DNA from: Pirellulales bacterium
GTDB taxonomy: Bacteria; Planctomycetota; Planctomycetia; Pirellulales; UBA1268
Direction of reading: 5' to 3'
Assembly (NCBI GenBank): GCA_041746715.1
Contig: JBGTGN010000023.1
Span: 12,245-76,244 of the forward strand
DNA length: 64,000 nt
The notes beneath the pieces are model-generated. The model saw nothing but the letters and a program-made list of their open reading frames with translations, was not told the origin of the DNA and did no database searches. The position numbers and the translations under genes are program-made. Shown in pieces: positions 1-64,000 of the stretch. Each line of letters begins with the position of its first letter. Positions within the stretch are counted from its first letter, which is position 1.

Positions 1-114
1 TATCGCGCGGGAAAGCGAATCGAGTGGGATGCCGCGGCCGTGAAGGTGACGAATTCCCCCGAAGCCGACGCGCTGGTTCGCAAGGCCTACCGCGCCGGCT
101 GGGACGTGGCCTGA
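1..114 (+). CDS. Gfo/Idh/MocA-family oxidoreductase, C-terminal fragment (5' end outside window)
   Basis: Frame 1 is open from the window edge to TGA 112-114. The tail YRAGKRIEWDAAAVKVTNSPEADALVRKAYRAGWDVA parallels the C-terminus of the complete paralogue at 6758-8155 (KKIEWDPVKLVATNAPEVEHVVRPTYREGWQM). Confidence 0.5.
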   Translation, partial: YRAGKRIEWDAAAVKVTNSPEADALVRKAYRAGWDVA

Positions 115-283
115 TGTTCGGGTGCCGAAAGAGCTGGGCCACGGCTTTTTCAGGCGAAAAAACAAGGGTCCACTCGACCCGCTTGTGTCAGTTGGCTACT
201 CTACAAGGCTCATTTTCCATCCTCCAACCCCGCGATCTGCCATGTCCGCTGCCGCTGCAACCGCCGTTTCCACCGCCGCCAGT

Positions 284-613
284 ATGACCGGTGCTGGTCA
301 CACCTATGCCGTCGTCGTTGACGGCGGCCGTCAGTACCGCGTGATGGAGGGGCAGGAGCTCGAGATCGACTTCCGCCACCTGCCCGCGGGCAGCGAGATG
401 GTCTTCGACGATGTGCTGGCCGTTAGCAAGGCCGGCACGCTCACGCTCGGCAAGCCGAAGGTGGCGGGTGCTACCGTGAGGGCCGAGATCCTCGGCCTCG
501 TACAGGGCGAAAAAATCTACGTCCAGAAGTTCAAGCGTCGAAAGAACTATCGTCGCCGCACGGGCCATCGCGCCCTCGCGACGAAGATCCGCGTCTCGGC
601 CATCACGGCCTGA
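284..613 (+). CDS. rplU: 50S ribosomal protein L21
   Basis: YAVVVDGGRQYRVMEGQELEID ... GEKIYVQKFKRRKNYRRRTGHR matches the bacterial L21 pattern. ATG 284 gives 109 aa. ATG 242 is also in frame. The track start at 122 is too long. Confidence 0.9.
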   Translation: MTGAGHTYAVVVDGGRQYRVMEGQELEIDFRHLPAGSEMVFDDVLAVSKAGTLTLGKPKVAGATVRAEILGLVQGEKIYVQKFKRRKNYRRRTGHRALATKIRVSAITA

Positions 614-675
614 TTCTGGCACATCGCAGGCGAGCGATCCTCGTCGATCTCCGCTCCGGGCGAGCCCGTGATCTC

Positions 676-2568
676 TCACAGCCCAAGGCCGGCGAGCGGT
701 CCGCCCTTGCGGCAGAGGGCATCGACCGCGGCACTGATGGCAGGGTCTTCTTCGACCGGTGGGGCGTGGTGGGGCTTGAGCCTCGCGTCGATCACGAGCG
801 GCCCTCGGCAGCCCCAGTGCTTGTGATGGATCGCGGCCTCCACACCGTAGACATCGGCCGCTGGGTTTGAGCGAGTGAATGTGACCCAGAGGAAGTTTTC
901 GAGCGATGCGGCCGTGAAGGTGGCGTCGTCGTCGACCACGATGAGCGGGAAGGCTCTGAGCGGATGCTCGGGACCGATCGCAACGCAGAGCCGGTCCACA
1001 TCGGCCGACCACGCCGCTCCAGCCGCAGCTTCCCAGATGGCTGCGTCACTTGGGGCATCGAGCCGGGGCTGCGGCTCGATCCGCGGCCCATCAATGGCGA
1101 CAACGCCCGGCAGGCAGACGCGAGGATTCGCAAAGCCATACGGGAGGGCGATGCCCGCGGGGATTTCAGTTGGAAGATCGCGGACCGCTGGACCCCTCGC
1201 GGCCACCACGAGTTTCGAGCCCGCATTCAATCCGCTTCCCGAGTAGTCGAGCGTGTCGATCGTGGTCTCGGTCTGAAAATGGCAGTCGCGTCGCCAGTCG
1301 GCGCGGGCGAGTAGGCAACTGAGAAATGCCCGGATGTCGTGGGCGTCGAGACCGGGGCAGTCGCCGCCGCTCACGATGAAGAGATATTTGGCAAGTGAGA
1401 GCTGCCCCTGGCCGAGGATGGCCGATGCCTGGGTGAGGAGCTCCGCCGGCCGGTCGGACCGCTTCCACGGCATATACCGTTCGCTGCCAACGGCGAGCAG
1501 CAGCGGATGAACGCCCGAGGCATCGACCGCGTGAACGCTCGTGACACCGGGGAGAACCGTGGGGATGACAGGACCGGTGAGCTCGTGGACGAGCCAACCA
1601 AAAAGCGTGTCTTCCTGCGGCGGTCGGCCGACGACCGTGATCGGCCAGATCGCTCCCTCACGATGCCATACATGCTCGACCCTCATCACCGGAAACTCAT
1701 GCTTGCGGGCGTAGTAGCCGATGTGGTCGCCAAACGGGCCTTCCGGTTTCGTGTCGCCAGGATGCACGGTTCCCTCGATGACGAAATCGGCATCGGCGTA
1801 GATTGCCGGCCGGCCGGCGCGGCGAATGAGTGGAATCCGGTGCCCCGCGAGCACGCCAGCAAACGGAATCTCCGAAAGCCCCTCTGGCAGCGGCATCATC
1901 GCGGCGACTGCCAATGCCGGCGAGCCGCCGACGAAGACCGACACCTTCAAGGGCTCGCCACGGGCCAAGGCCGCAGCATGGTGAAGGCCGATGCCACGGT
2001 GGATCTGATAGTGAAGCCCGACCTCACGGTCAGCAGCGTAGTCGTTGCCACCGAGCTGCACCCGGTACATGCCGAGGTTCGAGTGCTTGGGCCCAGGCCG
2101 ATCCGGGTCTTCTGTATAGACGGCTGGCAGCGTGATGAACGGGCCGCCATCGCCGGGCCAGGCGACGACGTTTGGAAGACTCGAGAGCGGCGCAGACCTC
2201 GCCATCACTGGACCGCTCCGCACCATCCGAGGCAGCATCGACAGGGCATCAAATGGACTTCGCCAGTAGCGGCCGGGCTGGCGAAGGGCTGCCGTTGGAT
2301 CGATCTTGAGTTCGACGAGGCGCCGCACCCGATCAAGCGAATCCGCGAATACCCTCGCGACCCGTTCCCTCGTCCCGTAGAGGTTCACGAGGATCGGAAA
2401 GACCGAGCCCTTGGGCCGGGTGAAGAGCACGGCCGGGCCGCCCGCCCGAAAAAGCCGCCGCTGGATATCGGCAATTTCGAGGTAGGGATCGACGGGGTGG
2501 TCGATGAACACGCATGCCCCCTCTCCGCGGAGGGTATCGACACAGTCACGGAGCGAGCGGAATCCCAT
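676..2568 (-). CDS. UbiD-family (prenyl-FMN type) aromatic decarboxylase, long form; possibly menaquinone/ubiquinone biosynthesis
   Basis: 630-aa ORF. The N-terminus MGFRSLRDCVDTLRGEGACVFIDHPVDPYLEIADIQRRL..GGPAVLF is collinear with UbiD. Later segments also fit: NLGMYRVQL and GLHYQIHRGIGLHH. Confidence 0.8.
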   Translation of the reverse strand: MGFRSLRDCVDTLRGEGACVFIDHPVDPYLEIADIQRRLFRAGGPAVLFTRPKGSVFPILVNLYGTRERVARVFADSLDRVRRLVELKIDPTAALRQPGRYWRSPFDALSMLPRMVRSGPVMARSAPLSSLPNVVAWPGDGGPFITLPAVYTEDPDRPGPKHSNLGMYRVQLGGNDYAADREVGLHYQIHRGIGLHHAAALARGEPLKVSVFVGGSPALAVAAMMPLPEGLSEIPFAGVLAGHRIPLIRRAGRPAIYADADFVIEGTVHPGDTKPEGPFGDHIGYYARKHEFPVMRVEHVWHREGAIWPITVVGRPPQEDTLFGWLVHELTGPVIPTVLPGVTSVHAVDASGVHPLLLAVGSERYMPWKRSDRPAELLTQASAILGQGQLSLAKYLFIVSGGDCPGLDAHDIRAFLSCLLARADWRRDCHFQTETTIDTLDYSGSGLNAGSKLVVAARGPAVRDLPTEIPAGIALPYGFANPRVCLPGVVAIDGPRIEPQPRLDAPSDAAIWEAAAGAAWSADVDRLCVAIGPEHPLRAFPLIVVDDDATFTAASLENFLWVTFTRSNPAADVYGVEAAIHHKHWGCRGPLVIDARLKPHHAPPVEEDPAISAAVDALCRKGGPLAGLGL

Positions 2569-2802
2569 CTACGTTTCTTCCTGGCGGTTGCCTCATCGTA
2601 GGCTGTCGCATGAAAATGTCGCCCAGGAGCCACGGTTGCACCGAGACCGGGCCAAGGGGACGGCGAGTAGACTAACGGTCCGCTATTTTTTTTTGGTGTT
2701 TGACGAGGTCGTTCATGGCATCCCGTCGCTTCGCTACGGGTCTTTGTGGCCTTCGACCTTGAATCAGCTCAACCTTCAAGGGAGCCTCGAGAGAACAAAC
2801 GA

Positions 2803-3213
2803 ATGGTCACTATCACCTCCACCTATGAGGGCGGTCTCCGTTGCCAAGCCACCCACGGTCCCTCGGCAACAACGCTCGTTACCGACGCCCCTGTCGACAA
2901 CCATGGTAAAGGCGAGAGCTTTTCGCCGACCGACCTTGTTGCCACGGCCCTTGGCACCTGCATCATGACGACGATGGCGATCGTGGCTGACCGCCGCGGC
3001 ATTGCCCTCGACGGTATGGCCGCCGAGACAGTGAAGGTGATGACACCCTCGCCACCGCGGCGGATCGCATCGCTCAAGACGCGGATCACGATTCCGCTTC
3101 CTGGTGACCACGAGGCGCGATCCGCGCTCGAGCATGCAGGACACGCCTGCCCAGTCCACAAGAGTCTCCATCCCGACATCGATGCTGCCATCGAGTTCAT
3201 CTGGACAGGCTGA
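2803..3213 (+). CDS. OsmC/Ohr-family peroxiredoxin-like protein
   Basis: Contains DNHGKGESFSPTDLVATALGTCIMTT and the second Cys motif HACPVHKS. Internal ATG 2803 (MVTITSTYEGG) gives the usual ~136-aa size. Confidence 0.85.
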   Translation: MVTITSTYEGGLRCQATHGPSATTLVTDAPVDNHGKGESFSPTDLVATALGTCIMTTMAIVADRRGIALDGMAAETVKVMTPSPPRRIASLKTRITIPLPGDHEARSALEHAGHACPVHKSLHPDIDAAIEFIWTG

Positions 3214-3253
3214 AGATCACCGGCTGAACGTCACCCTCCAAGGAACACCACCG

Positions 3254-4378
3254 ATGCGACGTGGAGTCGTGCCTTTTCTTGTTGCTGCCTTCATGGCCGC
3301 CACCGCGGTGGCTGGCGAGCCAGAGCCCGGTCTTCTGGTGTCGCGCATCGCCCTCGGGTCATGTGCCAGGCAGGATCGGCCGATGCCGATTTGGTCGGCC
3401 GTGAGTGCCTTCAAACCTGATGTGCTCCTTCTGCTTGGCGACAACATCTACGGCGACACCGAGGATATGGTCGTGCTGCGTCGTAAGTACGATCTCTTGG
3501 CGGCCGATCGTGGCTTCGGTGCAGTTCGCAACACGGTGCCGATCGTGGCGGTTTGGGACGACCACGACTACGGTGTCAATGATGGCGGCCGCGAGTATCC
3601 GATGCGGCGTGAGTCGCAGCAGGTGTTTTTCGACTTCTTCGGCATCCCCGCCGATTCGGTGGTACGAAAGCGAGAGGGCACGTATCGCGGGCTGGTGGTT
3701 GGCCCAGTTGGCCGCCGCGTGCAGTTTATCTGCCTTGACACGCGATTCCATCGCTCGCCACTGCTGGCCATCCCGAAGGACGAGCGAGTGCAGGGGAACG
3801 GACCTTACCTGCCAAGCAATGACCCCAAGGCCACGATGCTGGGATCAGCCCAGTGGGACTGGCTCCGCGCTGCCCTCCGAAAACCGGCGGAGGTTCGGAT
3901 TATTCTCTCGAGCATCCAGTTTGCGAGTGCCGAGCACGGCTGGGAGCACTGGGGGAACCTCCCAGCCGAACGGGAGAAGCTTCTGAGAACGATCCGTGAA
4001 TCTGAGGCGAATGGCGTTCTTGTGGTGAGCGGCGACAGGCACTCAGCAGAGATCAGCAGGATTCCGGCCGGTGACGATGCGCTTCGATACCCGCTCTACG
4101 ATCTGACGTCGAGCAGTCTGAATCAGCCGATCCGAGAGACGAAGCCTGATGGCGGCAACACCGATGACAAGGACGACGAGCCCAATCGTCATCGGCTCGG
4201 TACGCGATACCACGGAGCCAACTTCGGGACGATAGAGCTTGATTGGGAGTCTGCCGCCAAGGGGGCGTCACCGGCCGTTTCCCTTGCCATCCGTGACGTC
4301 GATGGGAAGGTCGTGCGGTCAGAGGCTGTTCCGTCTGGATCTCTCGAGCCCCAAGCGGTGAGCGAGCCGGCACCCTGA
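3254..4378 (+). CDS. PhoD-like alkaline phosphatase / metallophosphatase, exported
   Basis: Signal-like N-terminus MRRGVVPFLVAAFMAATAVAG from ATG 3254. Metallophosphatase motifs LLLLGDNIYGD, VAVWDDHDYG and VVSGDRHSAE. Confidence 0.8.
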   Translation: MRRGVVPFLVAAFMAATAVAGEPEPGLLVSRIALGSCARQDRPMPIWSAVSAFKPDVLLLLGDNIYGDTEDMVVLRRKYDLLAADRGFGAVRNTVPIVAVWDDHDYGVNDGGREYPMRRESQQVFFDFFGIPADSVVRKREGTYRGLVVGPVGRRVQFICLDTRFHRSPLLAIPKDERVQGNGPYLPSNDPKATMLGSAQWDWLRAALRKPAEVRIILSSIQFASAEHGWEHWGNLPAEREKLLRTIRESEANGVLVVSGDRHSAEISRIPAGDDALRYPLYDLTSSSLNQPIRETKPDGGNTDDKDDEPNRHRLGTRYHGANFGTIELDWESAAKGASPAVSLAIRDVDGKVVRSEAVPSGSLEPQAVSEPAP

Positions 4379-4387
4379 GCGACCCCA

Positions 4388-5725
4388 ATGCCTGATCTCT
4401 TTGCCGCGTCTCGTGCCGCGAATGTCGCTAGGGCCGCTCCTTTGGCAGCTCGCATGCGTCCGCGTCGGCTCGCCGACTATGTGGGACAGGAGACGATCGT
4501 CGGCAAAGGCAAACTCCTTCGGCGTCTCATCGAAGCCGATCGGCTCGGCTCGGTGATCCTCTACGGGCCGCCCGGTGTCGGCAAGACGACGCTCGCCGAA
4601 ATCATTGCCACCGAAACGCGTCGCAAGTTTCTGGAAATTTCGGCCACGGCCTCCGGCGTGAAGGAGGTTCGCGAGGTGCTCGAGGCGGCTCGGCGGCGGC
4701 TCGAGGACGACGGTGAGAAGACCTGCCTCTTCATCGATGAGATTCACCGGTTTAACAAGGTGCAGCAGGATGTGCTTCTGCCCGATGTCGAAAACGGGGT
4801 GATTGCGCTCATTGGCGCGACGACACAAAATCCGTTCTTCGCCCTGACCAGCGCCCTGGTCAGCCGCAGCCGCATCTTCGAGCTCGCATCGCTCACGGGG
4901 AGCGATATTGGGGTGATCCTCGACAGGGCGATTGCTGATCGGGACCATGGCTTCGGCCGTGAGTCGATCGTGCTTGCCCCGGAAGCGCGTGCGTTTCTCG
5001 TCGAGACTTCCGACGGCGATGCCCGACGGGCGCTCGGGGCCCTCGAGGTGGGTGTGCTATCGAGCCCGGTGCGGCCGCTCGAGATCACGCTCGAGTTGGC
5101 TCGCGAGAGCGTGCAGCGAAAGGCCGTGGCGTATGACTCGGGCGACACCCACTACGACTGTGCCAGCGCTCTCATCAAGAGCATCCGCGGCAGCGATGCC
5201 GATGCGGGGCTCTACTGGCTCGCCCGTATGCTCGAGGGCGGTGAGGATGTGCGGTTTGTGACCCGGCGGCTGGTGATTCTGGCCAGCGAAGACATCGGCA
5301 ACGCCGATCCCCGGAGCCTGCTGGTCGCCGTGGCCGCGATGCAGGCCACCGAGTTCGTGGGCCTCCCCGAGTGCCAACTCACACTCGCCCAGGCGGTGAT
5401 CTACCTGGCGCTGGCTCCCAAGAGCAACGCCTGCACGACCGCGATCGCGGCGGCCCGAAGCGATGTCCGTGAGCATGCGGTGATCCCTGTGCCCACGCAC
5501 CTGCAAGACAGGCACTACGCCGGAGCGAATCGACTTGGGCACGGCGAAGGCTACGCCTATGCCCACGACCACCCCGACGGCATTGCCGCCCAGGACTACC
5601 TTGGAGTCGAGAAAAACTACTACGCGCCAACGGATCGCGGCCTCGAACGCGATCTCGGCGAGCGGCTCTTGGAGATCAGGCGGCGTGTGCGGGAGGGGCG
5701 TCCGAAGCCGTCTCCAGAGTCTTGA
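4388..5725 (+). CDS. rarA: Replication-associated recombination protein A (MgsA/RarA AAA+ ATPase)
   Basis: LAARMRPRRLADYVGQE, Walker A GPPGVGKTT, Walker B LFIDEIHRFNK, and a C-terminal MgsA segment (YDCASALIKSIRGSDADAGLYWLARML, HLQDRHY). Confidence 0.92.
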   Translation: MPDLFAASRAANVARAAPLAARMRPRRLADYVGQETIVGKGKLLRRLIEADRLGSVILYGPPGVGKTTLAEIIATETRRKFLEISATASGVKEVREVLEAARRRLEDDGEKTCLFIDEIHRFNKVQQDVLLPDVENGVIALIGATTQNPFFALTSALVSRSRIFELASLTGSDIGVILDRAIADRDHGFGRESIVLAPEARAFLVETSDGDARRALGALEVGVLSSPVRPLEITLELARESVQRKAVAYDSGDTHYDCASALIKSIRGSDADAGLYWLARMLEGGEDVRFVTRRLVILASEDIGNADPRSLLVAVAAMQATEFVGLPECQLTLAQAVIYLALAPKSNACTTAIAAARSDVREHAVIPVPTHLQDRHYAGANRLGHGEGYAYAHDHPDGIAAQDYLGVEKNYYAPTDRGLERDLGERLLEIRRRVREGRPKPSPES

Positions 5726-6491
5726 GCTCGGTTGTGATGTCGCACGTGAGCACCTCCTCGAGCCGATGGAGCGCCTTGGCGATGGTGATCCCATCAAGCA
5801 CGCGGTGGTCAGCGATGATCGTGACGCGGCATCGGCCGGCATCATCGAGCGGCCCTTGGCAGAGGCTCGTCGTGCAGATCGTCGGATGGTAATGATTGCC
5901 GACCCCGGCGCCAGCAAGCGACGACATGCTGAAGGTACCGATCCGGGCGGTTCGCTTGGCCGTCGCCGAGTGCATGTTCCACCAGAGTATCTTTCGTCTG
6001 AGCCAGCCGGGGATACGCTCCAACTCGACCTGACGACGATAGACCTCCTCGATCGGTGCCCGTGTGTGTCGGTCGATGAAGGTCTGGATCCGGTCGAGGG
6101 GTCGGCGGTCGGGCGCCGGGAGGCGGGCCACAAACAGGCGATCGATGCAATTATCGGTACGGTTTATCGCCAGCGAGGCTACGCTTTCGCTCGAGGTGGC
6201 GAGCCGAGGTCGGAAGCCACCCACGAGCCAGCTACGTAGCAAGGGCATCTCGTCGGCGACGATCGCGTAGGCCTTCATGAAGCATGCGGCCCACCCGATC
6301 CGCCGCGTTGTGACCGCACGGGCCGCGGCGACATCCGCGAGTCGCATCTCGCGATCGACGGGAAAGAGCGGGACGCGACGACCGAGGATCGCGAGATCGT
6401 TGATCACGCCGCGGCCGGCCGGCAGCGGCTGCGTGACGATGGCTGGAAGGGACATGGCGGCGCATCCTCGAACCACTGGCAAAGTTTCCAT
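5676..6491 (-). CDS. Stand-alone 2-oxoacid dehydrogenase E2-like / CAT-fold acyltransferase catalytic domain protein
   Basis: Catalytic-type motif DHRVLDG at 5790-5810 near the C-terminus. No lipoyl or subunit-binding domain. Alternative start ATG 6455 (MSLPAIV). The 3' end overlaps the rarA 3' end by 50 nt (convergent). Confidence 0.6.
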   Translation of the reverse strand: METLPVVRGCAAMSLPAIVTQPLPAGRGVINDLAILGRRVPLFPVDREMRLADVAAARAVTTRRIGWAACFMKAYAIVADEMPLLRSWLVGGFRPRLATSSESVASLAINRTDNCIDRLFVARLPAPDRRPLDRIQTFIDRHTRAPIEEVYRRQVELERIPGWLRRKILWWNMHSATAKRTARIGTFSMSSLAGAGVGNHYHPTICTTSLCQGPLDDAGRCRVTIIADHRVLDGITIAKALHRLEEVLTCDITTELKTLETASDAPPAHAA

Positions 6492-6624
6492 TCGGCGCTC
6501 GGAATCCTAGAAAACGGCTGGCTTCGGCGATAGGCGTTTTTCGACGAGCCACTCGAGGAATTTTCGTCTGCTATAGTGAGGGGCCTGTTTCAGCGTTGCT
6601 CGAACAGGAGGCCCGATTCGGCGT

Positions 6625-6700
6625 GGTGGCTGTAGCTCAGTTGGTTAGAGCATCGGTTTGTGGTACCGAGGGTCGCGGGTTCGAGTCCCGTCAGTCACCC
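6625..6700 (+). tRNA. tRNA-His (anticodon GTG)
   Basis: Cloverleaf folded by hand. Encoded G-1 at 6625. Acceptor GTGGCTG (6626-6632) pairs with CAGTCAC (6692-6698). D arm GCTC/GAGC. Anticodon stem TCGGT/ACCGA with loop TTGTGGT (anticodon 6660-6662). 5-nt variable loop. T arm GCGGG-TTCGAGT-CCCGT. Discriminator C at 6699. A full CCA is not encoded. Confidence 0.92.
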
Positions 6701-6757
6701 ATTTTTCTGCCGCGATTTTTCGCCCGCATCTCGCCCGCCTTCCCTGGAGTCGCCCGC

Positions 6758-8155
6758 ATGTCTCGCTCTCCCCGCCGCCAGTCCGCGAGCCGCCGTTCGT
6801 TCCTTGCTGCGTCATCAACTGTTGCCGCTGGCTACTTCGTGGCACCGCTGACGCGAGGGGAAGATGCCGCTCCTCCAACGAGTGCCAACGAGGAGATTCG
6901 TTTCGCCTGCATCGGGATTGGCGGCAAGGGGCAGAGCGACTCCGCTGACGCGGCACGCGGGGGAAAGGTCGTGGCGGTTGCCGACGTAGACTCCAATCAA
7001 CTCAAGCGGGCCGCGAAGTCGTTCGCCAGTGCCATGCCCTACACCGACTTCCGGAAGATGCTCGATGAGATGGCTGGCGAGATCGACGCGGTCACCATCA
7101 GCACGCCAGACCACACCCACATCACCGCCGCGGCGATGACGCTGGAGCTTGGGAAGCACTGCTTCTGCCAGAAGCCACTCACGCGGTCGATCGCAGCCGC
7201 CCGTCTGCTTGGCACCCTTGCCCGTGAGAAGGGCGTCGCCACGCAGATGGGGAACCAGGGCACCGCCGCCGATTCCCTGCGTCGGGCTGCCTCGCTCATC
7301 CAGTCAGGTGCGCTCGGCATGGTGAAGGAAGTGCATGTCTGGACCAACCGGCCGGTGTGGCCGCAGGGGGGTGGTCGGCCTCCCGAAGCGCCAGTGCCTC
7401 CAAACCTCGACTGGGATCTTTGGATCGGCCCCTCGCCGATGCGTCCCTACGGCCCGGGGTATCACCCGTTCGCGTGGCGGGGCTTCTGGGACTTTGGCAC
7501 CGGTGCCCTGGGCGACATGGCCTGCCACACGTTCAACATGCCATTCATGGCGCTCAATCTCCGCGACCCTTCGAGCGTGCAGGCGCTGACCAGTGGTCAC
7601 AACAAGGAGACGTATCCCAAGTGGTCGATGATCGACTATGAGTTTCCAGCGCTCGGCGAGCGGCAGGCGGTGAAGGTCAAGTGGTACGACGGCGGGAAAC
7701 TCCCCGACGCCACCCTGTTCGCCGGATTCCCGGCGGAGCGGAAGGAAATGAAAGACGGTACGGTCCAGGAGAAGCCATTTCAGGTCGCGGCGAGGGGGGT
7801 GCTCATCGTCGGCGACAAGGAATCCCTCTACGCTCCGGGCGACTACTGCGACCAAGGGATCAAGCTCCAGAGTGGTGCCACGCCGGCCGACGTCGCGTTC
7901 GAGAAGTCGCCTGGCCACTTCCGGGAGTGGATCGACGCCATCAGGGGCGGACCGGCCGCGCGGAGCAACTTCCCCGACTACGCCGGCCCGCTCACCGAAA
8001 CGATCCTGCTCGGCAACCTCGCCGTGTGGGCCGCCGACACACCCGACGCTCAGGGGAAGAAGATCGAGTGGGATCCAGTGAAGCTCGTCGCCACGAATGC
8101 TCCCGAGGTGGAGCATGTCGTGCGGCCGACGTATCGCGAAGGCTGGCAGATGTGA
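6758..8155 (+). CDS. Gfo/Idh/MocA-family oxidoreductase with twin-arginine (TAT) signal
   Basis: ATG 6758 gives MSRSPRRQSASRRSFLAASSTVAAG (RRSFL TAT motif at 6788-6805). Rossmann segment IRFACIGIGGKGQSD. The track ORF start at 6596 runs through the tRNA and is rejected. Confidence 0.85.
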   Translation: MSRSPRRQSASRRSFLAASSTVAAGYFVAPLTRGEDAAPPTSANEEIRFACIGIGGKGQSDSADAARGGKVVAVADVDSNQLKRAAKSFASAMPYTDFRKMLDEMAGEIDAVTISTPDHTHITAAAMTLELGKHCFCQKPLTRSIAAARLLGTLAREKGVATQMGNQGTAADSLRRAASLIQSGALGMVKEVHVWTNRPVWPQGGGRPPEAPVPPNLDWDLWIGPSPMRPYGPGYHPFAWRGFWDFGTGALGDMACHTFNMPFMALNLRDPSSVQALTSGHNKETYPKWSMIDYEFPALGERQAVKVKWYDGGKLPDATLFAGFPAERKEMKDGTVQEKPFQVAARGVLIVGDKESLYAPGDYCDQGIKLQSGATPADVAFEKSPGHFREWIDAIRGGPAARSNFPDYAGPLTETILLGNLAVWAADTPDAQGKKIEWDPVKLVATNAPEVEHVVRPTYREGWQM

Positions 8156-8193
8156 GCTGAGCCTTTGGGCGCACGTCGAAGAGGAGCGATGGG

Positions 8194-9441
8194 ATGAAGA
8201 ATATCTGGGTAGCGGTCGCGTTCGTCGGCTTCCTGATGGCCGCGGTCGCCGCGGGTGCCCCAGGGCCGAATGATGCCGTGGTGGCGGCTGTCGAGCGGAT
8301 CGGTGGGACCGTGACCAAAGGAAGCGATGGCCATGTGACCGGCATCGCGTTGGCCAATCTCCCAACAACCGATGATGACCTTGCGGTCTTTGCGAAAATC
8401 CCGGGCCTCGAGTCGCTCGACGTCTGGGGTGCCGAGATCACGGACACGGGCATGGAATCGATCGGCCGGATGACGAGCCTTCGGAGACTCGTGCTCGAGA
8501 ACACGGATGTCGCCGACGAGGGAGCTGCGGCGATCGCCCGGCTCGAAAATCTTCGCGTGCTCAACCTTCGTCGATCCTCGAACATGACCGATACGGCGCT
8601 CGAGCACGTCGCGAAGCTCGAGCAGCTCGAGCAGCTCATCCTCCTCTACAACAACTTCACCGATGCAGGGCTTGCCCACCTGGCCCCACTTGGCTCGCTT
8701 CGCGTGCTTGACCTTCGAGGCTGCGCCCTGGTGAGCGACGCGGGGCTCGAGCATGTGGCCAAGCTCACGAGCCTCGAGCGGGTCAAACTCCGCTGCCCAA
8801 GCGTGAGTGACATGGGGCTTGCCCACGTGGCGACGCTCCCGAAACTTCGCGGCTTCGCGGTCGAGGACGGTCAAGTCACCGATGCCGGGCTCGCTCCTTT
8901 CGCCACCAAGACCGACATCGACGAAATTAACGTGATGCGGACGTTCATCGGCGACGAGGGCCTTGGCCATCTCGCCGGGCTTGGGAAACTCAAGCGGCTC
9001 GAGCTCCGCGGCACACTCGTAGGAGATGCCGGGCTCGTGCACCTGGCGAAGCTGCCCGAGCTCGTGCTGCTCGACGTGGCGGAAACGACCGTCGGCGACG
9101 ATGGCGTGGCGCACCTGGCGGGCCTCGGAAAACTCTCCGCGCTCGATCTCTGGGATACGCGGGTTGGCGATGAGGGGATGGCGGCAGTCGGCAAGATCAC
9201 CAGCCTTGTCTCGCTCAATCTCCAAAACACCAGCGTGGGTGACGAGGGCGTGTCGCGACTCGCCGGGCTCGAGCGGCTCGAGGATATCACGCTCTCCGGC
9301 ACGCAGATCGGCGATGCCGCCCTGGTGACGCTCGCCAAGCTCCCACGGCTTCGTCGCGTTGCGCTCGCCTTCACGGCCGTCGGCGACGAGGCGATCGCGG
9401 CGCTTGCTGCCAAGCGGCCGGCGCTTGTCATCGAGCGGTAG
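8194..9441 (+). CDS. Exported leucine-rich-repeat (RNI-like LRR) protein
   Basis: Signal peptide MKNIWVAVAFVGFLMAAVAAGA. About 14 tandem 24-25-aa repeats of the form L..L.L..T.V.D.G...LA.L. GAGGAG lies 7 nt upstream of the ATG. Confidence 0.8.
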   Translation: MKNIWVAVAFVGFLMAAVAAGAPGPNDAVVAAVERIGGTVTKGSDGHVTGIALANLPTTDDDLAVFAKIPGLESLDVWGAEITDTGMESIGRMTSLRRLVLENTDVADEGAAAIARLENLRVLNLRRSSNMTDTALEHVAKLEQLEQLILLYNNFTDAGLAHLAPLGSLRVLDLRGCALVSDAGLEHVAKLTSLERVKLRCPSVSDMGLAHVATLPKLRGFAVEDGQVTDAGLAPFATKTDIDEINVMRTFIGDEGLGHLAGLGKLKRLELRGTLVGDAGLVHLAKLPELVLLDVAETTVGDDGVAHLAGLGKLSALDLWDTRVGDEGMAAVGKITSLVSLNLQNTSVGDEGVSRLAGLERLEDITLSGTQIGDAALVTLAKLPRLRRVALAFTAVGDEAIAALAAKRPALVIER

Positions 9442-9517
9442 CGTTCCACGGTCGCGGTCATGCGCGCCGCCTGGAACGACTTCGCGAGCGTGACGGAGCA
9501 GCCTTGGCGCTCGGCGT

Positions 9518-9546
9518 TTGACGCGAGTCCCCCGGAGGGGTATCAC
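9518..9546 (+). promoter_or_regulatory. Candidate sigma70-like promoter for the pspA cluster
   Basis: TTGACG (9518-9523), 17-nt spacer, TATCAC (9541-9546), ~90 nt upstream of the pspA ATG. A pyrimidine-rich tract follows (cttttcccgtttccctgttttccttttt). Pattern match only. Confidence 0.3.
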
Positions 9547-9638
9547 GACAGTCTCGCGGGCCCGAGTTTTACTGGCCTTTTCCCGTTTCCCTGTTTTCCT
9601 TTTTGTAAGCCACGAGTTCCGAAGCGGAGTCAACGACC

Positions 9639-10388
9639 ATGTTTCTCGGCAAGATATGGAAAGCGTTCGCCGCACAGATGAACAAGCTCGCCAACTTCTT
9701 TTGGACGGCTGATCCAATCGCCCAGCTTCAGTATGAGTACGACAAAGCGGTGGAGCAGATGAAGGAGGGGCGAGAGGGCCTTGAGCAATACCGGGCCCTT
9801 GTCGAACGGGTGACGAGGCAGGTCAACGCTGACCGGCAGCACGTGGCCTCGCTCGAGGCACGCGTGAAGGCTTACCTCAAGGCGGGTGAGCGAGATACCG
9901 CGGCCAGGTTTGCCCTCGAGCTTCAGAAGGCCAAGAAGGAGATGGCCGAGAACGAGGCCCAGCTCCAGCTCCACGAAACGGCCTATGAGAACAACGTCAC
10001 GAAGATCAAGCACGCCACGGGGAAACTCGGGGATCTCAAAACAAAGATTCAGAAATATGACGCCGAGCTCAAGCTCTCGCGAGCGGAAGCCGAGCTTGCC
10101 AAGCTTGCCCACAGCTTCAACTTCGACGTCACGACCGACTTCGGTCAGATCGAGGACGTGATCCAAGACAAGATTGGCTTGAACCGGGCCAAGGTTCGGG
10201 TGGCTGCCGACCTCTCAGGGCAGGGTCTCGAGGATATCCGCCGAGAGCAGGCCGTGGAGGCGACCATGGCGGCCGACGCCCTCCGGGAGTTTGAGGTCGA
10301 GCTGGGCCTTGTGACGCCCGAGACTGCAGGTGTCACCGCCGACGCCAAGGAGCTCGGTTCCCAGAAGATCAGCCAGACGGCTGACTGA
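9639..10388 (+). CDS. pspA: PspA/IM30/Vipp1-family protein (ESCRT-III superfamily)
   Basis: 249 aa. N-terminal amphipathic helix MFLGKIWKAFAAQMNKLANFF. DPIAQLQYEYDKAVEQMKEGREGLEQYRA and long coiled-coil helices typical of PspA. Confidence 0.88.
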   Translation: MFLGKIWKAFAAQMNKLANFFWTADPIAQLQYEYDKAVEQMKEGREGLEQYRALVERVTRQVNADRQHVASLEARVKAYLKAGERDTAARFALELQKAKKEMAENEAQLQLHETAYENNVTKIKHATGKLGDLKTKIQKYDAELKLSRAEAELAKLAHSFNFDVTTDFGQIEDVIQDKIGLNRAKVRVAADLSGQGLEDIRREQAVEATMAADALREFEVELGLVTPETAGVTADAKELGSQKISQTAD

Positions 10389-10421
10389 TTTCCACCATCC
10401 CGTCGAGAGTGAGCCGGTTTC

Positions 10422-12296
10422 GTGACGACGTCCATGCCCACCGTCGAGCCGGACCGGCGCCCCACGGCAGATGGAGCGCTTGGGCCGTCAGCGCTGGGCA
10501 CCGCTCCCACGACAACCGGTGCGGCTGCGTCGCTCGCCTCCTGGTGCCCCGGCTGGGCTGAGCGGCTTGGCGATGCGTATCTCTCCGGAACGAGCTGCGT
10601 CTTTCTCCTTCATGGCAACGTGCGGGATCTCGTGCCGGTCGCGCCGCCGATCGCCGGCCAGGCCGATTCAATCGATGCCTGGGGTACCGTTTCGGATTTT
10701 CTCGCCCGCGAGATGTTTGGCCGTTGGGATATCGTGCTGTCCTACGATGTCGGCAAGGGGCTTCGGCCGCTCGCCGGCAGCGATCCCGAGCGGCTGCGAG
10801 CGATGGCCCAGTGGCTCACCGAACGAGCCGGCGGTGCGCCGTCGTGGCCTCGCGATCCAGACGCGGCGATGGCCATGATCGATGCGATTCTCGAGCGAAA
10901 TCTGATCGATCCGCCCGAGCAACGAAAACGGATCGCCGTGGTGCTCGACTACGCGGCGTATCTCGTTCCGGCGGGCGAAAGCGGATCCCGGTCGGCGGCA
11001 TCGCGGATGGTTCGGATCCTGAGCTGGGCCCGGAATCCACTGCTTCGCCGAGTGAATGTCGCCATCGTTCTCATGACCGAGAGCCTCGCCGATGTCCATC
11101 CACGACTGACTACAAGCGGGGCGATCACGGCGGTCGAGGTTCCAATGCCAGACCACGTCGAGCGGGAACGGTTTGCCCTGGCGACCGCGGCGGCCTCGGG
11201 CGTTTCGGCCGATCAGGATGCGGCGGTGCGTCGGATGGCAGCCGTTTCGGGAGGGCTCACACTCGAGAGTCTCCGCGGCGTGATCACACTCGCGGCTCGC
11301 GATGGGTCGGCGCCTGATGGCCGAGAGTTTGCCGAAAAGAAAAAGGACCTCATCGAGCGAAGCTGTCACGGTTTGGTGGAGTTCATCGAGCCGCGGCTTT
11401 CGCTCGATGCCGTGGCGGGGCATGGCGAGGCGAAAAACCGACTTGAATCGGACGCCCGAGCGATCCGCCGCGGACAGTTCGAGGCAGCCCCGATGGGCTA
11501 TCTCATCTGCGGCCCCGTCGGCACGGGCAAGAGTTTTATTGCCGAATGCTATGCGGGGACCGTGGGCATCCCCTGTGCCGTGCTCAAGAACTTCCGCAGC
11601 AAGTACGTCGGGGAGACCGAGGGCAATCTCGAACACGCCCTCGGTGTGCTCCGAAGCCTGGGGCCTGTGGTGATCGTGGTGGATGAGGCCGACGCGGCCC
11701 TCGGCAACCGTGAGAGCACGGGTGACTCCGGCACAAGTGGCCGCGTGTTCTCGATGATCGCTCGCCAGATGGGTGACACTCGCTACCGCGGCAAGATCGT
11801 CTGGATGCTCCTCACGAGCCGGCCAGACCGATTGCCGATCGACCTCAAACGGCAGGGCAGGGCGGAGGTCCATATTCCTCTTTTCTATCCGCACGATCAG
11901 CAGGAAATGGCCGCGATGTTTGCGGCGATGGCCCGCAAGGCCAAGGTGACGCTCGCAGCCGGGCTGCCTGGCCCGATCGATCTCGACATGGGGCTCTCCG
12001 GGGCCGACATCGAAAGCGTGGTATTGGCCGCACGACGACGGGGGCTTGAGCGGGCCTCGGAAGCTGGTGCGCCGCCGCCTGACGAGATTGCCGAAGCCGA
12101 TCTCCGGGCGGCCCTCGACGATTTCCTCCCCTCGGCCCAGGGGCTCGAAAAGGAGCTTCAGGAAATCGTGGCGGTCCTCGAATGCACCGAGAAACGGTTT
12201 CTTCCGTCACACTGGCGGGCAGCCATTGAGCAGCCTGGCGGTCGCGGCCGACTCCAGGAGCGGGCCGCTGCGATCCGCGAGATAATCCGTTCATGA
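10422..12296 (+). CDS. Tandem AAA ATPase (classical AAA clade, CDC48/Vps4-like): degenerate D1 plus active D2
   Basis: GTG 10422 (ATG 10434 is an alternative). D2 has Walker A GPVGTGKS (11511-11534), Walker B VVIVVDEAD and the SRH-like LLTSRPDRLPIDLKRQGRAEVHIPLFYP. The N-terminal half keeps the AAA layout but lacks P-loop residues (see findings). Confidence 0.85.
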   Translation: MTTSMPTVEPDRRPTADGALGPSALGTAPTTTGAAASLASWCPGWAERLGDAYLSGTSCVFLLHGNVRDLVPVAPPIAGQADSIDAWGTVSDFLAREMFGRWDIVLSYDVGKGLRPLAGSDPERLRAMAQWLTERAGGAPSWPRDPDAAMAMIDAILERNLIDPPEQRKRIAVVLDYAAYLVPAGESGSRSAASRMVRILSWARNPLLRRVNVAIVLMTESLADVHPRLTTSGAITAVEVPMPDHVERERFALATAAASGVSADQDAAVRRMAAVSGGLTLESLRGVITLAARDGSAPDGREFAEKKKDLIERSCHGLVEFIEPRLSLDAVAGHGEAKNRLESDARAIRRGQFEAAPMGYLICGPVGTGKSFIAECYAGTVGIPCAVLKNFRSKYVGETEGNLEHALGVLRSLGPVVIVVDEADAALGNRESTGDSGTSGRVFSMIARQMGDTRYRGKIVWMLLTSRPDRLPIDLKRQGRAEVHIPLFYPHDQQEMAAMFAAMARKAKVTLAAGLPGPIDLDMGLSGADIESVVLAARRRGLERASEAGAPPPDEIAEADLRAALDDFLPSAQGLEKELQEIVAVLECTEKRFLPSHWRAAIEQPGGRGRLQERAAAIREIIRS

Positions 12297-12364
12297 CTGT
12301 GCGGCGCTGCCGCTCGCCATCCCCACGATCAGCCCAGCACCATCACCCCCCGAGGAAGACCCGA

Positions 12365-12658
12365 ATGTCCGCAAAGACCCCATGGTTCGACGACAAGACC
12401 GAGGCCCCGCTCCTGGCAGAGTATGCTCGCAAACTCGATTCCTTCTGCGATGCTGTGGCCGATGGAAAGGTGACGTCGGCGGAGCTCGACGAGCAGGAGA
12501 AGCGTCTGGTGGCTCACATGAAGGCGCTCGAACCGATGCTTTCCGATGAGGCCCATGAGAAAGTGACGCAGCTCCTCTGCGAGGTGACGGCCTACGGTCT
12601 CATGCAGGCGATGCACCTGGCGGGTAAGAGCCGTCCGAAGACAACATTCCGCGGCTGA
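12365..12658 (+). CDS. Small helical hypothetical protein (97 aa; 121 aa if ATG 12293 is used)
   Basis: ATG 12365 is preceded by GAGGAAG 7 nt upstream. The alternative ATG 12293 forms an ATGA overlap with the AAA stop. Sequence MSAKTPWFDDKTEAPLLAEYARKLDSFCDAVADGKVTSAELDEQEKRLVAHMKALEP... has no motif I recognise. Confidence 0.5.
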   Translation: MSAKTPWFDDKTEAPLLAEYARKLDSFCDAVADGKVTSAELDEQEKRLVAHMKALEPMLSDEAHEKVTQLLCEVTAYGLMQAMHLAGKSRPKTTFRG

Positions 12659-12718
12659 TGCCGACCGTATCTGTTCACGATTCAACCTGAGTACGAACCC
12701 CCGAGGAGAGGCGATTCC

Positions 12719-14482
12719 ATGGCAGGGCAACCAAAAACATCATTCTGGGTGACCGTGTGGCTTGTGGCACTTGCCCTTGTTGGATACGCGGCATGGAAGT
12801 GGGGCGTGTTCGATCAGGGTGGCGGTGCGCAAGTGCCCCCGCCGCCGGTCGCGGCCGGAGGGGTGAACGCCGGCGGCGGTGGTGGCGGCGACGACCTGCC
12901 CACCGAAGCTCCCGATGAGATGGTCCCGACAACAGTTCAGGAATACGCGTTTAAGCCAACCGAGCGGTTGCCTCCGGTGACAGGTATCGCAGGCTACAAG
13001 CCCCTCGAGGATGACACCGTTCGGTTCGCGCTCAACGTGTGGGCCGGCTGGGCGCCGATTATCTACGCCAACGAGGGCTTTCAGCCTGGCAAAATCTGGC
13101 AGGCGCCGGGTGGCAAGCCGTTCAAGGTGGAGCTTGTGCTCATCGACAACCCCGTGACCATGCGGGATGCCTGGGCGGCCGGAGAAGTGCCGATCGGCTG
13201 GGCCACACTCGACATGGTGCCCCTCTTTCTCGAGGGGCTCGTCGATGCATCGGGGAAGCCGAAGGATTCCCGAGCCATGCCGCGGATCTACCAGCAGGTC
13301 GATTTTTCCAACGGCGGCGACGGCATCGTGGTTCGCGAAAATATCAAGACGGTGGCCGATCTCGCCGGCAAGAAGCTCGTGCTCGCCCAGAATTCCCCGA
13401 GCCAGTTCTTCGCCCTCAACATGCTCGTCAATGGTGGGCTTCAGCCAGGCGATGTGGAGATGATCTACACCGACGACGCCTTCCAGGCGGCCGCCGCGTT
13501 CAATGCCCAAAAGAATCTCGCGGGCTGCGTGTCCTGGGCGCCCGACATCTACAACCTTGAGAAGGCGAAGGGCAATCGCATGCTCGTTACGACCCTCACG
13601 GCCAACAGACTCATCGCCGACGTCTGGTTCGCCCGAGCCGACTTCGCGAAGGATCACCCCGACAAGATCGAGGCAATCGTGCGGGGCATCTTCGACGCGA
13701 TGGAGGAGCTCAAGACGGAGAGCGCGAAGGCAAAGGCGGCTGAGCTTATGGCCGACGGCTTCAACATTCCGGCCAGCGATACGCTCGGCATGATGGCCGA
13801 CGCCCACTCCACCAACTGGGCCGAGAACTACCAGTTCTTCATCAACCGCAACAATCCGTCCAACTTTGAGCGGCTCTGGAAGCAGGCTTACCGGCTCTAC
13901 CGAAAAGTGGGCACCATCACCCACCCGGCCGTGCCATTTGACCAGGTGATGGATTTCTCGGTCATCCAGAAGCTCGGCAAGGAGCCGAAGTATGGGGAGA
14001 CAAAAGACGAGTACGATCGGCCGCTCCCGCCGAAATCGCTCTCGGCAATCCGGGCAGAAAACGAAGAGATCCTTACCAACACCGTCGTCATTCACTTTTT
14101 TCCCAATAGCGCCGATTTCCGAAAACTCATCACTCGGAAGATCGACGGTAAGGCCGTCGAGGAACCCTATGACCCACGTGCCGATCTCGTGCTCGATGAG
14201 GTCGCCACGCTTGCCAAGCAGTTCGGCAACGCGAGGATCGTGATCGAGGGCCACACGGACGGCTCGATGAAGGGGCAGATTCCGGCATCGCTCGTGAAAG
14301 AACTGTCGATGTCGCGAGCCGAGTCGGTGAAGAACGAGATCATCGCGAAGTTTGACTTCGATGCGAACCGGTTTGCCGTGGATGGTTTGGGCTGGGACCG
14401 ACCGGCCGATCCCGACCAACCGCATGAGCACGTGCTCAACCGTCGCGTGGAGATCAAGGTCTACTCCGCCGAGAAGGAGTGA
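12719..14482 (+). CDS. Membrane-anchored ABC substrate-binding protein (NitT/TauT, NMT1-like) fused to a C-terminal OmpA-like peptidoglycan-binding domain
   Basis: N-terminal TM segment FWVTVWLVALALVGYAAW, then a Gly/Pro linker. SBP core: VRFALNVWAGWAPIIYANEGF...GKKLVLAQNSPSQFFAL. C-terminal OmpA_C pattern: RIVIEGHTDGS...SMSRAESVKNEI...NRRVEIKV (about 14126-14482). GAGGAGAGG lies upstream of the ATG. Confidence 0.8.
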   Translation: MAGQPKTSFWVTVWLVALALVGYAAWKWGVFDQGGGAQVPPPPVAAGGVNAGGGGGGDDLPTEAPDEMVPTTVQEYAFKPTERLPPVTGIAGYKPLEDDTVRFALNVWAGWAPIIYANEGFQPGKIWQAPGGKPFKVELVLIDNPVTMRDAWAAGEVPIGWATLDMVPLFLEGLVDASGKPKDSRAMPRIYQQVDFSNGGDGIVVRENIKTVADLAGKKLVLAQNSPSQFFALNMLVNGGLQPGDVEMIYTDDAFQAAAAFNAQKNLAGCVSWAPDIYNLEKAKGNRMLVTTLTANRLIADVWFARADFAKDHPDKIEAIVRGIFDAMEELKTESAKAKAAELMADGFNIPASDTLGMMADAHSTNWAENYQFFINRNNPSNFERLWKQAYRLYRKVGTITHPAVPFDQVMDFSVIQKLGKEPKYGETKDEYDRPLPPKSLSAIRAENEEILTNTVVIHFFPNSADFRKLITRKIDGKAVEEPYDPRADLVLDEVATLAKQFGNARIVIEGHTDGSMKGQIPASLVKELSMSRAESVKNEIIAKFDFDANRFAVDGLGWDRPADPDQPHEHVLNRRVEIKVYSAEKE

Positions 14483-14488
14483 CCGGCT

Positions 14489-15475
14489 GTGGCAGACACG
14501 CCTGCTCAATCGTCCGATGCGGGTCGATCGATCGATGCCGGGAAGAGGCCTGCGCGAGTCTCCTCGCCGCTTCGTGGCGACCTCTCGACGGAGGCGACGT
14601 TTCTCTGGGGCGCCGCGGCGATCGTCACGGTTCTCCTCGCCTGGTGGCTCGCCACGGCGCCACTGTTTCCGGTGCCGGTCGAACATGTCGCCGAGCGGCC
14701 TCCGGAGCGTGAATATGTGCCGCTGGTGAGCCCTGTCATGCTACCGGGGCCAGGGGCGGTCTTCGAGGCGGTGCCCCGTGTGATCACGGAGCGAAAACTC
14801 CTCGCGAACACTCGCGTGACGCTCGTACGGGTGTTGATGGGTTTTGGGCTCGCGGCACTCATCGGTGTGCCACTGGGGGTGGCGGCCGCCTGCTTTCCGT
14901 CGGTGCGAGCGTTTCTCTATCCCGTGACGATCTTCGGTCGCAACATTCCTGTGGCCGCCCTCATCCCGCTCACGTTTTCACTTTTTGGGATCGGCGAGTT
15001 CCAGAAGGTGATGTTTCTCTTTGTCGCGAGCGTCGCGTTTGTGATCAGCGATGCGACGGCCGCCGTGCTGGAGGTGCCGCAGCGGTATGTCGATACGGCG
15101 CTCACCCTGGGGGCCTCGCGGCTCCAGATCATTCTCAAGGTGCTCGTGCCGCTCGCGGCACCCGTGATCTTCAACTCCTTGCGACTCCTCTTCGGCCTCG
15201 CCTTCGGCTACGTAATGCTGGCTGAGCTCGTAAAGTTTGGAAACGATTCCGGAGGGCTGGGCGACCTCATCAACATCTCCCAGCGGCGAGGGGACCGGGA
15301 GCCGATTCTCATCGTGCTCATCGTGATTCCGATCTTGGCCTACGCCATCGATCGAAGCCTGTGGTGGCTCCAGTGCGATCTCTTTCCGTATCGCTACGGC
15401 GGCAAGGGGCGGATTCCTCGGCTGTTCCGGAAACTCTTCAGCCCGCCGCCAGTGACCGTGGAGGTCAGGCCATGA
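14489..15475 (+). CDS. ABC transporter permease (NitT/TauT family)
   Basis: Multi-TM protein with an EAA-type loop DTALTLGASRLQIILKVLVPLAAP. It starts 6 nt after the SBP stop. The exact start is uncertain (GTG 14489). Confidence 0.85.
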   Translation: MADTPAQSSDAGRSIDAGKRPARVSSPLRGDLSTEATFLWGAAAIVTVLLAWWLATAPLFPVPVEHVAERPPEREYVPLVSPVMLPGPGAVFEAVPRVITERKLLANTRVTLVRVLMGFGLAALIGVPLGVAAACFPSVRAFLYPVTIFGRNIPVAALIPLTFSLFGIGEFQKVMFLFVASVAFVISDATAAVLEVPQRYVDTALTLGASRLQIILKVLVPLAAPVIFNSLRLLFGLAFGYVMLAELVKFGNDSGGLGDLINISQRRGDREPILIVLIVIPILAYAIDRSLWWLQCDLFPYRYGGKGRIPRLFRKLFSPPPVTVEVRP

Positions 15476-16335
15476 TGCCAGACAACCAGGCGGTCGTTCC
15501 AGAGCCCCCAATCGATCGTCCGCTGGCCATCGAGCTTCGCGGCGTCACCAAGGTGTATCTCCCTGGAACGCCCCGCGAGGTCACCGCGATCAGCGATGTG
15601 ACGTTCACCATCCCCGATCGCCATGACCACGGCGAGTTCTGCTCGTTTCTGGGACCGAGCGGCTGCGGGAAGAGCACCGTTCTCCGCATGGTTGCCGGCC
15701 TCGGACCGCAGTTCCCTCCGACGAGCGGGAGCGTTCGCGTGCTAGGCCATGAGGTGGTTGGCCCGGGTGCCGATCGGGGCATGGTCTTTCAGGACTACAC
15801 GAGCTTCGACAACCGGACCGTGCTCGATAACGTGACGTTTGGGCTCGAGTGTCGCGGGGTACTCAACCCGCACCGGGAGGCCGAGGGGCTCGACTGGATC
15901 GAGCGGGTGGGACTCGATCCGCGGCGAGACGCAGCGAAGTATCCCCACGAGCTTTCGGGTGGCATGCGGCAGCGGGTGGCCATCGCCCGCACGCTCATCC
16001 TGCGGCCCCGCGTGATCCTCATGGACGAGCCCTTCGGGGCGCTCGACCCGGCCACTCGGCTCGACATGCAGGACTTGCTTGTGAAACTCTGGCGGGAGGC
16101 CGAGGCCACCGTGCTCTTCGTGACCCACTCGGTCGAGGAGGCCGTGTATCTCGGCGATCGGGTTTTCCTTATGTCGACGACACCGGGGAGGATCGCCGAG
16201 GAGCTCACGCTTCCATCTCCCTCCGCCCCGGCACGCGAGGCCCAGTCGCAACCCTGGTTCAACGACGAGGTCGCGAGGCTCCACTCGAGAATCGAACGGA
16301 TCGAGGCTGAGGCAAAGCCTCTTCCAGACCGCTAA
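15472..16335 (+). CDS. ABC transporter ATP-binding protein (NitT/TauT family)
   Basis: ATG 15472 forms an ATGA overlap with the permease stop. Walker A GPSGCGKST, signature LSGGMRQRVAIAR, Walker B VILMDEPFGALD. Confidence 0.9.
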   Translation: MMPDNQAVVPEPPIDRPLAIELRGVTKVYLPGTPREVTAISDVTFTIPDRHDHGEFCSFLGPSGCGKSTVLRMVAGLGPQFPPTSGSVRVLGHEVVGPGADRGMVFQDYTSFDNRTVLDNVTFGLECRGVLNPHREAEGLDWIERVGLDPRRDAAKYPHELSGGMRQRVAIARTLILRPRVILMDEPFGALDPATRLDMQDLLVKLWREAEATVLFVTHSVEEAVYLGDRVFLMSTTPGRIAEELTLPSPSAPAREAQSQPWFNDEVARLHSRIERIEAEAKPLPDR

Positions 16336-16372
16336 CCACGCAGGGCTGAGCCCGGCCGGTGTCCTTTCAACG

Positions 16373-17212
16373 ATGTTCGAACAAATTGGTCGTTACCTCA
16401 GCGCTGCCTTCACCCACCACTGGAACCTGCTCTTTGTTGGGGCCGGGACGGCGGTGGCGTTTCTGAGTGGCCGCCCTGATGTCGTGATCCCGCTCGTTGC
16501 CGCCGGTGAGGTGCTCTACCTGGCGACCCTCATGACGAACGACCGATTTCGGGCGGCGATCGATGCCCAGGAAGCGAAGGACCGTCGGCAGGTCGATACA
16601 GCCGGAACCCAAGCGGCCTATGACCGTATCCGCAGCCAGCTTCCGCCGGCGCTTCTCACTCGATTCGATCAGCTTCGGGCCCACTGTCACAAGCTCACCG
16701 AGCTGGCCGGCAGCATGCGCGGCCCGGATGTGAGCGGCCCTGATCGGAATGCGGTGGAGTCACTCGAGCGGCTTCTGTGGGGGCATCTCCGCATGATCTG
16801 GAACGCGGCGAAGCTCTCCGAGTTTCTCGATCACACGGATGACGGTGCGCTCCGCAAGCGAGTCACGGAGCTGGAGAAGCGATTGGCTGGCATCCCAGAA
16901 GACGCTGGGGCTGCGCCTCTTCGAACAGCGGTAGACGACAACCTTCGGACAACACGGGAGCGGCTGGAAAACATCGACGAGGCCCGCCGCAAGCTCGACG
17001 TCGTTGCCGCGGAGATCGAGCGGCTTGAAACAAAGATCGCGGCCTTGGCCGAAGGCGCCGTGGCGCGCCGCGACGTCAGCGACATCGCCCAGCGTGTTGA
17101 CGAGGTCGCGGAGGGAATGCGTCGCACCGACGAGACCATGCGACAGCTCCAGCTTCCGCCCGAGCTCGAGGCGTTTGAAGCCCCCCCCGCGCTCCTCCGC
17201 GACGAAGCGTAG
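16373..17212 (+). CDS. Hypothetical membrane-anchored coiled-coil protein
   Basis: Two hydrophobic segments (WNLLFVGAGTAVAFL, VVIPLVAAGEVLYLATL), then ~200 aa of charged heptad-like helices (RKRVTELEKRLAG..., LDVVAAEIERLETKIAALAEG). It lies 37 nt after the ABC ATPase. No recognisable family. Confidence 0.6.
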   Translation: MFEQIGRYLSAAFTHHWNLLFVGAGTAVAFLSGRPDVVIPLVAAGEVLYLATLMTNDRFRAAIDAQEAKDRRQVDTAGTQAAYDRIRSQLPPALLTRFDQLRAHCHKLTELAGSMRGPDVSGPDRNAVESLERLLWGHLRMIWNAAKLSEFLDHTDDGALRKRVTELEKRLAGIPEDAGAAPLRTAVDDNLRTTRERLENIDEARRKLDVVAAEIERLETKIAALAEGAVARRDVSDIAQRVDEVAEGMRRTDETMRQLQLPPELEAFEAPPALLRDEA

Positions 17213-17617
17213 CCACGAGAGCTGGAAGCATTTACTCCCGGAGTCGGAGCCCAGGACCTCCGGGACTGGTTGAATGCGGGCTGCACTCGCTGCGCGGATG
17301 CGGCCATCCCCGCTGCTCGGGGTTGCCCATGCCGCATCGCCGGACGCTTCCTCCGGGCATCCTGCCCTCCGGTCGCTCGATGTAGCCCTCGCTTCGCCAT
17401 CCTGGCTTCGCTCGGCCTACAACGCCGGCTCCGCGGCACTGGCAACCTCTCGCGGATTCCATACTGGAGGCATTGAGGCACAGATACGTGGCCACCATTC
17501 GCTTGCGAATCCGCGTGCGCCCCGGCTGCTCAGGCGCACCACACCGCAGCGGTTACGAGCACGGGAGCCCGGAGGTGCGACCGCCGCCCGGAGGGGCGGG
17601 AAGACCGCCGGGGCCAT

Positions 17618-17660
17618 GGATGGCCCGCCGGTCGTAAAGAGGGATGGCCCGCCGTTCGTA
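17618..17660. repeat. Two copies of a 19-nt direct repeat (period 24 nt)
   Basis: ggatggcccgccggtcgta (17618-17636) and ggatggcccgccgttcgta (17642-17660), one mismatch. Immediately 3' of the Top6A-like stop codon. Confidence 0.7.
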
Positions 17661-17663
17661 TAG

Positions 17664-18842
17664 TCAGTCCAGCCAATTGCCTTCGGCGATTCGCTCGGGG
17701 GCATACGTCTCGGTGACGTAGCTGATGTCTTTCGAGATGAGAGCCTCGACTTCCAGCTTAAAGCCATTGGAGAGCATGGTCTCGATCTCCTTCTGCCATG
17801 GCTTTTTGCCAGCGAACCATGGGTAGGCGGCAATCTGCTTGGCTCGCTTGATGTCGGTGTCGTTGAGCGCGATTTGGACGCTTGGCGAGAGCTTGCACCG
17901 TTCGTAGTCGCGGCTGCGGAGACCGAGAAAGCGGGCCTCCGGTATGGCCATGCGTTTCGATTCGTACCCGAGATTGATCGAGCCTTGCTTGAGTACGGAG
18001 TAGATGTAGTACCCCCAGGGGTCGTTGTCGAGCAGGCAGTAGACAGGCAGCTTGAGCTCGTGGTGGAGACGGTGGAGCATTCGCCGGACACCGCGGGGGG
18101 GCTGGCCACCCCCGTGGGTCAGGAGGCAGTTGTGCTTCCGCCAAAACTTATCCTCGTTGAACCGTCGCCAGACAGTGTCTTTTTCGACATGGAGAATGAA
18201 CTTCGCGTCGCACGACTTGAACCGGATGACGTCGGCCTCGACGATCGACGGAATCGAGTAGCCGCTTGATCCCATGCGAGCGCAGTCGAGCTCATCGCCG
18301 GAATCGATGAGCGTGATCGGCCCGACGAGTCCGCCGCGGTTGCTGGCATAGACATGGAGCTCCTCGCGAAGGCTTTCGAGCGTGACTTCGAGGTCTTCGA
18401 TGATCGGGTCACACTCCTCCTGGGTCGCGAACGTCTCCTCGCGGGTGCCATCGATCGTGTGCTTGAGGAGGTAGTAGAGACCTCGGATACTGGTTGTTTT
18501 CTGTTGATCGATGAGCTGCTTGCATCCGGTGGCCACGAGCAAGGTTTGCATGTAGCTCTTGGCCTGGGAGAGGTTGAAGAGCTGCCGGCGATTCTTCTGG
18601 CTCCCCATCTCGATGATCTTCCGCGCCTTGTTGAAGCGGACGTTTGAGAGAGTGCGGGCAGGGATATCGAGCGAGGGATCCCGCCGTCTTTCGGCAGCAG
18701 CGGCGACCTCATCGGCAAGGCCCATGATGAGCTTGCGGGTCTTGAGATCGACGGGGGGGAGCTTTTCAGCCGGAGCTTTCGACGTGGATTTCGGCGTGCG
18801 GGCCATGCGCGGTAAGCTTCCGAGGGCTAGGATATGGGGCAA
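17664..18842 (-). CDS. top6A: DNA topoisomerase VI subunit A / Spo11-like protein (5Y-CAP plus Toprim)
   Basis: TSIRGLYYLLKH (RGLYY at 18471-18485). Toprim motifs ILHVEKDT (Glu at 18183-18185) and LLDNDPWGYYIY (DxD at 18021-18029). Also GGQPPRGVRRMLHRL and FKLEVEAL. Alternative start ATG 18806 (MARTPKS). Confidence 0.85.
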   Translation of the reverse strand: MPHILALGSLPRMARTPKSTSKAPAEKLPPVDLKTRKLIMGLADEVAAAAERRRDPSLDIPARTLSNVRFNKARKIIEMGSQKNRRQLFNLSQAKSYMQTLLVATGCKQLIDQQKTTSIRGLYYLLKHTIDGTREETFATQEECDPIIEDLEVTLESLREELHVYASNRGGLVGPITLIDSGDELDCARMGSSGYSIPSIVEADVIRFKSCDAKFILHVEKDTVWRRFNEDKFWRKHNCLLTHGGGQPPRGVRRMLHRLHHELKLPVYCLLDNDPWGYYIYSVLKQGSINLGYESKRMAIPEARFLGLRSRDYERCKLSPSVQIALNDTDIKRAKQIAAYPWFAGKKPWQKEIETMLSNGFKLEVEALISKDISYVTETYAPERIAEGNWLD

Positions 18843-18885
18843 CGATTCGCCGCAATCCTACCCACCACCTCGGCTGTCCGCATCC

Positions 18886-18987
18886 ATGGCAAAATACATC
18901 TTCGCCTACGCTATTTTCGGCCTCTTTATCGGCCTGAGCGCCTACATCGTCTGCCGTCCGAGTCGCCGTTTTGAGGGCGATCGGTAG
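18886..18987 (+). CDS. Possible 33-aa single-TM peptide (speculative)
   Basis: MAKYIFAYAIFGLFIGLSAYIVCRPSRRFEGDR sits in the 149-nt gap between the aminotransferase and the Top6A-like gene. The hydrophobic core is unlike the Arg/Gly-rich shadow ORFs seen elsewhere. No other support. Confidence 0.2.
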   Translation: MAKYIFAYAIFGLFIGLSAYIVCRPSRRFEGDR

Positions 18988-18991
18988 TCGT

Positions 18992-20272
18992 CTACGAAAT
19001 GACCTCATCGGCCCGGCCGACGATTCGGCGGACAAAATGTGGGCCGTGTGCAGCCGTGGGTTTTGCCGGAGCCTGAGCAGTCGGCTTGGCACCGAAGAAC
19101 TTGGCCCCAAAAAACTCGGCGATCCTTGCCACGACCGTGTGCTGCTCGTCGGCCCGGAGTTCGGGGAAGATCGGCAGGGCAAGCGTCTCAATCGCCGCCT
19201 GCTCGGTTTGCGGGAGATCGCCCTGCCGCCAGCCGAGGTGTGCGAAGCAGGCCTGGAGATGGAGCGGGACGGGATAGTAGATCTCCGTGCCCACACCGCA
19301 TGCCGCAAGGTGTTTGCGGAGGGCATCCCGCTGTCCATCGGCGATTCGGATCACGTATTGATTCCAGACATGCCGGCCTCGGGTCTCGTCGCTCGGCACG
19401 GTCACATGTTCGGCGAGATCATGAGCGGCAAAGAGATCGGAGTAGCGGGCGGCGTTTTCCTGCCGGCTGGTGGTCCAGGCATCGAGGTGGGGGAGCTTGA
19501 CCCGTAGCACCGCAGCCTGGATCGAGTCGAGGCGGCTATTGATGCCGATGAGATCGTGATAGTAGCGAGGCTCCATGCCATGGACACGAAGAAGCCTGAG
19601 CGTCTTGGCGAGGTCATCGCGGGTGGTGGTCACGAAGCCGCCATCGCCGGCACCACCGAGGTTCTTCGTGGGGTAGAAACTGAAGCAACCGATGTCACCC
19701 AGTCCGCCCGAGGAGCGACCGTGCCAGGTGGAAAGAATAGACTGCGCTGCATCTTCCACGATGGGCACGCCAGCCGCCTCGGCGATTGGCGCGAGGGCGT
19801 CCATGTCGGCGGTGCGGCCGAAGAGATGGACGGGGATAATGGCCCGGCAGCGACGGCTCACCTTCCGCCGCACGTCTTCAGGATCGATGAGATACGTCGT
19901 CGGATCGATATCGGCAAAGATCGGGATCGCGCCGAGACGGGTCACGGCGCTGGCCGTGGCAAAGAAGGTGTAGCTCGGCAGCACCACCTCGTCACCCATG
20001 CCCACACCCAGTGCCATGAGCGCTAGGAGAAGGGCATCGCTCCCGGAGGCGCAGCTAATGGCGTGGGGGACATCGAGCGCGGCGGCGAGTTCTTCCTCGA
20101 GCGCGGTCACATCGGGGCCGAGCACGAAGCGGCCGGAGTCACACACGCGATCGATCGCGGCCCGAATCTCCCCACGGAGCACGCTGAATTGGCGATCTAA
20201 GGCGAGAAGGGGCACCGAGGCCAGCAACGCAGGGGCAGGGGCTAGGGGCTCGGACGGCGTGACGCTGCTCAT
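18992..20272 (-). CDS. DegT/DnrJ/EryC1/StrS-family PLP-dependent sugar aminotransferase
   Basis: LDRQFSVLRGEIRAAIDRVCDSGRFVLGP, AISCASGSDALLLAL, and the PLP-Lys context CFSFYPTKNLGGAGDGG. Start trimmed to ATG 20272 (MSSVTPSEP); the track start at 20599 adds 109 non-homologous residues. Confidence 0.85.
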   Translation of the reverse strand: MSSVTPSEPLAPAPALLASVPLLALDRQFSVLRGEIRAAIDRVCDSGRFVLGPDVTALEEELAAALDVPHAISCASGSDALLLALMALGVGMGDEVVLPSYTFFATASAVTRLGAIPIFADIDPTTYLIDPEDVRRKVSRRCRAIIPVHLFGRTADMDALAPIAEAAGVPIVEDAAQSILSTWHGRSSGGLGDIGCFSFYPTKNLGGAGDGGFVTTTRDDLAKTLRLLRVHGMEPRYYHDLIGINSRLDSIQAAVLRVKLPHLDAWTTSRQENAARYSDLFAAHDLAEHVTVPSDETRGRHVWNQYVIRIADGQRDALRKHLAACGVGTEIYYPVPLHLQACFAHLGWRQGDLPQTEQAAIETLALPIFPELRADEQHTVVARIAEFFGAKFFGAKPTAQAPAKPTAAHGPHFVRRIVGRADEVIS

Positions 20273-20698
20273 GGTGGCGAAGAATCTCCGAGGCGTGCTC
20301 ACGCGATTCGCGGGCCGAAAAGCCGGCGCCGTCGGCATCGCTTGTTCAATAGTTTCCATCGTCACGACTGCCACTGCCGCTCCAATCCAAGCGGCCCGCA
20401 GCCTGCACGGGAAGCCAGGAAATAGGTTCGCCGGCCATCCACCGTCAAGGGCAGGGTCGCGGCATGGTGGGGTCGGCAAGGCCGGTAGTCTGGCGAGCGC
20501 CGCTCGAAAGAAGGGGCGGATCGGAGTTCCTGGGAGGTTCGCCACTCTGCCCGTTTGACAGCGTTCCCGTGGCCACCCTAGATTCTTGGGCAGCATCAAG
20601 GGTTCCAGGTTCGTGCAACACCGGTGTCACGACCGGGGAAACCCCGGAGGAGAGTTTGTCGATCCCGTCTGTTCGCAAGTGACGGGTTCGCATGTCGG

Positions 20699-23278
20699 AT
20701 GGGATCCACCGCGATCACGCCTGTCATCGATCTGGGACTTCTCGCCCGCCGGCTCGGGCTGCCTGTTTCGGCGGTCCATGCCACGGTTGAGCTTGTCGAT
20801 GCCGGCAATACGATTCCCTTTATTGCACGCTTCCGTCGAGATGAAACCGGCGGGCTCGACGAGGAGGTGATCCGCCGGGTCAAGGAAGAGGTGGCTCGGG
20901 CCAGGCAACTCCTGGATCGCAAGCAAACCGTGCTGCGAACGATCCAAGGTCAAGACAAGCTCACGCCCGAGCTCGAGACAGCGATCGTGACGGCTGAGAC
21001 CTCAAAGCAGCTCGAGGATCTCTACCTCCCGTACAAGCGACGACGGCTGTCGCTCGCCGAGGTGGCAAGACAACGCCGGCTCGAGCCGCTCGCCCGCGAG
21101 ATTCTCGATGCGGCCCCGGCTGCCGCCGATCTCGACCAGCGGGCAACGGACTTTCTCGCGGCTGATGCAGGGGTGGCGACCTCGGCCGACGTGCTCCTCG
21201 GTGTCGGTCATATCATTGCCGACGAGCTGAGCGCCCGGGTGGACCTGCGGCAGCGACTGCGGGAAATTCTCGAGCGGGCCGGTCGACTCCGAAGCCAGCG
21301 GGTCGAGACGGAGGGTAAGCCGCTCTCAAAAGACGAAAAACACTTTCGCGACTACTTTGATTTTGGCGAGCGAATCGACCGGGTGCCGGCCCATCGACTC
21401 TTGGCAATCAACCGTGGTGAACGAGCACGATTCCTGAAGGTTCGCATCGAAGCTCCCCCCGATGAGTTGCAGGCTGTGGCCGAGGAGATCTGCGTGCCAT
21501 CAGGGCACCCGCACGCGGAGTTTCTGCGTGAGTGTGTTCGTGATGCCCTGGCACGGCTCGTACTCCCCAGTCTCGAACGTGAGATTCGTCGGGAGATGAC
21601 CGATGCCTGTGAGAATCATGCCGTCGAGGTGTTTGCCCGCAATCTCCGAAACCTGCTGCTTCAGCCGCCGGTGCAGGGGCGCTGCGTCTTGGCCCTCGAT
21701 CCAGGATTCAAGAGCGGCTGCAAAGCGGTTGTGATCAACGAGTGTGGCGTGCCACTCGAGCATGCGGTGCTCCACGTCGTTGGCCAACAGGAGAAACGGC
21801 AGGCATCGGCAAAGCGGATCGTCGAGCTTGTCGCGACCCACGGCTGCACGGTGATTGCCATCGGGAATGGCGCCGCAGCTCGTGAGACGGAGGCAATCGT
21901 GGCCGAATTGGTTGCCGGTGAGCTCGCCGCCCTCGACGTCGGTTATGTGATCGTCAATGAGGCGGGGGCCAGCGTCTACTCGACAAGCCCGTATGGTCGC
22001 GAGGAGTTACCCGCCCACGAGGCCGCGATCCGCAGCGCGATCTCGATCGGACGACGGCTCCAGGATCCGCTCTCTGAGCTGGTCAAGATTGAGCCGGCCA
22101 ACATTGGCGTCGGCCTTTACCAGCACGATGTCCGAGCGAAGCATCTCCGGGAATCGCTCGAGTCGGTAGTCCAAAGCTGCGTCAATTTCGTGGGCGTCGA
22201 TGTCAACACGGCAAGCCCAGCCCTGCTTCGGCATGTGTCGGGTCTCAGCCAGGCAACCGCCAGAAACCTCCATGAGTGGCGGTCGGCCCACGGTCGCTTC
22301 ACGTCACGGCCGCAGTTTCTTGACGTGCCCGGGTTTGGTGAGGCGACCTATGTGCAGGCTGCGGGATTCCTCAAGATCACCGACGGCGATAATCCTCTCG
22401 ACTCGACCTGGATTCACCCAGAAAGCTACGACGTGGCCACGCGGGTGCTCGAGCGACTCGGTGCCAGTCTCTCCGATCTCCAAGAAGCGGGCGGCCTGGC
22501 CGAGCGGACGTCCTCGATCGACCTCGATACTCTTGCCGGAGAGCTTGGTGTGGGGCACTTACTGCTCGCCGACATCCTTGATCAGTTGGCACGGCCTGGA
22601 CGTGACCCCCGCGACGATTTGCCAGAACCGTTCTTCAAGAAGGGTGTGCTCAAGCTCGAGGATCTCGAGGTTGGTATGGAACTCCATGGCGCGGTCCTCA
22701 ACGTCGTGGACTTTGGGGCTTTTGTCGATATTGGGATGCACGACAGCGGCCTGGTCCACATCAGTCAGCTCTCGCCGCGGTATGTGCGAGATCCGCACGA
22801 TGTGGTAAGTGTTGGTGAGGTCGTGAGGGTCTGGGTGCTCGAGCTCGACAAGGCCCGCCGTAGGGTGGCGCTCACGATGCTCACGCCGGAGGAGCGAGCG
22901 CGGCAGCATCAGATTGCCGAGCAGCGAAAAGAAGGCCGAAGCCGGCGGCCTGATGGTGGCGGGCGACGGCAATCTGGAAGCGAGAGGCCCTCGCAAGGCT
23001 CGTCGCCCACGGATGGAGGACGTCCACCTACGCCAAGGCCACCGCGACGCCGCGGCAGGCAAGAGGATCGGAAACCCCGGGAACCCCAGACACGGGTCTA
23101 TGAGGCTAAGGCTCCCAAGGAAGCGAAGCCGCTCTCAAAGTCGATGCGGGAAGGCCGTGAGCCCCTGCGAACCTTCGGCGACCTGGCCCAGTTCCTCCGA
23201 AGCAGCGAGCCCGCACCCGAAGCCGTTCCGCCACCACCGGCCGAGCAACTTCCGCCCACCGACCCGCCCGTCGAGTGA
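20699..23278 (+). CDS. tex: Tex-like transcription accessory protein (YqgF/HhH/S1 domains) with a long basic C-terminal tail
   Basis: NTIPFIARFRRDETGGLDEEVIR and LEDLYLPYKRRR, a YqgF-like core, and an S1 domain GMELHGAVLNVVDFGAFVDIGMHDSGLVHISQL. Start ATG 20699. Confidence 0.9.
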   Translation: MGSTAITPVIDLGLLARRLGLPVSAVHATVELVDAGNTIPFIARFRRDETGGLDEEVIRRVKEEVARARQLLDRKQTVLRTIQGQDKLTPELETAIVTAETSKQLEDLYLPYKRRRLSLAEVARQRRLEPLAREILDAAPAAADLDQRATDFLAADAGVATSADVLLGVGHIIADELSARVDLRQRLREILERAGRLRSQRVETEGKPLSKDEKHFRDYFDFGERIDRVPAHRLLAINRGERARFLKVRIEAPPDELQAVAEEICVPSGHPHAEFLRECVRDALARLVLPSLEREIRREMTDACENHAVEVFARNLRNLLLQPPVQGRCVLALDPGFKSGCKAVVINECGVPLEHAVLHVVGQQEKRQASAKRIVELVATHGCTVIAIGNGAAARETEAIVAELVAGELAALDVGYVIVNEAGASVYSTSPYGREELPAHEAAIRSAISIGRRLQDPLSELVKIEPANIGVGLYQHDVRAKHLRESLESVVQSCVNFVGVDVNTASPALLRHVSGLSQATARNLHEWRSAHGRFTSRPQFLDVPGFGEATYVQAAGFLKITDGDNPLDSTWIHPESYDVATRVLERLGASLSDLQEAGGLAERTSSIDLDTLAGELGVGHLLLADILDQLARPGRDPRDDLPEPFFKKGVLKLEDLEVGMELHGAVLNVVDFGAFVDIGMHDSGLVHISQLSPRYVRDPHDVVSVGEVVRVWVLELDKARRRVALTMLTPEERARQHQIAEQRKEGRSRRPDGGGRRQSGSERPSQGSSPTDGGRPPTPRPPRRRGRQEDRKPREPQTRVYEAKAPKEAKPLSKSMREGREPLRTFGDLAQFLRSSEPAPEAVPPPPAEQLPPTDPPVE

Positions 23279-23293
23279 CCGCCGATCGTGAAA

Positions 23294-23515
23294 CTACCGC
23301 TCGCGGAAGGTGATCCGACCTTTGGTGAGGTCGTAGGGCGAAAGCTCTACTTTCACCTTGTCGCCCGGAACGATGCGGATGAAGTTTTTCCTCATCCGGC
23401 CTGCCACGTGGGCGTTGACGATATGACCGCCGGTGATCTGTACGCGAAACCGGGTGTTCGCCAAGGCCTGCGTAACGACGCCTTCGACCTCCAGTGCCTG
23501 CTCTTTTTCCGCCAT
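23294..23515 (-). CDS. infA: Translation initiation factor IF-1
   Basis: [73 protein letters not shown] is a near-canonical IF-1 sequence. Confidence 0.96.
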
Positions 23516-23599
23516 GGGTGTTCCGGGGATGGTTCGTTCGACAAACCAAAAATCTAGCCGGGCCAGCCAAACCAGTCCAGCCGGGCATACAGGGGACGC

Positions 23600-24725
23600 T
23601 CAGGACTCGTCTGCCGCCGCCAAATCCGAGCCCGAAGCTCTCCACCGGAGGTAGGCGTTGAAGAATCCATCGAGGTTCCCGTCGAGGACGCTTTGAAAGT
23701 TTCCCATGGCGTACCCGGTTCGTTGATCCTTGATCCGCTGGTCTGGGTGCAGAAAGTAGTTTCGGATCTGCGACCCGAAGCCGGTCTTGGGCCGCTCCTT
23801 GTAGCGGGCAAACTGCTCGGCCTCGCGTTGCTCCTCCTGAAGGCGTGCGATTCGAGCTCGGAGCATCTTGAGCGCGTTGGCGCGGTTTTTGTGCTGGCTT
23901 CGTTCGTTCTGGCACTGCACCACGATCCCGGTGGGAAAGTGGGTGATGCGGATGGCGCTCGATGTCTTGTTGACATGCTGGCCGCCAGCCCCGCTCGCAC
24001 GAAACACATCCTCGCGGATATCCTCATCGCGAATCTCGACTTCGGTGTCGTCGTCGGGAATCTCAGGCGATACGTCCACCGCCGCAAAACTCGTCTGCCG
24101 CTTGCCCTCGGAGTTGAACGGACTGATTCGCACGAGACGGTGGATCCCCGTCTCGCCTTTCAGGTAGCCATAGGCCCAGGGGCCCCGGATGGCGACGGTG
24201 GCACTCTGGATACCAGCCACGTCGTCGTCTTGGCGATCGAGCATCTCGACTTCGCAGTCGTGCTTCGTGGCCCACGCCGAATACATCCGCAGGAGCATCT
24301 CGGCCCAGTCGTTGGCATCGGTGCCGCCGTCGCGAGCGTTGATCGAGATGAGCGCATCGCTCGAGTCATGAGCGCCCGAAAGGAGCGAGGCGAGCTCGAG
24401 GGTATCGACGAGCTTCTCCAGGCGGTCTGCTTCCGTGGCCAGCTCGGCCTCGAGCGAGTCATCTTCACGGGCGAGCTCCTCGAGCGCCTCGAGGTCGCTC
24501 CCGACAGTGAGGGCCTCTTCGAGCGGCTTGAGGATGGCGTTGATTCCCTTGAGCTCAGCCACCGTTGTCTGGGCCTGTGCGGCATGGCTCCAGAAATCGG
24601 GGCCACTCATCAACGCTTCGAGACGGGCGGCGGATCGCTTGCGGCCGTCCCAGTCAAAGAGAGTCCCGCAGCAAAAGCAGTCGGGCCCGGATGGCTTCAG
24701 CACGGTTGAAAAGAGCGGTATCCAT
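23600..24725 (-). CDS. prfB: Peptide chain release factor 2, requires programmed +1 frameshift
   Basis: Frame 0: ATG 24725 gives MDTALFNRAEAIRARLLLLRDSL, then in-frame TGA (24654-24656). Frame +1 continues DWDGRKRSAARLEALMSGPDFW ... with the SPF motif (RISPFNSEGK) and GGQ (SGAGGQHVNKTSSA), down to the stop at 23600. Confidence 0.92.
24653..24659 (-). other. prfB +1 recoding site CTT TGA C
   Basis: The minus strand reads ...GCG GGA CTC TCT TTG AC. This is the classic CUU-UGA-C slippery/stop context, with a GGGA purine patch a few nt upstream. Confidence 0.85.
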
Positions 24726-24834
24726 GGGATGGATTGTAGGGCGTCGCCTTGGAACCGTGAAGGTGAGGCTTTCGTACGGCTTCCATAGGAATCTCGCACG
24801 GTAGCCAGAGGAATCTCGCACGCTGATCGGGGAA

Positions 24835-25992
24835 TCAAATGCGGGCGACACGATTCCCCGGCAGGCGGCGGGCGATCCGTCGCATTTCCAAAACGCCAAT
24901 AGCGGCAAGCACCCGCGAGACCGCGAGGCCGGAGTCGGCCACGATCTCGTCGATATCAACACCGACCGCGTGGCCTCCCTCGGCCTGCCGATCGTCGAGG
25001 ATCACGAGCACCTTCCGCTCAAACTCGTCGAGCTTGAGCTCGGCGGGAGCGTGAATCTCGCGGCCCATGGCATCGGTTGTTTTCTCGAAGAGTGGCCCGA
25101 GTTCATCCAGCACGTCGTCGATGCTCTCGACGAGCTTGGCCCCATCCCGAATGAGCCGATGGCAGCCCCGCGACATGCGGCTATCGATCGGGCCTGGTAC
25201 GGCAAAAACCTCACGCCCCTGTTCGCCGGCCAGTCTCGCCGTGATGAGTGACCCGGAACGGTCAGCAGCTTCGACGACGATCGTGCCGAGGCAGAGCCCC
25301 GAAATGATACGGTTTCGCGCAGGGAATGCCCCCGCTTGCGGCCCTGTCAGTGGCGGTGCTTCGCTCACGATCGCACCGTGACGTATCACCTCGAGAGCCA
25401 AATCGGCATGTTCGGGAGGATAAATCTCGAGAACGCCAGACCCGAGAACAGCGATCGTGCGACCACCGGCATCAAGGGCGCCACGATGGGCGGCCTCATC
25501 GATACCCCGCGCAAGACCACTGACGATCGTGCATCCAGCACGGGCAAGGCCACTCGCCAGGTGATGGGCCACCCGGCGGCCGTAGGCGGAGGCGTGGCGA
25601 GCGCCGACGATGGCAACGGCAAGCGAATCACAGGACTCGAACCCTCCGCGAACAAAGAGGACTCCGGGCGGGTCATCGATCTGCTCGAGCAGCCGCGGGT
25701 AGTCCCGCGTCCCTTCGATGAGCATGGCGACATCACGCCGACGGCAGAGATCAATCGTTTCCTCGGCCACTGGGGAACGAGCGAGCGACGGAATCACACG
25801 GGCAAGTGAGCCGCCAACGCCTTCGACGCTCTCGAGCTCACGAACGGATGCCGCGAGGACAGCCTCTGGCGAACCGAACCGCTCGAGGAGCCGCTTGCGT
25901 CGGAAACCGCCGATCTTGGGCACACATGCCAGCCGCACATGGTCAAGGAGCTCGTCGTCTGTGAGTGCCGTGGGGACGTCGGGATTGTGCAT
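24835..25992 (-). CDS. dprA: DNA-processing protein DprA (Smf)
   Basis: VSGLARGIDEAAHRGALDAGGRTIAVLGSGVLEIYPPEH and FPARNRIISGL. C-terminal winged-helix-like tail. Confidence 0.9.
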   Translation of the reverse strand: MHNPDVPTALTDDELLDHVRLACVPKIGGFRRKRLLERFGSPEAVLAASVRELESVEGVGGSLARVIPSLARSPVAEETIDLCRRRDVAMLIEGTRDYPRLLEQIDDPPGVLFVRGGFESCDSLAVAIVGARHASAYGRRVAHHLASGLARAGCTIVSGLARGIDEAAHRGALDAGGRTIAVLGSGVLEIYPPEHADLALEVIRHGAIVSEAPPLTGPQAGAFPARNRIISGLCLGTIVVEAADRSGSLITARLAGEQGREVFAVPGPIDSRMSRGCHRLIRDGAKLVESIDDVLDELGPLFEKTTDAMGREIHAPAELKLDEFERKVLVILDDRQAEGGHAVGVDIDEIVADSGLAVSRVLAAIGVLEMRRIARRLPGNRVARI

Positions 25993-26062
25993 GGGGCCGC
26001 CTCAGAAACCGAGCGAGGCCATGGAGTGTACGTGTGTTCCGTACCTTCTGCAAGTGGGGAGA

Positions 26063-26083
26063 AAAAGGTTCCTGACACCTTTT
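26063..26083 (-). terminator. Weak hairpin downstream of the ferredoxin gene
   Basis: aaaaggt (26063-26069), 7-nt loop, acctttt (26077-26083): 7-bp stem. The following sequence is only weakly U-rich on the minus strand. Low confidence. Confidence 0.2.
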
Positions 26084-26110
26084 CCGTTCCTTATCGGTGG
26101 GCACGTGGTG

Positions 26111-26506
26111 TCAGCCGGCGGCGGCTTTCAACTCGGCGAGCCGCTGGGCCGTATCGACGAGCCGATCCCAGTTGGCCTCGACATATTCAGGCGGTCCGCC
26201 AATCTGCGCCACGACCTGGGCTACGTCTTCCGTGGGCACCATCTCGATGGCATCCCAGGGGCAGACCTTCAGGTCGTAGGGATTCGACTTCTTCCCCGGA
26301 ATGTGGACGCACACCTCGCATCCCACGCACCGCTCGATGTCGATCTCACACCAGCTCTGGAGATTATGGAACTGGTCGAACTGCTGCACCTTGATGATGC
26401 AGTCCACCGGACAGACCTCAATGCAGCTCTCGCAGCCGGTGCAGTTATCGGCATTGATCACCGCCAGTTCCTTCGGCAGCTTCTTTCGGGGGCCTTGTTT
26501 TGCCAT
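26111..26506 (-). CDS. 2x[4Fe-4S] dicluster ferredoxin with C-terminal extension
   Basis: ATG 26506 (MAKQGPRKK). First motif CTGCESCIEVCP. Second motif CVGCEVC...(15-residue insert)...VCP. The track ORF to 27118 is an out-of-context upstream extension. Confidence 0.85.
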   Translation of the reverse strand: MAKQGPRKKLPKELAVINADNCTGCESCIEVCPVDCIIKVQQFDQFHNLQSWCEIDIERCVGCEVCVHIPGKKSNPYDLKVCPWDAIEMVPTEDVAQVVAQIGGPPEYVEANWDRLVDTAQRLAELKAAAG

Positions 26507-26591
26507 GACCGTCTCATCGGCGCGTGGGGGGAAACGAAACTCAAGCAGCCAGTATGGTAGCCGGCCGCGTGCCCCTGGCAAAACTGAGTCG

Positions 26592-27272
26592 CTAGGCCGC
26601 GAGCCGCAGGCGTTCCTCGGCCCGTGCCATGCCATTGTCGAAGCTGTATCCGAACCGCTCGATATCGTCGGCATAGGCCTCGGCCACACGGTCAACGAGC
26701 GACGGCGTGTAGTGTTCTCGGTAGTCGCCTCGCGCCCCGGCATTGCACCGAGGGAGCGTGGCGGTGAGACCGATCCGGCGGCCGATGAAGGCGAAGTCAG
26801 ATTCGAGCGACTCGTAGCGGCCCACGAAATCGACAAGCAGGCGGCCATCCCGGTTGCAGAGGAGCCCGACCTGGGAAAACGACTTCCGGCGAATCTCGTA
26901 CTCCACATAGTGGGCAAACGATGGCAGCGACATGACACGGCGGTGCCGCTTGTGTCCGGGGGTCCGTCGGATGAAATGCCAGTATGAGACGAGGATATCC
27001 CACGGGTTCCGCACAAAGGCAAACTTGAAGAGCCTGTCAAAGACGTCCGCCGGAAGCGATGCCTCGAGCGCAGCGGCAGGAGAATGGGCGCGGAACTTCG
27101 TATAAGGCCATGGCGCAAAGTGATTCACGCGAATGCCAATCCGTTCAAGCCAGCGATTGCCCCAGTACGCATTCGGGTGGGTCGCGTAGTGGCGCAGCAC
27201 CGAGTACACACTCGTTCCTCCCGTCTTCGGAACGTGAACGAAGGCAAAGGAATGAGACTCGGAGACGATCAT
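26592..27272 (-). CDS. Sulfotransferase-family protein
   Basis: PAPS 5'-phosphosulfate loop HVPKTGGTSV near the N-terminus. 3'-phosphate-type motif FAFVRNPWDILVSYW. Confidence 0.75.
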   Translation of the reverse strand: MIVSESHSFAFVHVPKTGGTSVYSVLRHYATHPNAYWGNRWLERIGIRVNHFAPWPYTKFRAHSPAAALEASLPADVFDRLFKFAFVRNPWDILVSYWHFIRRTPGHKRHRRVMSLPSFAHYVEYEIRRKSFSQVGLLCNRDGRLLVDFVGRYESLESDFAFIGRRIGLTATLPRCNAGARGDYREHYTPSLVDRVAEAYADDIERFGYSFDNGMARAEERLRLAA

Positions 27273-27332
27273 CGGCAGACCTCGGGCGGGCTGGGAGCAT
27301 GCCAGAGCGGCTGTCGCAGAACCAGAGCGGAA

Positions 27333-28628
27333 TTAGCCGAGCGTTTCGCCGCGAACGAGGTCTTCCACGGTCTGCCGAGCTCGCACGAGCCGCGGGACGC
27401 CGGCATCCACGAGCACTTCGGCCGGGAGCGGCTTGGAGTTGTAGGTGCTCGCCATGACAAAGCCATACGCCCCCGCGACCTCAATCACGAGCAGGTCGCC
27501 GACGCTTGCCGCAGGCAAGGACCTCGTGGTCACGAAGCCACCGTCGGCCTGTGTGAAGATGTCACCCGACTCACACAAGGGGCCACCCACGGCCACGTCT
27601 TCGCATGATTCCGGATCGGATCGGTCAGAAGGACAGACGCTCATCGGATGGTACGAGCCGTAGAGCACCGGCCTCGCGAGGGTGTTGAAGCCGGCATCGG
27701 TGAGAAGATATTTCCGGCTTCCCTGATGTTTGACCGCGCGAACTTCTGTGACGAGATAGCCCGACTCGGCCGTGAGGTAGCGGCCCGGCTCGATCTCGAG
27801 GCGAATGCGATGGCCGAAGCGATCCTCGAGCCGTTTTCGGGACGCGTCCCACAACTGAAAATAGCCGCCGAGGTCGGCATGCTTCTCCTCGGCCCTGTAG
27901 GGAACGGGCAGGCCACCGCCGGCGCTCATCGTGGTGAGCGAGCGACCGATTTCGAGGGCCATCCGCTCGAGCGCTCCTGCCACTTCGGCGAGATGGGCCA
28001 GGTCGGCCCCGCTGCCGATATGCATGTGGAGGCCGGTCACCGAAAGCCCGGCCCACTCGGCGCGGCGGAGCACATCGGGGATGGCTTCATGCCAGATACC
28101 GTGCTTGGAGCCCTCGCCGCCGGTGTTTGTCTTCTGGCTGTGGCCGTGGCCGAAGCCGGGATTCACTCGGAGTGTGACCGCCGCCCCGGGAACCCGTTGG
28201 GCAAGCTGCTCGAGCATGTCGGCGGAGCCACAGTTCACATGGATGCCGAGCTGTGTGACGGCATCGAGGCTCTCGCGATCAAAGATGTCGGCCGTGTAGA
28301 CGATCGGCGGGGCAGGGGGAAGATCACCAGGCTTCACTGGGGCTGATTGCGCGTGGCCCGTGTAGCCAGCCGCGAGGGCTCGGTGAATCTCGCCTGCGCT
28401 CACAGCGTCTACGAGCACGCCCTCCCGCCGAATGAGATCGAGGATCGCAAGGTTGGAACAGGCCTTCTGTGCGAACCGGACGGTGTCCCATGCTGCGAGG
28501 TCACGGCACCGCTGCCGGATGATCGCCGCATCGTAGACGTAGAGCGGTGTGCCGTAGTCACGCGCGAGCTCGGCAACGCGAACCCCCGCAATCTCGCGGC
28601 GCACCAGTGGCATCGAAGGCTGTTCCAT
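27333..28628 (-). CDS. lysA: Diaminopimelate decarboxylase (fold-type III PLP decarboxylase)
   Basis: YGTPLYVYD, PLP-Lys context RFAQKACSN, HMHIGSG, EPGRYL, CESGDIF. Start trimmed to ATG 28628 (MEQPSMPLV), just below the upstream gene's stop at 28639. Confidence 0.85.
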   Translation of the reverse strand: MEQPSMPLVRREIAGVRVAELARDYGTPLYVYDAAIIRQRCRDLAAWDTVRFAQKACSNLAILDLIRREGVLVDAVSAGEIHRALAAGYTGHAQSAPVKPGDLPPAPPIVYTADIFDRESLDAVTQLGIHVNCGSADMLEQLAQRVPGAAVTLRVNPGFGHGHSQKTNTGGEGSKHGIWHEAIPDVLRRAEWAGLSVTGLHMHIGSGADLAHLAEVAGALERMALEIGRSLTTMSAGGGLPVPYRAEEKHADLGGYFQLWDASRKRLEDRFGHRIRLEIEPGRYLTAESGYLVTEVRAVKHQGSRKYLLTDAGFNTLARPVLYGSYHPMSVCPSDRSDPESCEDVAVGGPLCESGDIFTQADGGFVTTRSLPAASVGDLLVIEVAGAYGFVMASTYNSKPLPAEVLVDAGVPRLVRARQTVEDLVRGETLG

Positions 28629-28638
28629 GATGGCTTGC

Positions 28639-30300
28639 TCACAAGCCATCAAAGTCGCCGCCGGGAGCCGCGACTGGCCCGTCGGGGCGAAGGGCGAAGG
28701 CCGCCGTAACGGCCTTCGCAATCGCCTGGATAGCACCACCATCCGCCACGAGCCGTGTGGCCACGCCCCCCTCGATCGGCCGCACGAGCAGTCGCACAAG
28801 GGCGGCGGGCTTTGCGGCGGCCTCTTTGGCAGCATCGCCAAGAACCTGTGCGGCCGGTTCATCATCGGCGGTGACGGCCATCCACTGCATGGCGCCAGGC
28901 ACCCAAATATCGATTCCCGTCAGTGGCTTCTGGGCATCATCAGTGCGACTGGCCGCCTCCATCGCTGCTCCCACTCGCGTGGGGGCATCACCGCCAGCGA
29001 GCACGCACACGCGATCGGCAGAAACAGCAATCGTGATGGAAAGCTTGCCGCCGACTTTCTCAGCCTTCGGAAGCCCCTCGAGATCAATCTCGAGCGTGTG
29101 GAGATTCGCGGCCCCTTCCTTTCCGGAGTCAAACGTGATCGTCGCCTGCGGCGGCAGGGCCCCGGGTTCACCAAGCCGCTTCTTGAGCTGCTCTTCGAGA
29201 GCCGGGCCGTCCTTGATCTTCGCCGAGAGCGTCACGGCCGGCAGGATCAAATCCCGCGTCGCACCGCTGGTATCAACGGCGACCCCGCCGGTGAGGCTGC
29301 CGGTGTCAAGCATGGCACCGATGATGTCTTGGAGAAGCCCAGAGAGCGTGTCTTTGATCGGATCGCCCGTGCCGGCGGGAAGTGCCTGGGCGAGCGTCGC
29401 CTCGATGGCAGCACTCGCTTCCGGGGGAACGGCCTGGGCGTGGTGTGCCCGAAAGGTCGCCGATTGGCCGTCGGCAGACGCTGGCAGTCCCAGGCCATTC
29501 TCGGTCTTGCCAGCGTTTGCCCAGACGTTCGCTGCCTCGCTGCCCGGCACCATAACCGTCCGGTTCTCGATGAAGAGCCTTTCCTTCTCGGGCTCCAGAG
29601 CAATGCCGAGCGTCATCGATTCTGTTTCCGCGATGCCATCAAACGCGGAAGATACAGCAGCCGCGTTCACGGGCTGGCCCTGGGCGGCGGCGGCCTCCAC
29701 AAGCTGTTCAATCCTCGCCTTCACCTGCTCCCGCATGCCTTCGGGCATCGCGGCTGGGAAGAGCTGCACGCCGAGCGTGAGCTCACCGGCAAGCTTTGTG
29801 ATGATCGCCTCGGCGTTGGCTGGCCCATCGGGGCTGCTCTGTATCGCGACGACAGCCCAGCCGTCCTTTTCGATGATCTCGATCGGCGGTGTCATCGGAG
29901 GCATGAGAATCCGCTTGTCGCCATCCTTCTGGGCCGGTCCCACCACGCCCTGAAACACGTCGAGCAGTTGGTCGAGGTTCTTGACAGGTACGTAGCCATG
30001 CACGACCGGCGTGTCGCCGTTGGCCGTCACGATGATGCCGATGGGCCGAGTCGCGTCGAGGCCTGCGAGCCCCTTAAACTGCGTGGCCATCATGATGCCC
30101 GACTCGGCCATCGCAGCAAGTTGTGGATAGTTTACCTGCTCACCGATCCAGGCGATTTGCTTCTTGAGGTCGCCATACGAATCGATGGCGACAACGCCGA
30201 CCACCGGGTTGTCGTCGGCCCGAACGGCGGTGAGTGCGGCCAGCGCGATCGCGACGACGGCGAGGCCGCGACAGGCTGCGGAGCGGGCAGAGAAGGGCAT
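28639..30300 (-). CDS. Exported hypothetical protein (553 aa)
   Basis: ATG 30300 gives MPFSARSAACRGLAVVAIALAALTAVRADD (signal peptide). Balanced amino-acid composition, unlike the Arg/Gly/His-rich antisense ORF 28627-30588. No recognisable domain. Confidence 0.6.
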   Translation of the reverse strand: MPFSARSAACRGLAVVAIALAALTAVRADDNPVVGVVAIDSYGDLKKQIAWIGEQVNYPQLAAMAESGIMMATQFKGLAGLDATRPIGIIVTANGDTPVVHGYVPVKNLDQLLDVFQGVVGPAQKDGDKRILMPPMTPPIEIIEKDGWAVVAIQSSPDGPANAEAIITKLAGELTLGVQLFPAAMPEGMREQVKARIEQLVEAAAAQGQPVNAAAVSSAFDGIAETESMTLGIALEPEKERLFIENRTVMVPGSEAANVWANAGKTENGLGLPASADGQSATFRAHHAQAVPPEASAAIEATLAQALPAGTGDPIKDTLSGLLQDIIGAMLDTGSLTGGVAVDTSGATRDLILPAVTLSAKIKDGPALEEQLKKRLGEPGALPPQATITFDSGKEGAANLHTLEIDLEGLPKAEKVGGKLSITIAVSADRVCVLAGGDAPTRVGAAMEAASRTDDAQKPLTGIDIWVPGAMQWMAVTADDEPAAQVLGDAAKEAAAKPAALVRLLVRPIEGGVATRLVADGGAIQAIAKAVTAAFALRPDGPVAAPGGDFDGL

Positions 30301-30398
30301 GGAGAGTTCCTGCGGGGCCATGGTAGTCGAGAGAGAAAAGGCGAGGCGGGAGTTTACCAGAATCGTGGCCAAGCCAGTATTCTGGAGCGACCAGCCCG

Positions 30399-31304
30399 AT
30401 GTCTGTCCCAAGCCACCCTCCCGACGCTGATCTCGAAACGCTCCTTGGGAGACGACGGAGGCCACGGGCGCGGCTCCAAGGGCTGCTCTTTCTCCTCACG
30501 TGTCTCACCACGTTTGCCGCCGGTGCGGTGGGCTGGCAGCCACTCTTGCTCGGCGTGGATGACGAAGGTATCGCGTCGGCCGTGCTGACTCACTGGGATC
30601 GCGGCCTCCTCTATATGGCTGCGGTGCTTGCCGTGCTCGGGGCCCACGAGGCGGGCCACTTCATCGCCGCAAAGCTGCATGGAATCCCTGCGACGCTGCC
30701 ATTCTTTATCCCGATGCCTGTCCTCCTCACCGGCACACTCGGCGCGGTGATCGGCATGGAGGGATCGCGAGCCGACCGTCGGCAGCTTTTTGATATTGCG
30801 ATTGCCGGCCCGTTGGCCGGGCTTCTCGTGGCTATTCCGTTTTTGGCGATCGGGCTAGGACTCGGCGAAGCCAGTCAGGCGAATCCGTTTGCGCTTGCTC
30901 CCCTGGCCGCATGGCTCCAGGCGTTTCTGCGGCCCGACCTCGCCGCGGGAATGAAGGTCGAGCCCAACCCGCTCTTCATGGCCGGGTGGGTGGGCCTGCT
31001 TGTGACCGGTCTCAACATGATTCCTGTGAGCCAGCTCGACGGTGGCCATATCTGCTACGCCGTCTTTGGCCGCGCCGGCAACTGGGTGGCCCGAGCCACA
31101 CTCATCGCGGCGATCCTGGCGGTGATCATCTCAGGCCAAGATAACTGGGTGGCGCTTCTCGTTCTCGTGACGTTTCTGGGGGTTGATCACCCGCCGATTC
31201 GAGAGAATCGACAGTCGCTCGATACGTTCCGTACGATGTTGGGCGTCATCGTCTTCGCGATCCCGATCCTCACGTTCATGCCCGAGCCGCTGCGGTTCGA
31301 GTAG
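30399..31304 (+). CDS. Site-2 protease family (M50) membrane metalloprotease
   Basis: HEAGHFIAAKL (HExxH) in a TM helix. Later NMIPVSQLDGGH (NxxPxxxLDG motif). Multi-TM. Confidence 0.8.
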   Translation: MSVPSHPPDADLETLLGRRRRPRARLQGLLFLLTCLTTFAAGAVGWQPLLLGVDDEGIASAVLTHWDRGLLYMAAVLAVLGAHEAGHFIAAKLHGIPATLPFFIPMPVLLTGTLGAVIGMEGSRADRRQLFDIAIAGPLAGLLVAIPFLAIGLGLGEASQANPFALAPLAAWLQAFLRPDLAAGMKVEPNPLFMAGWVGLLVTGLNMIPVSQLDGGHICYAVFGRAGNWVARATLIAAILAVIISGQDNWVALLVLVTFLGVDHPPIRENRQSLDTFRTMLGVIVFAIPILTFMPEPLRFE

Positions 31305-31369
31305 CCTGGCGTAGAATGGGATTTGCTCGGGCACACCCGTGGTGCAGCGTGTTTCCGTTGGAGGTCACC

Positions 31370-33154
31370 ATGCCCGCCATTCCTCTGCTTGTCCTGCTCC
31401 TCGCCGCCTGGCCAGTCCTCGCGGCAGACAGCCCCAATGTCATCCTTGTCATGACCGACGACCAGGGCTACGGCGATATCGCCGCGCTCGGCAACCCGCT
31501 CCTCAAGACGCCGCACATCGACGCACTCCACGCCGAATCGGTTCGCCTGACCGACTATCACACCGACCCGACCTGTTCCCCGACGCGTGCCGCCCTCCTC
31601 ACCGGCCGCTATTCGACCCGCACCGGCGTGTGGCACACGATCAACGGCCGATCACTCATGCACGGCGATGAGTACACCCTCGCCGAGTATTTCAAGGACA
31701 ATGGATATCGCACCGGCATGTTCGGCAAGTGGCACCTGGGCGGAAGCGCCCCGCTGCGGCCGATGGACCAGGGTTTTGACCACTGTGTCTGGAGCCCCGG
31801 CGGCGCTGTCAATCAAGGCGGTAACTTTCTTGGCAACGACTGCTTTGACGACACCTACAAAGTCAACCAGCAGTGGCAATCGTTTAAGGGTTACCACACC
31901 GATGTCTGGTTCAACGAAGCGATGAAGTTCATCGAAGACGGCGACAAGGATGGCGATAGGGACAAGCCGTTTTTCGTCTACCTTCCGACCACCGCGGTGC
32001 ATGACCCCTGGAACGTCACCGACGCATACGCCCAGCCATACCTCGACGCCGGCGTGCCGCCGACGATGGCGAAGTTCTACGGCATGATCACCAACATTGA
32101 CGACAACCTCGGCAAGCTCCGTGCGTTCCTCGACGAAAAGAACCTTGCCGAAAATACGATTCTGATTTTCACTACCGACAACGGTACGACCGCTGGGTGG
32201 ATCGACCGCGAGCGTGGCTTTTCATACTTCAACGCGGGAATGCGGGGCTGGAAGGGCTCCGAGTACGAGGGTGGCCATCGCGTGCCGTTTTTCCTGCACT
32301 GGCCAGCAGGCGGGATCAACGAAGGCTGTGATATTGACACGCTTTCGGCCCACATCGACATCATGCCGACGCTCGGCGAGCTCTGCGGCCTTGACGCCGT
32401 GGTCCCAGCGAAGCTCCGCCGCGGCCCCCAGGATGGCCGATCCCTGGCGACGCTCATGCGGAGCAAGGGCCAGACCGGTCAGTCACCCCAGCCGCGGACG
32501 CTTGTTGTGCACAGCCAGCGCACAAGCCACCCGATCAAGTGGCGGCAGTCTGCGGTGATGACCGAGCACGAAAGGCTGATCAACGGCACTGAGCTCTACG
32601 ATATCGTCTCCGATCCAGGGCAAGAGAACGACATAGCGCACGACCGTCCCAATCGTGTCGCCAAACTCCGTGGCGACTACGAGACCTGGTGGGCATCGCT
32701 CGAGCCGGTGTTCGACGAGCATGTTCGTTTTGACCTTGGCGGCGCGGAGAACCCGACAACCTTGATGAGCCACGACTGGTTCATGGAGGGGGGCAAGGAT
32801 TCGGCCTGGCACCACAAGCATGTCGAACGCAACGACCTGATCAACGGGCCGTTCATGGTCACCGTCGTGAAGCCTGGCCGTTACCGCATCACGCCGATGC
32901 GTTGGCCGGAGTACGTCAACAAGCCGTCGGGGTGTCATGAGGCAGTGGTCCAGGTCAGTTTTCCGGCCGGGCCTGAGAGCTTCAAGCCCCTCGAGGTCCG
33001 GCAGAGCATCGTGGTCGACCCAGCCAAGCCGACCACCGGGCTCGAGATCGATCTCCCGGCCGGCCCCGCGTCGCTCACCACAACGCTTACCCGCGAAGAT
33101 GGAAAAACCTTTGGCGGCTACTACGTCAAAATTGAGTACGTCGGGGACTCTTGA
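31370..33154 (+). CDS. Arylsulfatase (formylglycine-dependent, Cys-type), exported
   Basis: GGAGG 6 nt upstream of ATG 31370. Signal MPAIPLLVLLLAAWPVLAA. NVILVMTDDQGYGD. FGly motif CSPTR at 31574-31588, followed by AALLTGRY. Confidence 0.9.
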   Translation: MPAIPLLVLLLAAWPVLAADSPNVILVMTDDQGYGDIAALGNPLLKTPHIDALHAESVRLTDYHTDPTCSPTRAALLTGRYSTRTGVWHTINGRSLMHGDEYTLAEYFKDNGYRTGMFGKWHLGGSAPLRPMDQGFDHCVWSPGGAVNQGGNFLGNDCFDDTYKVNQQWQSFKGYHTDVWFNEAMKFIEDGDKDGDRDKPFFVYLPTTAVHDPWNVTDAYAQPYLDAGVPPTMAKFYGMITNIDDNLGKLRAFLDEKNLAENTILIFTTDNGTTAGWIDRERGFSYFNAGMRGWKGSEYEGGHRVPFFLHWPAGGINEGCDIDTLSAHIDIMPTLGELCGLDAVVPAKLRRGPQDGRSLATLMRSKGQTGQSPQPRTLVVHSQRTSHPIKWRQSAVMTEHERLINGTELYDIVSDPGQENDIAHDRPNRVAKLRGDYETWWASLEPVFDEHVRFDLGGAENPTTLMSHDWFMEGGKDSAWHHKHVERNDLINGPFMVTVVKPGRYRITPMRWPEYVNKPSGCHEAVVQVSFPAGPESFKPLEVRQSIVVDPAKPTTGLEIDLPAGPASLTTTLTREDGKTFGGYYVKIEYVGDS

Positions 33155-33391
33155 TGTTTGAAGAGTTCACTCATGAAATCTCTTCGCTACGCTTCGGGGT
33201 TTTCCGGCCTTCAGCCTTGAATCAAACACTCAAACGTCACGAGTAGGCCATCGAGACCCTCTGCCACCCATTCCGTTCGTGCCGGTGTTGCGACCACGGC
33301 GATCGACCGAGAACTTGACGGGGCCGAAAAACCGAACTATTCGGAAGAGATCGCTTTCCTGCCTCGGACGCGCCCCGGAGATACCCTGCGC

Positions 33392-34855
33392 ATGGTTCAG
33401 TTTCGCTCGTCACGCGCCGCGAGGTCTTCCTCTCGGAAGGCCGCTGACCGTCGCCCGCTGGCCGTTGAGGGGCTCGAGCGGCGGCAGATGCTCGATGGGG
33501 ATGTCGATCCTCCCACCGTAGTCGTTGCGGCCTCTGACATCGGAGTTCGCAGCACGCCCTTAGTGAGCGTTCTTGATTCCGTGACGGGCCAGATTCAGAA
33601 CCAGTTTCTTGCCTACGAGCATACGTTCCGCGGTGGTGTACGAGTGGCGGTCGGGGATGTCAACGGCGACGGTGAGCCAGACATCATCACCGCCCCCGGC
33701 CCGGGCCGAGTCGGCCAAATTCGCGTCTTCTCGCTCGATGGCACCGAGATGGTGTCGTACCGCACGCTGCCCTTTGGGGCGACCTGGCGAGGCGGTGTCG
33801 AGGTGGCCTCTGGCGATGTGGATGGCAATGGTCGCGACGACATCATCGCATCGCAGTCGCGAGGCCGAGGCGTGGTTCGCGTGTTTGTCTCGATCGACGC
33901 GGCCGATCCAATTGTTAACGCAAGCTACCGCCGCATCGTTCCCTTCGGCCCGCGGTTCAACGGCGGATCGACCGTGGCGGTGGCCGATGTCGGCACGTTC
34001 GTCGGTGGCACGATCACCGATGGTTCGATGCCAGACGGCCGCGTCGAGATCGTGGTCGGGAATGGCCCTGGGATGCGGTCGCTCGTGCGGGTGTACGACG
34101 TATCGGCAACGCCGCGGGTGGTGGCAACCGCTCGACCGTTTGCGGCAGGGCTTCGAGGGGGCGTCAATGTCACGTCAGGGCGAATTACGAACGACTCCAT
34201 TGACGAGATTATCGTTTCGGCGGGGCGTGGAGGAAGCGGTGCGGTAGCGGTGTACGACGGCCGCGTTGGGCAGGTCGCCGGTGGGGGGCTTGCGAGAGTG
34301 ACACTTGCATCGGCCGCGTTCGCGAGGCCAAACGCGCCAGTATTCATCGCGCCGATCGACCGGAGCGGTTTTGGACTCATTGATCGGCTTCTGGTGACGA
34401 AGGGCGATCCGCACACCGGATTCGGCGTGGCCGCGTACACGATCAGCGGGTCGCTGGTGGGGCAGGGGGCGTCGCTCGCAGGCCCGCTCCGAATTGCCGC
34501 ATCTCGTTCGATGAGCGAGTTCGTCAAAACATCTTCCGGACTCCTCTACCGGGATCTTGTCGAGGGCACGGGGGATCTTCCCGTCCAGGGGCAGGAGATC
34601 ACGGCGCACTACGTCGGCACGCTTCGCGACGGCACCGTGTTCGACAGTTCGCGAGCACGCGAGGAGCCCTTCCAGTTTACGCTCGGTATCGGCCAGGTGA
34701 TCGAGGGCTGGGACGAGGCATTTGCCACGATGCGTGTTGGGGGCAGGCGAATTTTGGTCCTCCCGCCAGAACTGGCCTACGGCAATTCCCCTCGGCCGGG
34801 CATCCCGCCGGGGTCCACCCTCGTCTTCGACGTCGAGCTCCTGGCAATCGGCTGA
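33392..34855 (+). CDS. FG-GAP/VCBS-repeat protein fused to a C-terminal FKBP-type peptidyl-prolyl isomerase domain
   Basis: Repeats VGDVNGDGEPDIITAPGPG, SGDVDGNGRDDIIASQ and similar. C-terminal LLYRDLVEGTGDLPVQGQEITAHYVGTLRDGTVFDSS...GQVIEGWDEAFATMRVGGRRILVLPPELAYG...LVFDVELL is an FKBP domain. Confidence 0.8.
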   Translation: MVQFRSSRAARSSSRKAADRRPLAVEGLERRQMLDGDVDPPTVVVAASDIGVRSTPLVSVLDSVTGQIQNQFLAYEHTFRGGVRVAVGDVNGDGEPDIITAPGPGRVGQIRVFSLDGTEMVSYRTLPFGATWRGGVEVASGDVDGNGRDDIIASQSRGRGVVRVFVSIDAADPIVNASYRRIVPFGPRFNGGSTVAVADVGTFVGGTITDGSMPDGRVEIVVGNGPGMRSLVRVYDVSATPRVVATARPFAAGLRGGVNVTSGRITNDSIDEIIVSAGRGGSGAVAVYDGRVGQVAGGGLARVTLASAAFARPNAPVFIAPIDRSGFGLIDRLLVTKGDPHTGFGVAAYTISGSLVGQGASLAGPLRIAASRSMSEFVKTSSGLLYRDLVEGTGDLPVQGQEITAHYVGTLRDGTVFDSSRAREEPFQFTLGIGQVIEGWDEAFATMRVGGRRILVLPPELAYGNSPRPGIPPGSTLVFDVELLAIG

Positions 34856-34869
34856 GACTGGCGAGCGAG

Positions 34870-35961
34870 CTACCAGCGGGCTTCAAGGCCGAGTGTGCCG
34901 CCGCCGAGCCAGAGCGTGGCGTTGCCGTCAACCGCGGTGCCAGCGTCGATGTTCGTCGAGAAGTCGAACTGGTCTGGCGCGAGCGCCACGCCGGTAAGCC
35001 AGATCATGCTGTAACCAGCGCGAAGTGCCCACACGTCGTCGATCCGGTAGATCAGCGAGCCACCAAGGTCAAAAATGCCACCGACGGTGCCCGTGGTGGA
35101 TCCGCGGGCATCCCGCTCGACAAACCCGGTGACGGTGTCCACGATCGGCGCCTGTGATTGCGACAGGATCGCGCCGGCGAGCCCCGCCTTGAGCCATCCC
35201 TCGACTGCCCACCGCTGCCAATCGACACGCCCTCGCGTGCCGATCTGACCACCGATGAGGTTCGAGCTCGACCGCACGTCGTAGGTGCCGGTGATGATGT
35301 CGGTGGGAACCGTCGGATCGACGAGCGTGATCGAAGCGTTCTCTTCGAGGCCAGCCCAACGAACGCCGGCGATCCAGTCGACGGTGGCTGTCGTGCCGAT
35401 TCGCTCAAACTCGTAGGCCGTGTCTCGCGGCAGGTGCACCCAGGCGTCGGTGAGGAGCATGTTCACTTCGGCTGAGTTGAGTGTCGAGCCGTAGGTGGTG
35501 CGGGCGAGCGATGCGTTCCGCAGGCTCGCGACGACGCTTGAGAGCGGCGGCGCCACCTCGAGGCTTCCGTTGGTGGCGGCCGTCGTGTTGGCAAACATTC
35601 CGTACACGCCGAGGTAGCCGGCCTCCCAGCCGATTCCCGATCGCCCGTGCTGGCCATAGAAGGCCCGCACGCCCGGGGCGACAGGAAACTGCATGTCGCG
35701 GGAACCGATCGCCGTTGTGAGCGTGTTGCCGTTCACAACAAGGTCGCGGGGCGACACGAAATTGTCTCGCTGCATGAAGACCGTGTCGAAGGTCGTGTAG
35801 GTCTCCCACTCGCGGCAGCAACCCGGCAGCCACCACGGGTAATCATCGGGCCCGGCTGATGCCACGGGCATCGCGACGAGAATCGCGCCGAGCAGAAACA
35901 GGCAGGCAGCACGGTTTCGGCGCGGGCCCGCGCCGGGTGTGTCAATGGCTCGCCACTGCAT
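34870..35961 (-). CDS. Outer-membrane beta-barrel protein (BBP7-like, tentative)
   Basis: Signal peptide (AACLFLLGAILVAMPVASA). Alternating beta-strand-like pattern. C-terminal aromatic residue (LGLEARW). The family name is from memory of planctomycete annotations. Confidence 0.55.
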   Translation of the reverse strand: MQWRAIDTPGAGPRRNRAACLFLLGAILVAMPVASAGPDDYPWWLPGCCREWETYTTFDTVFMQRDNFVSPRDLVVNGNTLTTAIGSRDMQFPVAPGVRAFYGQHGRSGIGWEAGYLGVYGMFANTTAATNGSLEVAPPLSSVVASLRNASLARTTYGSTLNSAEVNMLLTDAWVHLPRDTAYEFERIGTTATVDWIAGVRWAGLEENASITLVDPTVPTDIITGTYDVRSSSNLIGGQIGTRGRVDWQRWAVEGWLKAGLAGAILSQSQAPIVDTVTGFVERDARGSTTGTVGGIFDLGGSLIYRIDDVWALRAGYSMIWLTGVALAPDQFDFSTNIDAGTAVDGNATLWLGGGTLGLEARW

Positions 35962-36164
35962 GTCGCCCCCCCGATCCGAAGTCCAGGCACAATCGTCTCA
36001 GCAAGACCTTTCGGCAGCCGACGCAGAATCATTGAATCCGTTCCAAGCGGGGGCATGGACCTTGCGGATTGCGGTGAGAAGGCCGGCAGATCGCACCGCT
36101 GCGAAACGCCTGGCTTCCGCATATGATGGGGAGCTGTTGAAAGAACCACCCGAGGAGGCCCGCC

Positions 36165-37427
36165 GTGAATTTTCTCGAACAGGATGATCCCGAGGTTTGG
36201 TCCGCCGTGGCTGCCGAGCAGGTGCGGCAGCAGGAAGGCCTTGAGATGATCGCCAGTGAGAACTTCACGAGTCCTGCTGTCATGCAGGCGGTGGGGAGCG
36301 TGCTGACCAATAAGTACGCCGAAGGCTTTCCGGGACGGCGGTATTACGGCGGCTGCGAGTTTGTCGACAAGGTCGAGGATCTCGCCCGTGACCGGCTCAA
36401 GAGCCTCTTCGGTGCCGAGCATGTGAATGTGCAGCCGCATTCGGGGAGCCAGGCCAATGCTGCGGTCTACCTCACCGCCCTGAAGACCGGCGACACGGTG
36501 CTCGCGTTCGACCTTTCGCACGGCGGCCACCTCACGCACGGCATGAAGCTCAATGCGTCTGGGATTCTCTACCACTTCGTCCACTACGGGGTTCGCCGCG
36601 AGGACCACCGGCTCGACTTCGATCAGGTGGCACGGCTCGCTCGTGAGCACAAGCCAAAACTCATCGTGGCCGGTGCGAGTGCGTATCCCCGTGAGATTCC
36701 GCACGGCACGTTCGCCGAGATCGCCCGCGAGGTTGGGGCCAAGCTCATGGTCGACATGGCCCACTACGCGGGCCTCGTGGCGGCCGGGCTCCACGACAAC
36801 CCGGTGCCCGTCGCCGACTATGTCACAAGCACCACCCACAAAACGCTCCGCGGCCCGCGGGGCGGCATCGCGATGTGCCGCGAGGCCCATGCCAAGGATC
36901 TCGACCGCTCGGTGTTTCCGGGTCTGCAAGGCGGCCCGCTCATGCATGTCGTCGCGGGCAAGGCCGTGGCCTTTGCTGAGGCGCTGCGGCCGGAGTTCAA
37001 GGTGTATGGCCAGCGGGTCATTGAGAATGCCAAGACACTCGCAGCATCGCTTGCCTCCGGTGGCGTGAAGCTCGTGAGTGGCGGCACCGACAACCATCTT
37101 ATGCTCGTGGATGTGACGCCGCTGGGCATCGGTGGCAAGCTTGCCGAAGAGAGCCTCGATCGCTGCGGCATCACGTGCAACAAGAACATGATTCCCTACG
37201 ACGAACGCAAGCCGATGGATCCGTCGGGTATCCGGCTCGGCACGCCGGCGCTCACGACTCGCGGCATGGGCACCGACGAAATGCAGCGGATCGCCGCGTG
37301 GATTCTCCGGGCGCTCCGAAGCCCAGACGATGCGGCCGTTCTCGAAACCATCCGCGGCGAAGTGGCTGACCTCGCTGAACAGTTCCCTGTGCCTGCGGCT
37401 CGGCTCGAGCAGGCGGTGGCGGGATGA
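36165..37427 (+). CDS. glyA: Serine hydroxymethyltransferase
   Basis: GTG 36165. [38 protein letters not shown]-Lys [14 protein letters not shown]. Confidence 0.95.
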
Positions 37428-38302
37428 ACTCGGTCGGCGCCCGGGGCGTGATTCGCATCGGCCTCGTGCAGTCGGCGTGTACGGGAGATCGGGATGCGAA
37501 CATCGCGAAGGCGCTTGCCGGGATAGCCGACGCGGCCGCCAGCGGGGCGACGGTCGTCTGCCTCCAGGAGCTGTTCGCTGGTGAGTATCCCTGCCAGGCC
37601 GAGGATCATGGGAAGTTTGACGAGGCCGAGGGCGTGCCGGGCCCGCTCACGCAGCGGCTTGCCGCGGCGGCACGGGAACACAGCGTCGTGCTTGTCGGCA
37701 GTGTCTTCGAGCGACGAGCCCACGGTCTCTTTCACAACACGGCTGTCGTCTTCGATACCGACGGTTCGACCGCGGGCGTCTACCGCAAGATGCACATCCC
37801 TGACGACCCGCACTACTACGAGAAGTTTTATTTCACGCCTGGTGACACCGGCTTCATGAGCGTGCCCACGAGTCGGCTCGCAGTCGGCCCGCTTGTCTGC
37901 TGGGATCAGTGGTATCCCGAGGCAGCCCGGCTCACGGCCATGGCCGGTGCGGAAGCGATCTTCTATCCCACGGCAATCGGCTGGCTCGACGGCGAGGAAT
38001 CGCTCCACGCCGAGCAATACGAAGCCTGGGATACGATGCTCAGAAGCCACGCGATCGCCAATGGCGTGTTTGTCGTGGCCGTCAATCGCACCGGTCGCGA
38101 AGGGCCGCTTCGATTCTGGGGCGCGAGCGTTGTTTATGCACCGAACGGCCAGCAGCTTGCCCTCGCGATGCACAATGCCCCCGCGGTGATCGTGTGCGAC
38201 TGCGATCTCGCGAGAATTGAATGGTCTCGAACCCGCTGGCCGTTCTTCCGAGACCGACGCATTGATGCCTACGGTGGCCTCCTCGACCGCTGGGGAGGAT
38301 AG
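37424..38302 (+). CDS. aguB: N-carbamoylputrescine amidase (nitrilase superfamily)
   Basis: ATGA overlap with the glyA stop. [30 protein letters not shown], catalytic Cys context VCWDQWYPE. Confidence 0.85.
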
Positions 38303-39400
38303 ATGATGGGGTATCCAGATTCCGGGACCTACCGACTGCCGGCCGAGTGGGAGCCTCATGCGGCCACATGGATCGCATGGCCGCATCGCCGGCAGACGTG
38401 GATTGGCCCGTTTGCGCCCATTCCACGTGTCTATCAACAGCTCGCCGAGATCATCGCACGACATGAGCCGGTGCGGATCATCGGCTCGAGTGAGGTTCTT
38501 GCCGAGCCGCGGGAACGGCTCTCTGGCACGGCGAATATTGACTTCGTGACGATTCGCACGAACGACTCATGGGTTCGGGACACGGGCCCCGTCTTCTTGC
38601 TCCGAAAAGACTCGACCACTCCGGAAGTTTCCCTGCGGGCCGCGGTTGCATGGGGCTGGAATGCCTGGGGCGAGAAGTATCCTCCTTGGGACGACGACGC
38701 CCGTGTCGCGAGGTCGATCGCAGTGCACCTCGGCCTCGATGTCTTCGAGCCCGGGATCGTGCTCGAAGGGGGCGCAATCGAGACCGATGGCCAGGGCACG
38801 ATCCTCGCCAATGAAAAATGTGTCGTAGACGATCGGCGAAACCCTGGGCTCGACCGGGCTGCGATCGAAGCGGCGATCCGCGGATGGCTCTGTGTCGAGA
38901 AGATCCTCTGGGTGGGCGGTGACCTCGCCGGTGACGACACGGACGGTCACATTGACCAGCTTGCACGGTTCGTGGCGCCGGGGCGTGTGCTTGCTGCGAG
39001 ACAGCCCGACCGCAGTGATCCAAATCATACTGCCCTCGACGAAAACCTCGAGCGGCTGGCTGCGCTTCACGACGCCGCCGGCCGCCGGCTCGAAGTCATC
39101 CCAGTCGATATCCCGTCACGCGTTGCCTTTGAGGGAACACAACTCCCCGCGAGCCATCTCAATTTTTATGTGGCCAACGGGCTTGTTGCGGTGCCGGTCT
39201 TTGGCTCACCGACCGACGAGCCGGCGCTCCGGATGCTCGAGGAGTGTTTTCCAGGCCGACGGATCGAGCCGATCGACTGCCGTGATCTCGTCCGCGGCCG
39301 CGGCGCGCTCCACTGCATCACGCGCGACGAAGCCGCCTCAAGGTCCCCTGCCGTGACGCCAGTGCGACATGGCAAGGCCGAGGAATCCGACGATGCGTGA
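38303..39400 (+). CDS. aguA: Agmatine deiminase
   Basis: Starts at the base after the aguB stop. YRLPAEWEPH, NDSWVRDTGP, GGAIETDGQGT, DTDGHIDQLARF, catalytic Cys GALHCITRD. Confidence 0.9.
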   Translation: MMGYPDSGTYRLPAEWEPHAATWIAWPHRRQTWIGPFAPIPRVYQQLAEIIARHEPVRIIGSSEVLAEPRERLSGTANIDFVTIRTNDSWVRDTGPVFLLRKDSTTPEVSLRAAVAWGWNAWGEKYPPWDDDARVARSIAVHLGLDVFEPGIVLEGGAIETDGQGTILANEKCVVDDRRNPGLDRAAIEAAIRGWLCVEKILWVGGDLAGDDTDGHIDQLARFVAPGRVLAARQPDRSDPNHTALDENLERLAALHDAAGRRLEVIPVDIPSRVAFEGTQLPASHLNFYVANGLVAVPVFGSPTDEPALRMLEECFPGRRIEPIDCRDLVRGRGALHCITRDEAASRSPAVTPVRHGKAEESDDA

Positions 39401-40988
39401 CGAAGCCCCGTCGGCGGCCGCGCCCAGGCTACGCGAAAGGGTGTGGTCGGCCGACGCCGTCCGTGAGGTCTGGGCCATCGCGTGGCCAACGGTGCTCACC
39501 ATGACGAGCTACACCGTCATGCAGTTCATCGACAAGCTCATGGTGGCCCAGGTAGGGCCACTTGAGGTGGCCGCCCAGGGAAACGGAGGCATCTGGGCCT
39601 TCAATCTCATGGCCATCACGATGGGCATGCTGACGGTTATCAACACCTACGTGGCACAGAATCTCGGGGCAGGGCGACCTGAAGAGGGGTCGCGGTATGC
39701 CTGGGCGGGCCTCTGGCTCTCCCTCGGCGCCTGGGGCATTGTGCTTGTGCCCTTTGCCCTGCTGATGCCCTGGATCTTCGCGGCCATGGGGCATGAGCCA
39801 CGGCTTCAGGAGCTCGAGACCCAGTATGGCCAGATCGTACTCGGAGGGTCGCTCGTGCTCCTCGCGAGCAAGAGCATGAGCCACTACTTCTTCGGCATGC
39901 ACCAGCCGAAGGTCATAGCCCTCGCCGCCATCATCGCCAATGCCTGCAATGTGCTCTTGAACTACGCCTTTATCTATGGCGAACGCGGCTTGCCTTCCCT
40001 GGGCCTTCCCGGCGTGCCCGGGATGCCGGCCCTTGGCCTCGCGGGCGCAGGCATCGCCACGGTGCTTGGCACGACGGTGGAGTTCGCCATCCCCATGGCC
40101 TGCTTCCTCGCGCCCGGCATGAATCGCCGGTATCACACGCGAACCACCTGGCGCTTCGATCTCGCGGCCATCCGAGATCTCATGCGTCTCGGCTGGCCCG
40201 CATCGCTCCAGTGGGGCAGCGAGATCGTCTGCTGGTCGATCTTCATGTCGGTGCTCGTGGGCCAGTTCGGCACTGATCACATGACGGCGGCCTGGGCGGT
40301 GCTCACCTACATGCATCTGAGCTTCATGCCGGCCGTTGGTTTTTCATCGGCGGTGGCGGCCATTGTCGGGAAGCGAATCGGTGAGGGGCTGCCCGATGTG
40401 GCCGCGGCCAGGGCGAGGCTCGGCCTCCAGCTTGCCATGGTGTATGTCACAGTCTGTGCGATCGTGATGGTGGTGTTTCGCGAACCGCTGGTGACAGTCT
40501 TTGCGGGTGGCGACGATACACCGCCCGACCGGGTCGCCATGATCGTGGGAATCGGCACGCGACTGATGATCTGCGCGGCCTTCTTTCAAACGATGGATGC
40601 GGTCGGCGTGGTCTGCACAGGCGCGCTGCGTGGTGCAGGAGACACCGTCTGGCCTGGCGTCGTCACCTTCATCCTGAGCTGGGTGTTCATCGTGGGGGGT
40701 GGTCAGGCGTTTGTCGTGCTGTTTCCGGGCCTCGAGTCGCTCGGTCCGTGGATCGGCGCGTCGTTCTACATCATCATCTTCGGCGTCACGATGTTTCTCC
40801 GCTGGGAGAGCGGTCGCTGGCGAACGATGCAGGTGATCGACCGGAGTCACCACGACGCAGCCATGGCGATTCCTCTACCTGGCGCCCCCGGCACGGCAAG
40901 CGACGACGCCGCAGAGGACCTCGCCGCCGATATCGCGGCCGAAGCCCTCACGCATCCGCCGGCGGAAAAGCCGCCGTTTCTCGGCTGA
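39369..40988 (+). CDS. MATE-family efflux transporter
   Basis: 12-TM-like protein. AWPTVLTMTSYTVMQFIDKLMVAQVG and YVAQNLGAGRPEE are typical of MatE. Overlaps the aguA 3' end (alternative ATG 39393). Confidence 0.85.
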   Translation: MARPRNPTMRDEAPSAAAPRLRERVWSADAVREVWAIAWPTVLTMTSYTVMQFIDKLMVAQVGPLEVAAQGNGGIWAFNLMAITMGMLTVINTYVAQNLGAGRPEEGSRYAWAGLWLSLGAWGIVLVPFALLMPWIFAAMGHEPRLQELETQYGQIVLGGSLVLLASKSMSHYFFGMHQPKVIALAAIIANACNVLLNYAFIYGERGLPSLGLPGVPGMPALGLAGAGIATVLGTTVEFAIPMACFLAPGMNRRYHTRTTWRFDLAAIRDLMRLGWPASLQWGSEIVCWSIFMSVLVGQFGTDHMTAAWAVLTYMHLSFMPAVGFSSAVAAIVGKRIGEGLPDVAAARARLGLQLAMVYVTVCAIVMVVFREPLVTVFAGGDDTPPDRVAMIVGIGTRLMICAAFFQTMDAVGVVCTGALRGAGDTVWPGVVTFILSWVFIVGGGQAFVVLFPGLESLGPWIGASFYIIIFGVTMFLRWESGRWRTMQVIDRSHHDAAMAIPLPGAPGTASDDAAEDLAADIAAEALTHPPAEKPPFLG

Positions 40989-41039
40989 TTCAGGCCTTGC
41001 CTCGGTCCCGTCGTCTCGCCATTATCCCATCCCCTCGGC

Positions 41040-41564
41040 ATGCCGCCGAGGATCGCGGAGGCGGATGCCATGGAACAGTTCGCGACGGCCATCAAAGGAC
41101 TCGTGTCGCTCATCGCCCGAGTATCGATCGCGGTGATCTTTTTGGTCAGCGCCATTGGCAACAAGATTCCACAGTTCTCGCAAACGGCCGAGTACATGGC
41201 CTCGGAGGGCGTGCCGAATCCGCGGTTCGCTCTCTTTGGCGCCATCGGTCTCTTGCTCCTTGGGGGCCTCTCGTTGATCGCGGGCGCCTGGACACGCATC
41301 GGCGGCATTTTCCTTTTTACGTTCCTCGCAGCCGCCACCTTCTACTTTCACGACTTCTGGCATGTTGCCGATCCGGCCCAACGGCAGCTCCAGACGATCC
41401 AGTTCATGAAGAACCTCGCCATCGGCGGAGGGCTTCTTTCGCTCATCGCCTTTGGGGGTGGGCCGTGGAGCGTGGATGGCTGGATCGAAATGAAGCAGGA
41501 AGAGGCCGAGGCATCGCCCCCTGCCAAGAACCGCTCGACAGCGAAGGTGCAGCAGGCAGCGTGA
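41040..41564 (+). CDS. DoxX-family membrane protein
   Basis: Four hydrophobic helices. LIARVSIAVIFLVSAIGNK ... FLAAATFYFHDFW pattern. Alternative start ATG 41070. Confidence 0.75.
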   Translation: MPPRIAEADAMEQFATAIKGLVSLIARVSIAVIFLVSAIGNKIPQFSQTAEYMASEGVPNPRFALFGAIGLLLLGGLSLIAGAWTRIGGIFLFTFLAAATFYFHDFWHVADPAQRQLQTIQFMKNLAIGGGLLSLIAFGGGPWSVDGWIEMKQEEAEASPPAKNRSTAKVQQAA

Positions 41565-41639
41565 CGCCCCCCGCGTGATTTTCGTGGTGCATGGTTGAGT
41601 GGTCATCTATGCTCAGGACTCCTCGGGGAGGTCTCGGTC

Positions 41640-42842
41640 ATGATGAGGATCCGTGCCGTGCGGTTGGCTTGTGCTGCCCTGCTTGCGATGCCATGCCACG
41701 TTCACGCCCAGGAAAGATTGATGCCCTCTGACATCGCGGCCGTCTCATCACGCATTCCGACCAGTCGTCCGTTTGGCAGGCTTCCGGATGGTCGCGAGGC
41801 CATGCTGTTCACGCTCGAGGTGCCGAGCGGTTGGCGGGCCACCGTGACCGACTTTGGCGGGATCCTCACGAGCTTTGTGGTGCCGCCGGCCGACGACGAC
41901 CCGACTGGCAAGCCTGTGGATGTGGTGCTCGGATTCGACTCGCTCGATGGCTACTTGGCCGTCCATCCCTACTTCGGGGCGATCTGCGGTCGATATGCAA
42001 ACCGGATTGCAGGCGGCACGTTCGAGCTTGGCGGCACGACGTATCACCTGGCGACCAACAACGGCCCCAACCATCTTCATGGTGGTCTCGAAGGCTTCGA
42101 CAAGAAGCTCTGGAAGGCAACGCCCCGGGCCACGGAGCGCGGGCCGGCTGTCGAGCTGGAGCTCGTCTCACCCGATGGTGAGGAGGGCTATCCTGGCCGT
42201 CTCGTGGCCAAGGCGGTCTACACGCTCACGCCCGCTGGTGAACTCATCGTGGAGATGTCGGCCACGACCGATGCTCCCACGATCGTGAACATGGTCCACC
42301 ATTCCTACTGGAACCTCGCTGGGCAAGCGTCGGGATCGATCAAGGGCCACGAGCTGGCCGTCGAGGCCGATCGCTATCTTCCGGTGGATGCCACCAGCAT
42401 CCCAACCGGGGCTTTCGCACTCGTCCAGGGCACAAGCTTTGATTATCGACCGGAGCGCCAGCCGTGGCGCCGATGCAGCGAGGCGATCGAGACCCTTCCG
42501 CCGAATGCTCCACCGGGGGCCGCGCGAGGGATCGATCACGCGTATGTGCTTCGCGGCTGGAAGCCCGACGGTGCGCTCCGCCGAGCCGCGGTGCTCCGCG
42601 ATCCAAAGAGCGGTCGGTCGCTCGAGATACTTGCCGACCAGCCGAGCCTTCAGGTCTACATGGCGAATTTTTTGGACAGCTCACTGCCAGGGAAGGAAGG
42701 GGCGACCTATGGCCCCAATGCCGCGATCTGTCTCGAAACCCAGAAGTTTCCAGACTCGATCCACCATGCCGACTGGCCGAGCGCGCGACTCGAGCCAGGG
42801 CAGACCTACCGCCACGTGATGGTCCACCGCTTCACTCGCTAG
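41640..42842 (+). CDS. galM: Aldose 1-epimerase (galactose mutarotase), with signal peptide
   Basis: ATG 41640 gives MMRIRAVRLACAALLAMPCHVHA. YHLATNNGPNHLHGG, GEEGYPG, HSYWNL. GGGGAG upstream. Confidence 0.85.
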   Translation: MMRIRAVRLACAALLAMPCHVHAQERLMPSDIAAVSSRIPTSRPFGRLPDGREAMLFTLEVPSGWRATVTDFGGILTSFVVPPADDDPTGKPVDVVLGFDSLDGYLAVHPYFGAICGRYANRIAGGTFELGGTTYHLATNNGPNHLHGGLEGFDKKLWKATPRATERGPAVELELVSPDGEEGYPGRLVAKAVYTLTPAGELIVEMSATTDAPTIVNMVHHSYWNLAGQASGSIKGHELAVEADRYLPVDATSIPTGAFALVQGTSFDYRPERQPWRRCSEAIETLPPNAPPGAARGIDHAYVLRGWKPDGALRRAAVLRDPKSGRSLEILADQPSLQVYMANFLDSSLPGKEGATYGPNAAICLETQKFPDSIHHADWPSARLEPGQTYRHVMVHRFTR

Positions 42843-44899
42843 CGATGAAGCGTGGAAGCGGGCGAGTTTGCCGTATTGGATACATGGGCAGCCAGGGCGG
42901 CGAAGAGTCTCGCGAGATGCTGGCCGGCAGGCGTAGGCGCCGGATCAGGAGCACCGAAGATTCGGTTGCCCTGGTTTGCGACGGCTCGCCTCCCTGGCGC
43001 CTGCCCAAACTCGAGAGACAGTTCATAGTGGCCCGTGGAGCCGATCCGGCCAGTGCCGGCTCGATTCGCGTTATATCGCGAGTTCCCGTAGCCCGAGACA
43101 CCGATGAAGTAGAAGGCCGTGGCCCTAGGCTGGATCACGATACGGCTGTCGAGCGTGCCGTCATGGTCGTCATTCACGGTGACCTGGCGACCGCGGGAGT
43201 CAAATACCCGCAGCAACGTGTCGAGCGATGATGATCCTGGCAGCCGCTGGGCCTGCGTTTCGATCACGAGTGTCTGTCCCTTGACAACCCGCACGCGATA
43301 GAAATCGACGTCTCGCCTGCCAAACGGTCCGTCGCCCACGATGCCCGCAAGGCGAACTTCGCCAGCCTTAGCCGTCACGCGAAACGCCCCTTGGCGATTG
43401 TCACCCACATCGACCACCGGTGTGGATGGTGGTGAGGGCGGTGGCGGAGGCGGTGGCGGAGGCGGAGGCGGTGGATCGTTTCCAGGCGGCGGATCGGTGG
43501 GCAATGGAGCTGGGGATTCTCCTGCTCGAATAGCCTGCACGGCAGCAGCGGCATTGATGACGCCGCCGGTAGCCACCCGACCCGCCAGCCCGGCGACCGA
43601 TCGCGTGGTTGACAGAAGCGCTGTGCGAAGCTGCGCTGCGGTGGCGTTTCGATTCGCGGCAGCCATTAGGGCGATGGTGCCAGTCACTTGGGGCGTGGCC
43701 ATCGATGTGCCGCTGTAATTCGCATAGCGGGCATTGGGCACAGTGGAGACGATGCCCACGCCGGGCGCCGCGACATCGACGGTGGACGTACCGAAGTTCG
43801 AGAAACTGGCGAGGCGATCGGCGCGGTCGGTCGCGGCGACGGCGATGATCGACTCGTCTGGGTAGTTGGACGGGAAGTTAGCGACGCGATCATTGTCGGC
43901 CGACTCATTCCCGGCGGCTGCCACGAAGAGCGTTCCGGCCCGGCCACCTGCGGCGATGGCATCGCGGAGGGCGTTCGAGGCACCGCCACCGCCCCAGCTA
44001 TTGTTCGTGGCCACGATGTTGATCCCGAAATCCCGCCGCATCCGGGTCGCGTAGTTGATCGCGGCGATCGCGTCGGACGTCGATCCACTCCCGTTGGAAT
44101 CAAGAAACTTCAGCGCCATGATCGACACCCGCCAGCTCACGCCGGTGACGCCCGTGCCGTTGTTGCCCACGGCGCCGATCGTGCCAGCCACGTGCGTGCC
44201 ATGCCCCTCATCATCCATCGGACTGCTATTTCGGTCCGAGAAGTTCCAGCCGTAGACGTCATCGACGAAACCATTACCGTCATTGTCGATGCCGTCGCCA
44301 GCGATCTCTCCCGGGTTTCGCCACATGTTTGCGGCCAGATCTGGATGCGTGTAGTCCACGCCCGTATCGATCACGGCGACGACGACATTTCGTGAGCCGG
44401 TCGTCACGTCCCAGGCTGCGGTGGCCCCGATATCAGCGCCCACGCGGCCCCCGGAGCCACCGGTATTGGCGAGTCCCCAGAGCTGGGAAAACATCGGATC
44501 GTTTGGCCGTGCTGTGGACGCGATGGCAAAGTCGGGCTCGACGTAATCAACCGTCGATGTGGTCGCAGCCCAGCCAAGCACATCGGTAACGCTCGCTCCT
44601 GGCGCCGTCAGCGAGAAAAAACCCTCGCCAAGCGACGAACTCTGCCAGCCCGAATTTTCCGTTAGGTCGATGGTGAGGGCGGTATCCGAGGCGCGAACAA
44701 TCCAGGAATCAGCCTGGACCGAAACCTGCGATCCCTGCCAATCGATGTGGGAGAAGAGTGTCGGGCCCGCGAAATCGACCGCGAGAAGCGCTCGGCGTTC
44801 GAGCGACTCGGTCGCAAGCGTAAACCTGGATGGCCTCGGACGCGACCCGCGGACAAATCGCCTCGCACGACGCTTCCCATGGCGAAGAGATCGGAACAT
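42839..44899 (-). CDS. S8 subtilisin-like serine protease with poly-Pro linker and C-terminal PPC (pre-peptidase) domain
   Basis: Catalytic triad contexts VAVIDTGVD, HGTHVAGTIGA and SGTSMATPQVTG. Linker PPPGNDPPPPPPPPPPPPPSPPSTP. PPC-like tail DVDFYRVRV...TLLRVFD...YELSLEF. GGGAGGTGG 5 nt upstream of the ATG. Confidence 0.9.
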   Translation of the reverse strand: MFRSLRHGKRRARRFVRGSRPRPSRFTLATESLERRALLAVDFAGPTLFSHIDWQGSQVSVQADSWIVRASDTALTIDLTENSGWQSSSLGEGFFSLTAPGASVTDVLGWAATTSTVDYVEPDFAIASTARPNDPMFSQLWGLANTGGSGGRVGADIGATAAWDVTTGSRNVVVAVIDTGVDYTHPDLAANMWRNPGEIAGDGIDNDGNGFVDDVYGWNFSDRNSSPMDDEGHGTHVAGTIGAVGNNGTGVTGVSWRVSIMALKFLDSNGSGSTSDAIAAINYATRMRRDFGINIVATNNSWGGGGASNALRDAIAAGGRAGTLFVAAAGNESADNDRVANFPSNYPDESIIAVAATDRADRLASFSNFGTSTVDVAAPGVGIVSTVPNARYANYSGTSMATPQVTGTIALMAAANRNATAAQLRTALLSTTRSVAGLAGRVATGGVINAAAAVQAIRAGESPAPLPTDPPPGNDPPPPPPPPPPPPPSPPSTPVVDVGDNRQGAFRVTAKAGEVRLAGIVGDGPFGRRDVDFYRVRVVKGQTLVIETQAQRLPGSSSLDTLLRVFDSRGRQVTVNDDHDGTLDSRIVIQPRATAFYFIGVSGYGNSRYNANRAGTGRIGSTGHYELSLEFGQAPGRRAVANQGNRIFGAPDPAPTPAGQHLARLFAALAAHVSNTANSPASTLHR
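43428..43477. repeat. GGN/GGC trinucleotide-type low-complexity tract (encodes the poly-Pro linker on the minus strand)
   Basis: ggtggtgagggcggtggcggaggcggtggcggaggcggaggcggtggatcg. Confidence 0.8.
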
Positions 44900-45124
44900 G
44901 AACCACCTCCCTCAAGCTCCCCACTCGCATGATCTTGTGGACAGCCTGCATTGACCCGGCCGAACGTATTCCTACGTCTGGTTTTTCCTCAAGTCAACTC
45001 GCCGCGATGGCCGCCGTTGATTTGCGGTGTTCCAATTCGCCAGCAACAGGAAGGGTCGTTATTCTTCCGACACGGTGGATCTTCAGATCACCGCCACGCC
45101 CGCCGGACACTCGAGAGCCACGCG

Positions 45125-45907
45125 ATGGTTTTTCCAATCGGGGATGACAATTCCGACCGTCAGACATTTCCGTTTATTACGATTGCGATCATTGTGGCGA
45201 ATGTCTTCGTGTTTGCCGTGCTCCAGCAGGGCTTCAATCCGGAGGGCATGAACGAAGACTTCACGATGGCCTATGTTCAGGTGCCGGCGGAGATCATCTC
45301 CGGCACGGATGTGGTCACGCCCGACGAAGTGCGGGCGATCCAGACGCCGGAGGGGGTGGTTCAGGTGCCCGTGCCGGGGCTCCGCGAAACGCCGATTCCC
45401 GTGTGGCTCACGCTGCTCACGGCCATTTTCATGCACGGCAGCGTTATGCACCTTCTGGGCAACATGTGGTTTCTGTGGATCTTTGGCGACAACGTCGAGG
45501 ATGACATGGGGCACGGCATGTATCTCCTCTTCTATCTCGCCAGTGGGGTGCTCGCCTCGCTTGCGTTCGTGGCACTCAACGCCACGGGCGAAGCAGCCCT
45601 TACCCCCTGCCTCGGAGCCAGCGGGGCGATCTCCGGTGTGCTTGGGGCCTACCTCGTACTCCACCCCAACCGCCGGGTGAGCGTGATCGCCATTCGGATG
45701 CTCGTCGATGTGCCCGGATACATGGCCGTTGGCATCTGGTTTCTGTTCCAGGTCGTGAGTGGCTTTTTTGACGCAGGCGGCGGGGTGGCCTATTCCGCCC
45801 ACGTGGCCGGTTTTGTGGCCGGAATGGTGCTCGCAAAACCGATGAGCCGACGTCCCGCACGTGCCCAGGCCGACACGCTCGTCAACTGGCACCGGCGGAT
45901 AGGCTGA
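45125..45907 (+). CDS. Rhomboid-family intramembrane serine protease
   Basis: HGSVMHLLGNMWFLWIFG, catalytic GASGAISGVLGAY (GxSG), and His in AHVAGFVAG. Start trimmed to ATG 45125. Confidence 0.85.
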   Translation: MVFPIGDDNSDRQTFPFITIAIIVANVFVFAVLQQGFNPEGMNEDFTMAYVQVPAEIISGTDVVTPDEVRAIQTPEGVVQVPVPGLRETPIPVWLTLLTAIFMHGSVMHLLGNMWFLWIFGDNVEDDMGHGMYLLFYLASGVLASLAFVALNATGEAALTPCLGASGAISGVLGAYLVLHPNRRVSVIAIRMLVDVPGYMAVGIWFLFQVVSGFFDAGGGVAYSAHVAGFVAGMVLAKPMSRRPARAQADTLVNWHRRIG

Positions 45908-45931
45908 TGCTCACGGGCGATTCACATCACC

Positions 45932-47185
45932 TCAGCGCCAGCGGTACGCCGTGAGGCCTTCGAGGTCGCGGACGTAGAGTTCGCCACCCTCGACGGCCAG
46001 ATGAGCCCAACTCTCCCCCTCGGCCACCGGTGCCTCGCCGACAAGCTCAAACGCTTCGAGGGTCGCACGGATGAGCCGAAGCACACCCGTTTCGTCGAGG
46101 GCCAGAATCCGATCGCCAGCAGCCGCCATGCTCCAATACTTTCCGAATGGCTTCGTGATCCAGGCCTCCTTCCCCGTCGTCAGATCGAGGCAGGCGAAGC
46201 GTTGGTTGCGAAGGTGAACATACGCATGCTCGCCAATCACGATCGGGCTCGACATATAGCCCTGCACCTTGTTTCGCCAGACCTGGCTTACCGGCTCCTC
46301 GGCATTGGCTGGATCGACCGCAAAGAGAAACGAGCCGCCGCCGTAGCTCGTCGTGAAGACGTGCCCGTCATACACGGTTGGCGTCACGATATTCATCCCG
46401 CGAAACGCCTCGACGGCCGTCTTCCAAAGGACCGTGCCCTTGTCGGGGTCGACGCCGGCCAGGGCGTCGCGTGTCTGCACGAGAATCTGCGGGATGCCTC
46501 CGAGCACGACGGGATAGGGCGATGAAAACCCGCTGCCATTCATCCCACCGTCATCATGGAGAACCCGCCAGACGATCTTGCCGGTTGCCTTCTCAAGCTT
46601 CACGAAGCCCGCGCCGGCCTGCACATAGACATAGTCACCGATCACAAGCGGGCTCGACACGAATCCAAATGCCGGGAGCGGGCTCTCGAGAGCTTTCATG
46701 AAATCGACCCGCCAGATCTCATTCCCGGTGGCCGCATTGAGACAGACAAGCACATCCCGCATACCGGCAACAAACACGCGACCATCATCGACGCATGGCG
46801 TGGCACGGATCCACGAGCCGTTGGAGGCTGCGAAGAACGGCACAGTCATCCCACCATCCCATTGGGCATGCCAGAGCTCGCGGCCGGTGGCTCGATCGAG
46901 GGATCGGACATGCTCGGTCTTCTCGTCACGGGTTTCAGTGACGATCACCGCGGTGCCGGCGAGCACGGGCCCGGAGTAGCTCGGGGCGAGATCGACCCGC
47001 CACCGTTTCTTGAGCCGCTCCGGTGCGAGGCCGTCTGGCCAGGTCGCGTCGTTCACGATTCCATCGCGGGCGGGCCCTCGCCACTGAGACCACGACGGAT
47101 CGGCGGCCGAGATCGACGGAGCGACGAATGCCGCGACCAGCATCGCAAGGATTCCGGGAACACGGCGAACGACCATCGATTCCAT
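45932..47185 (-). CDS. PQQ-like beta-propeller repeat protein, exported
   Basis: ATG 47185 gives MESMVVRRVPGILAMLVAAFVAPSISA, then WSQWRGPARDG. Repeated (A/G)TG..(I/L)W propeller blades. The upstream 320 codons of track ORF 45932-48145 are antisense to the USP gene and were dropped. Confidence 0.8.
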   Translation of the reverse strand: MESMVVRRVPGILAMLVAAFVAPSISAADPSWSQWRGPARDGIVNDATWPDGLAPERLKKRWRVDLAPSYSGPVLAGTAVIVTETRDEKTEHVRSLDRATGRELWHAQWDGGMTVPFFAASNGSWIRATPCVDDGRVFVAGMRDVLVCLNAATGNEIWRVDFMKALESPLPAFGFVSSPLVIGDYVYVQAGAGFVKLEKATGKIVWRVLHDDGGMNGSGFSSPYPVVLGGIPQILVQTRDALAGVDPDKGTVLWKTAVEAFRGMNIVTPTVYDGHVFTTSYGGGSFLFAVDPANAEEPVSQVWRNKVQGYMSSPIVIGEHAYVHLRNQRFACLDLTTGKEAWITKPFGKYWSMAAAGDRILALDETGVLRLIRATLEAFELVGEAPVAEGESWAHLAVEGGELYVRDLEGLTAYRWR

Positions 47186-47269
47186 CGCGGGACTCCCGAA
47201 GCTGCGGAGGATTCCGTAGCATAGGGGATCGTCAACGTACGGTGAGAGGCCAGGAGCGAGTCCCCCCCA

Positions 47270-48112
47270 ATGACCGAATCCATCAAGCGAATCCTCGTCG
47301 GACTCGGCACGAGCCGAACCGCCCGGAGTGTGACCGAACACGCGATCGAAATCGCTATGCCGCGCGGAGCCCTCCTCACGGGCCTGGCCGTCACCGACCC
47401 GGTTCGGCTTGAATGGACAGGGCCCCGGCCGATGGGTGTCGGCGTGGAGGAGCGAACGAGCGATCTGCGGAAGTCGCGGTATGAGCGAGCGCGGGCTGAC
47501 ATCGCCGAGGCTGGCGCCGAGTTTGCTGCGCGGTGCAGTGCCGCTGGGGTGGCCCACATCGTCGATGAGGAGACGGGCGATCCATTCGACGTGGCCGAGG
47601 ATCTTGTCCGCTATCACGACATGTGTGTGTTCGGCCTTCGGAGCCTCTTCGAGCACGAGGTTGTGCCCGAGCCTGTTGACGCGCTTGAGCGGCTTGTCTC
47701 GAACGGTGTGCGGCCGATCCTGGCGGTCGGTGAGGAGTTTCGCCCCATTCGAAAAGTGCTGGTGGCCTATTCCGGATCGATCGAGAGCGCCAAGACCTTC
47801 AAGCACTTCGTGCAGTCTGGGCTCTATGCCGACGCGGCGGTGCGGATCGTCCACTTCGGCAGCGACGACGCAGCGGCCAACCGCCGGCTCCAGAAGGCAT
47901 CGTCCTATTTCGCTGACCATGGCCGAGCGGTCGATACCGACCATGCTCCGGGAAACCCCGCGACCGCGCTCGTGCCGTATGCAACGACCTGGGGCGCCGA
48001 CCTCATCGTGGCCGGCAACAGTGCGAAGAATTTGCTCATGCGGAAGCTCTTCGGCGAGACCGCGCTCAAGCTGCTCCGTGAGAGCACGCTGCCCTTGTAT
48101 CTGGCGCAGTAG
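47270..48112 (+). CDS. Tandem universal stress protein (UspA) domain protein
   Basis: Two USP modules: KRILVGLGTSRTA... and RKVLVAYSGSIES...ADLIVAGNSAKNLLMRKLFGETALKLLRESTLPLYL. Confidence 0.8.
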   Translation: MTESIKRILVGLGTSRTARSVTEHAIEIAMPRGALLTGLAVTDPVRLEWTGPRPMGVGVEERTSDLRKSRYERARADIAEAGAEFAARCSAAGVAHIVDEETGDPFDVAEDLVRYHDMCVFGLRSLFEHEVVPEPVDALERLVSNGVRPILAVGEEFRPIRKVLVAYSGSIESAKTFKHFVQSGLYADAAVRIVHFGSDDAAANRRLQKASSYFADHGRAVDTDHAPGNPATALVPYATTWGADLIVAGNSAKNLLMRKLFGETALKLLRESTLPLYLAQ

Positions 48113-49886
48113 TATCTGGCGCTGGAGCGCCCGGCGTGAGCGCAAGCTCCGACGGCCGGGTCGTCACGTCGATCGGAATGGTATCGGCTAAGGGGCCAAG
48201 CGCCTCCCGGACCCGCTGGTGGCAGGCGTCTGAATCAACGGCGATGGCGTCGAGCTCACCCCGCTCCACCAGCAGTCGCAGGCCGGCGGTGACCTCATCG
48301 GCTGGCGACTCGCTCGATTGAGGTGCCCTAATCCAGTCCTGAAATGTCGCGTCGAGGGTGGCCTCATGGAGCCACACGATTCGCCGACCATGCGTGCCAC
48401 GCGAACGCATGACCGCCTCGATGACCGAGGCATCATGGGGTGTCACACCGACCATAAAGATTACGGCGTCGTGACGGCCTCGGAGGAGCGCTGCTGGCAG
48501 CACCTCCACCGGCAGGAGGCGGCGTGACAGGGGCAGGCGAGGGGGGACGCGAAGCCTGGGCCCGCGAGCAACGTCATAGAAGGTTGTCTGCCAACGGGGC
48601 TCGTGGAGGTATTGCAAAATGCGGGCTGCGGTAGGAGTGCCGACGGCTGTCAGGCCGGTCACGATGGCGACGCGAGGCGCGGCATTCGCCGACGTGGTTC
48701 TGTATGGGGTAGCGGTTCCCGCGGGCCGCACTCGTGGCCTGTGCTCAATCTGCTCCATGACCCGCTCCGCGGCACGCGGCCAGCCGAGCTCCTCGCTCGC
48801 CAGCCGTCGGCCAAGAGCGAGCGATGCCTCCCGAAGGCTCTCGTGGGTCACAAGTCGATCCATCGCCGCTGCGATGGACGCCGGGCTTTGGGGGTCGCAG
48901 GAGAGCTCTGGCAAGACGAGCTCCGCCACGCTTGACGTGTTCGACCCAACGACGGGTGTACCGCAGCCATAGGCTTCAAGCACCGGAAGGCCGAGGCCTT
49001 CGTAGAGCGAGGGGAAGACGACCATGTCGGCATGGCGAACGAGCCCCACGAGCTCTTCGTCGGACACGAATCCTGTGCAGACGACCGTTCCAGGTGGTAG
49101 GCCCTCCTGGGCAGCCACACGGTGGAGGGCCGCGATCCGTTCCTCCGACAGCCTGCAGACAATCGCCAGTTGGTGCGAGGGATGCTCACGCCAGAAGAGG
49201 GCAAAAGCCTGGACGGCCGCGTCGAGGTTTTTCCGCCAGTCATCGCCGCCAACGTAGGCACAGTAGCGATGTGTGAGGCCATGCCTCGCAGGCACCGAGC
49301 TCGTCTCGGCAGCCGGCCTGGCCATGAGCTGGTGCTTGGTGTGGTCGATGTCGCCGTAGATGCAGTGCACGCGATGCGGATCAATCGCCGCGTGGCGAAT
49401 CGTGTCTCGCCGTGTGGCATGGCTGATCGCGAAGAGATGGTCACTCTCTCGCATCACCTGAAGCGACTCGAAGTAGCTCCAGCGGGCATTGTCATTCGCG
49501 AGGTAGCGGTCTTGAAAGAGAAGCGGAATGAGGTCGTAGACGATGCCCATTCGCTTGGGCTGCTGGCGTCGAACGATCGGGGGGACCATCGCGTCGGCGA
49601 CCCGCCCACTGTGGGGAACGAAAAAGAAGCAGGCCGTGAAGAGGACATCGACGGGTGGCAGCCGTGGCCCTTCCAGATCGGCGACCGTACACCAGGTCGC
49701 ATGCTCGCCAAGCTCAGCCGCCCGGGCGGGCAGTGGTCGGCTCGGATTCTGGAGAAGGAGCCAGTGGTGCCGGGGATAGCTCTTGGCAAGCTCGAGAGCG
49801 AGGCTCTGGGAATAAGCCGGGATGCCGCGATCGCCATTGAGCTGCGCCCCCCGCAGATCGACGAGAACGGTGGCCGGCGACGTCAT
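48066..49886 (-). CDS. GT4-family glycosyltransferase with an extra ~230-aa C-terminal domain
   Basis: GT-B C-terminal lobe FVSDEELVGLVRHADMVVFPSLYEGLGLPVLEAYGCGTPVVGS (E-x7-E type). About 230 residues of unknown function follow. The 3' end overlaps the USP 3' end by 47 nt (convergent). Confidence 0.8.
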   Translation of the reverse strand: MTSPATVLVDLRGAQLNGDRGIPAYSQSLALELAKSYPRHHWLLLQNPSRPLPARAAELGEHATWCTVADLEGPRLPPVDVLFTACFFFVPHSGRVADAMVPPIVRRQQPKRMGIVYDLIPLLFQDRYLANDNARWSYFESLQVMRESDHLFAISHATRRDTIRHAAIDPHRVHCIYGDIDHTKHQLMARPAAETSSVPARHGLTHRYCAYVGGDDWRKNLDAAVQAFALFWREHPSHQLAIVCRLSEERIAALHRVAAQEGLPPGTVVCTGFVSDEELVGLVRHADMVVFPSLYEGLGLPVLEAYGCGTPVVGSNTSSVAELVLPELSCDPQSPASIAAAMDRLVTHESLREASLALGRRLASEELGWPRAAERVMEQIEHRPRVRPAGTATPYRTTSANAAPRVAIVTGLTAVGTPTAARILQYLHEPRWQTTFYDVARGPRLRVPPRLPLSRRLLPVEVLPAALLRGRHDAVIFMVGVTPHDASVIEAVMRSRGTHGRRIVWLHEATLDATFQDWIRAPQSSESPADEVTAGLRLLVERGELDAIAVDSDACHQRVREALGPLADTIPIDVTTRPSELALTPGAPAPDTTAPDTRAACSHGAA

Positions 49887-50131
49887 GCCGCTTCCCGTGG
49901 GGGTCGTGGTGACGCGGTCTTGGGCGATGCCTCGGGGTCTTCATCGAGCCGCAGGTAGGCGAGGCCCGTAAGCTCGCGGACGAGTGTCTCGAGCTCGTCG
50001 ATCCTCGCCTCGAGATTCGCGACACGGTCACCATCGCCCAGTATCCGTCGAACGCGGCGACGCATCCGCCGACCGACGGGCCGAATAACCCGGCGCTCGA
50101 AGGACTTCAGCAACGAACGGATGGAGGACAC
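49883..50131 (-). CDS. Small coiled-coil hypothetical protein (about 60-82 aa)
   Basis: Its stop overlaps the downstream GT4 ATG as ATGA (49883-49886). Candidate starts are GTG 50131 or ATG 50065. Contains LEARIDELETLVRELTG. No family recognised. Confidence 0.35.
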   Translation of the reverse strand: MSSIRSLLKSFERRVIRPVGRRMRRRVRRILGDGDRVANLEARIDELETLVRELTGLAYLRLDEDPEASPKTASPRPPREAA

Positions 50132-50163
50132 GATTTGATTCCGAGAACACGGCTGGGCGGCGG

Positions 50164-51129
50164 TCAGGCTGCCTTGCGGATGACGAGGGCGATCGATGTG
50201 GAGGCATGGCCCCAGAGGTTGAGCCGAAGGTGCTTGACCTTGGCGAGGGGGGCCGTCTGCCAATCGGAGTAGGGCGGCTCGTCTACAAACCCGTCAAGGG
50301 CGTGGTTTCCAGGATCGACATCGAGCGGCTCTACGTGGTGCCCCGCTGCCGCGAGGCGGCCGCAAACTGCTTCCATGTCGCGAAGGCGGTAGATGACGCA
50401 CGGGCCGTCAGCGACGGTCTCGTCGTTGCTCGAGAGGTTGAACTCGGTCGTATGAACCGCGATCCCACCGGGCACGAGGCAGTCCATCTGCCGCTCGAGA
50501 AACTCGAGGCCGAGCGCGAGGGAGCCGCAGTGCTCGAAGGAGCAGGTTGACCAGGTGAAATCGAAGCCGCCGAGATCGGCGGGAATGTGGTTCATATCAA
50601 CAGGCCGGTAGGTGACACGCTCGCGAAACCCCTCGGGGTCGCAGAGGCCATCGTGGTTGAGTGCCTCGAGCTCGCCGACCCATTGCCCGGTTTCTGCCCA
50701 AGGGTTTCGACGCTCATCGTCGGCTGGCAAGTCCGTGGCTGTGACCTCACATCCGCGGGCCGCGAACATCGCCGGGAGCTTCTCGGCCCCTACGGCAAAG
50801 CCGAGGCCTCGACGGCCTCGGCGAAGCATGTCTCGCTCGTCGAGCGCCTGGCAGATAAACGCCAGCTCCCAAAGCTTGCGGTGCGGCCGCCACGGCTCTT
50901 GAAGCGCCTCGGTCCACTGGCGAAACGTGCCGGAGTCGAGCGTTTGATACCGGCAGAGTTGCGAGATGAGCTGCCGTGCATCGTCGGGGCGACGAGGACC
51001 GCGGAGATGAAGCTCCGGCCGGTCACGCCGCATACGGTGGGGGTGGATCGGAGGTGGGCCGGCCGGCTTGGCCGGCTTGTCTGACCGAAGCCCGAGCCAC
51101 GTCTTCACGCGTCGCGAAATCCTGCTCAT
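50164..51129 (-). CDS. Class I SAM-dependent methyltransferase (tentative)
   Basis: [28 protein letters not shown] (motif I-like), [15 protein letters not shown] and [13 protein letters not shown]. The ATG forms an ATGA overlap with the gmd stop (51126-51129). Confidence 0.7.
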
Positions 51130-52166
51130 GCCGCCCGCCGTCCGCTCTGCGGCAAACCCTTGATGACCGCCTCTTGGCGGGCCAGTTCGAGGTCTTCCGC
51201 GACCATCATATCGACGAGGTCTTCGAAACTCGTCTGGGGCTTCCAGCCGAGCCGCGTGCGAGCCTTCGTCGAATCGCCGAGAAGAAGTTCCACCTCCGCA
51301 GGCCGGAAGTAGCGGGGATCGATTTCGACGAAATCGGCGTAATCGAGGCCCAGCCGACTGAAGGTCTTTTCACAGAAATCACGAACCGAATAGAGCTCGT
51401 TCATCGCGATCACATAGTCGTCGGCCTCGTCCTGCTGAAGCATGAGCCACATCGCCTCGACATAGTCGCCCGCGAAGCCCCAGTCACGCTGGGCGTCGAG
51501 GTTGCCGAGGAAGAGCTTGTCTTGGAGGCCGAGCTTGATCCGGGTGGCAGCCCGCGTGATCTTGCGAGTGACAAACGTCTCCCCGCGGCGTGGGCTCTCG
51601 TGATTGAAGAGGATGCCGCAGGAGGCATGGAGGCCGTAGCTCTCCCGGTAGTTGACGGTGATCCAGTGGCCATACACCTTGGCCACGCCGTACGGGCTTC
51701 GAGGATAGAACGGCGTCGTTTCCTTCTGTGGTGTTTCCACCACCTTGCCGAACATCTCCGAGCTCGACGCCTGGTAGAAGCGAATCTGCTCGCCGGTGTC
51801 GTCTTGGACGTCACGGATCGCCTCGAGGAGCCGGAGCGTGCCGACGGCAGTGACGTCGGCCGTGTAGGCAGGTTGGTCGAAGCTCACCCGCACATGGCTC
51901 TGCGCAGCGAGGTTGTAAACCTCGTGGGGGCGGATTTCGCGGATGAGCCGCACGAGCCCGTTGCCGTCAGAGAGGTCGCCGTAGTGCAGATGGAGCGCCG
52001 GCGGATCGTTGAAGATGAGATGTTCGATCCGCTGGGTGCCGAACGTGCTCGACCGCCGCCTGAGACCATGCACCTCGTATCCCTTGGCAATCAGAAGCTC
52101 CGCGAGATACGAACCATCCTGTCCGGTCACGCCGGTAATCAGAGCGCGCTTGCTCGTGCTACTCAT
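51126..52166 (-). CDS. gmd: GDP-mannose 4,6-dehydratase
   Basis: AGGAG 6 nt upstream of ATG 52166. [70 protein letters not shown]. Confidence 0.95.
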
Positions 52167-52312
52167 GGAAACTCCTGCTGGAAGTCGGGTCATGTGGGGG
52201 CCGCTGGCGGCTTGGGCGAGACGGTAGCAGGGGAGGCGACGGTGAGAAATGCCATTTTGCGGCCGATTGAGGCGCTTCAGGCCGCCATGCCTTTTGTCTG
52301 GGCGGCCGCCTC

Positions 52313-53047
52313 TCAGGCCTCACGGAACGGGAGGGCCAGAAAGTGGTTCGGTGAAATCATGAACCCGTCGGTGACATTCGCTGGGTAGGAAAGCGGGCCA
52401 CGCAGCGACGGTTCTTCGCCTCGGTAGTAGAAGCGATTGATGCCATCGAAGAGCGCGAATTCGTAGCCGTGGTCGAGCAGGATGCCCTCCCAGTCAGACC
52501 AGGCAGGTTCATAGGAGTAGGGGTCGCAGCCCGGCAGTTTCGGCTTGATCGCTTCGGCGAGGATCACCCGTGGTCGAAAGGTTTGCCAGTCGGCCCCAAG
52601 CAAGACGTCTCGCTCGGCGCCCTCGACATCGATCTTGAGAAAGTCCACGTCGCCGGGAGGCATCTGCCGCGTGATCTCGGCGAGGGTGGTTACCGCGACC
52701 GTGTGCGTGCTGCGACGGTACCCGAGGTCCGTCATGGCATTCGTGTCGAAGGTTTCACGGTAGGTCGAGAGGCCGGAGTCGCCCCACTCGTGAAAGGCAG
52801 TCGTGCCGATCGCTGCGCCACAGGCACAGTTGAGATTGATGTCTCTCGGTCGCTGCTCCTGGAAGGCATGATGAAACCGCTCGACGGGCTCCACATTCAC
52901 GCCCGCCCAGCCGCGGTCATAGAAATGTTTCGTCACCGAATCGAGAACCGGATCGTATCCTCCGATGTCGATATAGCGACCACTGGCAACACCGTGAAAC
53001 ACCCGTTCCAGGATCACATCCTCGAAGTTCTGTGCGTAGGAGATCAT
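52313..53047 (-). CDS. FkbM-family methyltransferase
   Basis: [18 protein letters not shown]-terminus, [25 protein letters not shown]. Alternative upstream ATG 53080. Confidence 0.8.
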
Positions 53048-53132
53048 CGACTCGGTCACCTTCCCCCTGGAAAAACCCATCGCTCAAACGCCAGAATCCT
53101 ACCAGCCGGCAGTGTGGATGCAGAACGCCAGT

Positions 53133-54257
53133 TCAGGCCCGTGACGGGCCCACGATCGACTCGTAGACGCGGGCGTATCCACGGGCGGTGCTGCCCCATG
53201 AATAGGTTGCGGCGTGGGCCTTGGCACGGTCTGCAAAGCCGTGGTCGGCCGCCCATGTCGCCATCCCAGCGTGAAAGGTCGAGACCATCACCAGCGGATC
53301 GAATGAATCGAGGTAAAAGCCGTGCTCCCCAGCGATCTCCGGTAAGCAGGTCGTGCGGGCCACGAAGACCGGGCGGCCCGCGTGCATCGCCTCGAGCACG
53401 GGAAAGCCGAAGCCTTCAGTGAGGGAGGGGAAGAAGAACGCCTCACACTGCTCGTAGAGCCACTGGCGATCAGCATCGTGGACCTCTCCGGGCAGGAGCA
53501 CGCGGCCGTCGAGCCGTCGTCGGGCGATCTCCCGGCCAAGGAAGTCGCCGTAGGGCGTGGCCTTCTTGCCAGCGATCACGATCCGCCGATCAGGAACTCG
53601 CTCGGCGAGGTCGAGCAGCACATGAAAGTTCTTGTGGGCGAGGCAGTTGCCAATCGTCAAGAAAAACGGTCCCGGCGGGAGCCACGGAGGGCGGGTCGCT
53701 GCGGCAGGAGGTGTTGGCGGAAGTCCAAGTGGCACCACATGGAGTGGCCGATTGCCGAGAACCAAACGCGACGCCACATCATCCGCGACGAACTGGGAAT
53801 CGGTCACGACGGCTACCGATCGATCGATCTTGGCTTGAATGTCGGCCAGCTTGCGAGAGATTTTCGCGACCTGCTCATCATGCGGCGCTTCATGGAGAAA
53901 GTTCAGGTCGTGAATCGTGAGCACGACAGGCACCCGCGGATCGAGCGGAAGGTACTTCGACATCTGGTTGGTGACATGCCAGAGGTTCACGTTCGGAAAC
54001 GGCAGCAAGGGCCGGAGAATCGGTCGCACGAATTGCCGAAACATTTCTTTCTTCCAGCGGGCAACGGCAATTCGATCGAAGCCGCCGGAGGGAAAGTACC
54101 GCTCAGCCTTGGCAGGCAGGAAGAACACCGGCTCAAACCGACCGGGGGCCACCTTCAAGAGGTCTTTGGCCAGATAGAGCGAGAACCTCCCGAGACCGCA
54201 GTTGATGTGCCGAAGCTTCTCGAGATCAATGGCAATGCGGGGAAGGGTTGCGTTCAT
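53133..54257 (-). CDS. GT4-family glycosyltransferase
   Basis: RRIVIAGKK... FFFPSLTEGFGFPVLEAMHAGRPVFVARTTCLPEIAG (E-x7-E). Confidence 0.85.
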   Translation of the reverse strand: MNATLPRIAIDLEKLRHINCGLGRFSLYLAKDLLKVAPGRFEPVFFLPAKAERYFPSGGFDRIAVARWKKEMFRQFVRPILRPLLPFPNVNLWHVTNQMSKYLPLDPRVPVVLTIHDLNFLHEAPHDEQVAKISRKLADIQAKIDRSVAVVTDSQFVADDVASRLVLGNRPLHVVPLGLPPTPPAAATRPPWLPPGPFFLTIGNCLAHKNFHVLLDLAERVPDRRIVIAGKKATPYGDFLGREIARRRLDGRVLLPGEVHDADRQWLYEQCEAFFFPSLTEGFGFPVLEAMHAGRPVFVARTTCLPEIAGEHGFYLDSFDPLVMVSTFHAGMATWAADHGFADRAKAHAATYSWGSTARGYARVYESIVGPSRA

Positions 54258-54421
54258 GGATCACTCGGCAGGGAGGCCGCCATCTTGCCGTCGAAGCCCG
54301 TGGTGGCACAAGCGGCAGCGCCGATGGGTCTTGTTTGGGCCCGGAGCCTCGCGAATTGCGGGCCATGCGGCGCGAGCGTAGGCTTTTCAGTTGTTTTCTG
54401 CCACATCCCGGGAGTGTCTTC

Positions 54422-55165
54422 ATGATTTGTCGCATGCCTGTCGTCGCCATGGCCTTGTTTGCCGCCGCTGGAGTTGCCACAACCACGATGGCCGCCGACG
54501 TCGATGCTGACGCGGGCTGGCGTGTGCTCTTCAACGGCACCGACCTCACGGGCTGGGATGGCGACCCGGAGATGTGGAGCGTTCGCGACGGCGTCATCCA
54601 CGGTGAGACCACGAAGGAACGGAAGGCCAACGGCAACACGTTCTTGATCGCGAAGGACCTCGTCCTCGACGACTTCGAGCTTGAGTTGTCGTTTCGGTGC
54701 ACGGCCAGCAACAACTCCGGCATCCAGTACAGATCGAAGCACATCACCGAGGGCAACCCCAGGAACCCTTGGGTCGTTCGCGGCTATCAGCATGAGCTTC
54801 GAAACGAGAAAAAGCTGCCCAACGTGGCGGGTTTCATCTACGACGAGGGTGGCAAGCGGGGGCGGGTATGCGCGGCAGGCGAGCAGGCAGAGTGGACTGA
54901 GGCCGGCAAGAAAGTGACCGGCAAGCTCATCGACCAGGAAGGCTTCGAGAAGCTCTTTCGTCTTGACGATTGGAACGACGTGAAGATCGTAGCGAATGGA
55001 AATAATCTGAAGCACTTCATGAACGGCACGCTCATCCTCGACTTCACCGATGATGACGCCCACGCGCTTCGTGACGGTGTCCTTGCCTTTCAGCTCCACG
55101 CGGGGGCTCCTATGTGGGCCGAGTTTCGCGACATTCGGGTCAGAAGCCTTCCGGCTCCCAAGTGA
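54422..55165 (+). CDS. DUF1080 (3-keto-disaccharide hydrolase-like, concanavalin-type) protein, exported
   Basis: ATG 54422 gives MICRMPVVAMALFAAAGVATTTMA. GWRVLFNGTDLTGWDG and W.V.DGVI, C-terminal LAFQLHAGAPMWAEFRDIRV. Confidence 0.85.
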   Translation: MICRMPVVAMALFAAAGVATTTMAADVDADAGWRVLFNGTDLTGWDGDPEMWSVRDGVIHGETTKERKANGNTFLIAKDLVLDDFELELSFRCTASNNSGIQYRSKHITEGNPRNPWVVRGYQHELRNEKKLPNVAGFIYDEGGKRGRVCAAGEQAEWTEAGKKVTGKLIDQEGFEKLFRLDDWNDVKIVANGNNLKHFMNGTLILDFTDDDAHALRDGVLAFQLHAGAPMWAEFRDIRVRSLPAPK

Positions 55166-55178
55166 TCGCAAGGCTCGG

Positions 55179-55907
55179 TCATGAAATCGCCCAGCCAACC
55201 CACGAGGCATGACCGGGCGGTGGGCAGACCACCTCGATCGGCTGCGTTGTGTCTGGATCGGTGAACGTGATCCGCCAGGCGTGAAGCGAGATCGGTGATG
55301 ATCGCTGGTCGGATTCAGGGGAGCCTTCGGCACTGCCATAAAGAACATCGCCAATCACGGGCATCCCACGGGCCGCCGCCTGAATGCGGAGCTGGTGCAT
55401 GCGTCCGGTGAGCGGCTCAAGCGCGAGGAGTCGCTGCTGGTCACGCGAGGCAATCACGCGACCAGTTGTGATGGCTTCACGAGCACCAGGGCTTCGGTCG
55501 AGAACAACCTCGGCCCGCGGCGTATCCGGAACCTTGCGGATCAGGTCTCGCCATTCCAAGCGGTGGCCTTCGGTCATGCCTGAATCCTGCGAGGCGACAA
55601 TCGCAAGATAGGTCTTGGCAATCTGCCTACGCTCGAACTGCCGCGAGAGCTGCCGGGCCGCGCGGGGTGTTGTGGCAAGGAGCAGAACGCCTGAGACGGC
55701 CCGGTCGAGTCGGTGCGGCACGCCAAGGAAGCCGCCCGGGTGCCGCCGCTGCCCGGCCGCGAGAGCGACCGCCAGGGGCTCACCAAAGAGATGCTCGCGG
55801 ATCATTGACTCGACCGACGCGATGCCGTGTGGCGCCTGCGTAGGGAGGCCAGCGGGTTTGGCGATGGCGAGCACGCCCGAGGCGTCGTGCAGAATGGTGA
55901 TCGACAT
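55179..55907 (-). CDS. RluA-family pseudouridine synthase
   Basis: LAIAKPAGLPTQ and the catalytic-Asp motif VPHRLDRAVSGVLLLA. Start ATG 55907 (MSITILHD); alternative 55946. Confidence 0.85.
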   Translation of the reverse strand: MSITILHDASGVLAIAKPAGLPTQAPHGIASVESMIREHLFGEPLAVALAAGQRRHPGGFLGVPHRLDRAVSGVLLLATTPRAARQLSRQFERRQIAKTYLAIVASQDSGMTEGHRLEWRDLIRKVPDTPRAEVVLDRSPGAREAITTGRVIASRDQQRLLALEPLTGRMHQLRIQAAARGMPVIGDVLYGSAEGSPESDQRSSPISLHAWRITFTDPDTTQPIEVVCPPPGHASWVGWAIS

Positions 55908-56082
55908 GGGTGTTTGTTCGCGGTTGTCAGCGGGACAGGCCGTCACGCACTATGCTGGAGACCCTACGATTGTGGTCACCGGCTGGAACAAGGTGCTGAT
56001 CCCCTTCTGCCTGAGGACAGCACGAAGCAGCGCATGCTCCCGCGGGGTGACCAGAAGCCCGAAACCACGTCGGAGTTTCTTT

Positions 56083-57579
56083 ATGCAGCGTCCTATCATG
56101 GTTCTTGGTGCGGCTCTTGCCTGGGGGGCCGTGGCTTCGTCCGTGTGTGCCACGAACGTCGTCTTCATCATGGCCGACGATCTCGGCTTTATGGACGTGG
56201 GGTTCAACAATCCAGATACGTTTTACGAAACACCCCGCCTCGATGCGCTTGCCAAGGCGTCGGTCCGGTTCACGGCGGCATACGCCGCCTGCCCGGTTTG
56301 TTCGCCGACCCGCTCGTCGATTCTCACCGGGCAGTACCCGGCACGAACCCGGAATACCGATTACTTCGGCGGCCCGAATGGTTTTGAGACGATCCCTGAA
56401 TCCTATGACCCTGAGCGGGATGGCCAGTTCGGTCGGTTTGCGAGTCGGCCAGTGCTCCCTGCCCCCTATCTCAAACGTCTCGCGTCAGGGCATACGACAC
56501 TTGCCGAGGCGCTCCGTGCTGCGGGCTATGCCACCCTCCACGCAGGCAAGTGGCACCTTGGCGGTGAAGGTTCTCTCCCGACGGATCACGGTTTCGACCT
56601 GAACATTGCCGGCGCGAGCGGAGGCGCTCCTGTCGGAGGGAAGAAGTATTTCTCGCCGTATGGCAATTCTGCCCTGCCCGACGGTCCACCGGGCGAGCAC
56701 CTGCCCGATCGCCTCGCGACCGAGGTTGCGTCGTTTATCACGGCACACAAAGGCGATCCATTTTTCGTCTACCTTCCGTTCTACTCGGTTCACACGCCCC
56801 TGATGGCCCCGCCCGATCTCGTAGCGAAGTATGAGGCGAAGCGACAGCGGCTTGGACTCACGTCGCGGTTTGAAGAGGAGCCACCGCGAGAGAATCGCAT
56901 CGTTCAAGACCACGCGGTGTATGCCGGCATGGTGGAAGCCATGGACTCTGCGATCGGCAAGGTGCTCGACGCGCTCGAGGCCAATGGCGTGGCTGATGAC
57001 ACGCTCGTCATCTTTTTTTCCGACAACGGCGGCGTTTCAACATCCGAGGGTTTCCCTACCGCCAACCGTCCCTACCGCGCGGGAAAGGGCTGGATGTATG
57101 AGGGGGGCATTCGCGAGCCGCTGCTCGTTCGCTGGCCCGGCAAGGGAAAGGCGGGGGCGGCCTGTGATGTGCCTGTGATTTCGACCGATTTCTACCCCAC
57201 GATTCTCGATATCTGTGGCCTCGCTCCGATCCCGAAGCAGCATGTCGATGGCGTCAGTTTTGCCTCGCTCCTCGAGCAGCCAGACGCAGACCATGCGCGG
57301 CCACCGCTTTTCTGGCACTATCCGCACTGGGGCAACCAGGGGGGTATTCCGTCGTCGGCGATTCGTGATGGAGACTGGAAGCTCATCACGTTTGCGTGGA
57401 AGAAATCACCCGAGCTCTATGACCTTGCTGACGACCCTGGCGAGCATCACAACCTCGCTGGTGAACGGCCCGACAAGCTGGCTGACTTGACCCGGAAGCT
57501 CGACGCATGGCTCGAAGACACCCGGGCGATTCCGCCCGCGAAGAATCCCCATCCGAAAATGCCCTTTGAAACATGGTGA
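56083..57579 (+). CDS. Sulfatase (Cys-type, arylsulfatase A family), exported
   Basis: ATG 56083 gives MQRPIMVLGAALAWGAVASSVCA. NVVFIMADDLGF, FGly motif CPVCSPTRSSILTG, GKWHLGG, FFSDNGG. Confidence 0.9.
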   Translation: MQRPIMVLGAALAWGAVASSVCATNVVFIMADDLGFMDVGFNNPDTFYETPRLDALAKASVRFTAAYAACPVCSPTRSSILTGQYPARTRNTDYFGGPNGFETIPESYDPERDGQFGRFASRPVLPAPYLKRLASGHTTLAEALRAAGYATLHAGKWHLGGEGSLPTDHGFDLNIAGASGGAPVGGKKYFSPYGNSALPDGPPGEHLPDRLATEVASFITAHKGDPFFVYLPFYSVHTPLMAPPDLVAKYEAKRQRLGLTSRFEEEPPRENRIVQDHAVYAGMVEAMDSAIGKVLDALEANGVADDTLVIFFSDNGGVSTSEGFPTANRPYRAGKGWMYEGGIREPLLVRWPGKGKAGAACDVPVISTDFYPTILDICGLAPIPKQHVDGVSFASLLEQPDADHARPPLFWHYPHWGNQGGIPSSAIRDGDWKLITFAWKKSPELYDLADDPGEHHNLAGERPDKLADLTRKLDAWLEDTRAIPPAKNPHPKMPFETW

Positions 57580-57585
57580 GGCGGT

Positions 57586-59244
57586 ATGACGGAATTACGA
57601 CGATCATGGACCGTGGCGATCGTGGTCTTGTGTTTGGCTTGCAACACCGTGGCTCACGCCGAGCCGCTTGCTGCCGAGGTGGTCGTGTATGGGGATGCCT
57701 CCGGGGGTGTGACGGCGGCCGTACAGGCTGCTCGAATGGGCAAGTCGGTCATCCTCGTCTCGCAGGATGGTCACCTCGGCGGCCTGACGTCGAGCGGCCT
57801 GGGCTGGAGCGATATTGGCAACGACGCGATCCTCGGTGGCCTTGCCCGCGACTTCTATCGTCGTGTGTATTTCCACTACCAGCGGGCGGAATCCTGGACG
57901 CACGAGAGCCGGGCGCAATACCGGAATCAGGGGCAGGGCGTGCCGGGTTTGAACCCGAAAACCGAGCTTGCCAGTGTCTTCGAACCGAACGTCGCGGAAG
58001 CTGTCTTTGATGCGATGGCCAAGGAAGCCGGTGTCACGGTGGTGAAGGCGCGGCTCGACCTCGACAAGGGCGTGGCGCGGTCAGGAAACCGTATCACGGC
58101 TCTTCGTCTCGAGGATGGCACCGAGATTCGCGGGAGCATCTTCATCGATGCCTCGTATGAAGGTGATCTGCTGCCCGGCGCCGGCGTGTCGTTCGTCGTG
58201 GGCCGTGAGTCAAACGCGGAGTTCAGTGAACAGGGGAATGGTAACACTGGTGTCGCCCGGAAGAACCAGTTGCCCGATGGGATCGACCCCTTTGTCGTGA
58301 AAGGCGATTCTTCGAGCGGACTTCTCCGCGGTGTTCTGCCGAATGCCGGTGGCAAGCGCGGGGATGGCGACCATCGTCTCCAGGCCTATTGCTACCGGAT
58401 GGTGCTCACCGATGTGCCTGGAAACCGCGTGCCGATCAAGAAGCCGAAGGGCTATGACGAGGCGCACTACGAGCTTCTGTTTCGTGCGATCGAGGCTGGC
58501 CAGACAGGCGGGTTTTTCAAGACCTCACCGATGCCCAATCGTAAGACTGATAGCAACAATACCGGCGGCATCTCCACCGACTTCATTGGCATGAACTATG
58601 GCAATGATTGGAACTGGGCAACGCTCGATCACCGCGAGCGGGAAGCTCTTGCTGCCACGCATCGCGACTGGCAGCTCGGCCTGGTGTGGACGCTCCAGCA
58701 GCACCCCCGCGTGCCGGAAAAGATTCGTGCCTCGTATGCCGCATGGGGGCTTCCTCAAGACGAGTTTCTCGAGAACGGCCATTGGCCCTACGAGCTCTAT
58801 GTCCGTGAAGCACGGCGGATGCGGTCTGATTTTGTGATGACGGAAGGGCACTGCAAGCGACAGCAGCCGGTTGATGATCCGGTCGGCATGGGCGCCTATG
58901 CCCTCGACTCCCACAACACCCAGCGGTTCGTCCATGATGGCATGGTGAAGAACGAAGGTGACATTCAGGTGTCACTCGGTGGCAAGCCCTATGGCATCGC
59001 CTACCGGTCGATCGTGCCGCGAGAGAGCGAATGCGAGAACCTTCTCGTGCCGTGGGCTCTTTCAGCGACTCACATCGCCTTTGGCTCGATTCGTATGGAG
59101 CCTGTGTTCATGGTCCTGGGGCAGAGTGCGGCGACAGCAGCCTGCCTGGCGATCGATGGCAAGTCGACCGTTCAGGCCGTGCCGTACGAGGCGCTACGCG
59201 AGCGGCTCGTCGCGGACGGCCAGCGGCTCGATGCCAGGCCATGA
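57586..59244 (+). CDS. FAD-dependent oxidoreductase (exported, PF12831-like)
   Basis: Signal WTVAIVVLCLACNTVAHA, then dinucleotide-binding VVVYGDASGGVTAAVQAARMG. It starts 6 nt after the sulfatase stop. Confidence 0.75.
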   Translation: MTELRRSWTVAIVVLCLACNTVAHAEPLAAEVVVYGDASGGVTAAVQAARMGKSVILVSQDGHLGGLTSSGLGWSDIGNDAILGGLARDFYRRVYFHYQRAESWTHESRAQYRNQGQGVPGLNPKTELASVFEPNVAEAVFDAMAKEAGVTVVKARLDLDKGVARSGNRITALRLEDGTEIRGSIFIDASYEGDLLPGAGVSFVVGRESNAEFSEQGNGNTGVARKNQLPDGIDPFVVKGDSSSGLLRGVLPNAGGKRGDGDHRLQAYCYRMVLTDVPGNRVPIKKPKGYDEAHYELLFRAIEAGQTGGFFKTSPMPNRKTDSNNTGGISTDFIGMNYGNDWNWATLDHREREALAATHRDWQLGLVWTLQQHPRVPEKIRASYAAWGLPQDEFLENGHWPYELYVREARRMRSDFVMTEGHCKRQQPVDDPVGMGAYALDSHNTQRFVHDGMVKNEGDIQVSLGGKPYGIAYRSIVPRESECENLLVPWALSATHIAFGSIRMEPVFMVLGQSAATAACLAIDGKSTVQAVPYEALRERLVADGQRLDARP

Positions 59245-59248
59245 TCCC

Positions 59249-59977
59249 TCACGACATTCCTGTGTGGGCGGCGGCACGATCGCGATCGCACCTGCGACAC
59301 TCCAGAAACCGGTAGAAGGCCAGGCGTCGATGGATGCCGCAGTGGGCGACCCGCACGTCGGCAAAGAACCATCGCAGCACCGCCTCGATCTCATCGGCAG
59401 TGTTGACGTGCTCATGCCGCATGAGCACCTGGTAGTCGAGGCCGTATCTCAGGCGAAACTCGGCTCCCGTCAGCGCCGTCCCGAGACGCCAGAGAATCGT
59501 TCCTTCATTCGGTATCGCGACCCGAAGAACGCCATTGTCTGCGAGCACTAAGCCAGCACAGGCGACGACGTCGGGAAGCCGTTCGAGGTGCTCGAAGGTC
59601 GCGATCGATACGATGCGATCGTATCGTTCGGTGGCTGGCACGTTGGTGATGTCGCCATGGATATGCCGCACACGATCGAGCCATGGCGAATCCTCGTAGA
59701 GCCCGCGGAACGGTTCGACGATGTCGTAAGGCTCGCCATCGGGCTCATAGGGAAGATGGTTGAGCGTGCCGGCGCCGATTTCGAGCGTCACTGGACGCCC
59801 GCCGCGTGCGACATCAGCCGCGACCTGCCGATGCATCCATGCCTCCATCCGGCTCGAAAGGCTCGTGGTGCGATAGCTCGCCTGGCGATTGGCCTTGTAG
59901 TGCCGCTGGTAGATGGCCTGGTAGGCGGCGGGGAGCGGTGGCCTTGTCTTGGGGTAGCGATCGAGGATGGCGTTCAC
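59249..59977 (-). CDS. Class I SAM-dependent methyltransferase (tentative)
   Basis: VTLEIGAGTLNHL (motif I-like), YDRIVSIATFEHLE, LADNGVLRVAIP. Confidence 0.65.
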   Translation of the reverse strand: MNAILDRYPKTRPPLPAAYQAIYQRHYKANRQASYRTTSLSSRMEAWMHRQVAADVARGGRPVTLEIGAGTLNHLPYEPDGEPYDIVEPFRGLYEDSPWLDRVRHIHGDITNVPATERYDRIVSIATFEHLERLPDVVACAGLVLADNGVLRVAIPNEGTILWRLGTALTGAEFRLRYGLDYQVLMRHEHVNTADEIEAVLRWFFADVRVAHCGIHRRLAFYRFLECRRCDRDRAAAHTGMS

Positions 59978-59998
59978 GACGCAAGCGCTCCGCGAGGA

Positions 59999-60715
59999 TC
60001 ATGGAGAGGCATGAAACTCCTCCCGGTAGTACCAGTCTCCTCCGAGGTTCTCGAGCGTGTGCGCTGACCGAGTGGCCACTGCCGGAAAGCAGTCGAACAC
60101 GGAGCATGGAAGCGGAAAGAATCGCACGTGCAGGTCGAACGTGTACCGATAGGGGCGTTGCTTCGGCACGACGACGATCAATCGCTCCCGGGCAACGCGG
60201 CGGAGCTCCGCGATCGCTCGCGGCAGATCGAGCACATGCTCGAGAGTGTGTGTGCAGACGACGGTGTCGAAGGCGTGGTCTGGGAAGGAGAGGCCCGTCA
60301 GGTTTTCTTCGCGAAACGTGACGCTGGGATGCCGATGTGCAAGGTCGGGTCGAATGACCATGTCGCAGGCCGTGACGGCGCGGGATGCCGACAAGAGACC
60401 CGCGAGGTGCCCACGGCCACACCCTACCTCGAGGACCGTGCCGATCGCATCGCCGCGAATCCGTGTGATACAGGCATCGTTGAGGTCGGTGGGCCGCTCG
60501 AGGTGCACCTCGGCAGTCTCTTCGTAGACCCGGCGGAAGTCTTCGTCTGAAAGCCCGTGCGCCCGGTCCTTGAAGGCCATGAAGGTCGCCGCGTGCCGCC
60601 CGAAGAGGAGTCGAAACGGAATCGTCATGAACCAGCGGCTATCGCGGATGATCGGTGGAAGGCACTCGTCGAGTACGAAATGAATGAGGAGGGCCGAGCG
60701 TCGGCTGATGGCCAT
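59999..60715 (-). CDS. Class I SAM-dependent methyltransferase (Methyltransf_11-like)
   Basis: VLEVGCGRGHLAGLL (motif I), FDTVVCTHTLEHV, RERLIVVVP. Confidence 0.8.
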   Translation of the reverse strand: MAISRRSALLIHFVLDECLPPIIRDSRWFMTIPFRLLFGRHAATFMAFKDRAHGLSDEDFRRVYEETAEVHLERPTDLNDACITRIRGDAIGTVLEVGCGRGHLAGLLSASRAVTACDMVIRPDLAHRHPSVTFREENLTGLSFPDHAFDTVVCTHTLEHVLDLPRAIAELRRVARERLIVVVPKQRPYRYTFDLHVRFFPLPCSVFDCFPAVATRSAHTLENLGGDWYYREEFHASP

Positions 60716-60751
60716 CAGAGGAGTTTCCGTAAGGTGCCCGTGCCCGGTCCA

Positions 60752-61729
60752 TTAAACCGCTCGCCGCCCGGCATCGGTCCGCGGGCTACCGTTGCGACGC
60801 GCCACAATGTAGACAGGTCGGCCTTTCGCCTCGTCCACGAGCTGGCCGACGTATTCGCCAAGAATACCGAGCATGGCAAACTGCGCAGCAGCAGTAAACG
60901 TGCTGAAGATCATGATGGTTGAGTACCCCGACGGCGGATCTCCGAGCAGCCAGCCCCCAAGGGTGATCACCGCGGTTGCCAGGCTCACCACGAGCATGAT
61001 GCAGGCGGCCATGAAGGCCATGCGAAGGGGAACGGTCGAAAACGCCAACGTGGCATCGCGGGCGAGGCCCACGAGCCGACCGAGTTGATACTTCGACCGT
61101 CCGGCGACTCGCGGCGCCGCCGTGAATGTCAGCACGGCTTGGCGGAATCCCACCCACTGCACGAGGCCCCGGAGGAATCGTGTCCGTTCTCGAATCTCTC
61201 GCTGAAGCACGTCGATAACCGGCCTGCCCACGAGGAAGAAATCCGATGCGTCGGGCTCGAGCGGCAGGGATGCCATGGCCGACAGGCCTCGGTAGAATCC
61301 AGCATTGCACGCCCGGCGAAGCATGCCTCCCGCCGGTGCCTGTCGTCGCATGAGCACGACCTCGTGTCCGGCTTGAGCGAGGGCGAGGGCTTCGGGAATG
61401 ACGGCCGGCGGGTGCTGAAGGTCGGCGTCAAGAAAGACGGCGTAGTCGGCCTCAGACTCGTCGAGCCCGGCGAGCATCGCGGCCTCATGCCCGAAGTTCC
61501 GCGACAGGTGAAGAACGCGAACGCCACGTTCTCTGGCGAACGAGTCGAGCAGCATGGCCGACCCATCCACCGAGCCGTCGTTGACATAAACGATCATGGC
61601 GACGGTGCCTTCGGCCTCGAGCCGCGTGACTACGGTGGTGAGCGCGTCATGAAACGCGAGGAGCGCCGCGTCTTCGTTGTAGACCGAGACGATGATGTCG
61701 AGTGTCGTCTGTCGGCAGTCAGTCTGCAT
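60752..61729 (-). CDS. GT2 polyprenyl-phosphate glycosyltransferase (GtrB/ArnC/DPM1-like)
   Basis: LDIIVSVYNEDA, VYVNDGSVDGS, LSRNFGHEAAMLAGL, VFLDADLQHPP, and two C-terminal TM helices. Confidence 0.9.
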   Translation of the reverse strand: MQTDCRQTTLDIIVSVYNEDAALLAFHDALTTVVTRLEAEGTVAMIVYVNDGSVDGSAMLLDSFARERGVRVLHLSRNFGHEAAMLAGLDESEADYAVFLDADLQHPPAVIPEALALAQAGHEVVLMRRQAPAGGMLRRACNAGFYRGLSAMASLPLEPDASDFFLVGRPVIDVLQREIRERTRFLRGLVQWVGFRQAVLTFTAAPRVAGRSKYQLGRLVGLARDATLAFSTVPLRMAFMAACIMLVVSLATAVITLGGWLLGDPPSGYSTIMIFSTFTAAAQFAMLGILGEYVGQLVDEAKGRPVYIVARRNGSPRTDAGRRAV

Positions 61730-63455
61730 GGCTCACCCCTGAGAGATCATAAAAGGCGTACCGACCGGTACGATCGGCATGGAGCAGGCGTCCGCCTCCC
61801 CTGACAACGACGGCCTCGTGGTCGGTCGCCATCGCTGCGTTCCGATCGACCCACACGTAGTCGAATCCAGCGTCACGAAGGCGGCCGATGAATTCCGAGC
61901 CGCTCACTGGCCCGAGCGACTCGACAAGCGCCCGCTGCCCGGGGCCGAAGATCGGCCAGCTCCAACGAAGGTGACGGGAAAACAGAAACGCTTTGGCGTG
62001 GTCGTAGGGCTTCATCGTGACGTCAGGAGCGTCATTCGGAAACGCCGTCGCAGGGATCATGTAGACGGCAGCATGCTCGCGAGCGTCTCGTTCGATGAGG
62101 GTGATGAACACCTCGAGATCGGCCCGCGTCTCACGGTGACTCGCGGCCTCATGTCGAATCTTATGAGCGGTGTTTTGTTCGATGAGTCCAAAGCCGAGCA
62201 CGGTCGCCGGAATGGCCGCCGCCACGATTCCGCGACCGCAGGACGTCATGCAGGCGTCCAGCAGGCACCCGACTGGCAGGAGCGACAGGATCGCCAGGAG
62301 CGGAAGCACACGGTTGTAGCACCGAATCGTTGGCATCACGAACACGTTGAAAAGCGAGCCGAAGCCCCCCGTGACCCCGATCACCACCAGCACCAGTGCG
62401 CATGTCGCGGCAGCTCTCACGACGGGTGCATTCCGCGGATCACCCGGTGGGCGTATACCGGCGAGCACGCCCAGGCAGATCACGAAGCCAATCGCACCCA
62501 CGGTCCCCAGCTTGGAGAAAGTGCCTTCCCCACTGGGCCACGGCACCCGTTCGACCGCCTCTCCGAGCGACCGCAGGCCCGGTATCGGTGTGACACTGCT
62601 TGGCGTGATCATGTCCCGGATGCGAAGCGCGAACATGTCGGCGTGCTCTGGAAGGCGATCGTTGAGTTCGGAGGGCTTCCCATGCCAGGCCCAGTCGATG
62701 GCGACCGGTGCAAGATTGATGACGGTGCCACAGCCAATGACGATCACGCAGGCCGCTCCCCTGCGGATCGACCCTCGGTGGTCCGTGAGCCACGCGATGC
62801 CGATGGCCGCCACGAGGAGCACGAAGGTAAAGAAGGAGTAGTAGACAAAGCCGAGTCCTACGAGGAAACAGCTCCCAAGCACTCCATACCAGGCTCGCCG
62901 GGTGAGCCCGCGGAGGCCGTCGGAGAGCACGAGAACAGCCGCGGCCGTCGGGATCGGCACGAAGGCAACATGCAGATTGAAGTGACCGACGGAACGATAA
63001 TAGACGTAGGGGATCGTCGCGAAGAGGCAGCCACACACAAAGGATGCCGTGCGGGAGAGGCCCACAAGGCGAAACGCGGCATAGCCACCGGCTGCTGAAA
63101 GCCCGCAGAGCAGAATCCATACGCGATTCAAGAGGGCGACGCAGTCATCCGTCGTGAAGCTGAACAGCCATAGAAACGCTGACTCGAGCGGAAGGTTGAG
63201 GCCGAACGAAAGAAAGTCGCATCCTGACGGCGCGCCAAGGCGATGAGCATGCCATGTCCAGCCATCATCAAGGACAGCCTTCGCAAGCGTGTAGTGGAAG
63301 ACCGAGTCGCCTTTGAATCGGATCGGCCGACCAGCGAGGAGGTCGAATCCACCGCATGACAGGACGATCGTCATGCTCGCCAGCAGTGCCGCACCCAGTG
63401 CCACGATCATGTCGAGCCGCATCGCTCTCGATTCCGCTGGCGCGTGATGATCCAT
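61719..63455 (-). CDS. Large polytopic membrane protein, candidate GT-C-type glycosyltransferase
   Basis: 578 aa, at least 10 hydrophobic segments in the first ~400 aa, then a soluble C-terminal domain. 11-nt overlap with the downstream GT2. The assignment rests on context and topology only. Confidence 0.5.
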   Translation of the reverse strand: MDHHAPAESRAMRLDMIVALGAALLASMTIVLSCGGFDLLAGRPIRFKGDSVFHYTLAKAVLDDGWTWHAHRLGAPSGCDFLSFGLNLPLESAFLWLFSFTTDDCVALLNRVWILLCGLSAAGGYAAFRLVGLSRTASFVCGCLFATIPYVYYRSVGHFNLHVAFVPIPTAAAVLVLSDGLRGLTRRAWYGVLGSCFLVGLGFVYYSFFTFVLLVAAIGIAWLTDHRGSIRRGAACVIVIGCGTVINLAPVAIDWAWHGKPSELNDRLPEHADMFALRIRDMITPSSVTPIPGLRSLGEAVERVPWPSGEGTFSKLGTVGAIGFVICLGVLAGIRPPGDPRNAPVVRAAATCALVLVVIGVTGGFGSLFNVFVMPTIRCYNRVLPLLAILSLLPVGCLLDACMTSCGRGIVAAAIPATVLGFGLIEQNTAHKIRHEAASHRETRADLEVFITLIERDAREHAAVYMIPATAFPNDAPDVTMKPYDHAKAFLFSRHLRWSWPIFGPGQRALVESLGPVSGSEFIGRLRDAGFDYVWVDRNAAMATDHEAVVVRGGGRLLHADRTGRYAFYDLSGVSHAD

Positions 63456-63525
63456 GACAATAAGCTCGGCGTGGCCTCTGATCGGGTGCGGAGGCTAGAG
63501 AAAGCGGGGAGTCTGGTCAACGGCG

Positions 63526-63726
63526 TTGCAGACCTGGTCCCGGGTGATAATTCCTCACCTCACCGTGGAAGACGAAGATGACGTGGCGGAGTCAATGACC
63601 AGAGCGACCGCAGGCCGGCCTGCTTTGGAAATCCTGATCCGGTCGGTATGTGAGGTGGACCCCAATCACGAGGACAATGAGATTACGCTGGAGTGGGTTG
63701 GAGGAGAGTTCTATCCTGAAAAGTGA
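63526..63726 (+). CDS. Small acidic hypothetical ORF (doubtful)
   Basis: Track ORF with a non-ATG start; an internal ATG at 63595 would give 43 aa. No motif. Confidence 0.15.
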   Translation: MQTWSRVIIPHLTVEDEDDVAESMTRATAGRPALEILIRSVCEVDPNHEDNEITLEWVGGEFYPEK

Positions 63727-63747
63727 TCCGCGAAGGAATATTCAGCC

Positions 63748-64000
63748 ATGACGAAAGGCCGCTACCGCCACTTCAAAGGCAACGAGTACACAGTGCTTGG
63801 CACGGCCCGCCATAGTGAGACGCTGGAGGAGCTCGTCGTCTACCGCCAGGAGTACGGCGATCGTGGCTTGTGGGTCCGTCCCAAGGAGATGTTCTTGGAG
63901 ACAGTGAACGGCGTGCCACGCTTTCAGCCCTCGGGATCGTCCAGCCCGAACGTCGGCGAGAGCATCACGAACATCTTCGATGAACTCCCGCAGGAACTGC
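63748..64000 (+). CDS. DUF1653-domain protein (3' end outside window)
   Basis: ATG 63748 gives MTKGRYRHFKGNEYTVLGTARHSETLEELVVYRQEYGDRGLWVRPKEMF, matching my recollection of the DUF1653 signature (YRHYKG..Y...ARHSET.E..VVY......WVRP..MF). Runs off the window end. Confidence 0.7.
   Translation, partial: MTKGRYRHFKGNEYTVLGTARHSETLEELVVYRQEYGDRGLWVRPKEMFLETVNGVPRFQPSGSSSPNVGESITNIFDELPQEL

Follow-up and report, generated by a model that had tools for sequence, protein, structure and literature searches.

A conserved operon pairing a PspA/IM30 protein with a tandem AAA ATPase in a Pirellulales-like planctomycete: a candidate bacterial system for polymer remodelling

A Pirellulales-like planctomycete encodes, within the 64,000-nucleotide stretch of DNA that we analysed (the window), a same-strand run of seven genes (9639-17212, +) that we read as one operon. 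The first three genes encode a PspA/IM30-family protein of the ESCRT-III superfamily, a tandem AAA ATPase that resembles Cdc48/p97/Rix7 rather than Vps4 or PspF, and a 97-amino-acid (aa) protein. The adjacency of these three genes goes far beyond chance. Functional coupling of the PspA protein and the ATPase is well supported, and we propose, as an evenly poised reading, that the trio is a core consisting of PspA, a dedicated tandem-AAA translocase and an accessory protein, in which the ATPase would remodel PspA by analogy with Vps4 but as an independent recruitment. The operon may reveal how bacteria recycle PspA/ESCRT-III-type polymers.

Gene content and domain architecture

The genes run in the order PspA-AAA-small-PBP-perm-ABC-TM, with the following features.

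9639..10388, +, PspA/IM30-family protein, 249 aa
9642..9704, +, N-terminal amphipathic helix alpha0 of PspA (aa 2-22), FLGKIWKAFAAQMNKLANFFW
10251..10385, +, PspA C-terminal region (aa 205-249): ALREFEVELGL helix, then tail VTPETAGV..KELG
10422..12296, +, tandem AAA ATPase, 624 aa, degenerate D1 and active classical D2
10539..11456, +, D1-like degenerate AAA domain (aa 40-345)
11487..12101, +, D2 classical AAA domain
11511-11534, +, D2 Walker A, GPVGTGKS
11598-11621, +, D2 pore loop 1, SKYVGETE
11667-11693, +, D2 Walker B, VVIVVDEAD
11808-11891, +, D2 SRH, RPDRLPIDLKRQGR, with invariant R467/R477/R480
11994-12014, +, D2 lid motif, LSGADIE
12130..12293, +, family-specific C-terminal helical extension of the ATPase, with ECT..FLP motif (12177-12206)
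12365..12658, +, small soluble protein of no known family, 97 aa (start probable)
12719..14482, +, periplasmic solute-binding protein (NMT1/SsuA-type), 587 aa, with a membrane anchor and a fused C-terminal OmpA peptidoglycan-binding domain (Pfam NMT1, NMT1_2, OmpA)
14489..15475, +, ABC importer permease, BPD_transp_1, TauC/SaoP/NtrB-like (profile matches)
15472..16335, +, ABC transporter ATPase, TauB/SaoA/NtrCD-like (profile matches; start likely)
16373..17212, +, gene 7, membrane-anchored all-helical protein, 279 aa

An earlier note on this DNA had described a three-gene module made up of ORFs at 9639-10388 (+, 249 aa), 10422-12296 (+, 624 aa, GTG start) and 12293-12658 (+, 121 aa), the first two separated by 33 nt. 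All three ORFs, their coordinates and the motif positions were exact on recheck, and the trio is indeed a conserved, separable core; the unit in the window, however, is seven genes, the note having missed an ABC importer, whose binding protein is peptidoglycan-anchored, and a helical protein with a membrane anchor.

By its profile and structure-database matches, 9639-10388 encodes a genuine PspA/IM30 protein, as the note had stated. It matches Pfam PF04012 above the gathering score (E=1.1e-12, 48.5 bits, cut-off 33.9, residues 3-211) and aligns over residues 6-218 with solved Synechocystis PspA and Vipp1 chains (7o3w, 8qfv and 6zvr; E=4.5e-5 to 2.6e-3), and 50 of the 56 genome loci returned retain it at 80-95% identity. 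The amphipathic helix that the note had seen at the N terminus has a hydrophobic moment of 0.46, a value reached by only 0.35% of shuffles, and is strongly conserved throughout the PspA subfamily. At the other end of the protein, the C-terminal region, a candidate partner-recognition motif, is conserved in 27 diverse subfamily members and partly so in an Armatimonadota operon, L140 (ALSEF..MGL...RDLGPA).

The AF2 model of the ATPase (pLDDT 88.7) has a disordered segment at residues 1-35, and Foldseek aligned 563-625 of its columns to the D1-D2 modules of p97/Cdc48/Rix7/NVL, with E down to 7e-20. What the note had left as an undefined N-terminal region is therefore an inactive AAA domain, D1, by both Foldseek and a D1-only profile. 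In D1, Walker A is replaced by LHGNVRDLV (within 10602-10634) and Walker B by VVLDYAAY (within 10935-10976), and the domain holds no GK[ST] motif. The D1-only profile matches Cdc48/p97 AAA domains (D1 and D2 of Cdc48) over the Walker B-to-lid region (E=1.3e-6), and the domain is common to 1109 clusters at 50% identity.

D2 matches PF00004 (E=1.3e-20, residues 361-486) and the PDB sequences of AFG2/SPATA5, Cdc48 and p97 (E~1e-28). Nine columns, G367, K370, G397, E400, D421, E422, R467, R477 and R480, are invariant across 35 diverse family members. Pore loop 1 has the aromatic-hydrophobic-Gly pattern, as K-Y-V-G at aa 394-397, where G397 is invariant and the aromatic position is W or Y across the family. 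D2 also has the two SRH arginine fingers and the SGAD lid motif, without a sensor-2 Arg, that mark the classical clade, in keeping with the note's placement of the ATPase; the classical sensor-1 Asn is replaced by Ser, at a position that varies in the family. The C-terminal extension, conserved in the family alignment, forms three helices in the model (574-587, 596-603 and 607-623). The closest solved relatives are the substrate-threading unfoldases Cdc48, p97, AFG2, VAT and Rix7.

The small protein has no PDB or Pfam match. Its 358 homologues include 120 listed ones, of which nearly all are 97 aa and the rest 99-105 aa, and none of these 120 bears a Pfam domain; residues W7, F27, D33, E40, Q44, E45, L59, H64, L71, E73 and M80 are invariant. 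Because homologues are annotated at about 97 aa and tblastn conservation of the 121-aa long ORF begins near residue 20-28, we place the start at ATG 12365, 68 nt past the AAA stop, and ATG 12293 is probably unused. The range of 97-121 aa given in the note covers this length, but the ATGA overlap with the AAA stop that it described is probably not a real coupling.

Of the remaining products, the solute-binding protein has an N-terminal TM segment at aa 7-26, and all its matches to the NCBIfam urea/sulfonate/taurine models fall below cut-off. The permease has five hydrophobic segments; the ABC ATPase ORF is open from 15361, and its likely start is ATG 15472, overlapping the permease stop. Gene 7 was detected by tblastn using the gap gene of permuted operons (E=1.8e-47) and is modelled by AF2 at pLDDT 86.5 as a membrane-anchored cytoplasmic helical protein; it has 1569 homologues, with a Pfam domain on none of the 120 listed.

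Relation to known ATPase families

The best sequence and fold matches of the ATPase are Cdc48/p97/VAT, AFG2/SPATA5 and Rix7/NVL, and it aligns over its full length with their D1-D2 tandem. It differs from these families in several respects. The double-psi-barrel N domain of Cdc48/p97/VAT is absent (no CDC48_N in the Pfam scan), D1 lacks the Walker A, Walker B glutamate and SRH arginines of Cdc48/p97, the score against the Cdc48 family profile TIGR01243 is 57 bits (cut-off 802), and the ECT..FLP extension sets the protein apart from Cdc48/p97/AFG2/Rix7.

The note had spoken of a CDC48/Vps4 class, but the architecture is not that of Vps4. The Pfam scan returned neither MIT nor Vps4_C, the beta-domain of Vps4/CdvC is missing, there are two AAA cassettes in place of one, and the CdvC family model NF041006 scores only 39.9 bits (cut-off 650); D2 itself scores nearer to Cdc48, AFG2 and PAN than to Vps4. 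A PspF-type enhancer-binding protein, which the note had already rejected, can be set aside: the Pfam scan gave no Sigma54_activat or HTH match, and GAFTGA is absent from every frame of the window. Nor is the protein an FtsH fragment, an identity that the note had proposed to check, as it has no TM segment and no Peptidase_M41 and scores 34 bits against TIGR01241 (cut-off 600). One distant relative of the ATPase, P0270, does carry M41.

Seen as a system, the locus resembles ESCRT-III/Vps4 in three ways: the gene for an ESCRT-III-superfamily polymer immediately precedes that for a classical-clade AAA ATPase, this ATPase carries the pore loops of a translocase, and a conserved C-terminal tail follows the core helices of the polymer protein. 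The polymer here is of the PspA type, however, whereas that of archaea and eukaryotes is of the Snf7 type, and the genes that we examined included no ESCRT-II-like wHTH gene. With E. coli PspF-PspA it shares the genetic and functional tie of a PspA protein to an AAA+ ATPase; PspF, in contrast, is a sigma-54 enhancer-binding protein of the NtrC type that has an HTH and a GAFTGA loop and is transcribed divergently, and the locus shows none of these features.

Conservation and separability of the operon

Of the 42 related loci whose upstream sequence reaches 6.5 kb or more, 39 carry a same-strand PspA gene, and the small ORF lies directly 3′ of the AAA gene in 100 of the 113 loci with at least 600 bp downstream. 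The ATPase occurs in this gene order in 54 Planctomycetota species genomes, where the contig is long enough. When 34 fully flanked related loci are compared, 21 have the order of the window, five a permuted order and five the trio alone. The permuted operons contain the same seven genes, at 46-49% AAA identity, with PspA and the AAA gene at opposite ends and gene 7 immediately upstream of the AAA gene. The seven-gene set is also found in Armatimonadota, and bare PspA-AAA dyads occur, without transporter or gene 7, in Sericytochromatia and other contigs. The conservation of the neighbourhood, which the note had named as a check, thus extends to the trio and, in these other phyla, to the PspA-AAA linkage. 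PspA is not found nearby in three of nine sampled distant members of the ATPase family (L057, L144 and L145), so the family is not obligatorily linked to PspA.

In the relative L062, the trio is directly followed by TopoVI-A and DegT, the genes that lie downstream of the operon in the window. Since L062 lacks exactly the four transporter-block genes, the trio is a core, self-standing unit and the transporter block a cassette.

The note's statement that Psp surveys had noted PspA-AAA+ neighbourhoods is borne out by Ravi et al. 2024 (mSystems, PMC11237479), who described, as a computational prediction, PspA with an 'inactive classical AAA + classical AAA' dyad and a long operon (Clostridium AEY64320/1, Handelsmanbacteria OGG56892.1) and predicted ATP-dependent membrane remodelling, as a Snf7/Vps4 analogue. 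The architecture that they linked to PspA, a classical AAA pair of which the N-terminal domain is inactive and the C-terminal one active, is reproduced here. Their Handelsmanbacteria operon has the same seven-component parts list (including PBPB-OmpA, ABC permease, ABC ATPase and TM helical protein), of which the gene order here is a permutation, and the full set co-occurs in 21+5 of the 34 complete loci. The 97-aa protein is not named individually in that study and falls at most within its 'other alpha-helical proteins'; new relative to it is the separability of the transporter block, as seen in L062. As the note had supposed, we found no experimental work on the PspA-tandem-AAA system in the literature.

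Gene 7, which stays behind the ABC ATPase gene in related loci even when the gene order changes, is the counterpart of what Ravi et al. called a 'SIG+TM+Snf7' protein, but we did not reproduce the Snf7 assignment. No sequence or fold similarity to Snf7/ESCRT-III was detected: hhalign against the PspA subfamily gave a probability of 0.2%, the profile had no ESCRT-III match in the PDB, the best Foldseek match had E=0.09 with no ESCRT-III in the top 50, and the 25 Pfam families that most of the 39 scanned members match include neither Snf7 nor PspA_IM30.

Proposed function and alternatives

In the mechanism that we propose, PspA would polymerise and use its amphipathic alpha0 helix to bind the inner membrane. 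The ATPase, as a hexameric protein translocase, would engage PspA subunits, plausibly at the conserved C-terminal tail, and thread them through the D2 pore with its KYVG loop, with D2 hydrolysing ATP to drive the process; the degenerate D1 ring may act as a scaffold or docking surface. PspA polymers would in this way be disassembled, recycled or reshaped, so that the job done by Vps4 on ESCRT-III in archaea and eukaryotes would fall here to a Cdc48-like lineage recruited independently. The 97-aa protein could be an adaptor or regulator, and the separable four-gene cassette (peptidoglycan-anchored NitT/TauT-type binding protein, permease, ABC ATPase and membrane-anchored helical protein) may tie membrane maintenance to solute import at a peptidoglycan-tethered site.

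That the ATPase disassembles PspA polymers is suggested by gene linkage and translocase motifs. D2 has the full set of catalytic and translocase motifs known from classical AAA unfoldases, the PspA-AAA linkage is conserved, the PspA subfamily has an extra conserved C-terminal tail, and Ravi et al. made the same prediction independently from other genomes. Several observations point the other way: the ATPase has no MIT-like recognition domain and PspA no MIM consensus, a third of the sampled distant family members have no PspA gene close by, permuted operons part PspA from the AAA gene, sensor-1 Asn is replaced by Ser, and PspA rods have a weak intrinsic ATPase activity and may need no remodeller (PMC11746142).

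ATP-driven assembly and disassembly of a PspA-family polymer has a precedent in chloroplasts, where HSP70B-CDJ2-CGE1 acts on VIPP1; that machinery, however, is an Hsp70 system with no AAA translocase and is not encoded in an operon with its client. Planctomycetota have unusually invaginated cytoplasmic membranes. A bolder form of the remodelling proposal, which we consider a long shot, would make the locus an independent bacterial ESCRT-III-plus-unfoldase machine: a PspA polymer turned over by a Cdc48-derived tandem-AAA ATPase with a 97-aa adaptor, docked at a peptidoglycan-tethered ABC import site, that in these bacteria might shape or sever membrane, beyond patching leaks. If true, it would overturn the view of bacterial ESCRT-III systems as having no Vps4-type partner; according to a 2025 review, bacteria appear to lack a Vps4-like ATPase.

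The arrow between the two proteins could also be reversed, with PspA a regulator or adaptor and not a substrate. Following PspA-PspF logic, it would hold the ATPase inactive or off the membrane in unstressed cells, and membrane stress would move it to the bilayer, releasing or recruiting the ATPase, which would then act on other clients. We judge this possible though unlikely. The conserved N-terminal helix of the ATPase contains an invariant W45, which we take to be reminiscent of the PspF W56 contact, conserved linkage is compatible with either direction, and family members without a PspA neighbour imply that the ATPase can have other clients; it is established that E. coli PspA inhibits PspF by binding to its AAA+ domain (cited in PMC7619361). 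The ATPase, however, is no transcription factor, its full translocase motifs imply the need for a polypeptide substrate, only the 97-aa protein besides PspA is invariably encoded with it, and PspA is a polymer of the type that classical AAA enzymes disassemble.

To a chaperone-like role in membrane-complex assembly, also discussed by Ravi et al., we give a low probability. The ATPase would extract or assemble membrane proteins of the cassette (gene 7, or the ABC transporter with its peptidoglycan-tethered binding protein) and PspA would merely seal the membrane meanwhile. The membrane-anchored gene 7 product and the position of its gene next to the AAA gene in permuted operons fit this reading; yet the trio stands without the cassette in five of the 34 complete loci and, with otherwise identical flanks, in L062, dyads exist with neither transporter nor gene 7, and where the gene order differs, gene 7 still follows the ABC ATPase gene and not the AAA gene.

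Neighbours without shared function, or an anti-phage defence island, are disfavoured as very improbable, since the AAA domain's weak sub-threshold PADLOC matches to IetA (E~2e-8) and its NCBIfam IteA score of 28 bits (cut-off 510) are confined to the generic AAA core, the locus has no nuclease, protease or other effector, the linkage is conserved across phyla and across gene-order permutation, and the genes flanking the operon are housekeeping.

Anatomy of the operon

The ORF list agrees with the earlier note on three + strand genes, encoding PspA, an ATPase and a small helical protein (the trio), and on the 33-nt gap between the first two; the Walker A, Walker B and SRH positions given there were also exact. 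The proposed three-gene module does not, however, account for the whole unit. Loci with another gene order contain an additional gene of roughly 290 aa between the ABC ATPase and the AAA (ATPase) gene, and a search of the window found its homologue (gene 7, E=1.8e-47), so the operon comprises seven genes spanning 9639–17212.

Features of the operon
9639–10388, + strand: PspA/IM30 protein, 249 aa (ORF list; Pfam PspA_IM30)
10422–12296, + strand: ATPase, 624 aa, beginning at a GTG 33 nt downstream of the PspA stop (ORF list)
11511–11534, + strand: Walker A of the C-terminal AAA domain (D2), GPVGTGKS
11667–11693, + strand: Walker B of D2, VVIVVDEAD
11808–11891, + strand: SRH-like stretch of D2
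12293–12658, + strand: long ORF of the small protein, 121 aa (ORF list)
12719–14482, + strand: 587 aa, anchored in the membrane by its N terminus; NMT1/SsuA-type solute-binding domain followed by an OmpA peptidoglycan-binding domain at the C terminus (PBP/OmpA)
14489–15475, + strand: BPD_transp_1 permease
15472–16335, + strand: ABC ATPase, probably beginning at ATG 15472, which overlaps the stop of the permease gene
16373–17212, + strand: gene 7, homologue of the ~290-aa gene

The PspA/IM30 identity and N-terminal amphipathic helix read from the sequence both hold. The Pfam PspA_IM30 match lies above the gathering score (E=1.1e-12), the solved Synechocystis PspA and Vipp1 chains are matched at E=4.5e-5, and residues 2–22 have an amphipathic moment of 0.46, a value reached by 0.35% of shuffles. 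The C-terminal tail of this PspA subfamily (…ALREFEVELGLVTPETAGV…KELG) is kept across 27 diverse members and is still recognisable in Armatimonadota, making it a candidate handle for the ATPase. The tail does not fit the MIM consensus, and the ATPase has no MIT domain that could read it.

The earlier note pointed out that ATG 12293 overlaps the ATPase stop as ATGA, and put the small ORF at 97–121 aa. Because its homologues are annotated as 97 aa nearly throughout (the remainder 99–105 aa, among the matches listed), and conservation sets in at about residue 20–28 of the long ORF, the start is better placed at ATG 12365, and the ATGA overlap is probably incidental. For the resulting 97-aa protein 358 homologues were detected, but no Pfam domain, PDB relative or TM segment. 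Residues W7, F27, D33, E40, Q44, E45, L59, H64, L71, E73 and M80 are sharply conserved. That its gene nearly always sits directly behind the AAA gene would suit a role as adaptor or regulator. In the Armatimonadota locus L140 (8629–9879), a permuted operon, a 197-aa protein without a Pfam domain and then a TerB-domain protein replace it 3′ of the AAA gene, which may represent non-homologous replacement of an accessory subunit. A TerB-like identity for the 97-aa protein, to which an ADG-V---E motif and this TerB gene had pointed, was rejected at an hhalign probability of only 2.6% over 15 residues, and comparisons with the 197-aa L140 protein, PspA and gene 7 showed no relation.

The transporter genes encode a NitT/TauT-type system; no curated cut-off was reached that would name a substrate. 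Some archaeal ESCRT loci hold a ProX binding protein (PMC11188069), a possible parallel to this peptidoglycan-tethered ABC importer. Because its constant companion is the ABC ATPase, and not PspA or the AAA gene, gene 7 is assigned to the transporter cassette. It has 1569 homologues (none with a Pfam domain among the 120 listed), a hydrophobic helical hairpin at residues 17–55 and an all-helical, confidently modelled cytoplasmic domain (AF2 pLDDT 86.5). Its equivalent was named ‘SIG+TM+Snf7’ by Ravi et al. (PMC11237479), but none of four approaches placed gene 7 among divergent Snf7/ESCRT-III proteins: the hhalign comparison with the PspA subfamily gave a probability of 0.2%; the gene 7 profile retrieved no ESCRT-III protein from the PDB; of 39 gene 7 members scanned with Pfam, most matched a set of 25 families that includes neither Snf7 nor PspA_IM30; and a Foldseek search with the AF2 model gave no significant match (the best, at E=0.09, was to helical bundles of the AhlC/ClyA and BAR types). 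We therefore treat it as a predicted membrane-anchored helical protein, with no ESCRT-III assignment.

A tandem AAA ATPase with one intact domain

As the earlier note had argued, the ATPase belongs with the classical AAA clade and not with the PspF type: it matches PF00004 at E=1.3e-20, and no GAFTGA motif occurs anywhere in the window, which thus holds no PspF-type activator. An AlphaFold2 model built from 35 diverse family members (mean pLDDT 88.7; disorder confined to residues 1–35) aligns over 563–625 columns with the D1–D2 tandems of p97, Cdc48, Rix7 and NVL (Foldseek against the PDB, E down to 7e-20). The profile of residues 40–345 alone, covering the N-terminal domain (D1), matches the Cdc48 and p97 AAA domains (E=1.3e-6), in an alignment spanning the Walker B strand to the lid. 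D1 is degenerate, reading LHGNVRDLV at the Walker A position and VVLDYAAY at the Walker B position, and lacks the SRH arginines. In D2, the Walker lysine and the DE pair are invariant across the family alignment, pore loop 1 reads K-[YW]-hydrophobic-G, and both the two SRH arginines (R477/R480) and the classical clade’s SGAD lid motif are present; this motif set is the one expected of polypeptide-threading unfoldases. The protein is accordingly a type II AAA ATPase in which D1 has degenerated while D2 is intact.

By sequence, D2 is nearest to AFG2/SPATA5, Cdc48, p97 and VAT (E~1e-28). The NCBIfam models rank CDC48 (57 bits) above PAN (42), CdvC (40) and FtsH (34), all far under their family cut-offs. 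Because Pfam found no MIT domain, Vps4_C, CDC48 N domain or M41 peptidase, and no TM segment was found, the ATPase falls within the classical clade and outside the Vps4, Cdc48, FtsH and PspF families. Ycf46 was considered as a known relative and set aside, no literature link to Vipp1 or PspA being found. The family with the D1-like domain is widespread and strongly conserved; that domain occurs in 1109 clusters at 50% identity.

Several family members depart from the two-domain plan. P0138 (823 aa), P0146 (856 aa), P0209 and P0231 have an additional N-terminal extension of ~260 aa. In P0138 and P0146 this is a second degenerate D1 copy, repeating the PxWA…LHGN motif, which yields a three-cassette AAA protein with one active domain and rules out a Rosetta-stone PspA–ATPase fusion in these two; the P0146 gene does not adjoin PspA. 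P0270 (721 aa), from the representative search, joins the degenerate D1-like domain to an FtsH-type AAA domain and an M41 peptidase, and would be a soluble FtsH-like protease sharing the family’s N-terminal module. Elsewhere in the window, a second AAA+-type Walker A (ILYGPPGVGKTTLAEI) lies in a ~449-codon + strand ORF at ~4565, probably a RarA/MgsA-like ATPase unrelated to the PspA module.

Conservation and proposed function

In 54 Planctomycetota species genomes, of which most are Pirellulales MAGs (AAA identity 50–87%), every contig of sufficient length keeps the order PspA–AAA–small–PBP/OmpA–permease–ABC. A permuted order, PspA–PBP/OmpA–permease–ABC–gene 7–AAA–small, occurs in metagenome contigs at 46–49% AAA identity. 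Neighbourhood conservation, which the earlier note proposed as a check on the trio, holds across 136 family loci: a same-strand PspA gene is present in 39/42 loci with at least 6.5 kb upstream, and the small gene directly follows the AAA gene in 100/113 loci with at least 600 bp downstream. Among fully flanked loci, 21/34 have the window’s seven-gene order, 5/34 the permuted order, 5/34 PspA–AAA–small only, 2/34 the AAA gene alone and 1/34 (L078) the six genes that come after PspA in the window. In L062, directly behind the trio stand the TopoVI-A and DegT aminotransferase genes that are the window’s own neighbours past gene 7. The PBP/OmpA–permease–ABC–gene 7 block thus acts as one insertable cassette, and the trio singled out in the earlier note is the core.

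Nine more distant representatives of the ATPase family (27–42% identity in D1) include a full permuted operon in Armatimonadota. PspA adjoins the AAA gene in one Sericytochromatia genome and two further contigs; two short contigs carry ABC, a gene-7-sized ORF (268–292 aa, no Pfam match) and then the AAA gene; and no PspA gene lies nearby in 3/9. The linkage is frequent and cross-phylum, although some members of the ATPase family lack it. Counts from promoter and terminator scans did not differ from those in shuffles.

A PspA-family protein with a membrane-binding α0 is thus encoded beside a soluble tandem-AAA protein, whose D2 is a complete translocase domain and whose D1 is scaffold-like, in a tight linkage that crosses phyla and survives gene-order rearrangement. 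Chance adjacency is unlikely given the counts among the 136 loci. We consider it highly probable that PspA and the ATPase function together. Disassembly or remodelling of PspA polymers by the ATPase is an evenly balanced proposal: the enzyme would thread PspA subunits and so disassemble or reshape the polymers, a function analogous to that of Vps4 on ESCRT-III. In the main rival reading the direction is the opposite one, and PspA would regulate the ATPase or serve as its adaptor, in the manner known from PspF. Another rival would make gene 7 or the transporter the client, against which stand the loci with only the trio or only the PspA–ATPase dyad. A role in anti-phage defence is also unlikely, PADLOC having returned only generic AAA-core and coiled-coil matches.

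Operons of PspA with an inactive-AAA/AAA protein were described computationally in the survey of Ravi et al. (2024, mSystems), whose Handelsmanbacteria example reads PspA→PBPB+OmpA→TM→ABC→TM+Snf7→inactive-AAA+AAA and who propose ATP-dependent membrane remodelling, likened to Snf7/Vps4 (PMC11237479). The kind of system is therefore already known, and the window holds a further member with permuted gene order; the earlier reading largely holds in spirit, although its anatomy was incomplete and the literature had anticipated it. Added here are confirmation from structure and profiles, independent of Ravi et al., that D1 is degenerate; the 97-aa protein as a near-constant ATPase partner; the transporter block as a cassette; and the finding that the Snf7 assignment of the TM protein is not confirmed. 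Our literature search found no experimental study of the PspA–AAA module. According to a 2025 review, bacteria appear to lack a Vps4-like ATPase (PMC7619361), and structural papers still invoke ‘chaperones or PspF’ for PspA/Vipp1 turnover (PMC11746142). The question that this module addresses is how bacteria take apart and reuse their ESCRT-III-like polymers (PspA, Vipp1). Although not a new kind of system, it is real, well conserved and biologically attractive, and offers a directly testable route to that question, the PspA–ATPase family being a concrete, compact and soluble candidate pair for in vitro work. Should PspA prove to be disassembled by the ATPase, Cdc48-like ancestors would have given rise on at least two occasions to ATP-driven turnover of ESCRT-III-type polymers.

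Genes around the operon

Features flanking the operon
6626–6700, + strand: tRNA-His (GTG), inside the 5′ end of the listed ORF 6596–8155
8194–9441, + strand: leucine-rich-repeat (LRR) protein with a hydrophobic N terminus, directly upstream of PspA
17664–18842, − strand: DNA topoisomerase VI subunit A/Spo11 homologue (TOP6A Toprim, E=3.7e-58), the next gene after the operon
18992–20599, − strand: DegT/DnrJ/EryC1-type aminotransferase with a long N-terminal extension (synteny with related loci L062 and L028)
20624–23278, + strand: Tex-like protein with YqgF, HHH and S1 domains (synteny with L062 and L028)

The TopoVI-A homologue is uncommon in bacteria and adjoins the PspA module in relatives too (L062). 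The DegT-type and Tex-like genes, assigned by Pfam on the relatives’ copies and in the window by synteny, look like housekeeping genes. Upstream, the LRR protein is apparently secreted or membrane-anchored. The closest relatives keep the order GFO oxidoreductase, LRR, PspA; in others the GFO/LRR pair is inverted or absent, which places the LRR gene outside the module.

In the listed ORF 6596–8155, a GFO/IDH/MocA oxidoreductase, the initial ~35 codons are tRNA-His read as protein (…GFESRQSP…), and the enzyme probably starts at the Met before a twin-arginine-like signal, SRRSFLAASS. The tblastn matches to those ~35 residues upstream of PspA in other loci are likewise tRNA-His. Several records with a near-identical operon (L001, L003, L008, L012 and others) are titled ‘Candidatus Kuenenia’; their sister records are Pirellulales or Planctomycetota, and the titles look like pipeline mis-assignments.

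Follow-up and report, generated by a model that had tools for sequence, protein, structure and literature searches.

A gene for PspA stands in this Pirellulales DNA (the window, 64,000 nucleotides) directly in front of a gene for an AAA+ ATPase, and the same run of genes continues into an ABC importer with an envelope-tethered binding protein. The question that this locus raises is whether these genes form one system and, if so, what such a system might do at the envelope; bacteria are said to have no Vps4-like partner (reviews PMC7619361, PMC10936438). The comparative study that the preliminary description alluded to turned out to be Ravi et al. 2024 (mSystems 9:e00847-23, PMC11237479), which places PspA, an inactive-AAA+AAA ATPase, a TM-"Snf7" protein, an ABC ATPase, a permease and PBPB-OmpA in one operon, with OGG56892.1 of Candidatus Handelsmanbacteria as the example (Table S3; section 18, Text S2.2). 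The neighborhood is treated there in a few sentences, by inference from context and with no experiment. We found no experimental work on this gene neighborhood in the literature, and the same neighborhood recurs across phyla, in keeping with the earlier suggestion of a conserved but uncharacterized system.

Table 1. Coordinates of the seven genes and of the associated signals in the window
Feature	Position	Strand	Size or description
Candidate promoter	9518-9546	+	TTGACG 9518-9523, 17-nt spacer, TATCAC 9541-9546
Ribosome-binding site GGAG	9626-9629	+	9 nt 5' of pspA ATG; 96-100% conserved, 53 loci
pspA	9639-10388	+	249 aa
Tandem AAA+ ATPase gene	10422-12296	+	624 aa
Small ORF	12365-12658 (alternative reading 12293-12658)	+	97 aa
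SBP-OmpA gene, envelope-tethered binding protein	12719-14482	+	587 aa
ABC importer permease gene	14489-15475	+	328 aa
ABC ATPase gene	15472-16335	+	287 aa
Membrane-hairpin helical protein gene (last gene)	16373-17212	+	279 aa
Hairpin 3' of last gene	17237-17264	+	8-bp stem, 14-nt loop; weak, doubtful significance

Briefly, ORF recomputation recovered seven plus-strand ORFs at 9639-17212 (Table 1), and the co-directional, tightly spaced arrangement described earlier was reproduced exactly: the gaps from pspA to the last gene are 33, 68, 60 and 6 nt, a 4-nt overlap and 37 nt, the overlap being an ATGA at 15472-15475 that holds both the permease stop and the ABC ATPase start. Related loci, about 50-80 of them, have corresponding median gaps of 43, 64, 60, -13, -4 and 26 nt, and ribosome-binding sites are the sole conserved element inside them. 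In the pspA upstream region, 53 aligned related loci have a single conserved block, the candidate promoter, with a core of TTGAC ... GGTAtcA, in which TTGAC is 91-100%, GGTA (9539-9542) 100% and A9545 91% conserved, the flanking positions being mostly 10-60% conserved. This conservation exceeds chance; the promoter had been proposed upstream of pspA only, its position is exact, and there is no other conserved promoter-like block. A generic promoter scanner makes no call here because the final base of the -10-side hexamer, TATCAC, is not T. One gene direction, short gaps kept in relatives, this lone block before pspA and an internal terminator search that gave nothing convincing within the cluster suggest, as had been proposed, that the seven genes probably form one operon, and co-transcription is consistent with every available computational test. 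The hairpin reported after the last gene does exist, and similar ones lie at that place in nearly all G+C-rich relatives; it is uninformative nevertheless, and we ruled it out as terminator evidence, since no U tract follows it, its sequence is not conserved and its folding is unremarkable (12 of 200 shuffles fold as well or better, z = -1.8).

Pfam and NCBIfam agree with the domain assignments made at the outset. PspA is a divergent PspA/IM30 protein of the ESCRT-III superfamily, matched by PF04012 over aa 3-211 (E 1.1e-12; PspA_IM30 score 48.5 bits, cut-off 33.9), and has an amphipathic N-terminal helix, the hydrophobic moment of residues 2-22 ranking 6th of 228 windows, as well as a conserved C-terminal tail, FEVEhGhxTPET. 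Its identity among distant loci, whose GC content ranges over 35-68%, is 54-72%; the Pfam match is weak despite this strong conservation.

The ATPase begins with 40 disordered residues, followed by two AAA modules. In D1 (about 44-330), which is degenerate and would be catalytically dead, FLLHGNVRD stands where Walker A is expected and LDYA where Walker B is expected. D2 (about 335-560; PF00004 on aa 361-486), a classical AAA domain, has the Walker A motif GPVGTGKS, the pore loop KYVG, the Walker B motif DEAD and the RQGR arginines; Walker A, Walker B, the YVG pore loop and the two arginines are invariant in the family, and D2 is predicted to be the active domain with a complete ATPase site. 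Sequence matches in the PDB are AFG2, Cdc48 and p97, with which D2 has 16-18% identity and all motifs in common. The AF2 model (pLDDT 83.8) aligns by Foldseek over about 560-640 columns to D1-D2 of p97, Cdc48 and Rix7 (E about 1e-17 to 5e-19). We rejected a Vps4 identity because there is no MIT domain and there are two AAA modules with D1 dead, and the protein is p97-like instead. The small ORF behind it is a real conserved gene that travels with the AAA gene: its product has 62-90% identity in 71 Pirellulales loci and 45-49% in two distant loci (L084, L085), again directly 3' of the AAA gene, and L170 has a 96-aa gene after its AAA gene. Pfam, NCBIfam and PADLOC gave no family match for this product. 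The alternative start at 12293, which would create an ATGA overlap with the AAA gene at 12293-12296, was rejected, as homologues align from residue 1-4 of the 97-aa reading and the 68 nt before 12365 are unconserved apart from the ribosome-binding site.

The binding protein, SBP-OmpA, has a TM anchor (about aa 7-26, by hydropathy), a Gly-rich linker, a NitT/TauT-type SBP domain (about 97-450) and an OmpA-like peptidoglycan-binding domain (about 486-585), with Pfam matches to NMT1, NMT1_2 and OmpA and NCBIfam matches to SsuA, TauA and uca SBPs. Across the order its mean column identity is 83%, TM residues included, and the N-terminal TM helix is nearly invariant. In A. baumannii OmpA (3TD3) an Asp/Arg pair touches diaminopimelate; D514 and R533 of SBP-OmpA align to this peptidoglycan-binding pair, which is conserved. 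The permease (PF00528, E 3.6e-20; NCBIfam SaoP 3e-30, TauC 8e-25) has several TM segments by hydropathy and an EAA-like loop, DTALTLGASRLQIILKVLVP, in its translation, and the ABC ATPase (PF00005, E 4.6e-26; NCBIfam TauB 9e-59) translates with all catalytic motifs intact (GPSGCGKS, LSGGMRQR, ILMDEPF, VTHS). Judged by their catalytic and coupling motifs, every one of which is present, the three proteins are predicted to make a complete type I ABC importer.

The product of the last gene, called a TM coiled-coil protein earlier, is the SIG+TM+Snf7 component of Ravi et al. 2024 and not an additional gene. It has hydrophobic helices at 16-31 and 35-55, then a helical domain (57-257) and a conserved C-terminus, acidic and with an [AVT]-P-x-[ILF]-[LIV] motif; only residues 36-55 pass the hydropathy threshold, and the topology of the first hydrophobic helix is uncertain. 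The family counts 672 cluster representatives at E<=1e-3, and the AF2 model has a pLDDT of 90.4. We could not reproduce the Snf7 assignment: hmmscan, hhalign and Foldseek found no family or fold match and no likeness to PspA or ESCRT-III, so that it is position and topology that would point to a receptor or nucleator role for this hairpin protein.

How regularly do the two halves occur together? Among GTDB species genomes of close relatives, PspA-AAA-small is present in 52 of the 53 loci with sufficient upstream DNA and permease-ABC-hairpin in all 54 with sufficient downstream DNA, and the full set is found in 24 of 27 PspA-anchored metagenome loci having at least 7.1 kb downstream. Please note that much of this synteny comes from one order, where the unrelated flanks (LRR, Top6A) are conserved too. 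Farther away, the gene combination is conserved across bacterial phyla, with carriers in Lentisphaerae, Desulfobacterales and Fuerstiella, and the genes flanking the cluster differ in each distant locus. Four of these (L082, L084, L089, L170) have the order PspA-SBP/OmpA-permease-ABC-hairpin-AAA(-small), as published for a Handelsmanbacterium, and the window's own order is found in L085 and about 10 metagenome loci (AAA identity about 50-56%). A sister variant (L086, L087, L172) has SBP-VWA in place of SBP-OmpA, keeps PspA, the hairpin protein and often AAA, and has no permease or ATPase; both kinds of SBP have the N-terminal TM anchor MxGxPKxxFW. Co-occurrence of the halves, which the preliminary description had put forward for checking, is the rule and is not obligatory. 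A minority of relatives are exceptions: the ABC half stands without PspA-AAA-small in L028, and in L107, L117, L130 and L114 Top6A, the usual downstream neighbor, comes directly after PspA-AAA-small. Partial sets are seen in L164 and L171, and no AAA gene adjoins the other genes in L081 and L087. The cluster consists of two modules able to occur separately.

All six components published by Ravi et al. are present in the window with matching domain architectures; the differences are that the window's AAA gene lies directly 3' of pspA, whereas the published one lies at the cluster end, and that the 97-aa gene after it is absent from the published neighborhood string (PMC11237479). What our analysis adds is the permuted gene order, the AAA-linked 97-aa gene, the degree of PspA conservation, the near-invariant SBP TM helix, the SBP-VWA sister variant, the occasional separation of the halves and the p97-like AAA with its dead D1.

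We tentatively read the locus, with a probability of about 0.45, as one transcription unit from the promoter before pspA that encodes an envelope system, in which a PspA polymer, its membrane receptor and an AAA recycler are joined to an ABC importer or sensor that is tethered to the wall; that Ravi et al. drew the same inference from context was counted in its favor. One module, comprising the PspA polymer, the tandem ATPase and the 97-aa partner, would work at the cytoplasmic face of the inner membrane, and the other would span the envelope, with the SBP held at the inner membrane by its TM helix and at the cell wall by its OmpA-like domain, together with the TauC-like permease, the TauB-like ATPase and the hairpin protein with its cytoplasmic helical domain. 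The tethered SBP and the transporter may import a periplasmic solute, or report on it, at a fixed site, and the hairpin protein, beside the SBP TM helix and the transporter, may serve as membrane receptor or nucleator for PspA, which would polymerize there and stabilize or reshape the membrane. The AAA+ ATPase, aided by the small protein, would then thread PspA or the hairpin protein through the D2 pore, so that the PspA polymer is dismantled and recycled, analogous to Vps4 acting on ESCRT-III. The contacts among all these proteins, the substrate and the direction of signaling are what we infer here.

It is possible, though rather doubtful, that the SBP is mainly a periplasmic sensor or anchor and not a nutrient receptor, in which ligand or membrane-peptidoglycan strain acts through the TM helix on the hairpin protein and from there on PspA assembly, the permease and ATPase, where present, tuning or resetting the sensor and not feeding the cell. 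The sister variant, in which a different SBP family is fused to VWA, indicates that import may not be central, as no transporter is encoded there, and its TM anchor in common with SBP-OmpA, the Archangium PspA-PBPB-TM/Snf7 triad without a transporter (PMC11237479) and the unusual conservation of the SBP all point the same way. However, the window's importer has all its motifs intact, the identities of the ABC ATPase (61-66%) and permease (44-53%) in distant loci argue for genuine transport, and a signaling domain is absent. That the two halves are simply independent neighbors, kept together by inheritance, a PspA-AAA-small membrane-stress unit and an ordinary NitT/TauT importer with an accessory membrane protein, uncoupled, we consider unlikely. 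Such units would explain the split loci (L164 included), the transporter-less PspA-AAA dyads of Firmicutes (PMC11237479) and a synteny drawn largely from one order with conserved unrelated flanks; yet the association is kept across phyla, GC contents and altered gene order, in the published neighborhood (PMC11237479) and in our distant loci, each with different neighbors outside the cluster. The altered order, moreover, puts PspA directly beside SBP-OmpA and AAA after the hairpin gene, and the hairpin protein pairs with PspA and AAA in the transporter-less variant too.

The structural proximity of the ATPase to p97, Cdc48, AFG2 and Rix7 tandems and not to Vps4, with no MIT domain, would also suit quality control, in which the ATPase extracts or unfolds the hairpin protein, the permease or the tethered SBP in a Cdc48/p97- or FtsH-like manner and PspA merely seals the membrane meanwhile. 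The conserved, exposed C-terminal motif of the hairpin protein could be an engagement tag, and the commoner gene order places the AAA gene behind the hairpin gene. We nevertheless hold this to be improbable, slightly more so than uncoupled neighbors: PspA-AAA dyads exist without hairpin or transporter genes (PMC11237479; L107, L117), a conserved C-terminal tail is found on PspA as well, and no protease partner is encoded. An anti-phage or abortive-infection role is hardly credible. PspA is historically phage-induced, the AAA domain is weakly like IetA/IteA (2e-08; 1e-06) and restriction-modification genes or DNA-methylase fragments lie near the cluster in two distant loci, but the PADLOC matches are generic domain likeness only, the chromosomal position is stable throughout one order, the components are highly conserved and not fast-evolving, and nuclease, protease and toxin domains are absent.

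With the classical Psp and Lia sets (E. coli pspF-pspABCDE; B. subtilis liaIH and pspA-ydjGHI; M. tuberculosis clgR-pspAMN) the cluster has in common a PspA/IM30 effector whose N-terminal helix is amphipathic and which a small membrane protein of the same operon presumably brings to the membrane, as LiaI or PspBC do. The cluster had been called distinct from the classical psp operon, and rightly so: no PspB, PspC, PspF or LiaI-type domain is found among the seven proteins by Pfam or NCBIfam, the cluster is without PspB, PspC, PspF, LiaI/F, PspM/N, Band-7 and two-component genes, its ATPase is a tandem AAA+ unfoldase of the classical clade and not the sigma-54 activator PspF, and an ABC importer is added. 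As in ESCRT-III/Vps4 of eukaryotes and Asgard archaea and CdvB/CdvC of Crenarchaeota, a gene for an ESCRT-III-superfamily polymer adjoins one for an AAA+ ATPase of the classical clade that has pore loops, and a membrane-anchoring partner, the counterpart of CdvA or ESCRT-II, is seemingly co-encoded; in contrast to them, the ATPase lacks an MIT domain and carries two AAA modules, of which D1 is dead, the polymer is of the PspA branch and not the Snf7 branch, and there is no wH/ESCRT-II protein.

The importer has its best family matches, for SBP, permease and ATPase alike, in the NitT/TauT type I importers (TauABC, SsuABC, NrtABCD; TC 3.A.1.16/17), with the same SBP-permease-ATPase order and overlapping stop and start codons; it differs from them in the TM-anchored SBP with a C-terminal OmpA-like domain and conservation far above the usual for an SBP, and no sulfur- or nitrogen-metabolism genes lie near the cluster. 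That OmpA-like domain has the conserved signature HTD...SxxRA...NRRVE of the anchors in Pal, MotB/PomB, TssL and YiaD, but it is fused to a transporter binding protein and not to a stator, lipoprotein or secretion-system subunit. The tandem ATPase, finally, aligns over its whole chain to D1-D2 of type II AAA+ proteins with one inactive ring (p97/Cdc48, AFG2/SPATA5, Rix7/NVL, Pex1/6; Foldseek), whereas it lacks any adaptor-binding domain such as the N-terminal double-psi barrel, its D1 is entirely without Walker A and B, and its family has invariant cysteines (C315, C363, C376 and C588, with C385 nearly so).

The seven co-directional genes that extend from pspA to the gene of the hairpin protein, as we call the last gene product (the TM coiled-coil protein of the preliminary description), are listed with their surroundings in the table; the window has a G+C content of ~63%. 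The gaps between them hold exactly on recomputation, namely 33, 68, 60 and 6 nt, a 4-nt ATGA overlap and 37 nt, and the median lengths in relatives are 43, 64, 60, -13, -4 and 26 nt. We place the start of the small gene at 12365 and not at 12293, because alignments with its homologues begin at residues 1-4 of the 97-aa version and the 68 nt before 12365 are unconserved. The candidate promoter noted upstream of pspA proved to be a conserved element when 260 nt upstream of pspA were aligned from 53 related loci: TTGAC is 91-100% and GGTA (9539-9542) 100% conserved, as is the GGAG ribosome-binding site before pspA (96-100%), and the bases around the promoter blocks are mostly 10-60% conserved. 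A generic promoter scan of the forward strand called no sigma-70-type site. In the four internal gaps analysed, the conserved blocks among the relatives' loci are ribosome-binding sites only. The hairpin reported 3' of the last gene does exist, but it is without a U tract, not significant (z = -1.8) and unconserved, and an intrinsic terminator at this position was rejected; the terminator scan gave no convincing terminator, and an Rfam scan of 9000-18000 gave nothing relevant. We infer that the seven genes are co-transcribed as a single operon, a reading with good computational support. The observation as such is confirmed, and its earlier interpretation is supported.

Features of the cluster and its surroundings, with the binding-protein genes of a sister variant found in relatives
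Feature	Sequence	Coordinates	Strand	Remark
'ORF' of Gfo/Idh/MocA-like gene	window	6596-8155		
tRNA-His (GTG) gene	window	6626-6700	+	
LRR protein gene	window	8194-9441	+	signal-like N terminus; directly upstream flank of cluster
Promoter element TTGACG-N17-TATCAC	window	9518-9546		
pspA	window	9639-10388	+	PspA_IM30 match above threshold
AAA gene	window	10422-12296	+	624 aa; profile searches match a classical AAA domain in the C-terminal half only
Small gene	window	12365-12658	+	97 aa; ORF matching no profile
SBP-OmpA gene	window	12719-14482	+	NMT1/SsuA/TauA-type binding domain fused to OmpA domain
Permease gene	window	14489-15475	+	TauC/SaoP-like (profile searches)
ABC ATPase gene	window	15472-16335	+	TauB-like (profile searches)
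Hairpin protein gene	window	16373-17212	+	279 aa; coiled-coil noise only in profile searches
Hairpin after last gene	window	17237-17264		
Intergenic element, ~135 nt	window	17316-17450		imperfect terminal inverted repeats, arms 17321-17343/17425-17447, 78% complementary
Topoisomerase VI-A/Spo11-like gene (Top6A)	window	17664-18842	-	TOP6A Toprim domain, 3.7e-58; convergent to cluster
SBP-VWA gene	locus L086	1409-3127		sister variant
SBP-VWA gene	locus L087	8309-9997		sister variant
SBP-VWA gene	locus L172	2165-3883		sister variant

As the preliminary description suggested, such a neighbourhood has been mentioned in a comparative study: it is described by Ravi et al. (mSystems 2024, PMC11237479), whose example from Handelsmanbacterium comprises PspA, PBPB+OmpA, a TM permease, an ABC ATPase, TM+Snf7 and inactive-AAA+AAA, and who suggested ATP-dependent membrane remodelling tied to solute transport. 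The window and its relatives share the co-directional PspA, ABC ATPase, permease and SBP+OmpA of that neighbourhood; in the window, however, the gene order is permuted and there is one additional conserved gene. The composition of the cluster has already been noted in comparative genomics and has never been studied; a literature search for experimental work on the cluster or on SBP-OmpA fusions yields nothing beyond Ravi et al. The cluster also differs from the classical psp operon, as had been stated, since no domains of pspB, pspC, pspF, liaI/liaF/liaSR, pspM/N or ydjGHI were found in the seven proteins or in the LRR and Top6A flanks.

The window PspA is a full-length member of the PspA/IM30 family (ESCRT-III superfamily), with PF04012 (PspA_IM30) scoring 48.5 bits against a cut-off of 33.9 and aa 3-211 aligned on profile positions 3-202 of 220. 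Residues 2-22 (FLGKIWKAFAAQMNKLANFFW), whose hydrophobic moment ranks 6th of 228 windows, have the character of the N-terminal amphipathic helix alpha0 that serves membrane binding in this family, and K5, W7, A12, Q13, N15, K16, F21 and W22 are invariant in the PspA alignment. Distant orthologues in five of the loci fetched for comparison (L082, L084, L085, L089, L171) are annotated PspA_IM30. A correlation of the PspA C-terminal tail motif with an adjacent AAA gene was dropped: locus L087 is without both, L081 is discordant (tail present, AAA gene not adjacent), and the cases are too few. In L086, a metagenomic contig, the PspA gene (598-1371) has an in-frame stop (…RGLV*RVSRQ…) and is called as two genes; unless the stop is a sequencing error, this is a pseudogene. 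L172, of near-identical architecture, has an intact PspA gene of 257 aa.

Residues 353-583 of the AAA protein match PDB sequences of AFG2/SPATA5, Cdc48/p97 and VAT, and in 44 homologues the Walker A (G364-K370), the pore loop K394-V396-G397, Walker B D421-E422, the GDSGTS second loop, R477 and R480 are all invariant. The N half has no match in profile searches, and its comparison with the C half by hhalign was negative, so that an internal duplication is unsupported by this route; the tandem was settled by structure prediction, Foldseek and motifs. The AlphaFold2 model (pLDDT 83.8) has a second alpha/beta-plus-lid module in the N half, and Foldseek places ~560-640 columns of the chain on the D1-D2 region (first and second AAA module) of p97, Cdc48 and Rix7, at E values as low as 4.6e-19. 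At the D1 P-loop position, after strand 60-65, FLLHGNVRD stands without a GKT, and at the Walker B position, at the end of strand 171-176, LDYA stands without a DE; D1 therefore cannot hydrolyse ATP. Structure and motifs together give the two AAA modules, the N-terminal one inactive, that Ravi et al. described. The N-terminal MIT domain followed by a single AAA module that is typical of Vps4 was not seen: residues 1-40 are disordered and poorly conserved, profile searches gave no match to an MIT domain, and the CdvC model reaches only 2.3e-10, on the AAA core only. The predicted structure makes the protein a p97-like tandem with a dead D1, not a Vps4, that could nevertheless do the job of Vps4. 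Across the same 44 homologues (42-87% identity), four cysteines (C315, C363, C376, C588) are invariant and a fifth, C385, is nearly so (at least 90% conserved); one conserved cysteine lies directly before Walker A and another in a C-terminal LECT motif, and they may confer redox or metal sensitivity.

The 97-aa protein matches no family in Pfam, NCBIfam or PADLOC, lax thresholds included. It probably differs from the PspAA domain reported by Ravi et al., in which a four-stranded beta-sheet is present.

The SBP-OmpA protein consists of one N-terminal TM segment (7-26), a Gly-rich linker, an SBP fold and an OmpA-like domain, the last scoring 38.3 bits with PF00691 (cut-off 27.2). D514 and R533 are invariant in the alignment of the SBP-OmpA family and occupy the alignment columns of the HTD and SLARA residues in 3TD3 (A. 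baumannii OmpA), which we take to be the peptidoglycan-contacting Asp and Arg with their contacts to diaminopimelate. Profile and Asp/Arg pair identify the domain as peptidoglycan-binding, and with the TM segment at the other end the binding protein is therefore fixed at the membrane on one side and at the cell wall on the other. The permease (BPD_transp_1) has an EAA-type coupling loop, and Walker A, signature, Walker B and H-loop are all present in the translated ABC ATPase. Together with the NMT1/SsuA/TauA-type binding domain, these sequence motifs show that the type I importer, of the NitT/TauT family, is complete. None of the profile models reaches an equivalog cut-off that would assign a substrate; in databases, SBP-OmpA is currently labelled as the subunit of a taurine, nitrate or 'phosphate' transporter.

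The hairpin protein is all-helical in an AlphaFold2 model from a 46-sequence alignment (pLDDT 90.4, pTM 0.78), with helices at 2-14, 16-31, 35-55, 57-89, 92-115, 125-154, 157-173, 178-232 and 235-257. Helices 16-31 and 35-55 are hydrophobic and separated by a three-residue turn, and a strict hydropathy threshold is passed by 36-55 only; we infer from the model that they form a membrane hairpin whose two ends lie in the cytoplasm. Nearly all family members carry a C-terminal acidic stretch followed by [AVT]-P-x-[ILF]-[LIV], which looks like a docking peptide in sequence. Of the 672 cluster representatives (50% identity) that this large family comprises at E ≤ 1e-3, 268 also pass E ≤ 1e-10; named members come from Lentisphaerae, Desulfobacterales and Fuerstiella. 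In the relatives' loci, a helical protein of equal size with a membrane hairpin takes the position that the TM-Snf7 component has in Ravi et al. The Snf7/ESCRT-III identity of the last gene, published as a divergent Snf7, was not reproduced: Snf7 is absent from the Pfam matches listed by hmmscan for 46 family members, a family profile search of PDB sequences gave nothing relevant, hhalign against the cluster's PspA family gave a probability of 0.3%, and Foldseek of the model against the PDB gave a best E of 0.27, the 50 matches listed including no ESCRT-III. We therefore do not assign the protein to Snf7, although it may still belong there, because such comparisons discriminate poorly between helical hairpins.

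That the gene association would recur in other genomes was borne out. The SBP-OmpA clusters in the database number over 120 at ≥75% identity, share one architecture throughout and, where named, are all Planctomycetota/Pirellulales. A scan of one genome per GTDB species gave 381 relatives, and the window's gene order was found in all of the best 80 of these 381 loci, which were inspected as far as the contigs extend. PspA-AAA-small is present in 52 of the 53 loci with at least 3.4 kb upstream, and permease-ABC-hairpin protein in every one of the 54 with at least 2.8 kb downstream; a PspA-anchored metagenome scan added 80 further loci, with the full set in 24 of the 27 that have at least 7.1 kb downstream. 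Part of this synteny is shared ancestry, because the flanking LRR and Top6A genes are often conserved too: Top6A is the downstream neighbour in most Pirellulales loci (84-93% identity), and the LRR gene is syntenic in the nearest relatives (58-80% identity). Elsewhere unrelated LRR genes lie on the opposite strand, and the LRR gene is not part of the conserved system.

Distant loci extend the comparison. L085 and about ten metagenome loci (~50-56% AAA identity) keep the order of the window, L088 has the same genes with one insertion, and L082/L083, L084, L089 and L170 have the order PspA, SBP-OmpA, permease, ABC, hairpin, AAA, with the small gene next in L084 and L170; this is the order published by Ravi et al. 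The non-cluster neighbours differ in every case, and the loci span G+C contents of 35-68%. Compared with the proteins of the window, identities are 54-72% for PspA, 56-63% for SBP-OmpA, 61-66% for ABC, 43-55% for AAA, 44-53% for the permease, 45-49% for the small protein and 31-42% for the hairpin protein. With permuted order, differing neighbours and such identities, the association survives rearrangement and deep divergence.

A sister variant (L086, L087, L172) consists of PspA, an SBP_bac_8/11-VWA fusion, the hairpin protein and then usually the AAA gene, with no permease or ATPase genes in these three loci; the L087 PspA is 58% identical to that of the window. SBP-VWA and SBP-OmpA have an N-terminal MxGxPKxxFW... 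membrane anchor in common, almost invariant in the Pirellulales SBP-OmpA alignment. A multi-zinc-ribbon protein follows the AAA gene in L086 and L172. The two halves of the cluster co-occur in most loci, as had been expected of a single system, but not in all: L028 (1-5975) has SBP-OmpA, permease, ABC and hairpin only, with unrelated genes upstream, and in L107 (8143-11788), L117 (12710-14344), L130 and L114 Top6A comes next after PspA-AAA-small, which looks like a clean excision of the four-gene block. The split falls exactly at the small/SBP junction in these five loci, which makes this junction a module boundary. L164 and L171 hold partial clusters; in L171 (13155-14951), a long contig, a 130-aa ORF and an ATPase of the AAA_15/AAA_21 (OLD/AbiEii-like) type come after PspA-AAA-small-SBP/OmpA in place of permease-ABC-hairpin, which suggests insertion or replacement.

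The best-supported reading is one operon with two cooperating modules. In the first, in the cytoplasm, a PspA polymer would be served by a dedicated AAA+ recycler and a small adaptor; in the second, which spans the envelope, a binding protein tethered to the wall, in most cases accompanied by an importer, and the hairpin protein would position or trigger the PspA polymer. The strongest hints of physical coupling are the invariant, system-specific TM anchor common to two otherwise different binding proteins, the hairpin protein constantly beside PspA, and the very conserved PspA subfamily. The main rival concerns what the second module does: sensing or anchoring by the binding protein may outweigh import, for which the transporter-less variant argues. 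Two unrelated units that are merely adjacent are unlikely; the separable halves indicate that neither module requires the other in its vicinity, but the linkage crosses phyla and is independent of gene order. A role in anti-phage defence finds no support, as PADLOC gives generic matches only (AAA, ABC, MotB and coiled-coil models).

The control of bacterial ESCRT-III proteins (PspA, Vipp1), from activation and positioning to dismantling, is an open question. The cluster brings PspA together with a pore-loop AAA+ ATPase of the classical type, a candidate receptor in the membrane and a sensor or transporter that spans the envelope; it is kept across several phyla, is very common in freshwater Pirellulales, and offers a compact, genetically defined test case for ATP-driven PspA recycling and ligand- or wall-coupled recruitment. 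Such a system would also explain the odd, widespread architecture of a binding protein tied to both membrane and peptidoglycan. A bolder proposal, which we consider rather unlikely, is a bacterial counterpart of the ESCRT-III/Vps4 machine, in which a PspA polymer, a hairpin nucleator and an AAA+ disassemblase with its 97-aa adaptor would be switched at fixed envelope sites by a periplasmic ligand sensor clamped from the inner membrane to the wall, doing ATP-driven remodelling (local repair, invagination, scission) and not passive stabilisation. If this were true, regulated, energy-consuming ESCRT-like cycles would extend beyond archaea and eukaryotes.

Two minor features lie near the cluster. 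The intergenic element (core GGGGYTGCCCRTGCC...CGTCGCCGGACGTTCGC) is single-copy in the window, has no match in Rfam and looks like a REP- or MITE-like repeat; in many Pirellulales loci it likewise lies beyond the last gene, and copies elsewhere or in tandem occur in L066 (14590-14721 and 14965-15096), L010 (99-229), L057 and L030. On the other side of the cluster, the 'ORF' of the Gfo/Idh/MocA-like gene begins inside the tRNA-His gene, and the true start of that gene therefore lies further downstream.

Follow-up and report, generated by a model that had tools for sequence, protein, structure and literature searches.

We found that a 64-kb stretch of Planctomycete DNA, called the window below, holds a complete gene for the DNA-cutting A subunit of a canonical type IIB topoisomerase, topoisomerase VI (Topo VI). 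Judged by domain models and alignments, its membership in this family is unambiguous. The window contains no gene for the B subunit, and very probably the protein belongs to an ordinary Topo VI whose B gene lies at an unlinked locus. Both Topo VI subunits have already been described for Pirellulales (PMC11302465), and the window's gene is one more member. The evidence for this reading comes from the protein itself, from the two gene arrangements that Planctomycetes display, and from three indirect links between solo top6A and stand-alone top6B genes.

The top6A gene and its surroundings

The gene lies on the reverse strand of the window. The features of the gene and its product are as follows.

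17664..18842, reverse strand: maximal top6A reading frame, 392 codons from a TTG
17664..18806, reverse strand: top6A coding sequence, 380 amino acids from the probable start, ATG 18806
18567..18749, reverse strand: N-terminal segment, approximately residues 20 to 80 (coverage by NF003333 and 2zbk_A, alignment)
18471..18485, reverse strand: 5Y-CAP active-site motif RGLYY (structure alignment, conservation)
18183..18185, reverse strand: Toprim metal-binding Glu of HVEKDT, E208 in the 380-residue numbering (alignment, conservation)
18021..18029, reverse strand: Toprim DxD of DNDPWG, D260 and D262 (alignment, conservation)
17739..17762, reverse strand: FKLEVEAL, a T2BI dimer-interface box, (R/K)xExxA/S, of the Topo VI type (motif position)

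The sequence-only reading from which this analysis started had taken the gene to span 17664 to 18842. The frame exists, and its start is better placed at the internal ATG. The 380-residue product of that ATG has an exact match among public assemblies, and homologues measure 379 to 384 residues. Conversely, an exact look-up of the 392-residue TTG-start product among public proteins returned no match. Because the shorter form is exactly on record and agrees with the length of its homologues, ATG 18806 is probably the true start and TTG 18842 is not.

Domain models and alignment both describe a complete Top6A with intact catalytic residues, which bears out the initial description of a complete gene collinear with archaeal Top6A. 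Three Pfam models matched above their cut-offs: TP6A_N (PF04406; 55 bits, with a cut-off of 26 bits), Topo_VI_alpha (32 bits), and TOP6A-Spo11_Toprim (PF21180; 197 bits, covering model positions 1 to 170 of 170). The NCBIfam equivalog NF003333 scored 544 bits against a cut-off of 465 and was covered from position 8 to 367 of 367. Top6A of S. shibatae (PDB 2zbk_A) aligned with an E value of 2e-72 from chain residue 34, and end-to-end alignments were also obtained with the Top6A structures of M. jannaschii and M. mazei.

The four motifs RGLYY, HVEKDT, DNDPWG, and FKLEVEAL had been correctly located from the start. The catalytic tyrosine is the second Y of RGLYY (codon 18471 to 18473; Y112 in the 380-residue numbering). 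This motif aligns to R99/Y103 of M. jannaschii, and its conserved arginine is encoded at 18483 to 18485. The definition of the T2BI box follows published work (PMC7671362). According to the same source, the N-terminal segment of Top6A contacts Top6B in archaeal Topo VI and is missing in Mini-A and Topo VIII. Alignment showed that this B-binding segment is conserved in both Planctomycete Top6A clades described below. Conservation of the tyrosine and the Toprim residues in homologues had been put forward as a check on the initial reading; all catalytic residues, together with the B-binding N terminus, were invariant in nine Planctomycete Top6A sequences.

The surroundings are those of an ordinary Planctomycete chromosome. 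GC content is uniform (61 to 65%), and the genes include those for sulfatases, BBP7, PQQ and LRR proteins, UbiD, MgsA, PspA, an ABC transporter, Tex, a release factor, DprA, and SHMT. The immediate neighborhood of top6A is composed as follows.

18992..20599, reverse strand: DegT/DnrJ/EryC1 aminotransferase, the conserved upstream neighbor of the solo top6A clade (Pfam, synteny)
17213..17663, no strand assigned: convergent intergenic tract of 451 nt between top6A and the coiled-coil ORF (ORF map)
16373..17212, forward strand: 279-residue coiled-coil ORF, convergent with top6A, conserved and present only in loci of the solo top6A clade

An aminotransferase upstream and a non-coding tract downstream had both been recognized, the latter having an exact length of 451 nt. 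The length of this intergenic tract differs among close relatives, from 75 to 739 nt. Pfam scans of the window's ORFs detected no mobile-element features in the flanks of top6A.

We searched the window for a B subunit in three ways. The S. shibatae Top6B query, whose sequence was checked against PDB 2zbk_B and 1mx0, gave a best E value of 2 with phmmer --max against the six-frame translation of the 64 kb and a best E value of 1 with tblastn. A profile of 86 Planctomycete Top6B sequences had no match in the window at E ≤ 10. Moreover, a Pfam scan of the 40 larger ORFs of the window detected no HATPase_c domain or other GHKL ATPase. Since the archaeal query, the Planctomycete profile, and Pfam HATPase_c all failed to find a match, the window is free of Top6B, as had been claimed at the outset. 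When archaeal Top6B and the window's Top6A were searched by tblastn against a plasmid collection, only haloarchaeal megaplasmids were recovered, with no bacterial Top6B.

Linked and unlinked top6 genes in Planctomycetes

Homologue searches revealed two ARRANGEMENTS among Planctomycete top6A genes: solo genes near DegT and Tex, and genes adjoining top6B. The window's Top6A had at least 8,000 matches among 5.8 billion proteins searched. The best 120 of these were 85 to 100% identical and 379 to 384 residues long, save for a few longer gene calls, and bore the names Pirellulales, Planctomycetaceae, or Planctomycetota bacterium. The NCBI pipeline misnames these matches "DNA topoisomerase IV subunit A." Among 1.84 billion cluster representatives, searched exhaustively, there were 1,386 relatives at E ≤ 1e-10; the nearest representative (P0121, at locus L010) was 72% identical, and the next full-length ones were 40 to 50% identical.

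In the loci of close relatives, DegT adjoins top6A and is followed by Tex, IF-1, a release factor, and DprA, with no top6B within 10 kb. At L010, the gene that ends 4 bases before top6A encodes a Top6B, incomplete at the contig end. This Top6B carries an inserted second H2TH-like segment, which fits the "bundle" published for P. staleyi. Used as a query, it also had at least 8,000 matches; the best 120 were 77 to 96% identical, and several of them are named "DNA topoisomerase VI subunit B [Pirellulales bacterium]." The enzyme had been described beforehand as sporadic in bacteria, a statement that holds in general and misleads here, given at least 8,000 matches for each subunit and its published occurrence in Pirellulales (PMC11302465). 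Five top6B matches were looked up, and all five had a top6A of 383 to 389 residues immediately downstream, as at L010. Likewise, top6B lay immediately upstream of the non-solo top6A in all seven loci examined individually. The operon was also present in 40 metagenome loci and 29 genome loci of other Planctomycetes.

The two types of A subunit differ in sequence as well. Operon-type A subunits are 76 to 91% identical among themselves and 67 to 73% identical to the window's Top6A, which is 84 to 87% identical to its own close relatives. Identity is 84 to 95% within the solo clade as a whole and 67 to 78% between solo and operon-type A. A metagenome scan using an alignment of both Top6A types as the query returned 80 loci. 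Twenty-nine were at least 84% identical to the window's Top6A; none of them had top6B nearby, and almost all had DegT and Tex. The other 51 were 70 to 78% identical, and 40 of these had top6B directly upstream. Among the remaining 11, eight offered no upstream sequence, and three (L071, L077, and L095) have room for a B gene yet lack one.

Altogether, top6B was found in the flanks examined of none of the 36 loci of the solo clade, and DegT/Tex synteny was present in nearly all of them. The solo A clade was monophyletic in 100 of 100 bootstraps. In the neighbor-joining tree, it formed one lineage nested among operon lineages at ordinary depth. Its sister was L054 in 28% of bootstraps, L057 in 13%, and L144 in 5 to 13%; A/B co-phylogeny traced through the sister group appears compatible. 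An ancestral Planctomycete top6B-top6A operon would have been broken up in the lineage of the solo clade, a step that forms part of the reading we consider very probable as a whole.

We scanned a genome collection with a Top6B alignment headed by a consensus sequence, to keep any single lineage from dominating the ranking, and obtained 80 B loci. Fifty-six were Pirellulales-type top6B loci from named genomes: 29 adjoined top6A, including one on the closed chromosome of Lacipirellula limnantheis (L117), 14 had no top6A in flanks of at least 2.5 kb, and usually 5 to 10 kb, on each side, and 13 were too short. The B tree contained one tight stand-alone clade of ten loci (L122, L126, and L128 to L135), five of them demonstrably without A in the flanks and the other five short. 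Its Top6B proteins have the N-box, the G1 and G2 boxes, and the switch lysine intact. The clade is abundant, as a homologue search with its marine member L131 yielded more than 120 clusters at 79 to 94% identity. Other stand-alone B genes (L106, L115, and L137 to L145), together with the three A genes that lack a B, suggest that splits happened more than once. A division of Top6B into clades by length (approximately 645 versus 720 residues) was discarded, as it reflects start-codon calls; both of the sequence subgroups that were then checked proved to be operon-type.

Links between solo top6A and stand-alone top6B

The first link is base composition together with habitat. GC content is 67 to 71% in the stand-alone B clade, with one marine member at 49%, and 58 to 72% in solo A loci, with a marine branch at 47 to 49%.

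The second link comes from tetranucleotide signatures, computed with the top6 genes masked and GC normalized. The nearest out-of-class neighbors of stand-alone-B loci were solo-A loci in 21 of 24 cases, even though there were 53 operon loci to 22 solo loci. For the window, the highest correlation overall was with a stand-alone-B locus (L133; r = 0.94), and the marine B locus L131 paired with the marine loci L042 and L003 at an r of about 0.9. Within the GC range 0.60 to 0.72, the mean r between solo-A and stand-alone-B loci was 0.78, on a par with the within-class values (0.79 to 0.81), compared to 0.69 to 0.70 against operon loci.

The third link is a structured element in the tract downstream of top6A, which was first met as blastn matches of 75 to 81% identity, located 3′ of top6A in other solo loci and next to top6B in stand-alone loci. 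This tract holds the following.

17306..17462, forward strand: 156-nt structured element, a closing stem and two hairpins with CAUCCUG loops (folding, covariation)
17611..17626, reverse strand: small hairpin GGGCcatccatgGCCC of the same motif type, just 3′ of the top6A stop, likely a terminator hairpin

Of the 36 solo-A loci, 7 carry this lineage-specific element, as do 7 of the 10 stand-alone-B loci; the 131 other loci, which cover 1.73 Mb, have no copy (Fisher P = 1e-9). Because base composition with habitat, tetranucleotide signatures, and the element agree and are three independent, though indirect, links, the simplest reading is that solo A and stand-alone B are halves of one enzyme. From these sequence comparisons, we infer that the two genes reside in one genome. 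Pairing them by neighboring NCBI protein accessions was uninformative, as the annotated proteins were sampled from different MAGs.

In the window, 201 nt separate the element from the stop codon of top6A, and 94 nt separate it from that of the convergent coiled-coil ORF. Its minimum free energies on the two strands are −70.6 and −83.4 kcal/mol, with z scores of −4.7 and −5.1. In an alignment of 14 copies, 89% of cells pair, compared to 30 to 46% in slid controls. Compensatory changes were seen in 20 of 37 pairs, compared to 11.5 ± 1.7 in shuffles, and none of 500 shuffles reached 20. There are hardly any G-U pairs, so both strands retain complementarity. No Rfam family reached the gathering score anywhere in the window, and none matched at E ≤ 1 within positions 17200 to 17680. 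A covariance model run with filters off found exactly one copy in the 64-kb window, and the match was strand specific (145 versus 19 bits).

In seven loci, a copy lies 38 to 283 nt downstream of the top6A stop. At top6B, the distance beyond the stop is 5 to 65 nt in four loci and larger in another two. Two loci have extra copies 1.25 to 2 kb upstream of B, and orientation relative to the gene is mixed. At A and B loci alike, the element is placed between top6 and a convergent gene. We rejected the possibility that it is part of the coiled-coil neighbor, as that gene is absent from B loci. The tract is made of small GGC-CATCC(A)TG-GCC hairpins. These are not a generic window-wide repeat, since the CATCC(A)TG hairpin occurs in the top6A 3′ tract alone. 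Finally, presence or absence of the element differs between close relatives.

REP/BIME-type extragenic palindromes are intergenic sequences at 3′ ends, composed of small hairpins and variable in their presence. Given its site between convergent genes, its variable presence, and its composition of small hairpins, the element behaves in a REP/BIME-like manner, and it resembles these palindromes in keeping Watson-Crick complementarity with almost no G-U pairs. Unlike them, it has one copy in 64 kb and is concentrated at two specific genes instead of at many 3′ ends. That it is a functional device coupling the unlinked top6A and top6B after the operon split is a speculative idea that we consider unlikely. 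Such a device could serve both genes in 3′ processing, stability, or termination; it could also be a hairpin that binds a protein, or a cruciform that senses supercoiling and tunes both subunits. The alternative is a passive extragenic repeat, with insertion preference or history instead of function accounting for its distribution.

Competing readings and the predicted enzyme

We weighed three other readings of the solo gene. The window could carry a second Top6A paralogue with a diverged role, alongside a complete top6B-top6A operon; its product might break DNA in the manner of Spo11, or serve as an alternative A for the same B subunit, comparable to plant SPO11-1/2/3. This reading draws on the fact that each top6B first reached by homologue search adjoined another top6A, 67 to 73% identical, and on marine operon-type loci (L080 and L084 to L086; GC 46 to 49%) that match the marine solo loci in GC. 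Nevertheless, a stand-alone top6B clade of like composition, with the same habitat split and repeat element, accounts for the partner. A paralogue also predicts two B genes per genome, and no genome occurred twice among the 80 B loci. Furthermore, the position of the solo clade, at ordinary depth among the operon lineages, is not that of a divergent paralogue, and its catalytic and B-binding residues are all kept. We therefore regard a second paralogue as improbable.

A true orphan A subunit, cutting or binding DNA alone or with an unrelated partner in a genome devoid of Top6B, is less probable still. It agrees with the absence of B from the 64 kb and from the flanks examined of the 36 related loci, and the same-genome link to B is itself inferential. 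An orphan would, however, leave the stand-alone top6B of a matching lineage without an A partner. The N-terminal segment for B binding is equally conserved in solo and operon-type A, and B has been reported in all Pirellulales examined (PMC11302465). The very strong purifying selection on the protein (84 to 95% identity across freshwater and marine members) fits an essential holoenzyme. The initial alternatives had been a split Topo VI or an orphan A; the stand-alone top6B clade and the B-binding N terminus speak for the former, and the latter gained no support.

The remaining candidate, a Top6A-like nuclease of a mobile element or defense system (Mini-A, Topo VIII, or Wadjet JetD/MksG), has in its favor a weak PADLOC JetD match over the Toprim region (23 bits, E = 8e-6) and faint SMC-like coiled-coil matches of the neighboring ORF (E = 3e-4 to 9e-3), and it is hardly credible against Top6A models scoring 197 to 544 bits, the absence of JetA/B/C genes and PHROG matches, the full N terminus, the uniform GC of the window, and a housekeeping neighborhood conserved across dozens of genomes.

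Each of these systems was also compared individually. Scans for defense-system and viral families gave nothing beyond a weak Toprim similarity to JetD, which is expected; JetD/MksG was rejected, as this similarity is weak and there are no genes for an SMC-like JetC or a kleisin. The window's Top6A shares the 5Y-CAP and Toprim core with Mini-A and Topo VIII (Takahashi et al. 2020, PMC7671362). Those proteins are plasmid or viral, lack the N-terminal B-binding part, and have xWELDAL or RVELNAM boxes (PMC7671362), unlike the window's protein with its N terminus, KLEVEAL box, and chromosomal housekeeping context. The likeness to stand-alone A proteins of mobile elements that the sequence-only reading had raised did not hold: the full-length N terminus, the FKLEVEAL box, the lack of a PHROG match, and conserved chromosomal synteny speak against Mini-A. 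Topo VIII, which has an RVELNAM box and resides on plasmids or integrated elements with its B and A moieties joined in one protein or side by side, was rejected as well, as the 380-residue product is an A moiety alone, with no adjacent B and no mobile-element features in its flanks.

With a split Topo VI as the favored reading, top6A, which follows the DegT gene near tex, a prfB-like gene, and dprA, would have its partner top6B standing alone at another chromosomal locus. By analogy with the archaeal enzymes, the two products would assemble as an A2B2 heterotetramer. ATP binding would dimerize the GHKL domains of B, so that one duplex is captured, and Y112, with Mg2+ held on E208, D260, and D262, would cut the other duplex. 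Strand passage would then lead to decatenation or relaxation of DNA. On the basis of the literature, Topo VI probably does the work of Topo IV here. Topo VI-A and Topo VI-B occur in 17 bacterial families, including Pirellulaceae, Lacipirellulaceae, and Thermoguttaceae (Allen & Maxwell 2024, PMC11302465). The same study found B in all Pirellulales examined and no ParC/ParE in Topo VI-bearing Planctomycete representatives, and it described, in the Top6B transducer of Pirellula staleyi, a unique bundle of helices.

The published Topo VI of Pirellulales (Pirellula staleyi, Lacipirellula parvula, and Thermogutta terrifontis; PMC11302465) comes from the same order and is the same enzyme, presumed in both cases to be a decatenase that replaces the absent Topo IV. 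The Top6B relatives found here share with P. staleyi an additional helical (H2TH-like) segment inserted into the transducer. One large clade has its subunit genes unlinked, while other Planctomycete lineages, L. limnantheis among them, have a B-A operon. Compared with archaeal Topo VI (S. shibatae 2ZBK, M. mazei 2Q2E, and M. jannaschii 1D3Y), the A subunit is collinear throughout and shares the catalytic Arg/Tyr, the Glu, the DxD, and the dimer-interface box; the differences are the bacterial host, the nonadjacent genes, and a probable partner B with a lineage-specific insertion. The eukaryotic Spo11/TopoVIB-like complex likewise has a homologous A subunit and an unlinked partner gene. Unlike the degenerate B-like protein of that complex, the probable partner here is a canonical GHKL Top6B whose ATP-binding boxes are all present, and the window's Top6A gives no sign of a break-only role.

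Neither gene order nor bacterial Top6 paralogues are discussed in PMC11302465, whose supplement consists of taxon tables without accessions or sequences, and a search of the literature on topoisomerase VI in Rhodopirellula returned nothing useful. Beyond the literature, our results indicate that Planctomycetes hold both a B-A operon, in most lineages, and unlinked genes, the latter in at least one large freshwater and marine clade and several smaller lineages. Since both arrangements exist in Planctomycetes, a missing adjacent B is no evidence of an orphan A there. The unlinked top6 genes also share a covarying 3′ element that matches no described RNA family. If this element is functional, it would be an example of a split operon that keeps its two products coordinated.

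A structured element beside the top6 genes

The 156-nt element folds into two CAUCCUG-capped hairpins inside a closing stem, with compensatory changes at 20 of its 37 pairs; a comparison with Rfam gave no match for it. It was found at no loci other than those of solo top6A and stand-alone top6B in a single lineage of Pirellulales, where it lies mostly directly 3' of the top6A or top6B stop codon. The copies are listed below by locus (L-numbers denote other top6A or top6B loci).

Copies of the 156-nt element
Window 17306-17462, plus strand, one copy
L002 11290-11444, one copy
L018 11335-11493, one copy
L019 11182-11336, one copy
L020 11421-11578, one copy
L021 11427-11584 and 5310-5463, two copies
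L023 4337-4493, one copy
L126 12193-12350, one copy
L128 2058-2214, one copy
L130 8565-8748, one copy
L132 3583-3739, one copy
L134 7945-8100, 8249-8404 and 12118-12273, three copies
L135 12036-12140, one copy

At L134, the upstream pair (7945-8100 and 8249-8404) lies about 1.6 to 2 kb 5' of the conserved top6B start. These two copies, spaced 304 nt apart, score identically against the model (130.3 bits), and the third copy is found 5 nt beyond the top6B stop.

In the window, a 279-aa coiled-coil ORF (16373-17212, plus strand) is convergent with top6A and was kept at 63-78% identity at solo-clade loci only. It matched no Pfam family above threshold, and its only similarities were faint coiled-coil matches of the SMC type (DndD, PbeC, JetC). 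The mechanically called ORF for a GFO/IDH/MocA oxidoreductase (6596-8155, plus strand) overlaps at its 5' end a tRNA gene (6626-6699, plus strand). Since its Pfam match begins at residue 101, the true start must lie 3' of the tRNA.

Unlinked subunit genes and Planctomycete Top6B

Beyond the window's clade, top6A and top6B were unlinked in further Planctomycete lineages, with A found without B at L071, L077 and L095, and B without A at L106, L115, L137-L141, L143 and L145. The top6B-top6A operon seems to have come apart in several independent events.

Every Planctomycete Top6B protein observed (L010 1-1626; L011 8001-10115; the homologous proteins P0274 and P0345; and others) carries an extra H2TH-like segment inserted in the transducer, with the pattern ESDARTLRQFL..TF.GLG...A.KIL...LGTRQSP. 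This second H2TH-like segment is probably what was described in the Top6B of Pirellula staleyi as a "unique helical bundle". The top6B of L128 (34-1941), on a 2.9-kb contig, has an apparent in-frame stop near 1617, and the protein alignment runs on to 1941; the stop may reflect a frameshift or an assembly error. Pirellulales-type top6B was also present in MAGs whose record titles name Candidatus Kuenenia, Chitinophagaceae, Terriglobia, Sulfopaludibacter or Deltaproteobacteria (L098, L099, L104, L122, L128, L129, L135 and L150), titles that probably result from mis-binning or mislabelling.

Unusual Top6A forms and the annotation of Top6A

Several Top6A representatives of 770-950 aa (P0131, P0133, P0136, P0138, P0140, P0143 and similar proteins) aligned to the query as two segments set apart from each other, as if a large insertion, possibly an intein, interrupted their Top6A sequence close to the position of residues 260-265 in the window's protein. 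Several hundred extra residues precede the Top6A-like part in P0180 (950 aa), P0204 (746 aa) and P0264 (616 aa); these proteins may represent fusions of B with A or be Topo VIII-like. At L014, a called gene of 47 aa (15070-15213) with a weak match to the TOP6A Toprim domain, about 650 nt 3' of an intact top6A, may be the leftover of a duplicated copy.

Both NCBIfam and PGAP label Top6A "DNA topoisomerase IV subunit A", which is a misnomer. Surveys based on annotation could therefore miss Topo VI, and the same label could falsely imply the presence of Topo IV.
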